Positions 1 to 64,000 of a DNA stretch of 64,000 bases are shown piece after piece. The translations under genes and the position numbers were made by a program. Under the pieces are notes generated by a model. It saw only the letters and a program-made list of their open reading frames with translations. It was not told the origin of the DNA and did not search any database. Position 1 is the first letter of the stretch. Every line of letters starts with the position of its first letter. Source of the DNA: an uncultured delta proteobacterium (lineage in GTDB: Bacteria > Desulfobacterota > Syntrophobacteria > Syntrophobacterales > Syntrophobacteraceae); NCBI GenBank assembly GCA_963808625.1, contig CAWEHK010000017.1, forward strand, positions 32,001-96,000, written 5' to 3'.

Positions 1-1
1 C

Positions 2-1003
2 GTGCAGGCGGCCCTCGATCAGAGCAAGCTGCAGACCTTTTGGGAACTTGCGCAATCCGGCTACCTGCCCCTGGAAACTCGCGAATACGTGCCCAAGGTT
101 TATGCTACCGTCAAGATTGCGCGAAACACCAAGCTGTATGGGTTCCACTACAATCCCCAGCACTACGCGCCAAAACATGAGACCGTGTCCGTTCCCGGAG
201 GCGTGAAACTGTCATGGATCGAAAAACAGACCGGAGTTCCGGAATCATCCCTGCGCACCTGCAATCCGGAGCTTTGCCAGGCGGCCACCCCGCCGGGGGA
301 TTCAGCCTATGAACTCTGCGTCCCCATCGGCACCGGGGGATCGGTCCAGACGGCCCTCGCCACCTGCCCCTTGCCGCCGCCGGAAGAAAAAGCTGTGGCC
401 AGACCGCTTCCGGTCCGTGAAGAAAGGCCTGCCGCTAAGCCCCTGCCCAGCAGTTATCAGCCTTATGCAGACGCTCGGAAGCTGGACGTTCGGGAAGAGA
501 AATCTGCCGCTAAATCCCTCGCGCTCAAGAACGTGGGCGAGGCCAGAAGTGTGGTCGCAGCCGGCCCCTCCAGTTGCACCGTAAAGCCCGGTGATACCTG
601 GTTCAGCCTTGCGCGGAAGTACCAGTGCTCAGTTGCGGACTTGGCGTCCTACAACGGTTTGAAACCGACAGCTCAGTCACTCAAGACCGGCCAAACCTTG
701 AAGGTCCCGCCCACGGGCCAGGTCATGCTGGCGGCCGCGAAGAAAGATGCGTCTGCAAAGCACTCAACCCCGCTGGCAATCCCTGCAAAGGCCACCGCCC
801 CGGCTAAGAAAGTTTGCATCGCTTACCCCGTTCGCCCCGGAGACACCCTCTATTCGATTGCAGGAAAATTTCACGTTTCGGTTGAGGAACTTTCAACGAA
901 TAACAGGCTGCGCCAAGGGCAGAAACTGGTTGCGGGCAATACCCTGAATATCTGTTCCAGCGACAGCATGTCCAATGACCGGACCGCGAAAAAGAGAAAC
1001 TGA
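2..1003 (+). CDS. Membrane-bound lytic murein transglycosylase D-like protein with LysM domains (5'-truncated by window edge)
   Basis: FWEL...LPLETREYVPK (end of the SLT domain), then two LysM repeats (TVKPGDTWFSLARKY, YPVRPGDTLYSIAGKF) separated by Pro/Ala/Lys-rich linkers. Confidence 0.85.
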   Translation: MQAALDQSKLQTFWELAQSGYLPLETREYVPKVYATVKIARNTKLYGFHYNPQHYAPKHETVSVPGGVKLSWIEKQTGVPESSLRTCNPELCQAATPPGDSAYELCVPIGTGGSVQTALATCPLPPPEEKAVARPLPVREERPAAKPLPSSYQPYADARKLDVREEKSAAKSLALKNVGEARSVVAAGPSSCTVKPGDTWFSLARKYQCSVADLASYNGLKPTAQSLKTGQTLKVPPTGQVMLAAAKKDASAKHSTPLAIPAKATAPAKKVCIAYPVRPGDTLYSIAGKFHVSVEELSTNNRLRQGQKLVAGNTLNICSSDSMSNDRTAKKRN

Positions 1004-1048
1004 GTCGCTGGCACCGCGATCCCATGGGCAGAAGAGACCGACGGGAGA

Positions 1049-1825
1049 TCAATTCGCCGCTTTTACTTCCAGCAGGACGAGCAGATCGTCCCAGGAGGAG
1101 ATGCGGGGCGTCGCGCACTGGGGGGCTGCAAGCTGTTCCGTAGCGACCCCGGGGGCGAGGGGAATTCTGCGGTCTCTCACGTAAGTCGTCCACACCGGTT
1201 GAATGCCAGCGCTGCAGGCCCCGTCGATATCGGGTTCGGGGTCATCCCCCACATAAAGGAGCTCACCCGCTTCCACGCCAAGGCCCTCCACGAGCAATTG
1301 GAAAACATAAGCATGGGGTTTGCGGTAGCCCACCTCTCCCGAGATCAACACCACGTCAAAAAACGAGGTGATCCCGAGACCATCGAGAATGGCTCGCGCC
1401 GCGGGGGGATGGGTGAAGTTGGAGAGGAGACCCAGGGGATAGCGATCCTTGAGGGTCCCAAGCATGGCTGCCGTTCCCGGGATGAGATGACAGAATTCCA
1501 GGAAAGCGGAAAAATAGACCTCAATCGCTCGCGCAATTCTCGGGTCGTCGGGTTCGACCTCATGGCCAAGCTGCTTGAGGGCCGTGCTGATCCAAAATCG
1601 GTTGTGGGTCTCCCTGCCGTCATGGCGGGTCTCGGTGATGTGTTGAAGGGCCGCCTGGCGGTGCACTTGGCGGAAGGTCTCCGGCGCCACCGCGATGCCC
1701 TCCTCCTGAAGACTCTTCGCCAGGATGGTCACCGCGTGATCGAGCGCATGCGGTTCCACGGTGATCAAAGTATTGAAGAGATCGAAGCCTACGGCCCTTA
1801 TACCATCCATGGAATGATCCATCAT
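1049..1825 (-). CDS. HAD-superfamily hydrolase
   Basis: Motif I FDLFNTL, motif II LSN, motifs III/IV RKP...YVGDDPEPDIDGA. Confidence 0.9.
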   Translation of the reverse strand: MMDHSMDGIRAVGFDLFNTLITVEPHALDHAVTILAKSLQEEGIAVAPETFRQVHRQAALQHITETRHDGRETHNRFWISTALKQLGHEVEPDDPRIARAIEVYFSAFLEFCHLIPGTAAMLGTLKDRYPLGLLSNFTHPPAARAILDGLGITSFFDVVLISGEVGYRKPHAYVFQLLVEGLGVEAGELLYVGDDPEPDIDGACSAGIQPVWTTYVRDRRIPLAPGVATEQLAAPQCATPRISSWDDLLVLLEVKAAN

Positions 1826-1841
1826 GCAGACTAAATGAAGT

Positions 1842-1875
1842 CACCCCGAGAGGAGCGAGCATCCTCCCGGGGTGA
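1842..1875. terminator. Stem-loop, probable intrinsic terminator of the YD-like gene
   Basis: tcaccccg...cggggtga inverted repeat just downstream of the 1908 stop. Confidence 0.4.
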
Positions 1876-1907
1876 GTGTTTTATGGCGAACCGTTGAGAA
1901 ACTTTCC

Positions 1908-2783
1908 TCAGAGCTCCAGAAAAGAGGCCAGCATTACCCAGAAGAAAAGGGGATCGGGACTGCCGCTGGTGCATGGTCCCGACCCATAAGTATAAGTGGT
2001 ATAATAATATTTGATCCAAAAACCATAAACATTGACATTCAGAGTTTCCTTGCTCAGGCGCCCTTTTGAATCATAATTATAGGTAAAGTAGGCAATGAGC
2101 GTATCGGCCGAATCGTAAATGGATACTTTCGTCAGCCTGCCCTTGGTATTGTAGGTCATCTTGGCGTAGTATTGCAGGCTTTTATCAGGTTTGAAGGCAG
2201 ATATCTTAGATATTCTGCCCTTGGCATTATACGAGCATGTCCCATAGTAGGTAAGTGTTCCAGTATCATCATAGGCGGAACCCTTAATGAATTGGCCTTT
2301 GGCATTGTACTGACTGACTCCGGAGTACTTTAAGACGGTTCCATCATAAACATAAACCTTCGTAAGCTGTCCCTTGGCATTGTATTTATAGGTCACGTAA
2401 GAGGTGGGGTTGTCGGGATCTGACGGTACATATCGAGAGGTTTTAGTGAGCTGACCGGCAGCGTTATAGAGGTACTTGAGATAGGATTCCAGGGTGCCGG
2501 CAAGGCCGTAGCGTGAAGATTTCGTTGGTCGCCAGCATTCGGTCGCGGCCAGAACCCCCGTGTCGGTGCAATCGGCGGAAAAGGCAGCCTCTAAAGGTGC
2601 GGCAAACCCACCTTCAGGTCCGGCCGACAGTTGGTCAGCAATTTCGTCACCGTAAACTTCCGTCCTTCCGGTCAGCAGGAGGAACGAAAAAAAGCAGAGC
2701 AGAGAAATCAGAAAAAACTTGCCACAACTAACGCCTGGTTTACTCTTGTACATGACATACTCCTCCTGATTTGGTGTTTGCAT
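1908..2783 (-). CDS. Exported protein with tandem YD/RHS-like beta-hairpin repeats
   Basis: Hydrophobic N-terminal signal (FFLISLLCFFSFLLL) and six ~24-aa repeats of Y[N/D]xxG[Q/R][L/F/I]xK. Confidence 0.65.
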   Translation of the reverse strand: MQTPNQEEYVMYKSKPGVSCGKFFLISLLCFFSFLLLTGRTEVYGDEIADQLSAGPEGGFAAPLEAAFSADCTDTGVLAATECWRPTKSSRYGLAGTLESYLKYLYNAAGQLTKTSRYVPSDPDNPTSYVTYKYNAKGQLTKVYVYDGTVLKYSGVSQYNAKGQFIKGSAYDDTGTLTYYGTCSYNAKGRISKISAFKPDKSLQYYAKMTYNTKGRLTKVSIYDSADTLIAYFTYNYDSKGRLSKETLNVNVYGFWIKYYYTTYTYGSGPCTSGSPDPLFFWVMLASFLEL

Positions 2784-3005
2784 TGAATGAAGTTATAAGT
2801 GGATTGGGGACTCTACCGCTTTCTTATAGCCCGCGCATCAGGCGAAGTCAAACGGGTTCTCCACCGTAAAAATCTCGGTTTTGGGTCGTATGGATCGCAT
2901 TCACGTTGGTCCTGACAGGCGGCGTACCCGCAACGCGAGCCATCGCGATGGATGGGAGCACGGCCCATTGGTTCTTGGCTCTGTCTGTAAATTTTCCCCA
3001 AAGCT

Positions 3006-3250
3006 GGTTCCCAAGCTCTGGCTTGGGAACCCACCTGCTTGGAAGCTCCAGCTTTGTCGGACCTGTGGATGTCACCTGGTACTCAAGAGACACACGAAGC
3101 TGGAGCTTCCGTCCTGCATTCCCAAGCTGGAGCTTGGGAACGAGCGAACGAGCGAAGCTGGAGCTTGGGAACGAGCGAACGAGTGGACGAGCGAAGCTGG
3201 GCTTGGGAACGAGCGAAAAGAGCGAAGCTGGAGCTTGGGAACGAGCGAAC
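3006..3250. repeat. Palindromic REP/MITE-like element (GTTCCCAAGCT..GCTTGGGAAC family) with tandem expansion of a ~31-bp unit
   Basis: Hairpin ggttcccaagctctggcttgggaacc; unit aagctggagcttgggaacgagcgaa starts at 3124, 3155, 3194 and 3225; inverted homolog at 60063-60210. Confidence 0.85.
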
Positions 3251-3275
3251 GGGAGAACCGAAAAGACCTCCAAAC

Positions 3276-3351
3276 GTCATTCCCGCATGCTTCTGGCGGG
3301 AATCCAGGTTTCTAAAGGCCTGGACCCCCGGCAGGAAACTGCGGGGGTGAC
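3276..3351. repeat. REP-like double hairpin (GTCATTCCCGC...GCGGGAATCCAG...GGACCCCCG...GCGGGGGTGAC)
   Basis: Same family at 45569-45646 and 49645-49714. Confidence 0.8.
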
Positions 3352-3378
3352 ATTAACAAGGACTTTTTGGACGCGCTC

Positions 3379-6136
3379 TTACAGATCAGGGCAAAAACTC
3401 TGAAACGCGGTTCTCACACGGCGGCGTAACCGGATGAGGTCCTGCCAGTCTTCAATGGCGCCGGGGCCATGACGCAGAGGCCAGAGGCGGAGGCTTTTGA
3501 GGGCCTCGAATATTTGCGGGTCCAGGCGTGACGTCGCAAGATTGCTGTGGAGACGCAGGCGATGTTCGAGCGAGCGCAGGGTTTCAAAAGCGGTCATCAG
3601 CTCAAGAGCCGAATTCCGCAAGGAGGAGACGTTCTCGAAGACGCTTCTGCAGGGCCGACCGGACGGAGCGCACCTGCAAAGAAGGCGCTCGGTAGCCCTC
3701 GATCAGGGCGTTTCCCTGGGCCAGGAATTCGAAATCCGTCAGGCCTCCCATGCCGAGTTTGATGTCGATCTGGTCGCCCTTTTCTTCACCCCGCTCGCGC
3801 TGCATGCGGCCGCGCAAATGACAAAGCCGGTTCCAGACTTCCTCGGGGTCCCTTTGCCGGTAACAGATGTTCTGGGCCCGCTGTTCGATCCAGGTGCCCA
3901 GCTTACGGTTTCCGGCGACATTGCGGACACGAATGAGCGCCTGCATCTCCCACAGGTCCGCCTGGTGCTCGTAATAGTCCAACCATGAACTGCGGGTCAC
4001 GATTAGGGGCCCGTAGCTCCCGGTCGGCCGCAGCCGGGCATCGACGGCATAACCGGGCCCCTCCTGCAAAGGCGTGCTCAGCATGCGCATGAACCGCTGG
4101 ACGAGGCGCACCACTTCGGCTGGAATCAGGTCCTCGGGTTCCTCGGGCTTCGGCCGGTAGACGAAGACCAGGTCGAGGTCGGAAAGGTAGCTCATCTCCT
4201 GGCTTCCGAGCCTGCCGAGGGCCATCACCGCAAGAGGCAAATCCGGATCGAGGCCGATGTTCGTGCGGACGCGGTCATAGGTATGCCGGATGACAAAATC
4301 AGCGAGGTTGCTCAACTCCCGTTCCAGAACCTCGTGGCCGAAATCTTCGCGCAGATCCGCGAGCACCAGCTGCAGCAGGCGTTCGTTCTTCAGGCGGCGA
4401 ATCCATTCCAGGCTTTCGCCGTAATCCTCGGGTTTTTTTCAGGAGCCGAGCGCCCGCCTTTTCCCATGTGCTGAATTCCGGGCTGGTGTTCGTCGTCGTC
4501 GCGATTCCTTCGACCAGGCCGGGATGGTGTGCCAGGAGCACGCCGAGCAACTCGGTAGTGGCGAGACCGCGACAAAAATCCCGCAGCCAGGCGGCGGGGG
4601 CGTGAAAAACCCGTTTCAGCCCCGGCCGCCGCGAGACCTGGCTGAAGTAGCGCTCGAGGCGAACCAGCGTTTTCTCCTGCAGTTCCGAATCGTGCAAGGA
4701 CGTATCTTCTCGCAGAACTTCCAAAATGGTCTTCTCAAGAAATGGAGGAAAGGCATTGAGTGAACTCCTGAAGCGAGTGACGGCTTCGCTGAGGAACATC
4801 CGCCAAGAAACTGGAGTCATCCGGAATATCCTCGGTCGTTGCCCGTTGTTCTTTCCGGAGGAGTCGGTCCTTATCGGCGTCGGTGCCAAAGAGGGCGAGG
4901 AAGTGGTCATGGACCGCGTGACAATGAGTTTCGAGCGTTTCAAGGAAGGTGCCGAAATCCGGGCCGAAGCCCAGGGCAAGGGCCAGCCGCTTCCGTGCGT
5001 CGTTGGATTTGGGTAGTTTTTGGGTCTGCCGGTTCTGATCCAGTTGCACCCAGTGTTCGACTCGCCTCAGGAAAATGTAGGAGGCTTTCAGTTCCTCCAC
5101 CACCTCGAGGTCGAGCAGGCCGAGCTCGAGCAGAGTGTCCAGACACCGTAAGGTGTTCGGTTCATCGAGCTGGGGGTGGCGTCCGCCATAGATGAGCTGC
5201 AGCGACTGCACCAGGAACTCCACCTCGCGAATCCCGCCAGTCCCCAGTTTGACGTCGAACTGTTCCCACCCGAAGCGGTGGCGGGCGCTCTCGGCAGCAA
5301 TCCGGTCGCGCATGGCACGGAGCTCATCGAGGGCCTGGAAATCCAGGAACCGGCGGAAGATAAAAGGCCGAACTTCCCGCAGGAAAGCCAGTCCCAAGGA
5401 CCGCTCGCCGGCCACCGGCCTGGCCTTGAGGAGCATCTGCCGCTCCCAGGGCTGACCGGATTCCAGGTAGTAATCCGCAGCCGCAGCATAGGAGGGGACC
5501 AGGGGGCCGTCCTTGCCATAGGGCCGCAGGCGATGATCCACCAGGAAGACGCGGTCCCCCTCGGCGCTCTCAGCCAGGAGGCGGGATAGCCATTGGCACA
5601 AGCGTTCGAGGAACATGTCTTGCGCCGCCGCCGGGAGCCTCCCTGCCGGGCTTCGGGGCATGAAGGAAGAGGAGGTCGATATCGGAGACATAGTTCAGCT
5701 CACGGCCTCCAAGCTTACCCAGGCCCTAATACCACCAACTGGCGCATCTTCCCGCACCCGACCCCAGCTCTTTGCTTCCTCTCCCGCGAGCCACCAGTCA
5801 GGGTGACGGGAGAGTACATCAAGCCCGACCTGGAGGGCAACGGCGGCCAGATCGCTGATCTGCCCGGTGGTTTCCGAGCAGGTCCGCCCACCCCAGGAGG
5901 TCGCGGCCTCCAATGCGCAGAAAATGGCGCTGTTTGAAGTCGCGAAAGGCGGTGAGCAGCTCGGAGAAGGTCTGAGCCTTTCCGGCGGCTTCTTGCAGAT
6001 CCTCATAGAGCTCGGTCAGAGGATAGCGGCGGTGGAGGTTTTTCCCGGCAAGGAGCCAATCCTTATAGTGCTGCCGACCGCGCAGAAGGGTCGCCAGATA
6101 TTGTGAGGATTCCTGAATCCGTTCGATTTCGTTCAT
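3379..6136 (-). CDS. glnE: Bifunctional glutamine synthetase adenylyltransferase/adenylyl-removing enzyme, split by several frameshifts
   Basis: Duplicated NT domains: VDHRLRPYGKDGPL, QPWERQMLLKARPVAG, VKLGTGGIREVEF; then MALGRLGSQEMSYLSDLDL, VDARLRPTGSYGPL, IKLGMGGLTDFEF. Confidence 0.9.
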
Positions 6137-6927
6137 GCCTTATCCCTGCCAAAGCCCGAGGAGGATACAGCTAATCGTTCGCTCCCTGTTCGGCTGCAAA
6201 TCGTTGACAGTTGCCACTGTTCTCGGCCATGAGGCTTCCTAAAATTTCGTGTCAACGAGAACGCCTGATCGACCTGGGCAAGGATTACCTCGATTATCTT
6301 TGTGGGAGTTGAGACTGGTTCCGTATTCTTTTCGAGTAGATCGCTTTCCACAGTAATGGCACTGCACTACATACCTGGGGCCAAAGCTCAAGCCTGTCCC
6401 ACCTGAGCGAGTATGAGACGATCTGGCGTATTTCGGTTTCGGTGTCGTGAAGCCACGGGACTGTCGAGCAGCAGGTGGTGCGGACACGGGTTCTGACGGA
6501 ATTAGCTCAGTCATATATTCTCGTATGACCTGAAGAGCATGCGATCTTGAGACATTTCAATGCCAGCCGCTTCACACCCCCATTTCATAACATCTCTGAA
6601 ATTGCTTTTCAAAAAATCCTGATCGAGATGATTGGAATGATTGGAATTAGTAATGGTAAAATCCAAGTCTCCGCAAAATCGATCCATCTCAAAGAAGCAT
6701 TTCTTGATACACGTGCCCCCCTTGAATACCCAATCCGCGTTCAGCGCCGGGTGATTTGAGTTGCCAGCGAGAAGCTACCCCAGGACATAATCCTTCTCGA
6801 TGACATTCGGGTCAAGGCTAATGCCGCTATCTTGATAGTATAGGAATTTGCATTTTTCCTCAATGAAATCAATTGAGTCATGATAGAAAGGTAGGTGGAC
6901 CGAGAGTAGGGGGAGAGGGTAGAAGCG

Positions 6928-8217
6928 ATTGATCGGAACATCTTCCGTCAGATATTCGAGGAACATTGGATCGAGTTCAAAGAGCGCCATCCGCCGTATG
7001 CTGGAGGGTATTACGAAGAGGTGGTGCAAAAGATGTTGGGTTGTGGAAAGGAAGCGGGAGGATACAGCGAATACCTGTGCACCTGTTGCGGGAAGGATAT
7101 GCGGCGGATTGCCTTTACCTGTAAGAGTTGCTTTTGTTTGTCGTGTTGCAAAGGATACACGGATGATTTTGTGGCGCAGGTCAGCCGTGTATTGCAGCCT
7201 GGAGTGAGATACCGTCATATGATCCTGACGGTTCCTGAGCAACAACGGATTATCTTCTATCGAGATCGGCATGAGGGGAAGCTCTTGTCGGCACTGATGC
7301 GTTGTGGGTATGAGTGCCTTGAAGATGTGGTGAGCTGCGCGGTGAGGCAGCAGGTGAAGATTGGAGCGATCGGTGTGGTGCAAACTCATGGTCGGTCTGG
7401 GCACTATAATCCGCATCTTCACATTATCATGAGCAGTGGAGGGGTCAACGAAGAGACGGGTAAGTGGGTGGAGTTGGGGTATTTTCCGTATGAGATCATC
7501 CACAAGAAGTGGCAATATCATCTCTTCAAGATGCTTAAGGAGATGGTTCCAACGACGGAGATGAGGTCCTTGATTGATGCTCTCTGGAAGAAGTACCCGA
7601 GAGGACTTGTTGCCCATGTGACGAAAGGAAAAGTTCCAGAGCAATGCCGAGGCTTGGCCAAATACCTGGCCAAATATGTTGCCTCTCCTCCGATAGCCGT
7701 AAGACGGATCATGGGCTACACCGGTCAGGAAGTGACGTACTGGTACAAGGATCACCAGACAAAGAAAAAAGAAGTGGTCACGGTCAACGTGATGACCTTC
7801 ATTGGACGGATGGTTCAACATATTTTTCCGAAAGGATTTCAGCGGCTCCGCTACTATGGTCTGCAAGCAACGAAGACCTTCAAGAAATGGGTGGAGGTGA
7901 TTAGGGAAGGATTACGTAGGGTAGGGCGAGTTATCAAGGGTACTTATGAGGTGGTTGCATCCAAGAAGTATCGTGAAAGGTTCCAGGAGATGAGCGGTTG
8001 AGATCCGCTGATTTGCAGATTCTGTGGTCGGGAGATGGATCTCTGGAAGATATGGCACCCCAAGTACGGGACGATCTACGATGAGTGGGAAAACCTCAAA
8101 GCGGGCAAATACGAAAGAATCGCTAAGAACAGAGATGGAACTTCAGGATGGGGAGGATATTCCCTTTGGCCCCCCTCCGGAGGAGTACAATTATCGCTGT
8201 TCCCTGTGCGGGTGTGA
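6928..8217 (+). pseudogene. IS91-family (HUH/Y2) transposase with N-terminal zinc-binding domain and an in-frame TGA at 7999-8001
   Basis: CTCCG...FTCKSCFCLSC, YRHMILTVP, QTHGRSGHYNPHLH (HUH), YLAKY, FQRLRYYG; the frame continues past the TGA as DPLICRFCG...WHPKYG; upstream in-frame IDRNIFRQIFEEHW lacks an ATG. Confidence 0.85.
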
Positions 8218-8368
8218 AGTGTGGGTCAACGAGGCGATCATCGATTTCGAGCTTGGCTTTGCCGAGTTTGAGGGAAGAGAAGTAGTTATGCCTGTTATTG
8301 GGTGTCCTGGCTGTAACCGGGAGACTATGCAATACACCGGGATCAAAAGTCCGCCCGAAGGGCGCTAA
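8135..8368 (+). CDS. Small zinc-ribbon protein carried inside the IS
   Basis: CSLC...CPGC pair; overlaps the transposase 3' end and lies inside the right inverted repeat. Confidence 0.5.
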   Translation: MELQDGEDIPFGPPPEEYNYRCSLCGCEVWVNEAIIDFELGFAEFEGREVVMPVIGCPGCNRETMQYTGIKSPPEGR

Positions 8369-8556
8369 GTCCAGGAAAATCTTGCCGGCCCTTCGTCATC
8401 CCAGGAAAGGCGAGGTCCGGAAGATTTTGAAAAGATACCATTTCAGTTTCGCCTGAATGACACCCAAGTGCCTCCACATCAGGGTCAGGGCTTAAGTTAG
8501 CAGCATTAGGTTAAGGCCCACTTCCCTGGCAAAGTCCATGATTTCCTGCCGATCAA

Positions 8557-8748
8557 TCACTTCTTTTTAGTTTCCTTTCCCCAGCCTTCAGACACCCACA
8601 ACCGTCATTTCGTAACTAACCTCGCTGCGGGCAATGCCGGGTTGAGCTTGGTGTTTCCTTTTGTGCGGCGGATCACTTCTGTGATCCGCTTTCGTTCAGT
8701 TTTCCCTGATTCAGAAAGCTGTTGCAAAGTTCTCGCAAAGTGCCCCAT
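8557..8748 (-). pseudogene. AbiEi-family antitoxin relic with a large internal deletion
   Basis: MGHFARTLQQLSESGKTERKRITEVIRRTKG|NTKLNPALPAARLVTK*RLWVSEGW; its stop overlaps the toxin GTG (GTGA). Confidence 0.65.
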
Positions 8749-9254
8749 GTACCAGAATTTGTGAATTGTGCCTCATTAGATATACTTTCTATTGCGCTAA
8801 TTCAACTAATGGGACACCTTCCAGACATTAGGGATGGCGCTTTCGGCTCTTCCTGGGAGTTTTTCTTTTGACAATTTCACTCGAAATCCGCTTTTCACCA
8901 TTTGGTGAAATAGATGAAAATAATGAAATCTTTTTTCGAGATTGTCCTTCTGTTAACGGGCCATTCTGCCCGCGACTTCGAGTTTCGCCGTAAGCGATTT
9001 AGGACAAAAGAGATTGGGGGATAACCGCGGACATTGACGTCCTCAGGTCCCGGAGTGAAGAAGAAATGGCTGATCACATCCCCATAACTTACATCCCGCT
9101 ACCGATGATTCTGAGAACGAAGGGTTGTTGTTGCTTTTTTCACAGCGGCTGAATTTTTATGGTGATCATCTAATTGCATTCGTGTATCAGTAAGAGCTAG
9201 ATGTGAGATGTTTCCCAACACTGTGATAAGATAGTAGAAGCATAGGGGCTGTGT

Positions 9255-9656
9255 ATGATCATCACGCTGGTTCGTAACGATGGTGAACCGACACCGGAAT
9301 ATCCCGGAGAACAAATCTGGAGAGGGGGCTACCAGGGGCCTTCAATAGATGACGCTGATCAACTCCCAGCATCTCTCCTCTCGAATCGGATCTCAGACCT
9401 TCAAGAAAGGATCGAAATCGGCACTTGGTACCCTGTTGAAAGATTCAAGGACCTTTTCAGTGCCTCAAGAAATGATGCAGGAGCTTGGTCTGAAGTGGCC
9501 GTGCCGGTTCTCACCCCGGATGGCAAAAAAGATAATGTATTGATCCAAGTCGAGCTAAACAGTTGCTGTGACATGATGGTGCAAGCTGTTTTCGATCTCA
9601 CTGAACAGTTAGATTTGTGGAGACAAAAGGGGAGTATTTGGATCCGTGTTGAGTGA
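9255..9656 (+). CDS. Hypothetical protein, first gene of the PIN/ATPase operon
   Basis: 133-aa ORF overlapping the next start by 11 nt; no recognisable motif. Confidence 0.55.
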   Translation: MIITLVRNDGEPTPEYPGEQIWRGGYQGPSIDDADQLPASLLSNRISDLQERIEIGTWYPVERFKDLFSASRNDAGAWSEVAVPVLTPDGKKDNVLIQVELNSCCDMMVQAVFDLTEQLDLWRQKGSIWIRVE

Positions 9657-11596
9657 AGCAGAAATAATGGCGATCAAAGAGGCGATCGGTGATGGTACCA
9701 TTCAGCATATGTTGCCCGGTCAGTACTCCATCCGGTACACCGACAACACCCACCTGGAAGATGAAGACTGGACTACGCTCCTGAATGTTGAGATTGAAAA
9801 AAGACCGCCCGCTGAACGGCCACAAGAAAGCATCTCATCTCAATATGACTCTGATTTCAACGAGGCGATGCAGTTTTACGCTATTTCTGACGCTGTTAAC
9901 TCGCAGAATCCCGAACAGGCTAAGGTGCTCCGGGACATCCTCGCTCAGAGTCTTCTGCGTACAGGCATTTTGCGCCCATCGATGGAGCTTGAGGGATTCG
10001 ACGATATCCTTAAACTCGCTCGAACGAGATGCTGTCATCCTGGTACCAGACACCAATGCGCTCTCAACAGGTACTCTCCATTGGCTGCTCCATGCTTTGA
10101 GCGAGACTCAAATCTGGATCTTGCCCGTGGTTGTCTCCCTGACCCAGATTCAGCAACGGGACCAAAAGCTTAAGGGCTTGGTGAGCAAAAAAAAACTAAA
10201 TAATCTCTCGCAAGCCATACGATCAAGAACTCTTATCAATTCCTCTCTGTGTCTTCTGGAGCGTTGCCAGGAACGATATCAGGTGCTCGAAATAGATCCT
10301 CAGCTCTTGCGATACGTTCGGCCTGCCGGAAGAGGAACTGTTGACTCAGACGAGGGGGATGTGCTTGAAGATCGGCTTTTCATTGAAGCTATTCACACTG
10401 TGTTTCGTGCCACTCGAACCAGGGCAGAGAAGCGAGTGGTGACATCCGACGTGTTGCTGACAAGAATTCTTAGAGCCGAAGGCATTCCGACGCTTTTCCT
10501 GCAAACCCCGAGCTTGCCGCATGGTCGCATTCAATGCATTTATTATGAAGCCATTGCACGCAAGTTTCTCGGATCACCCCTGATTCATCTCCTGTGGGAT
10601 CTGGCTCATTGTCTCAGTAGGATCCAACTCTTGGACAGTCAGCAACAAGTTCATGTAGAGCTAGAGGCCTACTGGCCCGGCAAAACGGCGGCGGATTGGA
10701 GCCGTGAGTGCCTCCTGATCCAGACTCCCACGGCACGTCAGGAGCGGCCGCCTGAGATCTCCCCCCCCTCCAGTTCAGGTTTGTTTGGAGGCTTGTTTTC
10801 AGGTGTAACGCTGCCGGAAGCTTCTTTTCTTCAGGTTCTCCGCTTGGGCGGCGCACTCCTTCAAGGGCAGGCGCCCTTGTCCGATCTCATTATGCGAATG
10901 CCCGAGAGCAAAAGACCGAGTGACCAGGTAGCAAAGATGGCCGCCGAGTTTCTCCTCCGCGCAGGGCTTGCTGTCCCAGAAGGTAAACAATTGATCGCTA
11001 CAAAGGCATTGGAATCTTTAGACGAAGCACTGGAGCGAGGTGACTTAGATAAAGCCAGCGCCCAACTTCAAAGTTTTGGGCCGTATCGTGCAATTCTGGA
11101 AGCACTGAGGGCGAATTCCAAACTGGATTCCGATGCCGTGGGTAATGTATTAGCCAGGGAAATTGGAAAGGAACCTTCTAAGGACTCGCGTAAGAGATTC
11201 ACACAAGTTCCTATCTACCTGGGGCAGGCCTGGACACACGAATCAATGTTGTGTGATGGAACGGCAAGACCGAATGATGAAACCATCATGGACTGTTTCA
11301 GAAGGGCCTTTGATGAAAAAGCTCGAGATGGTTTATGCGCGATTACGGAGTTGCTGTTTGAATTGCGTAGATTGTTATGTATCAGCCCATGGTTTGCCTT
11401 TCAACAGCTTGCTCGTATAGTTGAAGCCAACCAGCTTGCCGAGTATTCTTTTCAGCCATCAGCAGGAAAGCCAGTAGTATCACGCTGCGAAGTAGTCAAA
11501 GGTAGACTTGTCGACCTTCAAACACTTCTAATTCCCATGGATCGTATTGAGGTCAATGGGCGTCCCGTATTCACCGTAGGCCAGAGGTCGTCATGA
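9646..11596 (+). CDS. PIN-domain protein with a long helical C-terminal region; probable frameshift near 10020
   Basis: PIN motifs ILVPDTNAL, EDRLFIE, VVTSDVLL; ORF 9646 (..DILKLAR) appears to join ORF 9785 at ERDAVILVPDTN. Confidence 0.7.
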
Positions 11597-12831
11597 CTAT
11601 GAAACTGAGTGAGCAGTTGCGTCTCAAAATAGAGTCTCCAGCTCTGGAGCAGGACCGGTTCTTTGATCGGTATGGGCTTCTCAGAAATCCTTTCCCCCCC
11701 AGTAGGACGATTATTCCTGAGATTCTATATGATCAAGAAACAGCCTATGAGCGCTTTGTGACTCTCGTCAGCGGATTTCTCAGAGACACACCGGAGCGCC
11801 GGTCGATGGGGATATTAGGTGGGACTGGCGGAGGGAAAACCCACTTTCTTCGGCACTGCCGATGGCAATTGGAAGAGTTTTGCCGGGAAAGCGATTACCG
11901 GTTTGTGTTGGTGGAATTCGCAGCGGGTGCGGGAAAGGTTCAGGATATAGTTCGCGAAGCATTCAGAGGGGCGGATACAATATGCAATGATCATTGTGGG
12001 GCTGACTTCATAACATCTCTTTTGGCAGAATTGCAGAAGAGGGACGACAGCGAGGAGATCCTCAAATCAATTCAACATGACGAGCTCCATTCGGCATTAT
12101 CTAGACTGCTGAAGGTTTCTCGCTCAGGCTACCGACCGTCGAACACACGTGGGCAATATGGCTTTGAGACATTGCGTGAGCTATTTCGCAGATGGTTGCA
12201 TGGAGGCACGCTCAGCCAGACAGAACGAAAGCACCTAGGAGTGTTTTTAAGGATTGGCACTGCTTCAGTGGCTTCCAGGGTTTTGCGTGAAACATTCACT
12301 GTGGCCAGATATTTGAAAATCATTCATGGCATGTTACTTTGCCTCGACGAGATCGAAACTCTTTTCACAGGACTTCGTCCGGCTCAATATCAGGCCTTTC
12401 TCCAAGACCTTAGATATCTGTATGATGAAGCGGTGAAAGATACTTCCGGTTACTCCCTGCTTGTGTTGTCGGCCTCGACGAATACGGGTGCCAATACACT
12501 TTTGAATATCAACTATCCCGTATATCAGAGACTGGGTTTTGAGCAGCCGGCGCGAGTCACTCTCGTTCCCATCGACGGTCAGTTGGATGCAAGAAATTTT
12601 GCCAATGTTTATATCGAACATGGGCATGAAGAATGGAGCCGGAGAACGAACGCCGAACCGTGTTCCGACCCTAAGACCATTCTCACTGACCAGGATATCA
12701 GGGAGGTTTACGATTCTGTTCTCAAATCGACCGATCCTGATCTGCGAAAAGTCGGACAAGTGAATCAGGCGCCTCTGTTGGATGCACTTTTCCATAAAGT
12801 CGAGGGGAAAAGGCTCCTGAACAAACAGTAG
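11593..12831 (+). CDS. P-loop ATPase, BrxD/DUF2791-like
   Basis: GLLRNPF N-terminus, Walker A GGTGGGKT, distant Walker B LLCLDEIETL preceded by RRWLHG..LSQTERKHLGV; ATGA overlap with the PIN gene. Confidence 0.8.
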   Translation: MTMKLSEQLRLKIESPALEQDRFFDRYGLLRNPFPPSRTIIPEILYDQETAYERFVTLVSGFLRDTPERRSMGILGGTGGGKTHFLRHCRWQLEEFCRESDYRFVLVEFAAGAGKVQDIVREAFRGADTICNDHCGADFITSLLAELQKRDDSEEILKSIQHDELHSALSRLLKVSRSGYRPSNTRGQYGFETLRELFRRWLHGGTLSQTERKHLGVFLRIGTASVASRVLRETFTVARYLKIIHGMLLCLDEIETLFTGLRPAQYQAFLQDLRYLYDEAVKDTSGYSLLVLSASTNTGANTLLNINYPVYQRLGFEQPARVTLVPIDGQLDARNFANVYIEHGHEEWSRRTNAEPCSDPKTILTDQDIREVYDSVLKSTDPDLRKVGQVNQAPLLDALFHKVEGKRLLNKQ

Positions 12832-13062
12832 TATACTTCAGGAATGACAGTGTGGCGGGGGAGAGGGACTACTCCCAACCAAGACCTGCGCACAATCGTG
12901 AGGACGTCACACCACTCACCATATCAAAGGAACACTCCAGAACTTGCCAGATCCTTGAACACCGGATTGAATTCTTGCACACTTGAAATGGATATCTTAC
13001 GCTGCCTTCGTGTTTCTGATCAGTTGGAGACCCACCCCCGGCCAAGAAGCAGGAGACAATCC

Positions 13063-13222
13063 ATGAAATTCGACCAGGTGGTCGATATTTATCAGGAGTA
13101 CCACAAAATGAATTCTGGGAAAAAATACGATTGAGTCGTACGATATTACGCTCTTCAAACTCCATGATTATTTCGGCAAAGACCGATATCTTGCCGCCAT
13201 CAACAACGAGGGATACTCTGAA
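13063..13222 (+). pseudogene. N-terminal fragment of a tyrosine recombinase/integrase
   Basis: RBS aggaga, MKFDQVVDIYQEYHKMNSGK then -1 frame at gggaaaaaat into KNTIESYDITLFKLHDYFG; no catalytic domain follows. Confidence 0.55.
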
Positions 13223-14056
13223 GTGGGACATCATTATACACCGCAATACTACCTAAAGGGCTTCGTTGATTCCGAGGGACACATTTGGGTCTATGAAAAA
13301 GGGTCTGGCACACCTTTTCGAACAGGACTGAAGAATGTAGGGCATGAAACCGGATTTTATTCTGCTGCTATGGAACAGTATCTGGCCAATCAGATTGAAG
13401 GGCCAGCAAATCGTGTTATTGAAAAGATTAGAGCAAGAGACCAAATCTCAGCTTCAGAGAAGATTACTCTGGTGCGGTATATGGTGGCGCTAATGAAGAG
13501 GGTGCCAAAAAGCAAAGAGCGCATTAAGGGATTAGCCCCGCAAGCAGCACCGAAGACTTTGAAGGAATTTGAGGCCGAAGTTGATGGTATTTTGTTGCCG
13601 GATAAAACCAAGACTGACTTCATGCAGAAAGCACGGGTGATATTTGAAAAATTTGCCAAAAATCCACCAAAAGAAATTTGGCTAGAAATGATTCCACCTC
13701 ATACATCTCCTATGGTCGTGGAGGTAATCAGTACCATGACCTGGATCTTTCTAACGAATGACTCGGGCCCTGTGTTTCTGACGAATGATAATCCCGTATT
13801 CTTTTTCGAAAGCTTGGGGATTGGCAAGCCGGACTCTGAAATAACGTTCCCGATTTCCAATGATATTTCCTTATGGGCCACCTGGAGGAAGAACATTCAA
13901 GACTGCATATATTCTGCGATCCGGCCTCATGGCATTAGAGAGATTAATAGGCGAACTGCAAGTAATGCGACTCGCTACGTCTTTCATTCCACTAATGAAA
14001 AATGGATACCAACCTTCATAAATAAAGTTCACAGGCTAAATTTGATGAAAAGCTAA
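13223..14056 (+). CDS. DUF4238 domain protein
   Basis: HHYTPQYYLKGF N-terminus, FLTNDNPV, ITFPIS, EINRRT...RYVF. Confidence 0.8.
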   Translation: MGHHYTPQYYLKGFVDSEGHIWVYEKGSGTPFRTGLKNVGHETGFYSAAMEQYLANQIEGPANRVIEKIRARDQISASEKITLVRYMVALMKRVPKSKERIKGLAPQAAPKTLKEFEAEVDGILLPDKTKTDFMQKARVIFEKFAKNPPKEIWLEMIPPHTSPMVVEVISTMTWIFLTNDSGPVFLTNDNPVFFFESLGIGKPDSEITFPISNDISLWATWRKNIQDCIYSAIRPHGIREINRRTASNATRYVFHSTNEKWIPTFINKVHRLNLMKS

Positions 14057-14210
14057 AGGGGACCGGGTTTCTACGAACTCCCGTATACGAGACTGAAGGC
14101 CAGTTTTTACACTATAGGGTCGGACCAATCATCTGCATGAACATATGGCTTCTTGGCGGCGGCTCAACTACATTATAGAGGGCCTCTGCCACTCCCTCTG
14201 TGGAATCTCA

Positions 14211-16907
14211 TCACCTTATCATGTTGGTAAAACCCCCCATAAGTTCTTCAACAAGCCGAGCAATTTCGTCCCTCTGCCTTGCCCCAAAGCCCTCTGTGAC
14301 TGGAATGATTGTTTCATCCAGCAGCGCTCGCACAGGAATCATGTAACCCGACATGAGTTTTACCTCTTCTAGTTTTCCGTGGAGACGGACGGTCAACACC
14401 TTCTCTTTTTCCATAGAGCGACTACATTTTTGGGTGGCAACGCAGAATCCACCTAATCCCTGCCACAACAACTCACCTTTTTCGACTTCGTCCTGAGCTA
14501 ATCCCTCCCGCAATTGAGCTGGGGTAAGGCCGACCAATGCTTGTTCAAGTGTACGGAGCGCTTGACCCCTTCGCGTCAGCTGCTGCCATGAACTCTGGAG
14601 ATGATCCAAAGAGGATGAATCCTGAACGTCTGTGGTTGGATGTCGAAGAAGCTTGGAAAGCTGTTCGGCTATTTCGGTCTTGTCACCGCCATGCCAGAGC
14701 CAGGGCAATCGTGCCACGGACAGAATACTGGCAAACCTGAAACGCGCGTTATCAATGTATTGTTGAATCGAACCGTCAGGAAGTGCCAGAGCCCACATGA
14801 CCAGTGTCGCCGAGAGTTCGCTCGAAATCATGCTTGCGGCAAAATTGACGGGAGACTCACTTGAACGATAGCGATGTTCAAGCCAGCCAATGTGCCTATC
14901 AGCCTCTGAAGTAATAAACAAAGGTGACCATATCCGCTGTGTGCATTCTACGAATTCATTTTGGCTGAGCCATCCCTCACGAAGCCCCGTGCGCAAAAGG
15001 ATCGCACTAAGTTTGATATCATCAGCCAAATGCTCCGGGGGACGTCGCTCAAGATAGTCTCAACCAGCCATCACTTGAATGACCTGTTCTATTATCTGTC
15101 TGGCTTTTTTGCGTTCTTTTTCGGTTTCGCTCTTGGGAGGGTGAGGTTTCTGTTTCGGAGTTTTCGCTCCGGGAAGGATCTTTATTTTGGTATCAACGGT
15201 TTCACCATCTGTCTCGTTCCCGTCATCGTCCGTTATTGTGTCAGGTAAATCGAATTCCTTTTCACCTCCTTCATATCCAGGCGCCCCAAACCATTGAAGA
15301 AACATTTGTCTCAGACTTCCCAAGCGATCTTCTCCGGACCCGAAAGTCTTTACGCTTCTGATAACAGGGAAGCTATAAGAGTCAGCAAATACATCCTCTT
15401 CGGTAAATTCTAAGACGTTTACGGCTTGGTTTCCTACACCGCCACTCGAAAAAGCAGGAGCGCGGGAAGGTATGTACCGAAGATGTCTGCAGAAAACTTC
15501 GATTACTTCAGTCCACGCTCCCAGGTTCCATACACCGGGCCTCACGTTCCTATGTATTGATTCTGATACTGCTCGCCCCCATGAAGTAGAACGGAGCTCC
15601 TTTTCGATATCTATCCACATGAGAATGGAACGTATTGGGAGGCCCTTACTCGATCCTTCGAAAAAGACAGTACGCGGCGGGTTGCGTGGAGTCTTGACTG
15701 TTGCGATGCGATCGCTAATCAATTGAAATTCGGTTGGGCTTTCATCCACTTGACAGCCTGTCAACTGCGCGTTGTGGGCACATTTAAAAGCCACTCGGAG
15801 TTCTTGGCCTTCCAAGCGGGCTCCCAGAATCTGGATTCCGGCTTGCTCGCTGGGAGTCTCATCTTGCTCCAACAAATCATCGGGTAATTGAATAGGTTCA
15901 TCGAGTATTTCAAAATGATTTAGATATTGATCCTTAAAATCTGAACGATTGAATCGCTGGATAGCCAGAAGTTCAGCATTCCCGGAATTCCCTGGAATGG
16001 TTAGGGCTGCCCGTGAGCAATTGGCGCTCCCGGCAAACACGGTGACTTCATCCCCTCGCTGGAAAGCATAGAACTTTGCATGCAGAAAAGGCTGGCGATC
16101 TGTATTTGTCTCGGAGGAACGGGTAAAGTCTATCGGAACTACTCTTGTGAGTGGTAACTTTGATGCGATATTCTTGGTAAAACCCGATCCTCCCTTTTGA
16201 ACCAGCACTTCAGATTCACCAGGTTGCACTCGATTTATGAATTCCTGTAACGCGGCACCCTCTGTATCAAAGTACGGAGAACAGCAAATGAATCTCTCTA
16301 TAGGCCCTGAGCCCTGAAATCGTAGCATTTGGCCCAAGAGGGCTTCACCTTCGGTTATTCTACCAATTAACATCCCAGGCTCTTCGAGCCTTGTAGCCCA
16401 ACTGCGGGTATTGCCGTCAAAAGCCTCCTCTATTTCAGCTTTAACGGAGTTATTCAAGGGGACTCTCTCCAGGATTTTCCGGAGGTAATCATTAAAAGCT
16501 GCAAATGCTGCCGTACCATCCGTTCCTGAATCAAATCGAATCCAGACTTCAACATTTTCACGCCATCCACCAAACGTAAGATTGCCACTACCAATAAAAA
16601 GTGTCGCTTTGTTGGAAGCGGACAGGAGGACAGCTTTAGGGTGGAAGCAAAAACCCGACTCCAAAAGGATAGGTACGACCCGGAATCGGATTCCGAGACC
16701 GCTAAGCACCTTGGATTGATATGCAAATGTCTCGGCAGCGCAATGAGCATCTGCAAAAATCGTTATGGCGGGTTGGCCGCAGCGTTTAAGCGCAGGGAGA
16801 ACGACGAGTTGAAAAAAAACAAAATCAATATTGTGGGTAAGGATAATCACATTGGTGACATCCTTCTCCTTCTCTATGAGGCTGATAAGATCTGAAATCA
16901 TGGACAC
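14211..16907 (-). CDS. Large phospholipase-D-superfamily (double HxK) putative nuclease with an in-frame TGA at 15062-15060
   Basis: FHPKAVLL...FIGSGNLT and FLHAKFYAF...AGSANCS; ORFs 15060-16907 and 14211-15029 share a frame, separated only by one TGA. Confidence 0.75.
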
Positions 16908-16915
16908 CGCTCCAT

Positions 16916-18454
16916 CTATCCGACGAACGCTCTCCCTTCATCGTTCAGTGCAAATTTGCCGCCTTCTTCCCGATCACACAGACCCAGATCTGCCAGCATT
17001 CCAAGCACATTGGTTAGTCGGTCTCCACTAAAACCGGCAGCCACAGTCTTGCCGGTGGGCCTAAGTAAATCCCCTTCCGGATAGAATCGGAGAGAGCACT
17101 TTTGTCCTTGTCCCATTTTTCGAAGAGTTGTGGTCAGATGAGGTTCAATCGCAGTTTCTATTAGAGCAGAAGACAGGATCTCACCAACGGTCTTTTGCGC
17201 ACCGTTCTGCAGAAGGGTAAAGATCCGTTCCATGTAGTGGTCGCGTTTAGGAATCTTTCCCGCTCCCCTGAGCTGTTCAGTCAGCCGCTGGCAATTCAGG
17301 AGCATTGCCAGCGCATATAAGGCTTGGGGGAATGGCGTCAGCGTGCGGCCAGTTTTTCGATCCAAGGGGCCGTTCAAGAATGCACCAACAGGCAAACGGT
17401 CATTGATCTCGCCAAGCTTTGTCTCCAGGGGGACAGAATCAAATTGCAGGATTTCCGTTAACAGAGAAGGGAGTCTTTCAGAACTTGGCCAGGCATCCAG
17501 TATTTGCTGAACGGTTGCCTCGGTCAAATCCATCAGGGTGTCTGTGAGCGCACAGAGGAGAAGCTCTAAAGAAGAATGAACCCTTCTTCGAAGTTCGTAT
17601 TCCGCCCATGCTAATTGCGTATCTGAAAGGTTGGCCTGATTCCCGACTACAGCATCCCGAAAATTCTCGAAAATCAAGTCGTTCGAGGATTTGCCCGTGC
17701 TGCTAATCCCCGCCAGAGCCCAGCGCACCGTTGCATTGAAGCATCGGTAGGACTCAAGAACGGTATTATCCTTCAGGTAAGGAGTGAAAAACGACGCTCG
17801 CAGAAGCTCGAGTTCTCTGCTGTTATGACCAAGCCCATTTAACGAGAAGTGATGTCCTTCTCGTTTTATGGCCTCAAGGTTCAACAGACCCCCATCCAGG
17901 ATGAGCTTTGTCAACTCGCTTTGCCCAAGAGTCTCGCGCCGAGCCTTGTGTATGTCCTCTCCTCTGGGCACAATTTCAACGGGCACATCTGTGTCGCCTG
18001 CTGGTGCTGCCAAAATCCCGAAAGAACGGCATGGCATTATGTACGTCCCATAAGATGCCCCGTGATGGTCGGAGGATATCTCAACGCGGTGGTTGCTGAG
18101 TAACTCAGCCAGCTCACCCGCATAGAGATCTGAACCAAGAACACCGTATGTAATCCCTGACTCACCCCATTCTGTGCCGATTTTCGAGGCTGCGAGAACG
18201 ACGAATTCCATTCGGCTGAGCACCTTTGAATAGCGTGCTGCATCGAAATGTCCTTTCCCTCCGCCTTCATTGATCTCCTTTCGGAAGAATTCCGCTGTGA
18301 TCCAGGGGAGCAGCGAAAGATACCTCGCCCGGTATGAAATAGTCGTAATGCCCGCGACCCATTTGCGTTCGATATTTTGATCCAGTTGTCGCAGCCCCAG
18401 GATGTCTAAGCCTTGGATTTTTTCTCTTTCACCAGAATTCCAAAAGCATTGCAT
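16916..18454 (-). CDS. Uncharacterised partner of the PLD protein (DUF6361-like N-terminus)
   Basis: GLDILGLR...[32 protein letters not shown]-terminal wHTH-like LGMLADLGL...ALNDEGR; 8 nt upstream of the PLD gene. Confidence 0.65.
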
Positions 18455-18742
18455 ACCGAGTCCAGTCTCAATGAGGCGAAATAGGTTGTTTCCATGTCGG
18501 AGCTCAAACTCGAAAACAGTTTTAAGTGTTCACCGAAATGGGGATTTTCTTGGAACCTGTCCGATGAAGAGCAAACCTTATGCCAGCGCAATCAGTGGTA
18601 ATGAGCGCTTCGTGCCCATGAGTTGAAAGGCAGAGTAACTTCACAATGGATACGGAAAAAGGAACGGGTAAAGAATATTATGCTATCGGAAAGAATTTCA
18701 TGAATTGGCAATCATTGCCTGTGAGATAGGCTTGAGATCCTT

Positions 18743-20856
18743 CTATCCTGGATTGCCCTTAAAAATGTCCACGATCGTTTCAAGCAGGGCCGCATCTCAA
18801 GGTCGTTGGCGCCGATGCTGAACCAGCTGTCCGGTTTCTGGTAGATGTCGAAGCCGCGGCCGACCTTGATTTTCCAGCCATTGTCCAGGCGGATTTCCCG
18901 GTCGTGCTGGTGTTGGTTGTAGGTGACATTCAGCTTGATGCCGTGATCGATCAGGCTTGATGCCAGCGCCTGGAACTTTTCGTCCGCTTCCTTCCGCTGG
19001 GACTCGTCATCAAATCCGGTGGTGAGATTGATCGTATGCGCCGATCCGATCTTTACCACCAGCTCGCAAAACCGCACGAAATTGGCTAATCTGATGTTGA
19101 GAACGGATGTACGGGTCTTCAATGTCGATGACTTTTGCTCCCCGCAGATAGTCGCCGAAAAGAGCCTCATACGTAAGCCGGTATCACCATAAAAGATCTT
19201 GGAGTGTTTCTCCTTCAGTTCTTCTCAGGAGGGGGTAGAGGCTCCGGCTCCGGTTGGATCACTTCCGTGGTCACCACCGCGGGCTCCGGCTTGACCTGCA
19301 TCTCCTCATCAGGCCTCTTTCCTGCGCTCCTTCTCCCGCGGCCGGGTTTTCTCCTGCATCAGCCCCGGCAGCACCCGCCTCTTGGGTTCTGCGTCGCTCC
19401 TGCGTCTTTGGATTCCGGGCACCAGACGATGACTTCCTCACCCGGATCTTGATATACGAAAGATTGATGCTGGCGAACTCGTCGTCGGCTTTGCGCTTGT
19501 TCATCTGTTCCTTGACCCGCCGCCGGCCCTCAAGCGCGTAGTCCAAATATTGCGTCAACTCCTCCCGGGTCGGCTTCTCCGTCGGGATGCAGCAGCTTCA
19601 AAAAGGCCGCAACGGTCTTCTTGATCGCCACTTCGTCCCGACCCTCGAGCGCCTGCCCAAGCCGGCAATGTCGGTTCACGTATTCATAGCGGTTCATCTG
19701 CTGGCTCAAGTGGTGGAAGACTTCCGCCAAATAATCGGTGATGAAGCCGTAATTGGTGGTCAAATACTCACTGCTGTTCTTGGGCATTTCCCAGCCGGGC
19801 AGATAGGTGTGGAAGCGATCCATCACCGCCAGGTCGAAAGACATCCGGGAGCGGAATGAACAGGTCGAACTGCGTGGAATTGACCAATTGATCGATGGAA
19901 TGGTCGATGTTCCCGATAAAGCCAAGGCTGGCGTTGGCAATCACCTCGACGCCCCGCGAGAACCGCCCGTTGGCCATGTAATCTTTCAGAATGTCGATGG
20001 TGCTCTGAGTCCTTGATCTTGACGCCGCCGACTTCATCGAAGGCCATCATGTCCCAGAAGCCAACCAGGCCGACCTGCCTCTTGGCGTTGTTGTAAAGCA
20101 GGACGGACGTGCTCGCCTGCCCGCCGCTGACGAGCGTCGAGTAGGGGGAAAATTCACTGAACACGTAGGATTTGCCCGTGCCCCGTGGCCCCAGTTCAAT
20201 GAAGTTGTAGTTGGCCTCCACAAAACCAAAGAGCCGCGCCAGGAAATGGAATTTTACCCGCAGGGTGAGCTTTGACGGCTCCAGCCCGATGGAGCGGATC
20301 AACACGTCCATCCATTCATCCCGGGTGAATTTGTCGCGCTCCGCGAGGAATCATCGGAATTGAAGCGTGACAGCTGGATGGGCCGAAGATCCTCGATGTA
20401 AAAGGCGTAATCATCGTCATCCACGTCGTTGTGGGCCACGCGTTACCTCCGCCCAGATGCCGCCCTCCAGCAGCCGCTCGTTGTTCCGGTAGAATTTGTC
20501 GTGGATGGCGATCCGCCGGGAATTGAAATTCTCCATCTCCGCCCAGTGCCGCTTTTCGCTCTCCACATATTTGACGTGGATTTTGTCGATGAACTTGTGC
20601 TTGCCCTTTCTGTTGCACCAGGGATTGGGCCCTGTTGGCTTCGTCCGGGCGCACGTAGTTCTTCTGAATCGTCTCGATCACCGCGCGATGCCGGCATGGA
20701 TTTCATCCGGGTCATCGGTGGCGCAGAACTTGGCCAGCAGGAACTCCAGCACAAAAGACGGCACGTTCGTTCCCTTCTTGATCTGATGCAGCAGGTCTTT
20801 GCGGACCACGCGGCCCGGGTAGGCTTCATTCAGTTTGATTGATCAAGAGCATCCAT
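18743..20856 (-). CDS. brxL: BREX BrxL AAA+ protein with MIT_C (PLD-like) tail; multiple frameshifts
   Basis: GRVVRKDL..NVPSFVLEFLL, NYNFIELGPRGTGKSY, LVGFWD..AFDEV, LKDYMANGRFSRG, DRFHTYLPGWEMPK, GRDEVAIKKTV; tail HDREIRLDNGWKIKVGRGFDIYQKP. Confidence 0.85.
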
Positions 20857-20863
20857 GAGCTTA

Positions 20864-23387
20864 TCACTCCATGTAGTTGGTCTTGAGTTTCAAGGTTGCG
20901 TAAGTTTGCCTGAGTCTTGGGATCGATGGCCCGAACCTCAAATGACCCTTCAAAATCGTCATCCATTCTGAGCGGCACCTTGATGGCCTGACCCAGCTGG
21001 ATTTTGATGAAATTCGTTGAGGGGTCGAGGTAATGGCACGAAGCCGCTTCGCCGACCACTTTCCCTTTGGCATAGGCCTCCAGCTGGAACTCGAGTTCGT
21101 TGGCTCCAAATCCCTCGATTTGTTCCCGGAATAGGACGATCTCCACCATCGGCCTGCGCGTCGTGACGCTGTCGGTCGCCCCGCCCTTGTAACTGATCCT
21201 GAGATTGCCGGGCCGCCCCTCCTTTTGCACCTTCTTTTTTGCGGTTACACAGAGCACGGGAAGGACGCATTCCTGGAGCGACAGCCCCCCATGAAAATAC
21301 GGGCTGGACCTTCCAAAGGTCCCGAAACTTCTCGGGACCACAAGGGTATCCACTTCTCCCTTGATGCCCACCTGCTCGGCTTCAAAAGCAACCGTGCCCG
21401 GGCCTCCGGAGCCGCTGCCCAGAAGGTAACGGTCCTTTGCCTGCAACCAGTCGCCCGCAGGCTTTGGTACCGACGTCCCCGGCTTCCTGCTCCTCCAGCA
21501 GGATGAAGCCGTGATCGGTTGCCAGCACCACATGACCAAAGCCCAGTTCCCTCAATTTGCTGATGGCTGCCGGGAGCTTCTTCAGAACCGCCGGGATAAA
21601 CCGGGCCGTGTCCTGCGCCAGGTGCGTCCCCAAGTCATCGACGTCCTTGGTTTTCAGCATGACCAGCTGGACGGTCTCGGGAAACTGCAATTTCTTTTGC
21701 TTGAGGAACTTATCGAGATCCATCATCGCACAGCGGTCGCCATAAAGCGCCTGGACGGCCTTGAGCCGGTCTGACGGGTCTTTGATTTCGCGCTCGCTGA
21801 TCATGGGAATCAGGTCTCTCATCCTTGCGAATCAGGCGGAGATTGCCTTCCGCTTCGGGCATCAGCGCCGCCATCCCTACTTTGGTGACCGTCGGGAGCT
21901 GTGCTGCAACCGCATGGAGCTCTACAGTGTAGTCTTCGAGAAGACGTGGCTGGAGTTCAGCGGCCAATTCAAAGCGAAGGGCGTCAATGAGAAGCAGAGC
22001 GATGTTTTCGCGTTCTTCCAGTTTGGGCGCCAGAAACTTCTCAAAAACCTGAGTCTGTCTCAGATATCCGGACGGGGGCCACCCCTCTTTTTCCACCAGA
22101 GCAACAAACCCATCCTGCACTTCTTCCGCGAATTTCAAATAGCGCTGCCGAGCCTTCTCCACAAACTCTGCGACCGCAGCCCAATTCGCCATAAGCATCG
22201 TTCACCGCCTGCTCAAAAACCCGGTGCAGGGTATCAAGCTGTCGCAGCCTTTCCGTGTAATAGGAAATCAGCGCCGTTAGGTCGCCGGCCTGCTTTTTCC
22301 ACTCAGGCTTGCTCTCGTCGACTTTTGAAATGAGCTCCAGTCCTCGTTCGGCAATTGTCCAGAGAAGCATTCGTTCGGCCTCGCGCGCCCAGACGGAATT
22401 CAGCCGGAAAGCGGCAATCTCCCGCGCCCGCTCGATCTCTCCTGCTTCCGCGGCAGCAAGGAACTGGAGCAGGAAACTCTCCTCTTCAAACGAGAAGGTA
22501 TCGCGCTTGCCAAAATCCTTGAGGTGTTTGAGTCGCTCCTCGAGGTTCAGTTCGACAGCCGCTTTGTTGGCCATTTCGAGGTAGGCATTTTGATGCTTTG
22601 ACGCCGTGCGCAAGGTGTCACAGACGTTGAAGATCAGGGCACCATGAGATGCCTTCACCCTTGGGCACGTCCTTCAGGTCTTCAGGGATTTCACCGGGAA
22701 GGTCCAGGACCAATTCAGTGAAGAGCACATACCTGGCCAGCTCTTCCTGGATCGGCCGCCATTTCAGGCTTTTGGTTTTGAGCTTGAGTCCCAGCGTCAC
22801 CCTGGCAAAATGTTTGAACTCCGCAGGCCAGGCATCATCTTCTTCCAGGGCCTTCCGTTGTGTTTCCGTGGGTGAGAGCAGGGCAACGAGAATCTCCGCT
22901 GCCGATTCGGTCTTGAGAAGGCTCCTCAACTTGGGCCAGTTCGGTCCGCTGTCGATGGCATCCACCGTGTCGAAATCGGGGATGCCGGCCTCGAACAGTT
23001 GATCCACTTGCTGCTGAAAATCGGGTTTCGCCTTGCGACAGAGCGCCTGATACGCGTCCCCGTCGTCATAGGGGAACTCGCTGCCGCCAATGGCAAAGGC
23101 CTGATAGGGGTTTCGCTGTCGTTCCACTTCCGTTTTGGGCTTTGGGATCGGGAGATAGATTACCAGGGACTGGAGCTCGTCCGCAGATTCCGCCAGCCGG
23201 CGCCAGGCCTCCATGGCTTCTTCTCTGGCCAGGATGGTGGACTGGCTGCCGTCGATCACGCGGCATTCGGGTTCCTCCAGATCTCCACGATTTCCCGGTA
23301 TCGCTCTTCGGGATCGTAAAGCACCAGGCATGCGGACTGCTCCAGCCGCTTTTGAAAGTGGTCTTTCAAGAACTCACGGATTTTCAT
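20864..23387 (-). CDS. pglZ: BREX PglZ alkaline-phosphatase-like protein; multiple frameshifts
   Basis: LVLYDPE N-terminus, LLIDALRFELA, AQLPTVTKVGMAALMP, VLATDHGF, YFHGGLSLQECVLP. Confidence 0.9.
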
Positions 23388-23644
23388 TCTACTTCATCAC
23401 TGTCTGGCCGAGTGAAAGTCACCTCGTGGCGATTTGCAGACCAGCGCTCCTTCACGAAAGGCTCTTCGATGACCTCTCCCTTGCCCCTCATACGTTTGTG
23501 GGCGTTGATGATCTCGTCATCGATAAGCGCCATCTCCAAGGCTCTGTTAACTGCTTCGGTGTCCCTTCTCACGCCGAAAATGCGGCGCAACCGATCGATG
23601 TAGTCCTGGTTCATCTTCATGGTTTTTTTGACGAGTCTTGACAC
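23384..23644 (-). CDS. VapB-like antitoxin (orphan), translationally coupled to pglZ
   Basis: KKTMKMNQDYIDRLRRIFGVRRDTEAVNRALE pattern; ATGA overlap with the pglZ start. Confidence 0.6.
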   Translation of the reverse strand: MSRLVKKTMKMNQDYIDRLRRIFGVRRDTEAVNRALEMALIDDEIINAHKRMRGKGEVIEEPFVKERWSANRHEVTFTRPDSDEVE

Positions 23645-23701
23645 AGTTCTCCCTGCTCAGTACACCTCTGCACAAAAAAGTGTCCGAAAATTTGTAGCCT
23701 C

Positions 23702-23867
23702 GTAGGTTGGGTTTCGTTCCTCACCATGATTGCGGTCCACAATGCCGTGATTGATCGAGGAACGAAACCCAACATTTCGCTTCAGTTGGTCGGCTTTTGT
23801 TGGGTTTCGTTCCTGGGATATTCCACAATTTCATGCGTATTTCGTAACGGAACGAAACCCAACCTAC
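23702..23867. repeat. GTAG-type REP cluster (two nested inverted pairs)
   Basis: gtaggttgggtttcgttcc...ggaacgaaacccaac...gttgggtttcgttcc...ggaacgaaacccaacctac. Confidence 0.8.
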
Positions 23868-23920
23868 AAGACTGTCTGGCCAATCACAGAAATCCTCAAA
23901 AGAGACCGTCTCCCGCCATC

Positions 23921-24484
23921 CTACGTCGGTAGCGCGAACAGCTCTCGTGCCACGAGCTCCAGTCCGATTGCCTCGATCCGGAAAGTCTCATCTTCCTGGT
24001 ATAGTTCAGGCTTCTTATAGATCCCGGCCTCGAGAGTGTATTTCTCAACGTATTCCCGGTCCGGGTGAACTATGAAATACTCTTTGACACCGAAACGTTC
24101 GAACTGGTTCCGCTTCTGCTTGCGATCTTTGGTCTCCGTGCTGGGGGAGATCACTTCAAAGACCACATCCGGCGCCCCAAAAATGCCTGCCTCTTTGATT
24201 CTGGATCGCTCACAGACAATGAGGACGTCCGGTTGTACAACGTCCTTATCAGAGAGGATTACATCTATCGGCGCCATGAAAACCCGGCAAGGGTAACCTT
24301 TGCTTTCCATGTCCCTTTCCAGGACATAAGCTATCCTTAAGGTAACCGCCTGATGGACCGTAGTGGGAGCCGGGGTCATGTCGTAGATTTCCCCATCCAA
24401 GATCTCGCAGCGTAGGTCATCAGGAAACCCCCTGTAGTCCTCGTAAGTGTATGAAGTCTTTTCTTCTGCCAGGTTTGTTGCCAT
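23921..24484 (-). CDS. Uma2-family endonuclease
   Basis: YTYEDY, EILDGEI, PAP...HQ, VVQPDV, GAPDVVFEVISPST...D...K...GVKEYFIV. Confidence 0.9.
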   Translation of the reverse strand: MATNLAEEKTSYTYEDYRGFPDDLRCEILDGEIYDMTPAPTTVHQAVTLRIAYVLERDMESKGYPCRVFMAPIDVILSDKDVVQPDVLIVCERSRIKEAGIFGAPDVVFEVISPSTETKDRKQKRNQFERFGVKEYFIVHPDREYVEKYTLEAGIYKKPELYQEDETFRIEAIGLELVARELFALPT

Positions 24485-24576
24485 CCCTCGTTTCCTCATG
24501 TGTATGGTTTCCTGCGCTTATCGCCGGACCCCTTTAAAAATGGTCTTTCAAGAAGTTGCGAATCTTCATTAGGCAA

Positions 24577-24810
24577 TCAGCTCTGGCGTTTGCTCGCGTG
24601 AAGGATGGTCAAGCCAACCACCTCATCTTCCTCGTACCGAATGATGACGTCATCATCGGTCAATTCGCTGTCGGTGGCGGTGCTCGGCTTCTTGAAGTTG
24701 ATGTAGAGTACATCTGCCTCAGCATCGTAGGAAGACCAGAGATATCGTTGTGGGGCTTGCCTGACCGCTGCGATCAGGGGCAAATAGTCTCTTACTGTAA
24801 CGGTGGCCAT
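24577..24810 (-). CDS. DUF2283 family protein
   Basis: YDAEADVLYINF...VVGLTILHASKR. Confidence 0.85.
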   Translation of the reverse strand: MATVTVRDYLPLIAAVRQAPQRYLWSSYDAEADVLYINFKKPSTATDSELTDDDVIIRYEEDEVVGLTILHASKRQS

Positions 24811-24833
24811 GTCACTCTAACGGCCCAATCTGC

Positions 24834-25055
24834 TCAGGCTGCATACCGGATCACTTCGATCTCTGCGGCAACGTCCACTCTGTCGAGCATCTCTTCCACA
24901 CGGCTCATTACGGCATCCTCCAGCAAGTATTCGCTGCAGTTGTCACACTGGAGCACCGGCAGATCCTTAAAGATGACGATGGTTTTATCGCGCACCTTGA
25001 AAGGGAGATCCGTGGCCGACAACCTCATCATGGACCCGCATACGTGGCATTTCAT
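24834..25055 (-). CDS. YgiT/MqsA-type zinc-finger protein
   Basis: MKCHVCG...KDLPVLQCDNCSEYLL. Confidence 0.85.
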   Translation of the reverse strand: MKCHVCGSMMRLSATDLPFKVRDKTIVIFKDLPVLQCDNCSEYLLEDAVMSRVEEMLDRVDVAAEIEVIRYAA

Positions 25056-25057
25056 GA

Positions 25058-25396
25058 CTACCGCCTCCTCGTTTTCAGGTCCGCCTCCCACTCCTCGGGG
25101 TTTGGACGATAAACGGTGATAATTCTCATATTATCTCCTTCCACGTCGGTCGCGCACAGTACATGGAAGATTTCGCCTCGATACACTGAATACAAAAGAT
25201 AGCTTGGGAAGTATCTGTCCTCCGGATATTTTTCAATCATTTCAAAGCTGTTCCGTGAAGAGATGATCGCTTTCCGAGAGATGGACCTGCCCTTCAGACG
25301 CATATTAACATGGTAGGTCCAGAAGATCTTTCCTTGCTCCATGCAGCGACGGATAAATGTCAAAGGATCATCTGGAAACCTTCGCTCATCGTTCAT
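25058..25396 (-). CDS. DUF4258 family protein (putative toxin of a TA-like pair)
   Basis: WTYHVNMRL..RSIS, IEKYPED, FHVL, IITVYRPNPEEWEADLKTRR. Confidence 0.85.
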   Translation of the reverse strand: MNDERRFPDDPLTFIRRCMEQGKIFWTYHVNMRLKGRSISRKAIISSRNSFEMIEKYPEDRYFPSYLLYSVYRGEIFHVLCATDVEGDNMRIITVYRPNPEEWEADLKTRRR

Positions 25397-25443
25397 TCAT
25401 GCTATCCTGTGTTACTTCGGCAATCCAGCTCGGAACTTCAAAA

Positions 25444-28400
25444 TTACCGCTTGGCTCTTGCTCTTTTCGGTTTGTCCGTTTTCGGCTCTTCATAAAGCTC
25501 TTCCAGGTCGTGGGCGATGGCGATGGAGCGATCGGTCTTGCACTTCTCGCGAACCCGGTCCGGCCAGATGCTGTAGGCCAGGTGCGCCCAGTCGTATTCG
25601 CCGGCTTCGAGCTTCTCCCAGCACGCCTTCAAATCCTTCTGCCACTTGGGCAGGCGGAACAGTTTCCAGAGCGGGCTGGCGGTGATCAGCACGCCGTCGT
25701 TCAGGTTCGGCCGGTAGGGAAGTTGGGCGACCCGCAAGAGCTCGTCACGGAATTCCTTGAGTTCCTGCTGCAGCTTCTGGTGCCTTTCAAGCTGGTCCCG
25801 CTGTTTGGCGGTTCCGCCTTGAAGCACTTCTCCTCGCAGGCGCTCGATGTCCTGGTTCACTTCTCAAGCTTGGGCTTCACGAAGTCGTTCACGCACTGGA
25901 ACAGCGTCTGGTCGGTCAGGCGGTGGTAGTAGATCCAGAGCGTATAGATCCGGAGCGGTGGAGAGCGGCCAGTAGATGGGCGCTTTCCGCCGGCTCTTGG
26001 AGTAGCGCTTCAGGTGGTCGGCGAAAGAAGCCGGCGGGCTTGCGGAAATAGTCGCGCAGGCTACACCCCGAGGATTTCGCAGGCTTCCTGCTCGATGGCC
26101 TGGGCCCGTTCACCCCAGAGAAGTTCGAGCACTTCGCGCACTCGGCGGACGATGTCCTCAGGGTGCGTCTGCGTTGCGTCGCCGTCCGAGTCATCGAGCA
26201 AGATGCCGCTCCAGGTGATCCGCAGCGGGTATTCTTCATCGGGAATGGTTGGTCTTGAGACCGACCTTCCGGGGGCAGGGTAATTGCGTTTGGCCGCGCC
26301 CGGAGCCATTCTTCGCTGACGATCCGGCCGGGTTTGGCTGGAAGGCCGTCGGGGGCCGCGAGCATACCTGGGGGCAAACGGGAAGTGCATGGGAGAAGGA
26401 TCTGACAATTTGGGTGCGAGTAATGGATCTATAGCGATGCGGGCGTCCCCAACACCCGAAGACGATGCCTACTATTGTTGATATTTCGCTGTGTGCTGCA
26501 AACCACTTACATCCGAAGCCAAATCAACGTCACATACAGGGGATTCGACCTTAGGCTGTCTTATCCGAAAAGAATCAATCTCTGCTCGCTTTGGCTGGAA
26601 AACTTTGTATGTACAGATTGATTCCTCATGACAACACATCTCTGCTTCAAGGCATACTTCGCGTGATGAATCAACTAGACGATTGATGAATGATGCATTA
26701 TCCAAAATTCCAATTCCTGATCGAATAATTGAAAACAGCGATTGAGTCTCATCAAGACGCTGAGCATCTCGAAGCGTATCTATTGCCGACTCAACCAGTG
26801 CTCTACATTTCTCCATATTTGACAATGGATGGTATGGTAAGAGGTTGACGTAGCCAGAATACTTATGTTGTCCAGAATATATTTATTGAGGGAGAATCTG
26901 ACCAAAGGTGTATTGAGAAGGGCAAGTGCATCCAATGCTCTATTTTTTTCTCTAATCGGAATTGATTGGCCTTCGACTTGGTGAAAATATGATTGCGTGG
27001 TAGGACATGAGTCAAAAACTCACCTCTCTTCCCCAAAGCAAATACCCGGCAGCAACTATACCCGATTCGGATTACAGTGGCGCTGTCTTTCGGAAGAGAT
27101 TCAGGAGGGACATCAGCAAGGACGCAATCATGAAGTGTTGTGCAGTATGGTGCAAATCCCGACCCATTAAACATTCTCGCCACAAATCCCATAGACGTTG
27201 GGCTCGAAATTTCCCACCACAGGCGGAAGTGCTTATCGGCTTTCAGCGCATGGCCTTGGTTTGCTTTCAGTCCAGAACGTTCCAGGGACGGACATTCCAT
27301 AAAAGCAACTATCAAAAATTCGGGAAAGTCATATCCGACGACAGCGTTTGGAAGATGTTGAAAGGATGAACCTTTTTCACAGAAAGTTCTGTCTTTTTCC
27401 AGTCCACTGCAAAAAGCACAAATTGAATCCAGAATGTAGAGAACCTTGCTGTCAGCATCGACTTCCCTGGAATCGATAAAAACCCCTCTATTTGAAGGAG
27501 GTTGATGATTCAAAATGGAAGTTGTGACTTCGACATTAGCATCGAGCACTCCCCATCCAAGGTCTGCCATTGCGCTGAGGCGATTATCTAAATAATGCGG
27601 TCCTGCGAAAATCCTCATATGTGCTCTTAACGATTGCCGTTCTGTCGTAAATAGCACCAACCGCTCCCTTGGGGTGAGACATTTGGTAACCTATTTCAAG
27701 GAAGGAACAGAGTATATTTTTGTTCCATGTCGGATAGGTGCGGGCGAAATAATCTGATAAGTGAGAAGATACTTCACCAAACGGCGGATTCATCAGCACC
27801 ACATCGTACTTCTTCCGACAGAGATCGATGAACGCAAATCCCTGCGCTGCATCTTCCGCAAAGAGCTTGCGTTGGTAGCCTTTGCCGTTAGCTAGCCTTT
27901 TCGGCAAAATGCTTCAATGCTTCCAGCACCCAGCCTTCTAGCTTGATCCCAGAATTCTTCCTTTTTGATTTCCTGCAGGGCCATGCGGAGTTCGAGCTGC
28001 CTCGGCGGTTGTCGGTCAGGCCACATGTGCAGCTGACCGACGGTTGTCCGCGCCGGACATCTTCCCATTCCTTCCTAACTCTCTCGATGGCACTCGCGAA
28101 GCTCTTCCTCGATCTTAAGGAGTGATCCCGCTTCGCCGGCAAGCTGCATTTTGTCCCAGACTTCCCGGACCAATTCGCCCACAATCCGCTGCTCGCCCCG
28201 GAAGGAGCCGATGAATTCCTCCAGGAGGTCCTTCTCTCCCGGCATGGGTTCGGCGCAAACGACATTGGCCCGGGTGATGCGTGGGCGCTCCGCAGGTTTC
28301 AGTCCCAGCTTCTGGTAGGAGTCGCTGCACTCTCAGCCAAAGCGAGAGGCCGGCAATCTGGCAGGCGCGCGGGTCGATATCGATGCCGTGGATGTTGTGG

Positions 28401-29530
28401 CGCAGGATGAGCTCCGGAACTCGCTTCAGGAAATCTTCTTTGGTGCGGCAGACCTCGCGCAGATCCGGCATGAGCTCTGGATAGCGGTCCCAGGCTTCCT
28501 CATAGATGTGCTCATAGAGGTCAAAGGCATACAGGCCGAAGTGCATGGAGCCGCAGGCCGGGTCCAACATGCGGATCTCCCGCGGGTCTTTCAAAGGGCG
28601 ATGTGCGATGTAAACGGGTTCCTTGAGCAGTTCTTCCTGCGTCTTCTCCGCCGTCTCTTCTTTATCGGCTGGGGGAGCTTCTTCACCTTCTGCCAGAAAG
28701 ATCTCATTGGGCCGCCGGACCAGGTAGCGGCATTCCTCCTTGAGGCGCGTCTCGCCTTTGGTCATTTCATACCAGATGCGCCCCAGGGTGTTGTCGGTCA
28801 GGAATTCCACCACGTAGCGCGGGGTGAAAAACTGGTTGCGAACCGCCAGTTCCCGGCTGTTCCGGGGAGCCGCCGAAGCCTTGCGCATGGCTTCCCGCTC
28901 TTCCTTGGAGTTGAAATACTGGTAGATCCAGCCGATGGCCTCGTCTTCTTTCCAGACCTCTTGCAGTTCGGCATCGTCCAGGACCGTCAATACTTCCAAC
29001 AGCGCTGGCTCTCTCGGGAAGAGCAGGCCAAAGGGCGAGAAGTGATCGAAAAGCAGGCCAAGATCCAGGGATATTTCATCGAAGAGGCACTGCAGAAAAA
29101 TCCGGTAGCGCTCGTATGCGTCGCCCAGGCTGCTCCCGGCCGTGGTGCAGTAGACTTGAAAACCGCGGGATTGGAAGCCGTTTCGAATGCATTCCTGCAC
29201 AATGCCGCGCTCTTCGCACATGCGGAGCGCTGCCAGGCGATTCAAGACGGTGAACGCCTGCTCCCGGATAACGCGGTCGATGGCTTCCCGTGCGGCTTTC
29301 CTGTCTGTGGATTGCCCATCCGCCAGGTGGTCGATGCGTTCGCGCAAGAGCGAGGCAATGGTGTGATGCTCATCGTCGAGGTGGGTCAGCGAGGTGAGGC
29401 CGGCCATTTCGCCGGTCGGCTGTATCCCGTAGAGACTCTGCAGCTGCCCGGTGAATTCGTCGGTCAGGATGCGGCGGCAGGAGGCCACCATCTTTTGCAG
29501 CTTATTGCGAGTTGAAGAGTCAAATGGCAT
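25444..29530 (-). CDS. pglX: BREX PglX adenine DNA methyltransferase; multiple frameshifts
   Basis: FTVLNRLAALRMCE, IGWIYQYF, NQFFTPRYVVEFLTDNTLG, LDPACGSMHF, YDVVLMNPPF, C-terminal NDGV...GEYDWAHLA. Confidence 0.9.
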
Positions 29531-29602
29531 ATGGGATCTTCTCCGTTCTCTCTTGGATTCCTGATCATTGGACTCGCGCGAGTCATGGTCTGAGTGTCTC
29601 TT

Positions 29603-29685
29603 ACCGCAGAGATCAGCAGATTGGACGCCTGATGATAAATCCCATATACATACATTCTCTGCGCATCTCAGCGTTCTCTGGCGGT
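29603..29685. repeat. Degenerate inverted GCAGAG-repeat pair between brxC and pglX
   Basis: accgcagagatcagcaga ... ctctgcgcatctcagcgttctctggcggt; same family as 33415-33694 and 48111-48180. Confidence 0.6.
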
Positions 29686-29760
29686 GAGTTCATGTCTTTC
29701 CACTTCCTGCTGGTCGGTCTCGCGCGTAAACTCAATTACTCTTCTTACGGTATGGCCCGT

Positions 29761-32700
29761 TCAGGCGCCATTTTCCTCTGCTATTTTCCACTCGACTCTA
29801 ATTGTAGTTGATTTCCCCAGTTTCTTCTTGAGGTTTGACAACTCGCGAATGATGGCGTCAATCTCATCGGCAGTGGAAAACACCACAGGCAAAGCCGGGA
29901 AGGGGATCAAGAGCTCCGTAGGCGTCTCAACCCCCTCTTCGCCGCCGTTGGTTGTTATGCTCGTTTGGATTTCATTTTCAATAAGCTCCAATTGCTGCAT
30001 CAGGCTGTAATGATCGTTGATCACTTTCTGCATGCCGGCAAGATCGGCTGCCGCTTCAATCTTTAAGGCATCCAACCGGCCGGCGATGCGAAGACGGTCC
30101 TCCCCGCTCAACTGCCCCCATTCATCCGCCTGCTGGAGTCGTTCCTTTTCCTTCTCAAGCCATTCCTGCTCTTTTTGCAGGAGTTTTGATGCCAGCTGCT
30201 TGATTTTGCTGTCGAGCGCCGTCAGGTGGGTCTGAAACTCAGGGATGGCATCAAAAAAGTCTTTTCGTTCCACGAGTTCCTGCAGACTCAGGCGGGCCAT
30301 GTCGGTTTCATCGATCAACTGGCCGGGAATCCCGAAGGCGGGCAGCGACGGGATCGCAACGAGGTATCGGTTGACTTTCCGAATGATGGCTTCAATCCCG
30401 TTATCAAAGGCCTTCTTCACCTTGCTCGCCCAGATCAGGTTGTCATGGAGTGGGCAGGCCTCGCCTCCCAGCCTGTGGGTGGCATCCGAGGCATCCCCTT
30501 TCAGGATTTCGGTAATCCTGTCCTGAACACTCTGCGCGATATCGACGCCAGGGAGCTCCAGATTCTTGAGCTGAGCACAAAGGGGCGCAAAGTCCTGTTG
30601 AAAATCCGGGAAGTGCCTCATGACCCCCTTGCTGATATCTTCCTCCAGGGGCAGGACGTTTTCCCCGGTCAGCTCCAGCAGCCTTTCCGATGCCCGCAGC
30701 CGCATTTCGGGTGAAGGTTTGCCTTCGGACCGCAAGGCGACGCCGATCTTATTGAAGCTCGTGGTGTTGCTCAGGACCTGGACAGCGGTGTCGCCCCGGA
30801 CGGTGATATCCTGGCCGCTGACTCGCAGCTTGATCTCCCCGCCAACCAGAAGGGCGGCCACAAGATAGCGCGTGGTGTCCTTGGACCAGCCATAAGGCGA
30901 GGCATAGAAGTCGTCCAGAATTTTCTTGCCGTCCGTCTGGCCGTACTTGTCGAGATAGTCTTTGATCGAAACGAGCGCCTTGTGCCCGAGATCGATCCCT
31001 GTGGTCTTTCCGATCTTCTTCACCAGCTTCAGCGGGTCGTCTTTGGATGCGATCTTGTCCAGATGATCCGTCTTGAGAAAGCGTTCGGCGACAGCAGATT
31101 CCACCTGGACAGGGGCTTCGGAATATTTTTCAAATACGTCCTCGGCGACTTTTTTCAGGAATTTTTTGGCGGCTTCCTTGAGCTCGGAGTCCAGTTCGGA
31201 AACCGGTTTGGGTTGCCCGCGAAAGATGAATGAGCCTTTGGAGAGTCCCTTGACCAGAAGGGTTCCGAGCTCCGTAGTCTTGGTCTCGGATCGTTGAAGC
31301 TGACCGTTGAGGTAGTCTGCAACCTCTTTTTCGGCGGCCTTGTTGCGATACTGATTGTATATCGATCGGCATCTGAAGATTTCGATGAGGGTGTCATCCA
31401 CTTCGGGATCTTCTCGCCCGAGGAGATAGATTATCTTGCGATTGGCGCCCTGTTGGGATTCCAGGACGGCATTCCGGCGCCGCCCTTCATAAGTCGCATC
31501 CGAAATGAACTCAAGGTGCGTTTGGATCTCTTCTTTGTCACCCAGAAGGGAGACCGTCAATCCATTGCTCACGATTTTGATCCCGCAGTTGACGGTCCGG
31601 GTGCCCGCAAGCTGGGTGTTGGGCAGAGGCGTGAACATCTCCCGCAATTTGGCATTGAGGATGTTGCGAAGGTCAATCGCTCCGGGAATGATCTTGCGGC
31701 GCTCGTTTTCCAGGATAGTGACCGCCTCGCTCATGAACCGGAGGCTCCCGTCCACTTCGCTGAGAGGGATGGCCTGCTCCTTCAGGAGATCCTCCACGGC
31801 TTCTTTGACTTGAGGAAGCAGGGAAGCGCTCTCCACCGAAGGATGCATCAACGCAGCCAGGTTTTCCCGGCTGACCGGGAAATCTTCCAGCACTTGCAGA
31901 ACGGCAATCGATTTCGCAGCGTGAGCATGGAGAGAGTCTGCGCCAAAAATGGTCTGCACCTTTTCCACGCCCTCAACGATGTGGCGGAACGACCGCTGGA
32001 TGTCTCTGCGCAGGGTGTCATAGAGCACCACCGTGGTCGCCAAAGTCCCGGTTTCCTGATCGGCCAGCAGGGGTTCTCCGGGCCGGACGCCGCTCTGGTC
32101 CACCAGAACGTCCTGGACGACCTTGATGGCGGATCGCAGCCCAATGCCGCCGCTCGTTTTGGCGAGGCGGCTCAGGAGCTCCAGGAGGATGTCGAAATGC
32201 TGCGGGAGAAAAGGATAGAGATCGCAAAAGGTCTTTTGTTCCAGATCGGATTTGTAGTAGCGGGTGTTCGCCAGTTGGGTCGCATAGCGCAGGACATGAC
32301 CCTTGGAATCAAAAAGAGCCTTCAGCGTGTCCTGGCCCTGTTTTGATTTGCCGAGGAGGCGCTTGATGCAGATTTCCTTGATGTCACTGGCTTCCAGATC
32401 AATAGGAACGGGAAACCGGTCTTTGAGCTTGAAGAGCTTGGCCGTGTTCATGTGTGCCCGCGGATCATCTTCCGTCAGCGTTTGCTGAGCGGTGGCAATG
32501 ATCCAGGCGTGGCCCCCGCCGATATTTCTGATGTTCTTGGCGAGCCCATCCAGGTTCAAAATCAGCGCATCACGAGCCATCACATACTGGCCCACCTCAT
32601 CGAGGATGAAGAGGATGTTTTGCTTCCCGGAACGGCGGCGAATCAGGTCGATCATGCTCCGAACCCGATCATCTTCTTTTTCGGCCTCATCCACGGTGAT

Positions 32701-33390
32701 TTCGTTGAAGGCTTTCGCATCGGGCCAGATGTCGGGGTAGAACTCCGAAGCCAGGCGGGAAGCAAACGTTTTAACCACGAGGGGTTGATTGTGGACCTCC
32801 TGCCAGGACGCTCCCTTGGCGAGCTCGGCGATTCTCGCCTCAAACTGCGCCATCTTGCCGTCTTTTTCCAGCATGTATTCGAGGTAAGCGATTTTCTTGT
32901 CGCGCGAATAACCGGCCCACTGCATGACTTTGGAATAGAGTACACTCGAGATTTCCATCATAGCGGCGCCGGCAAGCTGTTCGCTGGCGAGATCGAGCAT
33001 GACCACCGCCGTGGAGTGCTTCTTGGCAACCGTGGCAATTCGTGCCCGCAGGGTTTGCGACGTCAGGCGACTTTGCATCCACTCCAGGAAGGGCTTGCCG
33101 TCGAGCGTTCTGCCGGGGTCCAGGGCAAACCCCAGATACTTGGTGAAAGAACTCTTCCCGGAACCGTAAAAGCCGGACACCCACACCCCGATTTCGTGGC
33201 CTCCCCCTCCGCCCATGCCTTCATCGAGCATATCGAGGAGCCGTTCGAGACTGGTTTCAATGCTCTCGGTGGCGACGTACTCTGTGATTTCCTGTCGCAG
33301 GCGCTCGGGCTCGGTCGAATCAAAGGTGATGACTTTTTCGATCCGGCGATCGATGTTTTTACTGGGATCAAAGAGCTCCCGAATATACAT
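29761..33390 (-). CDS. brxC: BREX P-loop ATPase BrxC
   Basis: IDRRIEKVI, EITEYVAT, GVWVSGFYGSGKSSF, ILDEVGQY, ATAQQ, KLKDRF, YPFLP; intact 1209 aa. Confidence 0.95.
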   Translation of the reverse strand: MYIRELFDPSKNIDRRIEKVITFDSTEPERLRQEITEYVATESIETSLERLLDMLDEGMGGGGGHEIGVWVSGFYGSGKSSFTKYLGFALDPGRTLDGKPFLEWMQSRLTSQTLRARIATVAKKHSTAVVMLDLASEQLAGAAMMEISSVLYSKVMQWAGYSRDKKIAYLEYMLEKDGKMAQFEARIAELAKGASWQEVHNQPLVVKTFASRLASEFYPDIWPDAKAFNEITVDEAEKEDDRVRSMIDLIRRRSGKQNILFILDEVGQYVMARDALILNLDGLAKNIRNIGGGHAWIIATAQQTLTEDDPRAHMNTAKLFKLKDRFPVPIDLEASDIKEICIKRLLGKSKQGQDTLKALFDSKGHVLRYATQLANTRYYKSDLEQKTFCDLYPFLPQHFDILLELLSRLAKTSGGIGLRSAIKVVQDVLVDQSGVRPGEPLLADQETGTLATTVVLYDTLRRDIQRSFRHIVEGVEKVQTIFGADSLHAHAAKSIAVLQVLEDFPVSRENLAALMHPSVESASLLPQVKEAVEDLLKEQAIPLSEVDGSLRFMSEAVTILENERRKIIPGAIDLRNILNAKLREMFTPLPNTQLAGTRTVNCGIKIVSNGLTVSLLGDKEEIQTHLEFISDATYEGRRRNAVLESQQGANRKIIYLLGREDPEVDDTLIEIFRCRSIYNQYRNKAAEKEVADYLNGQLQRSETKTTELGTLLVKGLSKGSFIFRGQPKPVSELDSELKEAAKKFLKKVAEDVFEKYSEAPVQVESAVAERFLKTDHLDKIASKDDPLKLVKKIGKTTGIDLGHKALVSIKDYLDKYGQTDGKKILDDFYASPYGWSKDTTRYLVAALLVGGEIKLRVSGQDITVRGDTAVQVLSNTTSFNKIGVALRSEGKPSPEMRLRASERLLELTGENVLPLEEDISKGVMRHFPDFQQDFAPLCAQLKNLELPGVDIAQSVQDRITEILKGDASDATHRLGGEACPLHDNLIWASKVKKAFDNGIEAIIRKVNRYLVAIPSLPAFGIPGQLIDETDMARLSLQELVERKDFFDAIPEFQTHLTALDSKIKQLASKLLQKEQEWLEKEKERLQQADEWGQLSGEDRLRIAGRLDALKIEAAADLAGMQKVINDHYSLMQQLELIENEIQTSITTNGGEEGVETPTELLIPFPALPVVFSTADEIDAIIRELSNLKKKLGKSTTIRVEWKIAEENGA

Positions 33391-33414
33391 GGTGAGTTTC
33401 CTCTCCTCTTTTTT

Positions 33415-33694
33415 ACCGCAGAGAGCGCAGAGAACGCAGAGTTTAGTCTTCTTTCAGATTGTTCACCAATCGCCGTAGTCCAGCCGAATGCTGTACGCCA
33501 GTGACTTTATTCAAGTAGAGCTTTCTGTCCTCTCCACTTTGCCCTCTGCTCAACTCATAGCAAGACTGCCTCATAGGTCGACTCAAGCAAACCTGGACCG
33601 AGCTCCCGATGAACGGCTATAGCCGCCCCAATGATGGACTCAGTACTTTATTCAAGTCTCCTGTCATCTCTGCGTCCTCTGCGAGCTCTGCGGT
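33415..33694 (-). pseudogene. GxxExxY-family relic bracketed by inverted 9-nt-periodic GCAGAG repeats
   Basis: [25 protein letters not shown] on the minus strand; flanks accgcagagagcgcagagaacgcagag and ctctgcgtcctctgcgagctctgcggt. Confidence 0.8.
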
Positions 33695-33715
33695 GAATTT
33701 CAAGCACGTTTTCCG

Positions 33716-34291
33716 CTAACCGCCAATGTGGATAGAGCGGTAATTGCCGTCTTCCGGATAAATCCCCAAGAACTTCAATGTCGATTTCCCCGTTCGCTTG
33801 CCGGGGTAGAGAAAAACCGTTGGGACTTTGAAACGGCCCTGAAGCTTCTGCTCAATGGTTCCGACCCGCAGGTATGGGTGGAGAGCCTCAAGGTCCGTCA
33901 CCAAAAGAAGCGCATGCGGCTGGCCGCTTAGCTCTTCCAGCTTCTCCTGGAGCGCCATCTTGAGCGAGTCGCCTTCCATCAATGCTTCACGCAGTGTGGC
34001 ATTGATGGCTTCAAAATCCAGGGGAGTTTCAGCCTCACTTTCCAGCCAGATGTCACGAAATTCATGATTGCCGAAAATTTGGTGCACGGCTTCTGCCATG
34101 GAAAACTTGTCAACCGCCCAGCCATCAAGCTTGAGCCTTGCTGTCCATTGCTTCAACCGGCGCTTGACCTCCAGCATTTCTTCCGGTCGAAATACGAGGT
34201 AGAAAACCGGGTCGTCCCCGGTATTGCTGAGTGATCTCCCGGAGTGGAGCCGCTCCCGCAATTCCTCAAAGCTCGCTTGCAGCGATGGCAT
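33716..34291 (-). CDS. brxB: BREX protein BrxB (DUF1788)
   Basis: DPVFYLVF.P, LEALHPYLR, TVFLYPG...LKFLG...DGNYR; position upstream of brxC. Confidence 0.9.
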   Translation of the reverse strand: MPSLQASFEELRERLHSGRSLSNTGDDPVFYLVFRPEEMLEVKRRLKQWTARLKLDGWAVDKFSMAEAVHQIFGNHEFRDIWLESEAETPLDFEAINATLREALMEGDSLKMALQEKLEELSGQPHALLLVTDLEALHPYLRVGTIEQKLQGRFKVPTVFLYPGKRTGKSTLKFLGIYPEDGNYRSIHIGG

Positions 34292-35060
34292 CGAGACATT
34301 CCTCCATGGATTTGTACTTCCAGGCGATTCTCAGAAGCTCACCGGAGTACTGAACGATGAAATGGCCTGCAAAGGAGACCTTCTCCAGTTCACGAACTAC
34401 ATTGTGCCTCTCTATCCCAAAGAGAGCCCAATCGGGGTGCTCCATGACAGCGCTATCTCCGAGCCCCCGGAAGTGGAGTTCATGAGAGAGATAAAGCGTA
34501 GTGATAGGTGTAATCACGAAGGGCAAGATCTCCCTTTCTCCTTTGTGAATCGGTGTCACCAGATGAAAATCCTCGAGGCAGCCAAGGAGGTATCCTGCCA
34601 CTCTGAAGTTCATGGTAGGGGACCAGCGGGGTGCAATACATCCCTTGTTGACCGCCGATTCAAGGAAATCCAGCGCGTCCTCCTTTTTTAGATGGGTTGC
34701 CCCGGAAGCGTACTTATGCCAGTAAACTTCTCGTATGAAGTCGTATAAAACCAGGTTGGCTCTAGCCGTGTAAATGAGAAATATTTGACCCAGCTGCTTT
34801 GTGGGAACTGAATGCGAGAGCAAGCGTTTCAGGTAAAGCGCGGGGCGACCGTCATCAACCAGGTACCGAGCGGCGAAGGCGCGATTCACCAGGTCTTTGG
34901 TCCTCAATGCGGTTGCCTTGGAAAGAACGCCCTTTTTCAATACCTCCGACACCAGTTCAGACGCGCCCATATGAGGCCGCCAGATATCGAATATCGCCAG
35001 GGTTTCGGGAATCAATCCCTGGCCCTTGGCTAATGCCGTCGTGTAGACCTTTCTCCCCAT
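34266..35060 (-). CDS. brxA: BREX protein BrxA (DUF1819)
   Basis: YTTALAKGQGLIPET, YTARANLVLYDFI, WSPT, DWALFG; synteny; start re-assigned to ATG at 35060. Confidence 0.8.
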   Translation of the reverse strand: MGRKVYTTALAKGQGLIPETLAIFDIWRPHMGASELVSEVLKKGVLSKATALRTKDLVNRAFAARYLVDDGRPALYLKRLLSHSVPTKQLGQIFLIYTARANLVLYDFIREVYWHKYASGATHLKKEDALDFLESAVNKGCIAPRWSPTMNFRVAGYLLGCLEDFHLVTPIHKGEREILPFVITPITTLYLSHELHFRGLGDSAVMEHPDWALFGIERHNVVRELEKVSFAGHFIVQYSGELLRIAWKYKSMEECLDAIAASEL

Positions 35061-35061
35061 G

Positions 35062-35553
35062 CTATTCCATCGTAAGATACGGGAAGGTCTGTTTTCCCGA
35101 GCCGAAAGCATCGAAATAATGCTTGGCCATCTCTTCGATCGTGAAGGTGCTCAAGAGGTTCTTCAGCGTTCCCACTTGAACCGGTCCTTCCGGGGCATCG
35201 ATGGTGCTCACGGCCAGTTGTTGGAGAATGCCAAGAGCATTATCCTTCGTTTCAATGCCGGCCAAAAACCCTGCCGGGTCAGCATTGAGCAACTCCAGAT
35301 GGACTTTTTCCTCCACTGTCGCAGGCAGCCGAAACAGGTGAAAAACCCGGCCCCTGCCAATGCGCCGGTCATGAAGTTGCTTGGCCGCTTCGGTTACTGA
35401 ATGAACACCGGCTGAAAAAGCGGAACGAGGGAAGTTGATCTCCAGGAATTTCTGTCCGGTCTTGCCCAGAAAGGAAGTATCCCACCAGTTGAACTGGTCC
35501 TTTTCCCCCAGATAACCCACAAGGACGCGCAATTGCAGCAATTTGTCAATCAA
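35062..35553 (-). CDS. brxE: BrxE family protein
   Basis: LRVLVGYLGEKDQFNWWDT.FL, FPRS, HDRRIG...FHLFRLP...EE, PY at the C-terminus. Confidence 0.75.
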   Translation of the reverse strand: MIDKLLQLRVLVGYLGEKDQFNWWDTSFLGKTGQKFLEINFPRSAFSAGVHSVTEAAKQLHDRRIGRGRVFHLFRLPATVEEKVHLELLNADPAGFLAGIETKDNALGILQQLAVSTIDAPEGPVQVGTLKNLLSTFTIEEMAKHYFDAFGSGKQTFPYLTME

Positions 35554-35711
35554 CCTGAATCACCTCCGACATCGAATGTCATCATTGCCATTTTGCCTCG
35601 CCAGCAATCGCTATAGGTTCTTCCGCAAGCTCAAATGCTGGGTTTTGTCCCGCATATTAAGCCCATACCATATTGTACGAATCTTTATCGAGCAAAGTGA
35701 CTTTGACCATT

Positions 35712-35860
35712 TCAGCTTCCCCTCGGATGGCGACATTCATCACCGCCAGTCGCCAGGCGGTATTCGTGACCAAGGTTGCAGAACTCTCCATCCGATTTAG
35801 CGCGTCGCTCGTTAAAGGCATCGGAGACGTGTTTCAGTAAGATGAGGCCGAGAACGGCAA
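35712..35860 (-). pseudogene. Type I R-M methyltransferase (HsdM) relic
   Basis: VLGLILLKHVSDAFNERR (HsdM N-terminal helix) about 40 nt from AWRLAVMNVAIRG (normally far downstream). Confidence 0.6.
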
Positions 35861-36048
35861 GCTCAATGATAGCAGTTTTGAGGCATAAGTTCACGCTTTA
35901 AGACGAAAACCAGGTTAACCCATGAGGGCATATCAGGGCTCCCTGCCGGGTCACTAATTGGAGCACGAAAGGGGTTGCTATCTGACCATTTATCATTACA
36001 ATTACGAGGCTTAAAATTTGGTTGCACCAGCTCAAGTAAGGAAACGAT

Positions 36049-37190
36049 ATGGTCTCTCCCTGGAAGCGCACCAAGGCCATCCTGCTGCTCGAGGATGGCA
36101 CCATTTTTCGCGGTTATGCCTTTGCGGGACAAGGGCGGGCCCTGGGCGAAGTGGTCTTTAACACGAGCATGACGGGCTATCAGGAGGTCCTCACCGATCC
36201 CTCCTATAAGGGGCAGATGGTCGCCATGACCTATCCTCTGACCGGGACCTACGGCATTAACGACGAAGACATGGAATCCGCAACGATCCGGGTGGAAGCC
36301 TTTATCGTGAAGGAGTATCAGGATTTCGCCAGCAACTGGAGAAGCACCAGGACCCTTGCTGATTTTCTCAACGACCACCACAAGATCGGGATCGAAGGCC
36401 TCGACACCCGGGCACTGACCCGCCACATTCGGGTGGCCGGCGCCATGCGGGGGATCATTGCCACGGACACGGACGACGTTGCCGCCCTGATGGAAGAGGT
36501 TCAGGCCTTTCCCGGGCTGAACGGCATCGATCTCGTCCAGTACGTTACCTGCGCGCAGCCCTACCGGTGGTGCCATGGACCCAAGTTGGCCCGGATTCTC
36601 TTGCCTGGTCTTCGGGGCAGGCGGGGTTCCGGGTGGCGGCCCTGGACTGCGGGATCAAGTACAACATCCTGCGCCTGCTCGAACGAGCCGGATGTCAGGT
36701 CATCGTGTTCCCGGCGCATACTCCGGCTGAACAGATCCTGGCGACCGATCCCGACGGTGTCTTCCTTTCCAATGGTCCGGGCGATCCGGCGGCGCTGCAC
36801 CAGGTCATTGAGACGGTGCGGGGGCTTCTGGGAAAGCGGCCGGTCTTTGGGATCTGTCTCGGTCACCAGGTAATGGGACTGGCCCTGGGCGGAAAAACGT
36901 TCAAACTCAAGTTCGGCCATCGCGGGGCGAACCAGCCCGTCAAGGACCTGACTACCGAAAGAGTTGAGATCACTTCTCAGAACCACGGGTACTGCGTCGA
37001 TATCGACTCGCTGGCCCACGTCCCCGTGCGCCTCACCCACCTCAACCTCAACGACAACACGCTGGAAGGAATGGAACATCTGGAAATCCCCGCATTCAGC
37101 GTGCAGTACCATCCCGAAGCTTCACCCGGCCCTCATGACGCTGCCTACCTCTTTGATCGCTTTATCGACCTGATGAAGCGGAACCAGTAG
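36049..37190 (+). CDS. carA: Carbamoyl-phosphate synthase small subunit; one frameshift near 36570-36600
   Basis: [59 protein letters not shown]. Confidence 0.97.
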
Positions 37191-37206
37191 CAAGGAACAC
37201 CCTTTC

Positions 37207-40430
<3,224 letters not shown>

Positions 40431-40443
<13 letters not shown>

Positions 40444-40578
40444 TGAGTGAGAGAGAACGAGTGATGAGTGACGAGTGATGAGTGACGAGTGATGAGTGAC
40501 GAGTGACGGGAGTGACGAGTGATGAGTGATGAGTGACGAGTGGTGAGTGACGAGTGATGAGTAATGAGTGGTGAGTGA
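40431..40578 (+). repeat. Heptamer tandem array (GAGTGAY)n, about 20 units
   Basis: Begins inside the carB final codons and stop, and ends just before the four-helix-bundle gene. Confidence 0.95.
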
Positions 40579-40610
40579 GATGACACGGACGATGAGAGAA
40601 GAACGGGGTA

Positions 40611-40988
40611 ATGACTGAAAGGATCAGCAGGTTCGAGGACCTGATTGCATGGCAGAAGGCGCGAAGTCTCACTGCAAGTGTTTACAGGATTACAACAGGA
40701 GGGCTTTTCGCCAAGGATTTGGGGCTGAAGGACCAGATCCGGCGGGCAGCGGTGTCAGCCATGTCAAACATTGCCGAGGGCTTTGAACGCGGAACACCAA
40801 CTGAATTCCACCGCTTCCTTACGATTGCTAAGGCTTCGTGTGGAGAGCTTCGGTCTCAACTTTATGTAGCATTGGATGTGGGTTACTTAACCGAGGAAAT
40901 ATTCGGCGCCTTGCTTGCGCAAGCAGACGAAGTGGCACGGATCATCGGGGGCTTGCGCATTTCAGCCAAGCGACGTCGGGAGGCATAG
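40611..40988 (+). CDS. Four-helix-bundle protein (23S rRNA IVP / Avd-like family)
   Basis: [50 protein letters not shown]. Confidence 0.93.
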
Positions 40989-40997
40989 AGAACTCTT

Positions 40998-42557
40998 ATG
41001 AACCAAACCCCTTCACTCACTACCAGTCACCCAGCGCCTGCTCCTGAAGTCCCTCCGCTCATCACTCATCACTCATCACTCATCACTCGTCACTCGTCAC
41101 TCGTTCCTCCCCACTCATCACTCGCTCCTTTCATCCCCCGAAAACGCGAAGAATGCGGTATTTTTGGGGTTTACGGGAACTCCGAGGCGGCCAAGCTGAC
41201 CTATTTCGGGCTTTATGCCCTCCAGCACCGGGGCCAGGAAAGCGCGGGTATCGCGGTTTCCGACGGTCAGCAGGTCAGAGAATACAAGCATATGGGACTG
41301 GTGCACGATATTTTCAAGGAAGACATCCTTCAGGCCCTGAAGGGACATCTGGCGATCGGCCATGTCCGCTATTCGACGACGGGTTCTTCCCTGCTGGCAA
41401 ATGCTCAGCCGTTCGGCGTCTTCCTTGGCGATGAATATTACGGGATTGCGCATAACGGCAATCTTGTCAACGCGTTTCAGTTACGTCGAGAGCTGGAGGC
41501 AAAGGGCGCCATTTTCCAGTCCACCATGGATACCGAGGTGATCATTCACCTCATGGCCAGGCGGCTGCGTAATGGTCTCGAGGAAGCCCTGATTGAAGCT
41601 CTGAATCAGGTGCAGGGGGCCTATTCACTCGTCATGTGCACGAAGGATAAGCTGATCGGGATAAGGGACCCCCGGGGCTTTCGTCCTCTCTGCCTTGGTG
41701 AGTTAGACGGCAGTTACGTGCTCGCTTCCGAAACCTGTGCCTTCGATCTGATTGAGGCGACCTATATCCGCGATCTCGACCCGGGTGAGATTCTCATCAT
41801 CGACGGCAGCGGCTTGCGGTCTCTGCACCCTTTTCCCAAGGCCCGACCTGCCCACTGCATCTTCGAATTCATCTACTTCGCCCGGCCCGATAGCAGCATC
41901 TTCGGACAAAACGTCTACTTGTTCCGGAAGCGATTGGGACACCTGATGGCGCGGGAAAATCAGTCCCTCGCCGCCGACCTGGTGATGCCCTTTCCCGATT
42001 CCGGAAACTACGCGGCGCTGGGGTTTGCCGAGGCTTCCAGGATACCGTTCGAAATGGGTGTAATCAGAAACCATTATGTGGGAAGGACCTTCATTCAGCC
42101 GAGCCAGGCGATGCGGGATTTTGGGGTGCGAGTCAAGCTGAATCCGGTTCGGGAGTTGCTGCAAGACAAACGGGTTGTTCTCGTGGAAGACTCCATTATC
42201 CGGGGCACGACTACCCGCACCCGCCTTCGCGCCCTTCGTAAAGCCGGGGCAAAAGAAGTCCACATGCTGGTGAGCTGCCCGCCGCACCGCTTCCCGTGCC
42301 CCTATGGCATTGACTTCTCCACCAAAGGCGAGCTCATTGCCGCATCCCATTCGGTGGAGGAAATTCGGCAATTCATTGGCCTCGACTCGCTCAGTTATCT
42401 GAGTCTCGAGGGACTGCTTGAGGGCGCGGGTGCAGCGAGGGACAATCACCATTTCTGCCTCGCCTGCTTTACCGGCAACTACCCGGTCGCCTTCGAAGGG
42501 CAGGTGCGAAAGAACTGTTTCGAAAATCGCGGGCAAGATTCGCTGAACGTATGCTGA
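40998..42557 (+). CDS. purF: Amidophosphoribosyltransferase
   Basis: REECGIFG, LYALQHRGQESAG, GHVRYSTTG, HNGNL, CIFEFIYFARPDS, VEDSIIRGTT, CLACF. Confidence 0.97.
   Translation: MNQTPSLTTSHPAPAPEVPPLITHHSSLITRHSSLVPPHSSLAPFIPRKREECGIFGVYGNSEAAKLTYFGLYALQHRGQESAGIAVSDGQQVREYKHMGLVHDIFKEDILQALKGHLAIGHVRYSTTGSSLLANAQPFGVFLGDEYYGIAHNGNLVNAFQLRRELEAKGAIFQSTMDTEVIIHLMARRLRNGLEEALIEALNQVQGAYSLVMCTKDKLIGIRDPRGFRPLCLGELDGSYVLASETCAFDLIEATYIRDLDPGEILIIDGSGLRSLHPFPKARPAHCIFEFIYFARPDSSIFGQNVYLFRKRLGHLMARENQSLAADLVMPFPDSGNYAALGFAEASRIPFEMGVIRNHYVGRTFIQPSQAMRDFGVRVKLNPVRELLQDKRVVLVEDSIIRGTTTRTRLRALRKAGAKEVHMLVSCPPHRFPCPYGIDFSTKGELIAASHSVEEIRQFIGLDSLSYLSLEGLLEGAGAARDNHHFCLACFTGNYPVAFEGQVRKNCFENRGQDSLNVC
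41058..41123 (-). repeat. Inverted heptamer array (RTCACTC)n, about 9 units, inside the purF 5' end
   Basis: Reverse complement of the 40431-40578 array; translated as LITHHSSLITRHSSL. Confidence 0.9.
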
Positions 42558-42561
42558 TGGA

Positions 42562-43593
42562 GTGGCGGTGAGCGGAGAGTGCGGCACAAAGCGTGTTCAG
42601 CAAGAGGAGATCCTGGAGATTGCACGGGACGTCCTGCGGATTGAGGCCGAGGGGCTCCTCCATTTAGTCGACACCGTCTCCGAGAGCTTTGCAACAGCGG
42701 TGCAGTGGATTTACCAGGCTAAAGGACGAGTCATCGTAACGGGAATCGGCAAGTCTGGAATCGTTGGTCGCAAAATCGTCGCGACGCTCAGCAGCACCGG
42801 CACTCCCGCCCTCTTTATCCACCCGGTTGAAGCCATGCACGGTGATCTTGGCATGGTGCGCGGCGAGGACATCGTCTTAGCCCTGTCGAACAGTGGTGAA
42901 ACCGACGAACTGAACGTCATCCTCCCCAGCCTTAAAGGGATCGGGACGCGCGTCATTGCCTTTACCGGCAGTATCACCTCCACTCTCGCCCAATACAGCG
43001 ATCTGGCGATTTATACCGGCGTCCCGCGGGAGGCCTGTCCCCTTGGCCTGGCTCCTACGGCCAGCTCCACCGCGCTCCTGGCGATGGGAGATGCGCTGGC
43101 GGTCGCCCTCATCAAAGTGCGGGATTTTCAACTTCAGGACTTTCAGCGCTATCACCCGGGAGGCCATTTGGGCGAACGGCTCCAGGTCCCCCTCTACGAA
43201 GTGCTGCGCCAGGGGGCCGACATTCCCAAGGTGTACCGGGATACGCCTGTCTCAGAAGCGCTGGTGGTGATGAGCCAAAAAGATCTTGGGGCAACCCTGA
43301 TCGTAGACGCAGAGGAAGAGCTGCTCGGGATTTTCACCGATGGCGATCTGCGGCGCGCCCTCAATCGCTTTCCGGACCTCGGCAGCCGCTTCATTCATGA
43401 GGTCATGACGCCACAGCCACGCTCCATCTGTGCCGATCGCTCGGTGGCGGAAGCTCTGGAAATGATGGAACAGTATCTGATTACGGTGCTGCCGGTAGTG
43501 GATGCATCCGGCCGGCTGCAAGGCATCCTCCACCTTCATGACCTGCTGGGTAAAGGCCACATCCGCTTCACCCGAACCAATAGTGGTCACTGA
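42562..43593 (+). CDS. kdsD: Arabinose-5-phosphate isomerase (KpsF/GutQ family; SIS plus two CBS domains)
   Basis: GIGKSG, KIVATLSSTGTP, EAMHGDLG, EACPLGLAPTAS, HPGG.LG, GIFTDGDLRR. Confidence 0.92.
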   Translation: MAVSGECGTKRVQQEEILEIARDVLRIEAEGLLHLVDTVSESFATAVQWIYQAKGRVIVTGIGKSGIVGRKIVATLSSTGTPALFIHPVEAMHGDLGMVRGEDIVLALSNSGETDELNVILPSLKGIGTRVIAFTGSITSTLAQYSDLAIYTGVPREACPLGLAPTASSTALLAMGDALAVALIKVRDFQLQDFQRYHPGGHLGERLQVPLYEVLRQGADIPKVYRDTPVSEALVVMSQKDLGATLIVDAEEELLGIFTDGDLRRALNRFPDLGSRFIHEVMTPQPRSICADRSVAEALEMMEQYLITVLPVVDASGRLQGILHLHDLLGKGHIRFTRTNSGH

Positions 43594-43601
43594 CCACTGC
43601 C

Positions 43602-45449
43602 ATGTACAATCAGCTCATCTATTTCATCATTGCCCTGCTGCTTTTTGCCATCCAGGAGCCCGGCACCGAGGCATTCATGCCTCTTTGGGAAACCATTCTG
43701 CTGGGGTTGGGCCTCTTCTCGCTCTATGCGATAATCTGTTGCGCCACCTTTCGCCGGTTGCAGCATGATCTTGCCGTAAATCTTCCTCGTGCCCTTCTCA
43801 TGCGGCGCTATCTTGCCGCGCAAAAGATGCTCTCCATTCTGGCGCTGCTCAATCTTGCCGTGGATGTTTACGTTCTGAACATCAAGTACTATCTCCACGG
43901 TCTCCCCGGATTCGAACAATCCCTTACCCTGCCGGGAATGGCCGGTCTTGCGCTGTTCTTGCTTCACCTGGCGGTGATGTGGGTCTGGAGCTACCCGGTA
44001 TACCGGCATCTCTACCATTCGAACCTGGGGCCACGGGCCTTCCTCAAGGGAAACCTGGCATTCAGTGCCGGCTCCTGATTCCCTGGTTCCTCATTTCGAT
44101 GGTTTCCGACGCGTTGCAGTTCCTTAAGACCCCGGTTTTCCTGAGAACTGAGGCGGGGCAATTGGTCCTCATGGGAACGCTCCTGATCGTTTTCGTCCTC
44201 TTTGCACCATGGCTGGTGGTGCGTTTGTGGGGCTGTCGGGCGCTGCCGGATACGGCCGAGCGTGCGGAACTGGAGAGGTTTGCCGAGGAGCAGCATTTTC
44301 GTGTCGGCAACCTTATGCTGTGGCCGTTGTTTGGTGGGGAAACGCTTACCGCGGGAATCGTCGGGATGTTGCCGGGGTGGCGTTATATCCTCTTCACTCG
44401 AGGTCTTCTCGGGCTCCTCAATGTTGATGAACTCAAGGCGGTGATCGCCCATGAAATAGGCCATGTGCGTCGGTACCATCTGCTCTTTTACCTGGCTTTT
44501 TTCTTCTGTTATTCGGTTCTGGTTTATGCCTTGGGCGACCTGGCGGTGCTCGTGCTTCTTCGGAACCCGGTTGTCCTGGACTGGTTGCTTGGCTCTGAGC
44601 CGGTAAACGCCACGCTTCTCTCCGTCCTCACCAGCATCCCCATGATCCTTATGCTGGTGCTCTATTTTCGGTATGTGTTCGGGTTCTTTATGAGAAACAG
44701 CGAACGCCAGGCCGATCTCTATGCGCTCAAGTTGATTGGCCACCCGTTTCTGCTGGTTTCCTCCCTGCGCAAGATAGCGTTTCACAGCGGCCAGTCGGAA
44801 GACTTGCCCAGCTGGCATCACTACAGCATCCGTCAGCGCATCGAGTTCCTTCTCGAGGCTTATAGGGATCCTGCGTTGATCAGAAAACATCACCAGAAGT
44901 ACTACACCGCCGTGGTGCTTTTCTTCCTTCTGGTAGCGGGCTTGAGTACGGCGGGATTCAGCTTGGAAAAGACTAAAACCGTTCGGAATTGGCGCGCGGA
45001 GCTGCAGCTCTCCGTGATTGAGCGGGAAATTACCCGCAACCAGGCTGACCGGAAGCTGTACTCGGCGTATGGCAGCCTCCTCTTGGAACGGGGCCAGTTT
45101 GCAAAGGCGGAATCGGCCCTCCGGAAATCTTTGGAAGAGGCACCGCTGGACGCAAACACCTTGAACAATCTCGCCTGGCTCTATGCCACTTCTCCGCCGC
45201 CCCTATTTCAAGCCGCAGGCAGCCTTGGAACTGGCCTTGCGGGCCGCCACCCTGGAGCCGGATCCGGCCATTCTCGACACCCTGGCTGAGGCCTATTTTG
45301 TCAACGGCCAGGCCGAAGAAGCCTTGAAAATCATTCAGCAAGCCATGCTCAAGAACCCCCGTAACCAGGAATATTTTTTGAGCCAGAAACAGAAGTTCGA
45401 GGCGAGCCTGAGTACCGCTCCCCGCCAAAAAGGGGCCGTCCAAGAATAA
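43602..45449 (+). CDS. M48-family membrane zinc peptidase with C-terminal TPR; two frameshifts
   Basis: TM helices, AHEIGH, ERQAD, HYSIRQRI, LNNLAWLYAT, ILDTLAEAYF. Confidence 0.85.
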
Positions 45450-45476
45450 CGTGCTCACATGTTGATCCTATTCCAA

Positions 45477-45690
45477 ACCACGAAACACCCGAAAAACACG
45501 AAAGAATCTCTTCTGATCTTTCGGCTGTTTCGGGTCTTGGTGGTGAAAAACCGAAGGGGCTCCCGAACGTCATTCCCGCATGCCTTTAGCGGGAATCCAG
45601 ATGCTATTCGTCCCCTGGACCCCCGCTAAGAGCATGCGGGGGTGACGATGTGTTGTGTGGGGGTGACGATGTGTGTCCGTGGCTAAAGAC
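45477..45690. repeat. Compound repeat cluster: inverted ACCACGAAA-type pair plus REP double hairpin
   Basis: accacgaaacacccgaaaaacacgaaaga / tctttcggctgtttcgggtcttggtggt; REP at 45569-45646; duplicated gggggtgacgatgtgt. Confidence 0.7.
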
Positions 45691-45821
45691 GGAAGTACCT
45701 GAAAGCAAGCACAGATCCTCATAAGCTGAGGCGCATGGGCTGTGCCGGAATGACGACAAGGATAACGGTCAGTTTATTATTTGGAGCTGTATTGAGAGGA
45801 TAAGAGGAGAGGGAGAACGCA

Positions 45822-45858
45822 AGGCTGGGAGGAGAACTGAGGGCTTCACTCCCAGCCT
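45822..45858. terminator. Stem-loop between convergent genes
   Basis: aggctgggag...ctcccagcct. Confidence 0.45.
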
Positions 45859-45938
45859 GGCTGAAATAGTCTCCATCTGAAAACCCCGGTTGTTCCCCTC
45901 CCCCGAAGACCAGGGCGGAGCCCGGCTATCGCCAACTG

Positions 45939-47078
45939 CTAAAGCTGGCTCATAACCACCATGAGGTGGGCGACCTCACTGAGTGGTGCGTTCATGTTAG
46001 CGCGGTGGTTGGCGAAGAAACTGTCCAGATCGGCGTTGAGAACGAGCCACGGATCCATCTCCTCCGTTCGGCTCAGTTCATGCAACATCGTATCCATGAT
46101 ATCAATGCCATAGAGGGTCGAGGCCAGTTGCGGCTGATATCCTACACGCACAACTCGAAGGATTTCGTAGTAGACATGGGCAACCCCTTCGCGTAGTAAA
46201 AATAATCATCCGATTTCCACCAGCTCACGGTGCCGTCCACCAGCGACTTATTTACATTTCCCAGAAGATCTTTGTAGCTGGATATCAGCGAGACCAAGTT
46301 GTCCTTCCGATAATAAAAACTCCGTTTACCTGTTTTCAGCTTCTCCACAAATGTCTTCAGGTGGTCGACGGCTTCTTCATAACAGCTTTCGGCAGAGGGA
46401 AACCAGAAGGAGGTAGCGCTGTTCATAAAGAGATGGAGTGCCTTCTCCAGGTCCGGATCGTAGGTGTCGGCATCGCCCATGCGCGTCAGGCTGTCCTTCA
46501 GACGGCCGGTGGTGAAACGAATCGCTTCCAGAACACCAAGCTGGTAGTTGTTTATATTATCGGTGAAGCGGCCAATAATGAGATCGTTCGGGCGCCATCC
46601 GAGGACCCGCCCGTGGAGCTCATGATTCATCAGATTGATCATGGTCTCAACAAAGGTGACACCTGGGATCGGGGAAATTTCCGGAAGCGCTGGGCCGTGA
46701 GCCCCAGCCGGCGCCGCGTGTCCGGCAGCGGGTTCGTGGGCAGGTGCAGGAGCCTGAGTTGCTCCCGCCGGTGGATGGCCGGGAGGAACTTGGCCAGCCT
46801 CGCCGGGCACAGAGGAAGTGGCTGGAGGAACTGGTTCCCCGTGGGGCGCCTGAGTTGGTGCCGCCTGTCCATGCCCCTCAGACGCTGCCGGGCTTGGCAG
46901 CCGGTGTGGCAACGCCTGCCTCTCCTCCAGGAGTCAAGGTGTATTTTTGCAGTGCCCAGCTATAATAGGTTCCGCCCAATCCCAGCATCAGCGCCAGACT
47001 TGTCATCAAAATGAAAATGCCCCGCCGTCTGAATGACCTTCCACTGCAGCCTCTCGCTCGTTCATCTTGAACTTCCAT
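45939..47078 (-). CDS. DUF2333 family protein; two frameshifts
   Basis: N-terminal TM, Pro/Ala/His linker, GWRPND, DNINNYQLG, WFPSAE..Y, DDYFYYAKG, FANHRANM. Confidence 0.75.
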
Positions 47079-47118
47079 GATTCCCGCTCCTTTTCTATGA
47101 TCAGCTCATTCCACCAAG

Positions 47119-47493
47119 TCACTCACTCATAAACGTTGCACAAGCATCTGCCGATTCCCAGGCTGATACCCTGTATAACCAGCGATTTTCATTGGTTAAT
47201 CGCTGCGCCAGGAACTCGAAGAGGTATCGCGCAATATTTTCCGAAGACGGATTGTGTTCGCGAAAAAAGGGGATATCGTTCAAATAGTGGTGATCCACTT
47301 CCCTGAGCGCTTCCCGTGTGGCTTCCTTCACTTCTTTAAAATCGATGAGGACGCCGCTTGCTTCCAGCTCTCTGCCCCGGAGCACCACCTCCACTTTCCA
47401 GTTGTGGCCATGCAGATTCTCACATTTACCTCGAAAATTCCTGAGGTTATGCGCAGCGGCAAAATCACTGAGGATCTTTACTTCGTAAATCAT
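47119..47493 (-). CDS. queD: 6-carboxytetrahydropterin synthase
   Basis: FAAAH.L, CENLHGHNW, DHHYLN, NPSSENIA, WES. Confidence 0.93.
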   Translation of the reverse strand: MIYEVKILSDFAAAHNLRNFRGKCENLHGHNWKVEVVLRGRELEASGVLIDFKEVKEATREALREVDHHYLNDIPFFREHNPSSENIARYLFEFLAQRLTNENRWLYRVSAWESADACATFMSE

Positions 47494-47642
47494 ATTCTTC
47501 AAATCAAGCTTTCCCCCCTCGGTCAACGACCTGAAAACCTTCGAAAAATTGTAAAACCCAAGGGCTTTGAAGGGTATTTCACATTTAGCTGAAAGGGTCT
47601 TCTTTGTCAATTGCAATCCCAGAGCCCCAAACTACTTTCCGG

Positions 47643-47671
47643 TTGACGGAACCCACAGTTTCCTTTAAATT
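47643..47671 (+). promoter_or_regulatory. Sigma70-type promoter of the tRNA
   Basis: TTGACG - 17 nt - TAAATT, 14 nt upstream of the tRNA. Confidence 0.6.
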
Positions 47672-47685
47672 CCCCTCCGTTCAGT

Positions 47686-47762
47686 GGCGGTGTAGCTCAG
47701 TCGGTCAGAGCATGCGGCTCATATCCGCAGTGTCCGGGGTTCAACTCCCTGCACCGCCACCA
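47686..47762 (+). tRNA. tRNA-Met (CAT), probably elongator
   Basis: Acceptor GGCGGTG/CACCGCC, TAGCTCAG, anticodon arm TGCGG-CTCATAT-CCGCA, GGTTCAACTCC, encoded CCA; paired G1-C72 argues against initiator. Confidence 0.95.
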
Positions 47763-48077
47763 AAACCGCATGAAATAGGGCTTTTCGGTTCATCTTCGGG
47801 GTGCTGCGCATGCTTTCTATACAAAGTGAGCCCCGAGGATGAATCGAAAACGCCCTTCCCGCTGATCACAATCCTGCTTGATTCTGAATACAATAGGCTA
47901 TTACTTTCGCCTGTCAGTCCCCCAAGGCATGCCGTGTATTGTACGCAGGGCGGAATTTCGCTATTCTCTCCGCACGAGCTCATTAGCCGAGTCGCGGAGT
48001 GAGCCCCGGCGAATGGCGGGATGCTTAACACTATCGGCGTGAATTTGTTATCGACACTACCGTCGCGAAAATCGGTG

Positions 48078-48219
48078 TTATACTCGTTGAAGATGAAGGG
48101 CTTAATTCTCACCGCAGAGACGCAGAGGACGCAGAAGCTCCATTTTTGAGCTTCCTCTGTGCTCTCTGCGTCTCTGCGGTGAATAAAAAAGTGAAAGATC
48201 TCAACCTAAACAAGTATAA
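48078..48219. mobile_element. MITE-like element containing an empty inverted GCAGAG-repeat pair
   Basis: Ends ttatactcgttgaagatga / rc ttatacttgtttaggttga; inner hairpin 48111-48180. Confidence 0.6.
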
Positions 48220-48597
48220 TTGAAATCAGGACATCACTAGGGGGAGGAAGCAGGGCGATTGCATGCAGGGCAAACGCACGAAATCATGAGGGCCCAAGGA
48301 GAGTGAGGAGGTCGTCGATGTTCCAACCAGCCTTATTCCAGCTCGCCAGTTAATGCCATTCAAAGATCGTTTTCGATTCCTGCTGAAAACCCTTCCCTTT
48401 CATCTCGGCTTCGGTCTGTGGTTTCTGATCCCCGCGTTAAGCATTATTTTCTCTCCTTCGCACCCATTGCGAGCCACGCTGTATCATGTCGACCGGCAAA
48501 AGAGAGAGGTCTGTTCGACCAACCGTCGTATCGATTGAAAAACATTCCAAGCGGTGAGACAGAGAGTTGTTCAATTTGCTGTCATTCGTTTTTCTGC

Positions 48598-49455
48598 CTA
48601 CGTCATTTGGCGTTTACTCCAGACTGAGTAAGGCACGGCCAGGAGCGCGCCCAGAATCATGTAGGTCAAGAGCGTGGGAATGAAGATCTGTCCGCAATCC
48701 GACAGTCCCGCGATGAACAGGGCGAGTCCGACATTGCGCGCGATGCTTGCGATAGCGAGGACGGAACGCTGCTCCCGGGATGGGCCGCCCAATAGGTGGC
48801 CGATGGCCAAGGAGCTCCCCACCATCATGATGATTGCCGCAGTGGGCAGGCCGCCCAGATTCAGCATCATCCGGAAGTCAGGCGAAAGAACAAGGAAAAT
48901 GATCAGCACGGCAAAGAGCACGATGAACAGGACATTGGCGAGCATTCGCACAGGTTTGCCCATCACCTCAGCGAGCCTGGGCGCGAAGCGCTGGATGAGC
49001 AGACCGATGATCACCGGCAAGAATGTGACCTGGGCGACTTGCCGGGCCACCTCGAAAGGGCTCACCCGTTCGGTTGCCAGTTCAAACAGAGCGTAAAATA
49101 AATGCAGGATGAGCGGTGTTATCACGACAGCCAGCAAAGCCAGTGTCAACTGCAGGCTGGCGGCGTAGGTAGGATCCCCGCCCGCCATTTCGGTCCGTTT
49201 GGTGGTGAGCGGGGCGCCCGGCGCGGCGGCCAACACAGCGAGGCCGGTGGCTACTGCGGGTGGTAATTCGAACACCCACAACAGTAGGCCCACAACAGCG
49301 GGGACCAGCACGATTACAGCGAGAAGGGAGCGGAGCAGTAATTCAGGCCGACGCAACAGGGAGGTGAGTTGTTGAAAAGAGTGGCTAACCCCCATGGCGA
49401 GCATGAGGCTGAAAATCGTCACGGTGACGAACTTGAGTAGGATGGGGTTATCCAT
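48598..49455 (-). CDS. Bile acid:sodium symporter family transporter
   Basis: MLAMG, LAAAPGAP, FLPVIIGL, ARNVGLAL; multiple TM helices. Confidence 0.8.
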   Translation of the reverse strand: MDNPILLKFVTVTIFSLMLAMGVSHSFQQLTSLLRRPELLLRSLLAVIVLVPAVVGLLLWVFELPPAVATGLAVLAAAPGAPLTTKRTEMAGGDPTYAASLQLTLALLAVVITPLILHLFYALFELATERVSPFEVARQVAQVTFLPVIIGLLIQRFAPRLAEVMGKPVRMLANVLFIVLFAVLIIFLVLSPDFRMMLNLGGLPTAAIIMMVGSSLAIGHLLGGPSREQRSVLAIASIARNVGLALFIAGLSDCGQIFIPTLLTYMILGALLAVPYSVWSKRQMT

Positions 49456-49610
49456 AGTTCCAATCCCCTGCAATTCCAGAAGAATATGATTCTTCTTGTC
49501 TAAACACTTTTTCAGTTCACTCTTCTGCGCACCCCAAGAATCTTCCGTGCTCTGAAATTTCGCTTCGGTCGGCTTTTGCCTGCCAAGATACCTTGGCCGA
49601 TTCTAGTGAT

Positions 49611-49752
49611 TGATTGCATAGGTCATTGACATCATGAATACAACGTCACCCCGGTGAAAGGCGGGGTCCAGAACCCCTTAAAGACCGGATTCCGGCTCTC
49701 GCCGGGATTATGACAAGGTGCACAACGTAAACGGCGTACATTTCTGCAATCA
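49611..49752. repeat. MITE-like element (tgattgca...tgcaatca ends) enclosing a REP double hairpin
   Basis: 8-bp terminal inverted repeat; REP at 49645-49714. Confidence 0.5.
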
Positions 49753-49765
49753 AGAGGGTCGACCT

Positions 49766-50156
49766 TTATGTCAATAGCGCGACAAGGGAAGCAGGCCAAT
49801 AATCATCAGCAGAATCGCCATAATGAGCACCAGGGGATGGAAGCCGGTATAGTGAAACCGATCCTGTTTGATTTGCTGGAGAATACGCCAATGCTGGATC
49901 GTCGCGGCCGCCAGACCCAGAATTCCCAAAGTGATAAAACTCAGCCCGAAATAAAAGGGGGTGTCCAGATGTTCCAGAGGGCGTCCCCCTCTACGGCCTG
50001 GTCGAAAAGGTCCCGAAACTGGGCGATTCCAAACCCGAAACCGATAAGGGAGAGGGCCGTGCGGACCCAGGCCATCAGGGTCCGGTCAGCCGCTTGCCGG
50101 CTGCGCTCTCTGGCAAGTTCGGTGGCTACTTTCGGTTTTTGCGTGTTTTCATTCAT
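49766..50156 (-). CDS. DUF202/YidH family membrane protein; frameshifted
   Basis: ELARERSRQAADRTLMAWVRTALSLIGFGF. Confidence 0.8.
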
Positions 50157-50272
50157 GGGCAATCCTTTTTCCTTTAAGCAAGCTCAGGATATCAAGCCAT
50201 CGCCCCTCGGCGGTGGCCATCGGCTCCGGCATCCTGGTCGCCGGACGCGCGGCTCAACCGCGGGACCTATCC

Positions 50273-50926
50273 TTAGGAACTCCAGGGGTGGAGCACCCCG
50301 GCACGAACCAGACCATTGAACAGGTATTGCACCGCTTCCACCGCCTGCAGCACGGCCATCACCCAGCCGACCACCTTAAACAAGGGAGAGGGCAGCCGTC
50401 TGATCGCCTTGGCGTTTAACAGAATGACCAGATTGAGGGTCATGATCACCAGCAATGTCCCCAAGACGATGCCCGTTTGACTCCAATCACCCCCGGCGAT
50501 GGCCATGAAGACCACTATGGCCGCAAGGCCGGGAGCCGTGACCATGGCGGGAACGGCTACCGGGAAGCAGGCCAGCGCTAAACTGAGGGGAGCCGGTTCA
50601 GCGTCTTGAGGCTGAAGGGGCGGCGGCGCTGGGGCTGGAGGTTCCATGATCATTTGCCATGACTGGCAGAAGATGATGATGCTCCCGGACACCACCATGG
50701 CGGCCACGGAAACGCGCCATCGTTCTAAAACGACTGAACCCAAAAGCGCAACGCCGATAACGATGGCGGTGGCGATGGCTGTGGCCCGCCAGGCCACGGT
50801 GCGGCGGAAGGCGGGGTCGGCTCCCTGGGTGGCCTGGGCAAAGGGGCCTAAAGCATTTAGCGGCCCAAGGCTAAAAAAGAAGATGATAAAGGCGTCCAGG
50901 ATGGAAACCTGAGTTACGACAAACAT
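50273..50926 (-). CDS. MarC family membrane protein (copy 1)
   Basis: FFSLGPL, LA.FPVAVPAMVTAPG.AA, six TM helices. Confidence 0.85.
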   Translation of the reverse strand: MFVVTQVSILDAFIIFFFSLGPLNALGPFAQATQGADPAFRRTVAWRATAIATAIVIGVALLGSVVLERWRVSVAAMVVSGSIIIFCQSWQMIMEPPAPAPPPLQPQDAEPAPLSLALACFPVAVPAMVTAPGLAAIVVFMAIAGGDWSQTGIVLGTLLVIMTLNLVILLNAKAIRRLPSPLFKVVGWVMAVLQAVEAVQYLFNGLVRAGVLHPWSS

Positions 50927-51030
50927 AGCAACTCCTGATGCGGTCAGCAGGTGGCCCCAACGGTTAGGGCAGGCCCGCCACCATCCCCAAGCCCATGTGC
51001 TGATGGTGGATCAACTCCGCAACCTGATTT

Positions 51031-51681
51031 TTAGGAACTCAAGGGGTGTATCACCCCGATACGAACCAGACCATTGAACAGATATTGCACCGCCAGCGCC
51101 GCCTGTAGCACGGCCATCACCCAGCCCACCACCTTGAGCAGAGGAGGCGGCACCCGCCTGAGAATCGCCTCGGCGTTCAACAGAGTGACCAGATTCAGGG
51201 CCATGATCACCAGCAATGTCCCCAAGACGATGCCGATTTGACTCCAATCACCCCCGGCGATGGCGATGAAGGCCACTATGGCCGCAATGCCGGGGGCCGT
51301 GACCAGGGCGGGAACGGCTACCGGGAAGTAGGCCAGCGCTAAGCTGAGGGGAGCCGGATCAACCCCTTGAGGCTGAATGGGCGCCGGGGCCGGCGCTTCC
51401 ATGATCAATTGCAGTGACTGGCAAAAGAGGATGATGCTCGCGGTCACCACCAAGGCGGCCGTGGAAACGCGCCATTGTTCTAAAACGACTGAGCTGAACA
51501 GCAAAACACCGATAACGATGGCCGTAGCGATGGCCGTGGCCCGCCAGGCCAGGGCCCGGAGCAGGGCCGGGTCGGCCCCCCGTGTGGCCTGAATAAAAGG
51601 GCCGATGGCTTTCAGCGGCCCGAGAGTCAAAAAGAATATGATGAAGGCATCGGGAATGGAAACCTGGGTTAGGAGAGACAT
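51031..51681 (-). CDS. MarC family membrane protein (copy 2)
   Basis: FFLTLGPLK, FPVAVPALVTAPGIAA; close paralog of copy 1. Confidence 0.85.
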   Translation of the reverse strand: MSLLTQVSIPDAFIIFFLTLGPLKAIGPFIQATRGADPALLRALAWRATAIATAIVIGVLLFSSVVLEQWRVSTAALVVTASIILFCQSLQLIMEAPAPAPIQPQGVDPAPLSLALAYFPVAVPALVTAPGIAAIVAFIAIAGGDWSQIGIVLGTLLVIMALNLVTLLNAEAILRRVPPPLLKVVGWVMAVLQAALAVQYLFNGLVRIGVIHPLSS

Positions 51682-51754
51682 GCCGACTCCTGATGCGGCG
51701 CCGCAAGCAGCGCCCTGGTGGAACTGTGCCCTGGTGCTATGAGAAATGTTAATG

Positions 51755-51794
51755 CCCCCCATAAGTCCCTGGTATAATCAGGACTTACGGGGGG
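51755..51794. terminator. Stem-loop downstream of the sulfatase
   Basis: cccccataagtcc...ggacttacggggg. Confidence 0.5.
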
Positions 51795-51834
51795 ATTGTT
51801 CCCTTCTCGCCAGGAACAAGGCCTGGCAGAAAGG

Positions 51835-53328
<1,494 letters not shown>

Positions 53329-53438
53329 AACTCCTCCTTGCTGTGTGGTTAACGGTGAACTTTAATCATGAGTCCGCCAGTCCTGCTCCAGGTCTTTCCT
53401 GACGGGTTTGGCGACATCACTTCTCCTTCATCCCCAGA

Positions 53439-54785
53439 TTAAGTGCGGCTCCCCTGTGGAAGGCTCTTTTCGGGTTCGGCAGGGTTACTGTGGCAGTGGC
53501 ATTTTTTAAACTTGAGCCCGCTGCCGCACGGACAGGGATCGTTGCGCCCCACCTTGCTCTGAACAGAAGCCTGTCGGGCTTCCTCTGCGGCCAGGACCTC
53601 CATCACCGGAGCGGCCGGCTGTTCCTGGCGCAGCAATTGAGCCATGATCTTCAGGGGCCGGTCGATGTGGCGAAAAAAGGCCTTATAGCCGGCGCACAAA
53701 TAATTCAGTCCAGGCTCCCCCTCCGGGGTGGTGAGAAAGCGGTTCTTGGGGCATTCCCCCTTGCAGGCGAACCAGACCTGGCAATCCCGGCAGGAGCGGG
53801 GCAGGGCCTCCAGCTTGTTGCGGCCAAAGGTGCGCTGAGGCTCGGAGGCCACTAACTCCAGCAGGTGGCTTTGCTGGATATTGCCCAGAAGATATTTGGG
53901 CTCCACGAAATGGTCGCAGGCGTAGAGATCCCCGTTATGCTCCAGGGCCAGCCCATGGCCGCAGGTGGCATTGAAGACGCACATGCCGGAGGAGGGCAGC
54001 CCCAGCCAATTCCTCACCGCGGCTTCGAAGGTCTGCACAAACACCGTGCCCACGTCGTGGCGCACCCATTCATCAAAAATAGTGATCAGGAAATGGCCGA
54101 ACTGCTTCGGTTTGACCGAGCGCTCCGAGACCGTCGTCCCTTCCTGGTAAATGGTGACTTTCCCTTCGCTCAGGCGCTCGATGGCGGGAATGAACTGGAT
54201 CCAGGTGGTGCCGGCTTCATCCCGCAGGAACCGGTAGACCTCCAGGGGATGGTCGGCATTGATGCGATTGACGGTAGTCAGAATGTTGTACTCCACCCCA
54301 TGCTTCTGCAACAACCGGAGGCCCTGCATTACCTTGTCGAAAGTCGGTCGGCCCTGCTTATCCCGCCGGTAAACATCGTGCAGGTGGCGCGGCCCGTCGA
54401 TGCTGATGCCGATGAGGAAGTTATGTTCTTTGAAAAACTCGCACCACTCATCGTTTAAGAGCGTGCCGTTGGTCTGCAGGGTGTTCTCGAAGACCATGCC
54501 GGGCTTCTTGTATCGATACTGGTGGTCGATGGCCCGCCGGAAGAAGTCGATCCCCATCAAAGTGGGCTCCCCCCCCTGCCAGGAAACCGTCACTTGGGGG
54601 CTGCGATGGTACTCTATAAGCTGGCGGATGTAAGTCTCCAGCACTTCATCGCTCATGCGAAAGTGACTGCCGGGATAGAGACGCGCTTTGTTGAGAAAAA
54701 AGCAGTAGGAACAGTTAAGATTGCACATTGCCCCGGTGGGCTTGGCCAAGACGTGAATTCGAGGAGGTATGGCGGCGCTGGTCAT
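53439..54785 (-). CDS. Anaerobic sulfatase maturase (radical SAM/SPASM) with SEC-C tail
   Basis: CNLNCSYC, WQGGEP, QTNGTLL, YACDHFV, C..C....ACKGECPK, GRNDPCPCGSG.KFKKC. Confidence 0.93.
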   Translation of the reverse strand: MTSAAIPPRIHVLAKPTGAMCNLNCSYCFFLNKARLYPGSHFRMSDEVLETYIRQLIEYHRSPQVTVSWQGGEPTLMGIDFFRRAIDHQYRYKKPGMVFENTLQTNGTLLNDEWCEFFKEHNFLIGISIDGPRHLHDVYRRDKQGRPTFDKVMQGLRLLQKHGVEYNILTTVNRINADHPLEVYRFLRDEAGTTWIQFIPAIERLSEGKVTIYQEGTTVSERSVKPKQFGHFLITIFDEWVRHDVGTVFVQTFEAAVRNWLGLPSSGMCVFNATCGHGLALEHNGDLYACDHFVEPKYLLGNIQQSHLLELVASEPQRTFGRNKLEALPRSCRDCQVWFACKGECPKNRFLTTPEGEPGLNYLCAGYKAFFRHIDRPLKIMAQLLRQEQPAAPVMEVLAAEEARQASVQSKVGRNDPCPCGSGLKFKKCHCHSNPAEPEKSLPQGSRT

Positions 54786-55013
54786 GACAAGCTCCTAAGG
54801 TTGGCCCCTTGCCTCTTTCCATTACATGGCGTTTCGTTTGAACTCCTGGCCCAACTAGTGAAGGGTTGACTTAGCACCCGTCATGGATGTTGTCAATGGG
54901 ATTTAGGTGCCATGATGTTCTTTGTTCTTGACAGCATCCACGATGGATGTAACGCAAAAACCGTCAAAAGTCATTTCTTGTCAGCCGCCGCGCCGTAGAG
55001 GAGGAAGGATCGG

Positions 55014-55478
55014 ATGTCGGTACACAAAAGCTCGTACGTGATATTTCTGACGGTCGCCTTGGTGAGCGTGCTCTACGCGGCGGTCGCCTTGGCGCAGCAA
55101 CTCTTCATCTATCCGCAGCGGGGCCAGAGCCCGCAGCAGCAGCAACAGGATCGCTTCGAGTGTCACCAATGGGCCGTGCAGCAGACGGGGTTCGATCCCA
55201 TGATGGGTCCAGCGCCTGCGGCGCCAACGGCGGCGCCGACGACAGGCGCCTTGCGCGGCGCCGCGAGAGGAGCGGCCATCGGCGCTGTCGGCGGGGCCAT
55301 CGGCGGCAATGCGGGCCGGGGCGCGGCGATCGGCGCGGGTACCGGGGCGGTGTTCGGCACGATCCAGCGTAACGACCAGATTCGCCAGGGCCAGGTGCAG
55401 CAGGCGGGCCAGCAGATGGAGAATTTTAACCGGGCGGTTGCCGCTTGCCTGTCGGGACGCGGCTACACGGTCCAGTAG
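55014..55478 (+). CDS. Exported glycine-zipper protein
   Basis: Signal peptide, IYP.RGQS..QQ..D..EC..WA, GAARGAAIGA repeats, ACLSGRGYTV. Confidence 0.8.
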   Translation: MSVHKSSYVIFLTVALVSVLYAAVALAQQLFIYPQRGQSPQQQQQDRFECHQWAVQQTGFDPMMGPAPAAPTAAPTTGALRGAARGAAIGAVGGAIGGNAGRGAAIGAGTGAVFGTIQRNDQIRQGQVQQAGQQMENFNRAVAACLSGRGYTVQ

Positions 55479-55502
55479 GTCCACATTGACACGGAGCAGA
55501 GC

Positions 55503-55917
55503 ATGAAAGCTTTGACGAAACCCTTCGTTTGCGCGATTCTCATGACGGCCTTGGCCGGGACGCCCGGCCTCGCCGCGGCCGGCCTCTATGACGGCTCGCG
55601 CCCATTCCTGTGCGCCGTGACGGCGATCCTGGAATGCGCCGCCTCCTCGGGGCAGGTGCGAACCCCACATTGCCGACGACGCCACCGCCCCCGCCATCAT
55701 CAAGTTCGACGTGGCCGGCCAGACGGTCACCACCGGGGCTGCCAGGAAGAGTCCGCTCAAGAGCGTCACGCGCTTGGACGGCCAGTTGATCCTGCAGGGG
55801 GGCGAGAACGGGCGGGGCTGGAGCGCGACGATCGATGAGGAAACCGGGCGCATGGCCATCGCCATCGTCGACAACGACTACACCTTCTCGCTCTTCGGCG
55901 CCTGCACCATCCCCTAG
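55503..55917 (+). CDS. Exported hypothetical protein; frameshifted
   Basis: Signal peptide, DGSRPFLCA...EC, LILQGGENGRGWS, FSLFGACT. Confidence 0.65.
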
Positions 55918-56051
55918 CCTTAGGACGGCCGCCGGGCCCCAATCTACTCCGGCGCCACAGCGGATAGCCGCAAAGCCGAATCCCGGTTCCATGCTCACCG
56001 CACCACTGTGATCGACAAATTCAGGTGCCGGATGGCCCCCAAAGAAACCTT

Positions 56052-57008
56052 ATGATGCGACGCCTTCAAACCATCGGGCCGTATCTGCGTTCAGTCGTTC
56101 TGCCATCGAGACCGGCGCAGTTGCTGATTCAAACCGGGCTGAAGTGGGACCGCGATAACTGCCCCGGCATGGCCGCCGCCCTCTCGTACTACGCGCTGTT
56201 CTCCCTTTTCCCCTTGCTGCTGGTGATCCTGAGTATTGTGGGCGCCCTGATCGGCCCGGACACGGAGGCGTTCCGATACATCCAGTCTATGATTGTGCGG
56301 GACTTGCCGCCGGACGTGCAAAGCATGGTTGTCGGCACGATCATTGCCCTGCACGAAACCAGTGTCGGCGCCGGGATCGTGGGCTTCATGCTGCTCTTTT
56401 TTGCGGCCAGCACCTTGTTTGCGATCCTCCGGCAGTCGGTCAACAAAATCTGGGAGTCCCCCAACCGTGTCTCCGATGCGGGCTCGGTCCCCAAAATGGT
56501 TTTATTCCTCATCGTCAACAAGCTGGTGGCGTATTTGCTCGTGGTGGGGACGGCCTTGCTGCTGCTGACGTCACTGGTAGCGAACATTTTTATCAGGACC
56601 GTCCTCGATCTGCTATCCCGCTTTCAGGAAACCTTCGCCTGGATTCAAAGGGTGGACGAGCTGCAATTGACGCGAGGTTTGCAGATCGGCTCGACCATTT
56701 TTATTCTGAGCCTGACCCTGTGCGTGCTGTTCAAAGTGCTGCCCTCCGTCCGCCCGCAGTGGCGGGATGTCTGGATGGGGGCGCTGATGACGGCGGTCTT
56801 GCTGGCCGGGCTGCAGCAACTCGCCACCGGCAGCGTTGTTTCCGTTTTCAGCCGGTTCCTGTCCTACGGGGTGATCGGCAGTGTGATGATTCTGATGCTG
56901 TGGATTTTTCTGGCCTGTCAGATTTTCTTCCTGGGATGCGAGTTCTCCTATGCGTATGCCAACATTTATGGCAGCCGCCGCCTCGCCGCCAAGCAGGCCT
57001 TGTCCTGA
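56052..57008 (+). CDS. YihY/virulence factor BrkB family membrane protein
   Basis: AAALSYYALFSLFPLLL, VNKIW, YGVIGSVMILMLW, LGCEF. Confidence 0.9.
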   Translation: MMRRLQTIGPYLRSVVLPSRPAQLLIQTGLKWDRDNCPGMAAALSYYALFSLFPLLLVILSIVGALIGPDTEAFRYIQSMIVRDLPPDVQSMVVGTIIALHETSVGAGIVGFMLLFFAASTLFAILRQSVNKIWESPNRVSDAGSVPKMVLFLIVNKLVAYLLVVGTALLLLTSLVANIFIRTVLDLLSRFQETFAWIQRVDELQLTRGLQIGSTIFILSLTLCVLFKVLPSVRPQWRDVWMGALMTAVLLAGLQQLATGSVVSVFSRFLSYGVIGSVMILMLWIFLACQIFFLGCEFSYAYANIYGSRRLAAKQALS

Positions 57009-57410
57009 AAGGCCTGCCGCACAAGGAGAGCCAACCATGAATGCAACCCTCTTCGAACCGGCAATGGACGCAGACTCGGGCTGGAAGGTCCGGTTTTGAT
57101 GCTCCCGGGCAACCCCTCTGAAAGACGAAAAAAGGGTGAAGAAAAACAAAGGTCCGGCGTTGCTGATCAATGTCGAGCAGTTGACAGGCATAGAATAGCA
57201 GCGGTATAAGAACGGTGCGGATACAAACTCGCTCGATGACATGGTTCGGCGTGCAATAAACGATTCCATATCACCTGTTGTCGACCCCGGGGCCTACCGC
57301 TGCAAGTTTGCTGCCATTTTTGTCAACATTGTGCTTGATCCGTCGTGAAAACGAATACCGCCCGGGCGCCAGGTTTGAAACGGCACCGATCGGGTGCAGG
57401 AGGAGATGCC

Positions 57411-58607
57411 ATGACCCGCTTCAAACGACGATTGCTGATCGGCATGGGGTTGAGCGTGGTGGTTTTGGTGGGGCTGGGGGTCTGGTTCTACAAGGTCTAT
57501 TTTGCTTCGACGAGCTACGCGTTGCAGCGCGCCGAGGCCTTTTTGTTCCGGCGTATGCAGGTCGCCCAGCTGAGCCAGCAGGGGGAGTATCGGTTTTTCT
57601 TCGTCACGAACCGCCGTCCGGAAAGCAATGCCGGGCCGCTCCAGGAGCGTTTCGGGATAGAACGCCAAGAGGCCCTCAAGTTCGGCTTTTTTGATGTCAA
57701 GATTGAACCCTCGCTGGGCCTGGGCATGATCATCAACCCGACCGAGTGGTTCCAGAATGAGGAAATCAAGCTCAAAGAGGTGCAAGAGCTGGATCAGTCT
57801 GCGTTCGTCGCGCAAGTGCGAGGGCTCGTTCAAGAATCCCCGCGCCGATCGTTGCTGGTCGTCGTACACGGATTCAGGGAGGCGTTTCCCTCCGCCCTGC
57901 GCAAGACCGCTTTCCTCGGCCACGTGCTCGACATCAACTCGCCGATGCTTCTCTTCGACTGGCCCGGCAACCAGGGCAGTTCGGTGAGCGGATACCGGCA
58001 GGCAAGCCGGGTCGCTGAAGCCTCCGGGGCTGAGCTGGCCCGCACCCTGGAGCTGGTCATTCGGGACATCCGGCCCGAAAAGCTGTGGCTGATCGCCAAC
58101 AGCATGGGGGCCCAGGTCGTCGTCGATGCTGTCCGTCTGCTGTACCAGCAGCCGGACCTGGCCGACGCGGAGACCGAAATCGAAGATCTGATGCTGACCG
58201 CGCCGGACGTCGATTACCAAGAGTTTGATGACGACCAATTCAGGCAGGCGCTCAAAGCCTTGGCCCGCAAGACCACGGTCTACGTTTCCTCCAACGACAG
58301 GGCCTTGCTGGCAAGCCGCCTCCTCAACCGGGGACGACGGATTGGCGAAAGTACCTTGAGACCGAGCCAGATGGAAGAGGCCGTGCGCGTGGTGGACCAT
58401 GATCCGGACAGCGAGGAGGTCACCGTGGTGGATGTCACACCGGTGAACCGCACGCGCAATTTCCATAATTTCAGCCTGGAAACGCCGGAGTTTTTCGACG
58501 ATCTGTACCTGCGGCTTACCAACACCGAAACCCCCCGGAGCCGACTGATCTATGCGGTCCAAGCCCCCAATGGCACGGTCTACTGGATCCTGACGCGCGG
58601 CCGATAG
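57411..58607 (+). CDS. DUF900-type alpha/beta hydrolase with N-terminal membrane anchor
   Basis: FFVTNR, VVVHGF, FDWP, IANSMG, TAPDVD, YVSSNDRAL.AS. Confidence 0.85.
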   Translation: MTRFKRRLLIGMGLSVVVLVGLGVWFYKVYFASTSYALQRAEAFLFRRMQVAQLSQQGEYRFFFVTNRRPESNAGPLQERFGIERQEALKFGFFDVKIEPSLGLGMIINPTEWFQNEEIKLKEVQELDQSAFVAQVRGLVQESPRRSLLVVVHGFREAFPSALRKTAFLGHVLDINSPMLLFDWPGNQGSSVSGYRQASRVAEASGAELARTLELVIRDIRPEKLWLIANSMGAQVVVDAVRLLYQQPDLADAETEIEDLMLTAPDVDYQEFDDDQFRQALKALARKTTVYVSSNDRALLASRLLNRGRRIGESTLRPSQMEEAVRVVDHDPDSEEVTVVDVTPVNRTRNFHNFSLETPEFFDDLYLRLTNTETPRSRLIYAVQAPNGTVYWILTRGR

Positions 58608-58679
58608 CCGGAGGCCCCAGTTTCACAAGAGCATCCACACGCGGGAGCCCGCAGTCGGGAAAACCCGGACCGAGACCGA

Positions 58680-59978
58680 ATGATGAAGACGGAACCCACG
58701 GCACCCGACACGGCGATCCTGCTGGAGTTCATGTTCCGGCTGGGGCAGGCCTATCTTGCCTGCGGCGAGCAGACGGCGAAGGTGGAGCAGATCCTGCGCC
58801 GCACCGCGTCGGCCTACGGGATGAGCAAGTCGCGGGTCGTGGCTTTTCCCACCGCCGTGTTCATTTCAATTCACGACGAAGCGGGCGAGCGCGTGACCCT
58901 GGCCGAATGCGAGCCGAGAACACTGCGACTGGACCAGATGGCGGACGTTTACGCGGTGGGCGAGGCGGCACAGAACGCGGGGGTGGCGCCGGGCGACGGC
59001 CTGCAGCGGCTCTCGGCGATCCTGGCCCAGAAGGCGCGCTTCGGCACCGCCGGGGTCATCGCGGGCCACGCGATTCTCACCGCCGGCCTGGCGATCGTGC
59101 TGAGGCCAACGGTCGCCAACCTGGCGGCGGCGGCGGTGCTTGGTTTCATCGTGGGGGTGGTGATGCTGTTCAATCGCGGGCGTGCCGTGCTGTCGGTTCC
59201 GCTGCCGGTGATCGCCGCGGCACTGGTCTCGACCCTCGTTTTTCTCGCGGTCAGATATGGACTGCCGGTGGATCCCCTGCACGCGCTGGTGCCGCCGCTG
59301 GTGACCTTCCTGCCCGGCGGCATGCTCACACTCGGCATGGTGGAGCTCGCTTACGGCGACATGTTGAGTGGCGCGAGCCGCCTGATCGCCGGCTTCGTGC
59401 AACTGGTGCTGCTGGCGTTCGGTCTCGCCGCGGGCGCCATGCTCGTAGGCTATACTCCCAACGACCTGATCCTCTCCGCCGGGCAGTATGTGAACGTGAT
59501 CGAAGCGCCCTGGGCAGGCGTCCTGGTGTTCGGCCTGGGAGTTTATCTTCACTTTTCGGCGCCGCGAAACTCGCTGAAGTGGATTCTTCTGGTGCTGTTG
59601 ATCGCCTTTGCGGCGCAGCAGATCGCGGTGGGGTTTTTGGGCAGCGAGATCAGCGGTTTCTTCGGCACCCTGGTTGCCACGCCGCTTGGCTACTTGATTC
59701 AGCACCGCTTCCGCGGTCCGCCGGCGACCGTGACCTTCCTGCCCACCTTCTGGCTGCTGGTGCCGGGCGCCCTGGGCCTGCTGAGCGTCACGCGCATGTT
59801 GAGCGACCGCGCTGCCGGGCTCGATGGCCTGGTCATGGTGGTGTTTGTGATCACCTCGATCGCCCTCGGCACGCTGGTGGGCGCCACCCTTTACAAATGG
59901 CTCTCCGAGAGCTTCGGGTGGTGGCAGTTGCAGATCGGGCGGGTTGGGTCCTATTTCCGGCGCGCGAAGAAAAGCTGA
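58680..59978 (+). CDS. Threonine/serine exporter family (ThrE) protein
   Basis: FMFRLGQA...GE, FPTA, FLPG..LT.G..EL..G..LSG..RL, WLLVPG. Confidence 0.85.
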   Translation: MMKTEPTAPDTAILLEFMFRLGQAYLACGEQTAKVEQILRRTASAYGMSKSRVVAFPTAVFISIHDEAGERVTLAECEPRTLRLDQMADVYAVGEAAQNAGVAPGDGLQRLSAILAQKARFGTAGVIAGHAILTAGLAIVLRPTVANLAAAAVLGFIVGVVMLFNRGRAVLSVPLPVIAAALVSTLVFLAVRYGLPVDPLHALVPPLVTFLPGGMLTLGMVELAYGDMLSGASRLIAGFVQLVLLAFGLAAGAMLVGYTPNDLILSAGQYVNVIEAPWAGVLVFGLGVYLHFSAPRNSLKWILLVLLIAFAAQQIAVGFLGSEISGFFGTLVATPLGYLIQHRFRGPPATVTFLPTFWLLVPGALGLLSVTRMLSDRAAGLDGLVMVVFVITSIALGTLVGATLYKWLSESFGWWQLQIGRVGSYFRRAKKS

Positions 59979-59997
59979 AGGGTGAATGCGAACCTGG

Positions 59998-60237
59998 AGG
60001 CTGTCCGAGAATTGTCAATTACCGTGAAAATGAAGTGGTGGACTGGTCAAGTATAAGAATATCTCGTTCGCTCGTTCCCAAGCTCCGGCTTGGGAACGTA
60101 AGCACTGAAGCTCCAGCTTCCGTGCTTCTATGGGATCAAGTGGCATCCACACGTCTGACGAAGCCGGAGCTTCCGGCAGATGGTTCCAAGCTGGAGCTTG
60201 GGAACCAGCTCTTGGGTGAATTCTCGGACAAGTCCTA
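59998..60237. repeat. MITE-like element with 12-bp inverted ends carrying the CCCAAGCT palindrome family
   Basis: tgtccgagaatt (60002-60013) / aattctcggaca (60219-60230); interior is an inverted homolog of 3006-3150. Confidence 0.75.
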
Positions 60238-61917
60238 GGCCGCCGGCGTTGCTTCTACCTCGGCGGACGCTGTCTCCTTGATGATGTCTTCGCTCGGCAA
60301 CTCTCCCGGCGCGTACTTCGGCAATCTCGTCGCCGGGAAGATCGCCAGCAGTGAAATGGCGGCGATCAAAATGAACGTCGCTTTCAGCGCGCGCAGGCGT
60401 GCTTGCTCGTTGATGAGCACTGCCTCGTCCACTTGTTGCGGCGAAACCGACGTACGGGCGAGCACCGTCTTCAACTGGTCGTTGCTCACGAAGTCAATCT
60501 GGCTAAAATTGATCTCGGTCTTCAAGCTGGGCGGAAGGTCCGACCGGGCGAAGCTGCTGTGGATGGCCGCGCTCAGCAAGCCCACGGCCAAGACGCTGGC
60601 AAACGCCGCGCCCAGCGCGTTTGAGACGTTGTTCGCGACCCCGCGCAAGGCGCCCACATCTCCGGCCAGCTCCTTGGGCGATGCCGACACCAGCACATTG
60701 AAGAGCAGCGTCAGCATGGTGCCTTCACCCAACCCGAGCACCAGCAGCCCGAGGATTACGAGCGGCATGCCCCAGTCGTTGCTGATGGTGAGGGCGACGA
60801 TCACCGACCCGATGGCAATCAGCAAGAAACAAACGACACCGAGCTTTTGGGGTGTCAGCCGGCTATACAGGCGAACCGAGGCAATGGCGGCGACGGCAAC
60901 TGCGAGCGCGTAAGGGACGATCGCCACACCCGTGAAGAGCGGGGTTCGATCCATCACGAATTGGATGTAGAGCGGGATGAGGAAGCTCACTGCGGTGCTG
61001 AGGGCGCCCGCGACGAGAAAGGCGATGACGGCGTTTTTCTCCTCCGGACTATCCAGCACCTCCAGCGCAAGGAGCGGTCGCTTCCGGTCAGCGACCCGCT
61101 TGTGGGACCAGACAAAAAAGCCCTGGCCCAACACGATCCCCAGAATGATCATGATTGGCACGGGCGATACCCCAAACAGCGAGAATGGCGCCGCGGGCGT
61201 CGCCCAGAGCAGCCCCCACTGGTTGATGTTGTTGAAGCCAAAGAGCATGAGCGCAATTGCCACAGCCGAGAGCACGACGCCGACGAAGTCAATCCTGATA
61301 TGGGGCTGGCGCGGGATGGGCTTCAGCCGAAAGCTGAGGATCAGGACGGCGATCGAAAGCAGGGCGATCAGCCCGAACGAGTAGCGCCAGTTCAAGGCGG
61401 TGGCGATGAACCCGGCAACGACGAAGGCCACGCCACTTGCGATCGCCGGCACGCTGGACAATATGCCCAGCGCCTGCGACTGTTGCCGGTCGCGATAGTT
61501 GGCGGCGATCAGCACGACCAGCGTGGGCACCAGCGCGGCGGCGGCGATGCCCGCAATCACCTGAGCCAGATTCATCATGCCCGCGTCGGTGCTGATCGTC
61601 ATGAGCACCATCGCAAGGCCATGCGCAGCCACGGATACCTGGAAGACCAGACGCTCGCCAAGGAGCTTGCCGATCTTTGCCCCCAGCATGACGAATGCGG
61701 CGACGAAGAGCGAATACATGACCAGCGCCGTGCCAATGGCCGTCGGAGGCGCGTTCAGGTCTGCGGAGACCGGCCCAATCGACACGGGCAAGGCGCTGAT
61801 GCTGAATCCCATCTGAAGCTGGGCCAGAACGATGATGACTAACGGCAGCCATGAGACTGCCTTATGGGTCGCGTCTTCCGCAGTGGCGGCGGTGGTTGAA
61901 ATAGAATTTGCTGTCAT
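60235..61917 (-). CDS. MFS transporter (DHA2-like)
   Basis: GAKIGKLLGER motif A variant, NWRYSF, about 14 hydrophobic segments. Confidence 0.88.
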   Translation of the reverse strand: MTANSISTTAATAEDATHKAVSWLPLVIIVLAQLQMGFSISALPVSIGPVSADLNAPPTAIGTALVMYSLFVAAFVMLGAKIGKLLGERLVFQVSVAAHGLAMVLMTISTDAGMMNLAQVIAGIAAAALVPTLVVLIAANYRDRQQSQALGILSSVPAIASGVAFVVAGFIATALNWRYSFGLIALLSIAVLILSFRLKPIPRQPHIRIDFVGVVLSAVAIALMLFGFNNINQWGLLWATPAAPFSLFGVSPVPIMIILGIVLGQGFFVWSHKRVADRKRPLLALEVLDSPEEKNAVIAFLVAGALSTAVSFLIPLYIQFVMDRTPLFTGVAIVPYALAVAVAAIASVRLYSRLTPQKLGVVCFLLIAIGSVIVALTISNDWGMPLVILGLLVLGLGEGTMLTLLFNVLVSASPKELAGDVGALRGVANNVSNALGAAFASVLAVGLLSAAIHSSFARSDLPPSLKTEINFSQIDFVSNDQLKTVLARTSVSPQQVDEAVLINEQARLRALKATFILIAAISLLAIFPATRLPKYAPGELPSEDIIKETASAEVEATPAA

Positions 61918-61997
61918 ATTGCAGGTCCTCAAAAAGTTGACGAAGCAACGACATCAACGCGGTCATGAACTCACGCTTGGTCACGAATCCATCCGCT

Positions 61998-63558
61998 TTA
62001 AAGCCCCCACGGCAACCCCAGCAGCTGCCAGGCGACGAAGAGCGCGATCCAGATCAGCGAGATCCACAGGACGTAGGGCAGCATCAGTGCCACGATCGTT
62101 CCCACGCCCGCATTCTTGTCATACTTCTGGGCAAAGGTGACTATCAGCGCGAAGTAGGCGTTCAACGGGGTGATCACGTTGATCGGTGCTATCGGCCACC
62201 CGGTAGGCCGCCAGCACCGCCTCCGGCGCCACCCCCAGTTTCATGAGCAAGGGCACGAAGATGGGGGCGAAGAGAGCCCATTTGGCGATGGCCCCGTTGA
62301 TGAGCACGTCAATGATGGCGACGACCACGATGAAGCCGAGCAGCAGCAGCAGGGGAGGGAAGTTCGCGCTCTGAAGGACACCGGCCATCTTCACCGCCAT
62401 GATGGTGCCGATGTTGCTGTAGTTGAAATAGGAGATGAACTGGCTGAGGATGAAGAGCAGGAAGATGAGGCTGCCCAGACCCGACACCGCCTTCTCAATC
62501 GCCTTGATCACGTCGGTGCTGGTTTTCATCGTCCTGGCGCCGAATCCGTAGGCGGCGCCCGTGACCAGGAAGAGGACCATGATCAGGGCGATCAGACCGT
62601 TCATGAAGGGCGAATTGCCGATGAGGGCGCCGGTGTCCGGATTGCGCAGGGGCGCGCCCGACGGGAGCGTGAGCAGGCCGAAAACGACCAGAACCCCGGC
62701 GAGCGCGATGCCGGCGAACCGGAGCCCGCGCGAATCGTGGTCCGCATCCGCTCCTTCCGCATCGGTCGCGCCAGCCCCCTCGGCATCCGGGTCGGGCTGT
62801 CCGCCCGCGTAGGCGCCGAGCCGCGGTTCAACCACCCGCTGGGTAACGAACGTGATCACGACGGTCAGCAGGATGACGGAGACGATCGAGAACCAAAGGG
62901 TGGCGGTCAGGCCGATCGAGAGCGACGGGTTCACGATGTGGATGGCGTCGTTGGTGAATTCGGTGAGGATTGCGTCCAGCGGCTTGACGAGCATGTTCAC
63001 GGTGAACGCTCCGGCGACGGAGGCAAAGCCGGCGGCCAGTCCCGCGAGGGGATTCCGGCCGACGCTCAGGAATGCGGTGCCTGCCAGGGGGATGAGCACG
63101 AGATAGCCGGCGTCCGCCGCGAGGCTCGAAACAATGCCGATGAAGACCAGGATGTAGGCAATGGCCCAACCGGGCGAGACCGCCACCAGCTTGCGAATGA
63201 GCGCCCTGATCAGTCCGGCCTCCTCCGCCACGCCGACGCCCATCATCGCCACGATGATCAGCCCCACCGCCGTGAAGCCCATGAAGCTCGGAATGATCGA
63301 GCTGTAGATGAAACGGATGCCTTCCGTGCTGAGCAGGCTCCTGACCGTCACGGTGGTGGTTTGAAGCTTCTCCGTCTGCGGGTCGATCATCTGCTGGGTG
63401 ACGGACGCGCCCGTCAGATAAAGGACATGGGAGAGCACCATGACCAAAACCATGAGGGCCAGGAAGATGATCACCGGGTGCGGGACCTTGTTTCCCGCCT
63501 TCTCGACGCCGTCCAGCAACTTTTCCATGAATCCCTTGTCCGCTTGCGAAGCTTTCAT
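61998..63558 (-). CDS. AbgT family transporter; frameshift near 62190
   Basis: VEKAGNKVPHP..IF, SLLS.EG, GVGVAE..GL, GRNPLAGL, AKWALFAPIFVP, AYRVADS. Confidence 0.9.
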
Positions 63559-63860
63559 CTCGGTATTGCTCCTTGTTGATAGTTGGTTCTTTTCATTGCC
63601 TCTTATGAGCCTCCTCCTCAGCCCCCTTGGTAAGGGGGTCATTTTTCGAGTGAACGCTGCGAAACTGAATTTTCAACAGCCTCTCAGCAAATCCCACGAC
63701 CGGTCCGGCGTCCTGGTCGTGACCGCGTGTCAGAGATTCAAATCACCGATCCGAGTGCCGGGTTCAATCAGAACAAGATTCGGAACCGCCCAAAGAAAGC
63801 GCCCACCCCTCCGTTGATTCACGCGAACTGTTTCCATGGAAATGATCATCCGCAGTTCAG

Positions 63861-64000
63861 CTACTCTTCCAGCGTCGCCAGGGCGACGGCCAGTCGGCAG
63901 CCCTGGGCGAACTCATGCAGGTCGACGTACTCTTTGACCGTGTGAACCTCGTATTGGCCGACGCCGAAGGTGACCGTCGGCACGCCGTGCTTATCGAGCC
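63861..64000 (-). CDS. C-terminus of an M20/M25/M40-family metallopeptidase (truncated by window edge)
   Basis: LDKHGVPTVTFGVGQYEVHTVKEYV. Confidence 0.7.
   Translation of the reverse strand, partial: LDKHGVPTVTFGVGQYEVHTVKEYVDLHEFAQGCRLAVALATLEE

Follow-up and report, generated by a model that had tools for sequence, protein, structure and literature searches.

The question raised by this locus is whether three overlapping genes close to a BREX system, within a window of 64,000 nt (the whole stretch of DNA analysed), form a defence system of their own, and how it might work. The earlier note had proposed an undescribed system made of a small ORF (gene A), a PIN nuclease with a helical tail (gene B) and a BrxD/DUF2791-like ATPase (gene C).

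A three-gene locus in a low-GC island

The three genes are the following.

9255-9656, + strand: gene A, ORF, 133 aa
9646-11596, + strand: gene B, ORF with a single frameshift at ~10022-10025
11593-12831, + strand: gene C, ORF, 412 aa

Upon rechecking the coordinates, we found the ORFs are co-oriented and overlap as had been described, with 11 nt shared by A and B and ATGA shared by B and C. The DNA is indeed AT-richer, with a GC content of 49.9% for the trio and 48.7% at 6.5-19 kb vs 55.7% for the genome. The trio shares this low-GC island with DUF4238 (profile match), ZacA/ZacB-like genes and BREX (brxE/A/B/C, pglX, pglZ and brxL detected), so two of the four neighbours that had been named were recovered. 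The other two, an AbiE relic and an integrase relic, gave no Pfam match at E<=0.001 and no PADLOC match at E<=0.1. The ZacA/ZacB-like genes, which lie between DUF4238 and BREX, and an IS91 transposase at 7021-8001 are additions to that earlier inventory. The pglX, pglZ and brxL genes of the neighbouring BREX are in pieces. Promoter and terminator scans reached chance level only.

The frameshift in gene B was placed by aligning intact homologs to the two frames with tblastn.

10022-10025, + strand: single-base frameshift in gene B

This frameshift is probably an assembly error, because the 99% identical record P0008 (7,347-bp contig) is open across the site and is instead interrupted near 10760, in a poly-C run that the window has intact, and because the window's housekeeping genes carA and carB are likewise each spread over more than one frame. 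Two sequencing runs with 6% of the words gave four 151-nt contigs, all on gene C and none across the frameshift site. Separate from the question of mechanism, we doubt that the island is decaying and its trio a pseudogene, with the family functional elsewhere; the frameshift at ~10023 and the fragmentation of the adjoining BREX genes would fit such decay, whereas the equal splitting of carA/carB, which points to an indel-prone assembly, the continuity of P0008 at this site and the intact genes A and C argue against it.

The trio recurs in unrelated bacteria

The gene trio was found to be conserved. Of 41 related loci, 34 have the ATPase directly after gene B and the remaining seven end within 104 nt; 35 have a small gene before gene B, and the remaining six start inside B or within ~210 nt of it. 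The A-B-C order is found again in homologous loci of several phyla, so the trio is more than a chance arrangement. Relatives occur in Alphaproteobacteria and in two MAGs, one of Chloroflexi and one of Obscuribacteraceae, and intact copies are present in cultured rhizobia, such as the plasmid genes WP_203529906-8 of Ensifer canadensis T173, Sinorhizobium terangae and Neorhizobium huautlense. We found no copies in 60 relatives or in 400 other genomes of the window's own phylum, no further copy in 400 genomes from the phylum of the genome holding locus L001, and the module in only 1 of 72,556 plasmid records. Among viral contigs, one locus was found with alignment A1 and none with A6 or P0274. 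The module is rare, horizontally moved and patchily distributed in unrelated bacteria.

In the close clade (that of the window), 16 of the 18 loci checked adjoin defence or mobile-element genes, as a raw count. A PADLOC match at E<=1e-5 lies within ~10 kb in 10 of the 18, seven being recognisable defence systems, and eight have no PADLOC match near the trio. Integrase, transposase, relaxase or prophage neighbours occur at 11 of 18, and at L046 the trio sits inside a prophage, with head genes on one side and the tape-measure gene on the other. The neighbouring integrases differ from locus to locus in type, orientation and distance. Only three of the 18 loci (L003, L013 and L044) have helicases nearby, in differing arrangements. 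Judged by its context, the trio is likely to be an anti-virus defence system.

Gene B joins a PIN module to predicted tandem winged helices

Features of gene B were placed with alignments and with the model of homolog P0001, whose numbering is used for residues.

9646..10023, + strand: beta-rich domain at the N terminus, residues 1-~126 (in frame with the GTG at 9646)
10025..10810, + strand: PIN nuclease module (Asp residues, PIN_4 matches, fold matches)
10049 (D136), 10370 (D243), 10448 (D269), + strand: PIN Asp codons
10145 (Q168) and 10367 (E242), + strand: PIN Gln and Glu codons
10811..11596, + strand: C-terminal tandem winged-helix region, three units (secondary structure of the model)

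The PIN motifs that had been read in this protein, VPDTN, EDR, TSD and VVVSLTQIQ, all lie in the frame of 9785, and the PIN fold is borne out by the P0001 model, which matches 3i8o (Z 9.5), 5f4h (Z 8.4) and 9jxx (Z 13.1). The last match, SiRe_0806, covers P0001 residues 1-365 with an rmsd of 3.9 over 242 aligned residues at 14% identity. A PIN_4 match was obtained for 15 of 40 divergent family members (best E 8.9e-9), and a PDB sequence search with profile A3 returned nothing under E 0.08. In alignment A1, Y-x-D-x-T-H is conserved in the beta-rich N-terminal domain.

The likeness to SiRe_0806 (PDB 9jxw/9jxx) extends beyond the PIN core, with its residues 150-401 aligning with B residues 1-365; however, B lacks the cA4-binding N-terminal part (CARF) and has winged helices instead. 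In a citing paper, a CRISPR-associated PIN nuclease is described as activated by cA4-driven oligomerisation, and we infer that this nuclease is the 9jxw/9jxx protein.

The glutamine noted at the usual second acidic PIN position is a property of the close clade, which lacks the canonical helix-2 Glu and has Gln in 40 and Thr in 5 of 45 homologs. All three PIN aspartates are kept in 123 of 123 B relatives. All 123 also have Glu at 168 or 242, one alone in 122 and both in 1, and Glu 242, directly before the second conserved Asp, is present in 77 of 77 rows without Glu 168. Hence, B is probably an active nuclease, since Gln 168 is paired with Glu 242 and the three Asp are conserved. The Glu 168/242 state changes four times on a 72-row tree; on well-supported branches there are only two independent pairs, a number with which significance is unreachable. 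This repeated swap may illustrate how a PIN active site is rebuilt.

The tail of B had been described as about 350 aa, helical and possibly winged-helix; the winged helices held up, and the length is shorter, ~260 aa (residues ~390-650). In the P0001 model, an alpha/beta subdomain and a disordered linker separate the PIN core from three helix-helix-helix-hairpin units, and residues 390-454 give wHTH structure matches at Z 7-9. Matches of the tail to the recognition domain of FokI (Z 7.5) and to SspB (Z 6.0) fall below the tool's level for a common arrangement, and an hhalign comparison of B with the window's own BrxA was not significant. In the distant clade, the winged-helix region is a separate gene (L028 and L030-L041; L029 is a fragment). 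Further distant clades, the P0260, P0253 and P0285 groups, have a fused form of ~700 aa.

Gene C is a predicted Orc1/Cdc6-clade ATPase and gene A a small acidic protein

Gene C has the Walker A motif GGTGGGKT (residues 76-83) and Walker B D252-E253, 170 aa apart and after RRWLHGG...LGV, just as had been reported. Its assignment as BrxD/DUF2791-like also stands, with a PF10923 match at E 9e-5, just short of the cut-off, and an Orc1/Cdc6 fold at Z 17.8. Of 98 homologs, all have K82, D252, E253 and T296, and 97 have R313; by position, we take T296 and R313 to be sensor 1 and the arginine finger. In the model (pLDDT 95), the top match is residues 7-279 of the 390 residues of A. pernix ORC2 (rmsd 3.5, 267 aligned), and the best seven fold matches are all Orc/Cdc6 (Z 14.2-17.8), with TnsC proteins at Z 13-14 and BrxC at Z 13.1 among the others. 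The top Foldseek match is RdrA (E 2e-5), and hhalign of C with the window's own BrxC was not significant. Both the model and the ORC2 match contain an AAA+ core with Walker A/B and a helical lid in C, at which the chain ends, with no C-terminal winged helix of its own. As modelled, C is an Orc1/Cdc6-clade AAA+ ATPase, BrxD-like and without its own winged helix.

The gene A product is acidic (22 D/E vs 12 K/R), as are all 30 A proteins counted. W58, W129 and R131 are invariant in an alignment of 23 homologs, and a W-x-R-x-E motif is conserved at the C-terminal end. No family was matched at cut-off in PADLOC, NCBIfam, Pfam and PHROG profile searches, and an Atlas look-up gave 0.88 for its best hit and 0.86 for a DNA-mimic cluster, both below the reliability bar. 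By hhalign, homology between the A proteins of the close and distant clades was undetected (probability 0.2%), and A vs B was not significant. A is possibly an antitoxin, chaperone or adaptor. In complex prediction for B (residues 1-365 of P0001), C and A, a control scored too close for the result to count as evidence.

The trio differs from named systems

The combination had not been recognised as a named system, and this agrees with our searches: A, B and C have no PADLOC-DB 2.0.0 match at E<=0.1 and no fitting NCBIfam 20.0 or PHROG family, and 25 B relatives have no PADLOC match at E<=0.01. The trio is likewise undescribed in the literature searched; the supplements of PMC10853773 and PMC12839542 may list such loci. 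None of the outcomes that the earlier note had set as refuting its proposal was observed.

BrxD (BREX type 2/6, DUF2791/PF10923) and Shango SngB are, like C, stand-alone Orc/Cdc6-type ATPases; C has ~410 aa and weak PF10923/BrxD similarity. C was rejected as BREX BrxD at 12.2 bits vs the NF033438 cut-off of 350, and the trio as BREX type 2/6 or Shango, as it has no conserved BrxHI/SngC helicase, PglZ or TerB partner, its partners being A and B. Menshen, Septu, PARIS and RADAR follow the same ATPase-plus-effector logic; however, the first three use ABC ATPases whereas C is AAA+, the RADAR effector is a deaminase, and none of the four gave a PADLOC match for the trio. PMC12065111 describes Menshen as three genes with an inactive PIN-like domain, a ParB/DUF262 sensor and an ABC ATPase; the trio was rejected as Menshen given its AAA+ ATPase, no DUF262 gene in the trio and no Nsn match.

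A very close precedent is predicted in silico in PMC10853773, which has mobile operons of Orc/Cdc6, triple wHTH and REase as well as HerA/FtsK capture systems. Like the trio, these operons pair an AAA+ ATPase of the Orc/Cdc6 clade with a multi-wHTH protein resembling DndG/SspB/FokI and with an effector nuclease, all carried on mobile DNA. They have an REase, whereas here a PIN effector is fused to the wHTH and there is an extra small gene; the close clade lacks REase, ASCH and HerA. In PMC10853773 and PMC12839542, SspB-SspC and BrxA-BrxC similarly place a multi-wHTH protein beside an ORC-type ATPase, as B stands beside C. Unlike them, the trio has no phosphorothioate or methyltransferase core.

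In the distant clade, the same module is flanked by YaaA/DpdC-like and TGT genes, which links it to 7-deazaguanine modification. TGT directly follows the ATPase in nine split-type loci (L036 and L041 are of the TGT-linked type), and a DUF6884 gene precedes A in seven, with a weak match to YaaA/PF03883, the DpdC family according to PMC12839542. As in Dpd/BRC, these loci combine the TGT and YaaA/DpdC-like genes with genes for a VUT transporter, an ORC-type ATPase and a wHTH protein, in some cases also NurA; no DpdB, PglZ, DUF6079 or GNAT was seen in them, and BRC (BREX-Related Capture) is described without a PIN in PMC12839542. The distant-clade TGT matches archaeal tRNA TgtA (E 2e-24) better than DpdA (E 1e-4). 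No homologs of the distant clade's TGT, DUF6884 or NurA were found in the window genome (84.6% complete) or in the close-clade loci examined, and the window trio was rejected as Dpd/BRC on the absence of the TGT arm there.

A proposed ATPase-gated RNase and its rivals

Our analysis gives roughly an even chance that the trio is a rare, horizontally moved three-gene defence module in which an ATPase/winged-helix sensor gates a PIN RNase against invading DNA. C, whose fold and motifs are observed, would oligomerise with ATP as its family suggests, and the tandem winged helices of B would replace the DNA-binding winged helix missing from C, as SspB may do for SspC and BrxA for BrxC. The B-C assembly would engage invading or abnormal DNA and cluster the PIN modules into an active state, comparable to the cA4-driven oligomerisation of the CRISPR-associated PIN nuclease. 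The activated PIN would then cut RNA and halt the infected cell; in the weakest step, A would most likely keep B inactive or aid its assembly until the trigger. If the trio protects from phage, it would be a system still without a name, with an RNase under the control of a replication-initiator-like ATPase, and would offer a direct test of how BrxD/ORC-type ATPases and the winged-helix proteins paired with them act in BREX, Ssp and Dnd-related immunity.

Alternatively, the three parts could make up a toxin-antitoxin or addiction module stabilising mobile elements, its anti-phage action incidental, with B a PIN toxin autoregulating via its winged helices, A the antitoxin and C remodelling the complex. 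PIN is the fold classically found in VapC toxins, the small acidic protein A is in every case encoded directly upstream of B, and settings with integrases, relaxases, plasmids or prophages recur often. We nevertheless consider addiction unlikely, as an obligate Orc1/Cdc6-type ATPase with intact motifs would be superfluous, the module is very rare on plasmids and in the distant clade it lies within a TGT operon. That TGT operon bears on a further, rather improbable reading, DNA restriction, in which B, loaded on DNA by C, nicks or cuts it with its PIN-fold domain; TGT and DpdC-like enzymes would mark self DNA with 7-deazaguanine in the distant clade, and the close clade, having lost the mark, would recognise something else, for instance phage DNA that is modified or replicating. 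The positions of TGT and DUF6884 in the split-type loci, the resemblance of the tandem winged helices to FokI and SspB recognition modules (Z 6-7.5) and the REase operons predicted in PMC10853773 favour restriction. The closest structural relatives of the catalytic core, though, are PIN_4-type and mostly RNases, no homolog of that TGT was found in the close-clade loci examined or in the window genome, and the TGT itself is nearer the tRNA enzyme than DpdA.

Very improbable, in our judgement, is that the close-clade PIN is a dead substrate-binding domain, like that of Menshen, and the module an ATP-driven DNA-binding clamp that blocks invader replication, for example, or steers integration like TnsC. 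That 45 of 45 close homologs have lost the canonical acidic residue at the second position, together with the TnsC fold matches of C and the frequent integrase neighbours, would suit a clamp; against it stand the invariant three Asp, the fixed Glu 242 and the inconsistent orientation, distance and type of those integrases.

More tentatively than the gated-RNase proposal itself, the wHTH/ORC-ATPase pair may be a DNA-scanning engine with two jobs, TGT-linked marking plus a PIN arm in one clade and a mark-free sensor switching on the PIN RNase in the window clade, although we think this two-job reading unlikely. In the TGT clade, TGT would write a 7-deazaguanine self mark without DpdB, and unmarked DNA would trigger the PIN RNase; in the window clade, the writer would have been dropped, and oligomerisation would replace the cA4 signal of the CRISPR-associated structural relative. 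If true, this would define a new restriction-modification-like family with a stand-alone abortive offshoot, and the TGT-linked clade hints at a possible new DNA base-modification system.

The trio and its surroundings in the window

We found that genes A (small acidic protein), B (PIN domain plus winged-helix tail) and C (AAA+ ATPase) are co-oriented and overlap, by 11 nt between A and B and by ATGA between B and C, in DNA of 49.9% GC (55.7% for the genome), as the earlier note had read them: three overlapping ORFs in AT-richer DNA. Its DUF4238 and BREX neighbours were recovered downstream of the trio, together with ZacA/ZacB-like genes; the AbiE and integrase relics that it named fell away, with no Pfam or PADLOC match in the window. 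An IS91 transposase lies directly upstream of the island.

Features of the window
7021-8368, +, IS91-family transposase, then a small Cys-rich ORF (NF033538, 200 bits)
9255-9656, +, gene A, ORF of 133 aa
9646-11596, +, gene B, ORF split by one frameshift
11593-12831, +, gene C, ORF of 412 aa
14211-18454, -, ZacA-like and ZacB-like genes (PADLOC)
18712-35553, -, BREX locus: brxE-like, brxA, brxB, brxC, pglX, pglZ, brxL
36049-40443, +, carA in two frames, carB in three

The ZacA-like protein (512 aa) matches at PADLOC E 0.03 and the ZacB-like double-PLD gene (615 aa) at E 1e-19; a 272-aa ORF is perhaps a continuation of the latter. No ZacC helicase gene adjoins the pair in the window, and it appears to be an Azaca-like remnant or variant. 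Within the BREX locus, brxL bears an MIT_C/PLD tail, a Uma2 endonuclease gene is present, and pglX, pglZ and brxL each occupy several frames.

Intact homologs align with B in the 9646 frame as far as about 10023, and with the 9785 frame starting at 10025. P0008, a 99% identical protein from another contig, is open across this site and goes out of frame near 10760, at a poly-C tract; the window has this tract intact. Since P0008 reads through and carA and carB are split, an indel-prone assembly is the likelier cause of the frameshift, and a real pseudogene is improbable. Other 'pseudogenes' of this assembly also need caution, since the carA/carB frames signal many indel errors.

Conservation and distribution

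Homolog searches gave 63 proteins with the C-part of B and 113 with C, and a profile built from 45 B homologs matched 318 of 1.84 billion representatives at E<=0.001. Conservation of the trio, a check that the earlier note had proposed, was seen in the 41 loci that the B profile retrieved: a C homolog directly follows B in 34, the remaining seven ending <=104 nt past the last B-type ORF, and a small ORF (114-135 aa) lies 5' of B in 35, while each of the other six loci begins within B itself or no more than about 210 nt away. Because of near-duplicates (L034/L035, L038/L039, L007/L046, L031/L035), the independent locus count is lower than 41. The trio is a real, conserved module. The window's copy belongs to the close clade; in the distant-clade loci L028 and L030-L041, separate genes encode the PIN part (~385 aa) and the winged-helix part (~290 aa) of B.

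The module was not found in 60 relatives, in 400 other genomes of its own phylum or in another 400 from a second phylum, and was present in 1 of 72,556 plasmids. Hence, it is rare and mobile. Several deep clades of fused PIN-wHTH proteins of ~620-730 aa (groups of homologs P0260, P0253, P0285 and P0252) were also seen, and the Atlas shows clusters of archaeal split PIN and wHTH proteins as well as an Alba-PIN cluster of similar predicted fold.

Proteins B, C and A

Protein B was studied through a model of homolog P0001, which shares 82% identity with the C-part in the window; this model (mean pLDDT 86.6, pTM 0.58) falls into two halves. The first, residues 1-365, aligns over 242 positions with residues 150-401 of SiRe_0806, which was crystallised together with cA4 (Z 13.1, rmsd 3.9); further PIN domains match at Z 9.5 and below, and PIN_4 matches occur in 15 of 40 divergent family members. 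Residues 390-650 form three helix-helix-helix-hairpin units matching winged-helix proteins at Z 7-9; the tail's matches to the recognition domain of FokI (Z 7.5) and to SspB (Z 6.0) both fall under the tool's common-arrangement level. These results uphold the PIN domain and the possible winged-helix tail read from sequence for the middle protein; position 168 (P0001 numbering), the canonical second acidic PIN position, is Gln in the window, as had been noted.

Residues were counted in the 123 of 191 profile matches that cover the PIN domain, the partial rest being dropped. D136, D243 and D269 are present in 123/123; Glu is found at 168 only in 45, at 242 only in 77, at both in one and at neither in none. 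On a quick 72-row tree (18 of 69 close-clade rows kept, columns 168/242 and flanks removed), four changes at 168 are needed, and the well-supported branches carry only two independent pairs for the Glu swap, a number too small to reach significance. We read the swap as a compensatory carboxylate move, so B is probably an active nuclease.

The C model (pLDDT 95) best matches the AAA+ part of Orc1/Cdc6 (ORC2 residues 7-279, Z 17.8), followed by TnsC and BrxC; the top Foldseek match is RdrA, and the model has no winged helix in C itself. K82 (Walker A), D252-E253 (Walker B) and T296 are invariant in 98/98 homologs and R313 is present in 97/98. The likeness to BrxD/DUF2791 ATPases noted earlier shows at PF10923 just under the cut-off (22.0 bits, cut-off 22.2); NF033438 gives 12 bits (cut-off 350). 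Hence, C resembles BrxD but is not itself a BrxD.

In the 25 close-clade loci where gene A is present, its protein has W-x-R-x-E or a close variant of this motif at the C-terminus, and all 30 copies of A counted have an acidic excess. A word-based profile search gave only six matches, and no family matched at cut-off in PADLOC, Pfam, NCBIfam or PHROGs. Close- and distant-clade A genes are alike in position, size and acidity; homology between them was not detected.

Genomic context of the close clade

PADLOC was run on 90 ORFs that neighbour the trio in 18 loci of the close clade. They came from a list of 160 candidates, from which distant-clade loci and doubtful ORFs had been removed and to which nine others had been added. 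Matches at E<=1e-5 were found in 10/18 loci (raw count), seven with recognisable defence genes and three generic (methyltransferase, HNH, kinase). Neighbours include type I RM (L004), type IIG RM with TIR and helicases (L013), DruE-like and SNF2 helicases (L003), RosmerTA (L014) and AbiE with a DUF499/DUF1156/SNF2 cluster (L044). In L019 and L022, the trio adjoins Lamassu-like ABC ATPase genes, a KAP NTPase and a type II methyltransferase.

L019:13824-20236 and L022:21-6016, recurring Lamassu-like/KAP/methyltransferase cluster

Integrases flank L002, L004, L005, L006, L014, L015 and L016, and relaxase-type or IS genes lie beside L019, L024 and L044. In L046 (790-17937; also L007, L009), an intact trio sits between prophage head genes and a tape-measure gene, a typical accessory-gene slot. 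Neither defence nor mobile-element neighbours were found for L001 (3.4 kb) and L010.

Comparison with known systems and proposed mechanism

A, B and C had no match in PADLOC 2.0.0 or PHROGs, and no NCBIfam or Pfam model reached its cut-off. No description of the set was found in the literature, possible listings in the supplements of PMC10853773 and PMC12839542 aside, nor in the accessible parts of PMC12065111, 10.1101/2025.01.08.631966, 10.64898/2026.10.19.760177 and 10.64898/2025.12.27.695470. This agrees with the earlier view that the combination is not a named system; judged against systems named up to 2023, the trio is apparently unnamed. The nearest described design is predicted in PMC10853773: operons in which Orc/Cdc6 is combined with a restriction endonuclease and a triple-wHTH protein. 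The trio looks like a variation on known designs (ATPase-coupled nuclease defence; an ORC ATPase with a multi-wHTH protein), and the TGT-linked clade and Glu swap are two extra points of interest. It is a good candidate for a defence system, and defence of some kind is quite likely.

The data show the folds, the conservation of catalytic residues, the constant order of the genes and their context; the following steps are inferred. B and C would assemble on DNA via the winged helices of B, by analogy with the SspB-SspC and BrxA-BrxC pairs (discussed in PMC10853773 and PMC12839542). Clustering would activate the PIN domain, by analogy with a CRISPR-associated PIN nuclease that oligomerises in dependence on cA4 (cited in 10.64898/2025.12.27.695470; we presume that the paper cited there belongs to PDB 9jxx), and cleavage of RNA would arrest the cell; A, at a guess, would restrain or assemble B. 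We hold this scheme, built on analogy, to be about evenly balanced between right and wrong. That the trio is instead an addiction module is unlikely. A dead PIN with a DNA-clamp role, which the Gln at 168 might suggest, is very improbable.

A further alternative, restriction of DNA linked to a deazaguanine mark, bears on the distant clade, where a TGT-family gene follows the ATPase in nine split-type loci (about six distinct); L028, with split B, has no TGT.

L041:2732-6163 (also L031, L033-L039), VUT - DUF6884 - small gene - PIN - wHTH - ATPase - TGT - NurA

DUF6884 precedes A in seven split-type loci and VUT lies 5' of it in six. NurA is intact in L041 and a remnant in five others, cut short there while TGT is ~60-88% identical across loci. 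The truncated ORF after the L041 operon has no family match and is presumably the start of HerA. TGT scores best to archaeal TgtA and weakly to DpdA, and the general TGT model is the only one whose cut-off it passes. DUF6884 has a weak YaaA/PF03883 match, PF03883 being the DpdC family according to PMC12839542. The VUT-to-NurA operon is possibly an undescribed 7-deazaguanine modification system. TGT, DUF6884 and NurA are absent from the window's genome and from the flanks of close-clade copies, and the VUT gene of that genome lies elsewhere than the trio; we consider restriction tied to such a mark slightly less probable than an addiction module. In L037, the DUF6884-trio-TGT operon is immediately preceded by PAPS-reductase and HNH genes (7251-8976), a hint that its neighbour is phosphorothioate-related.
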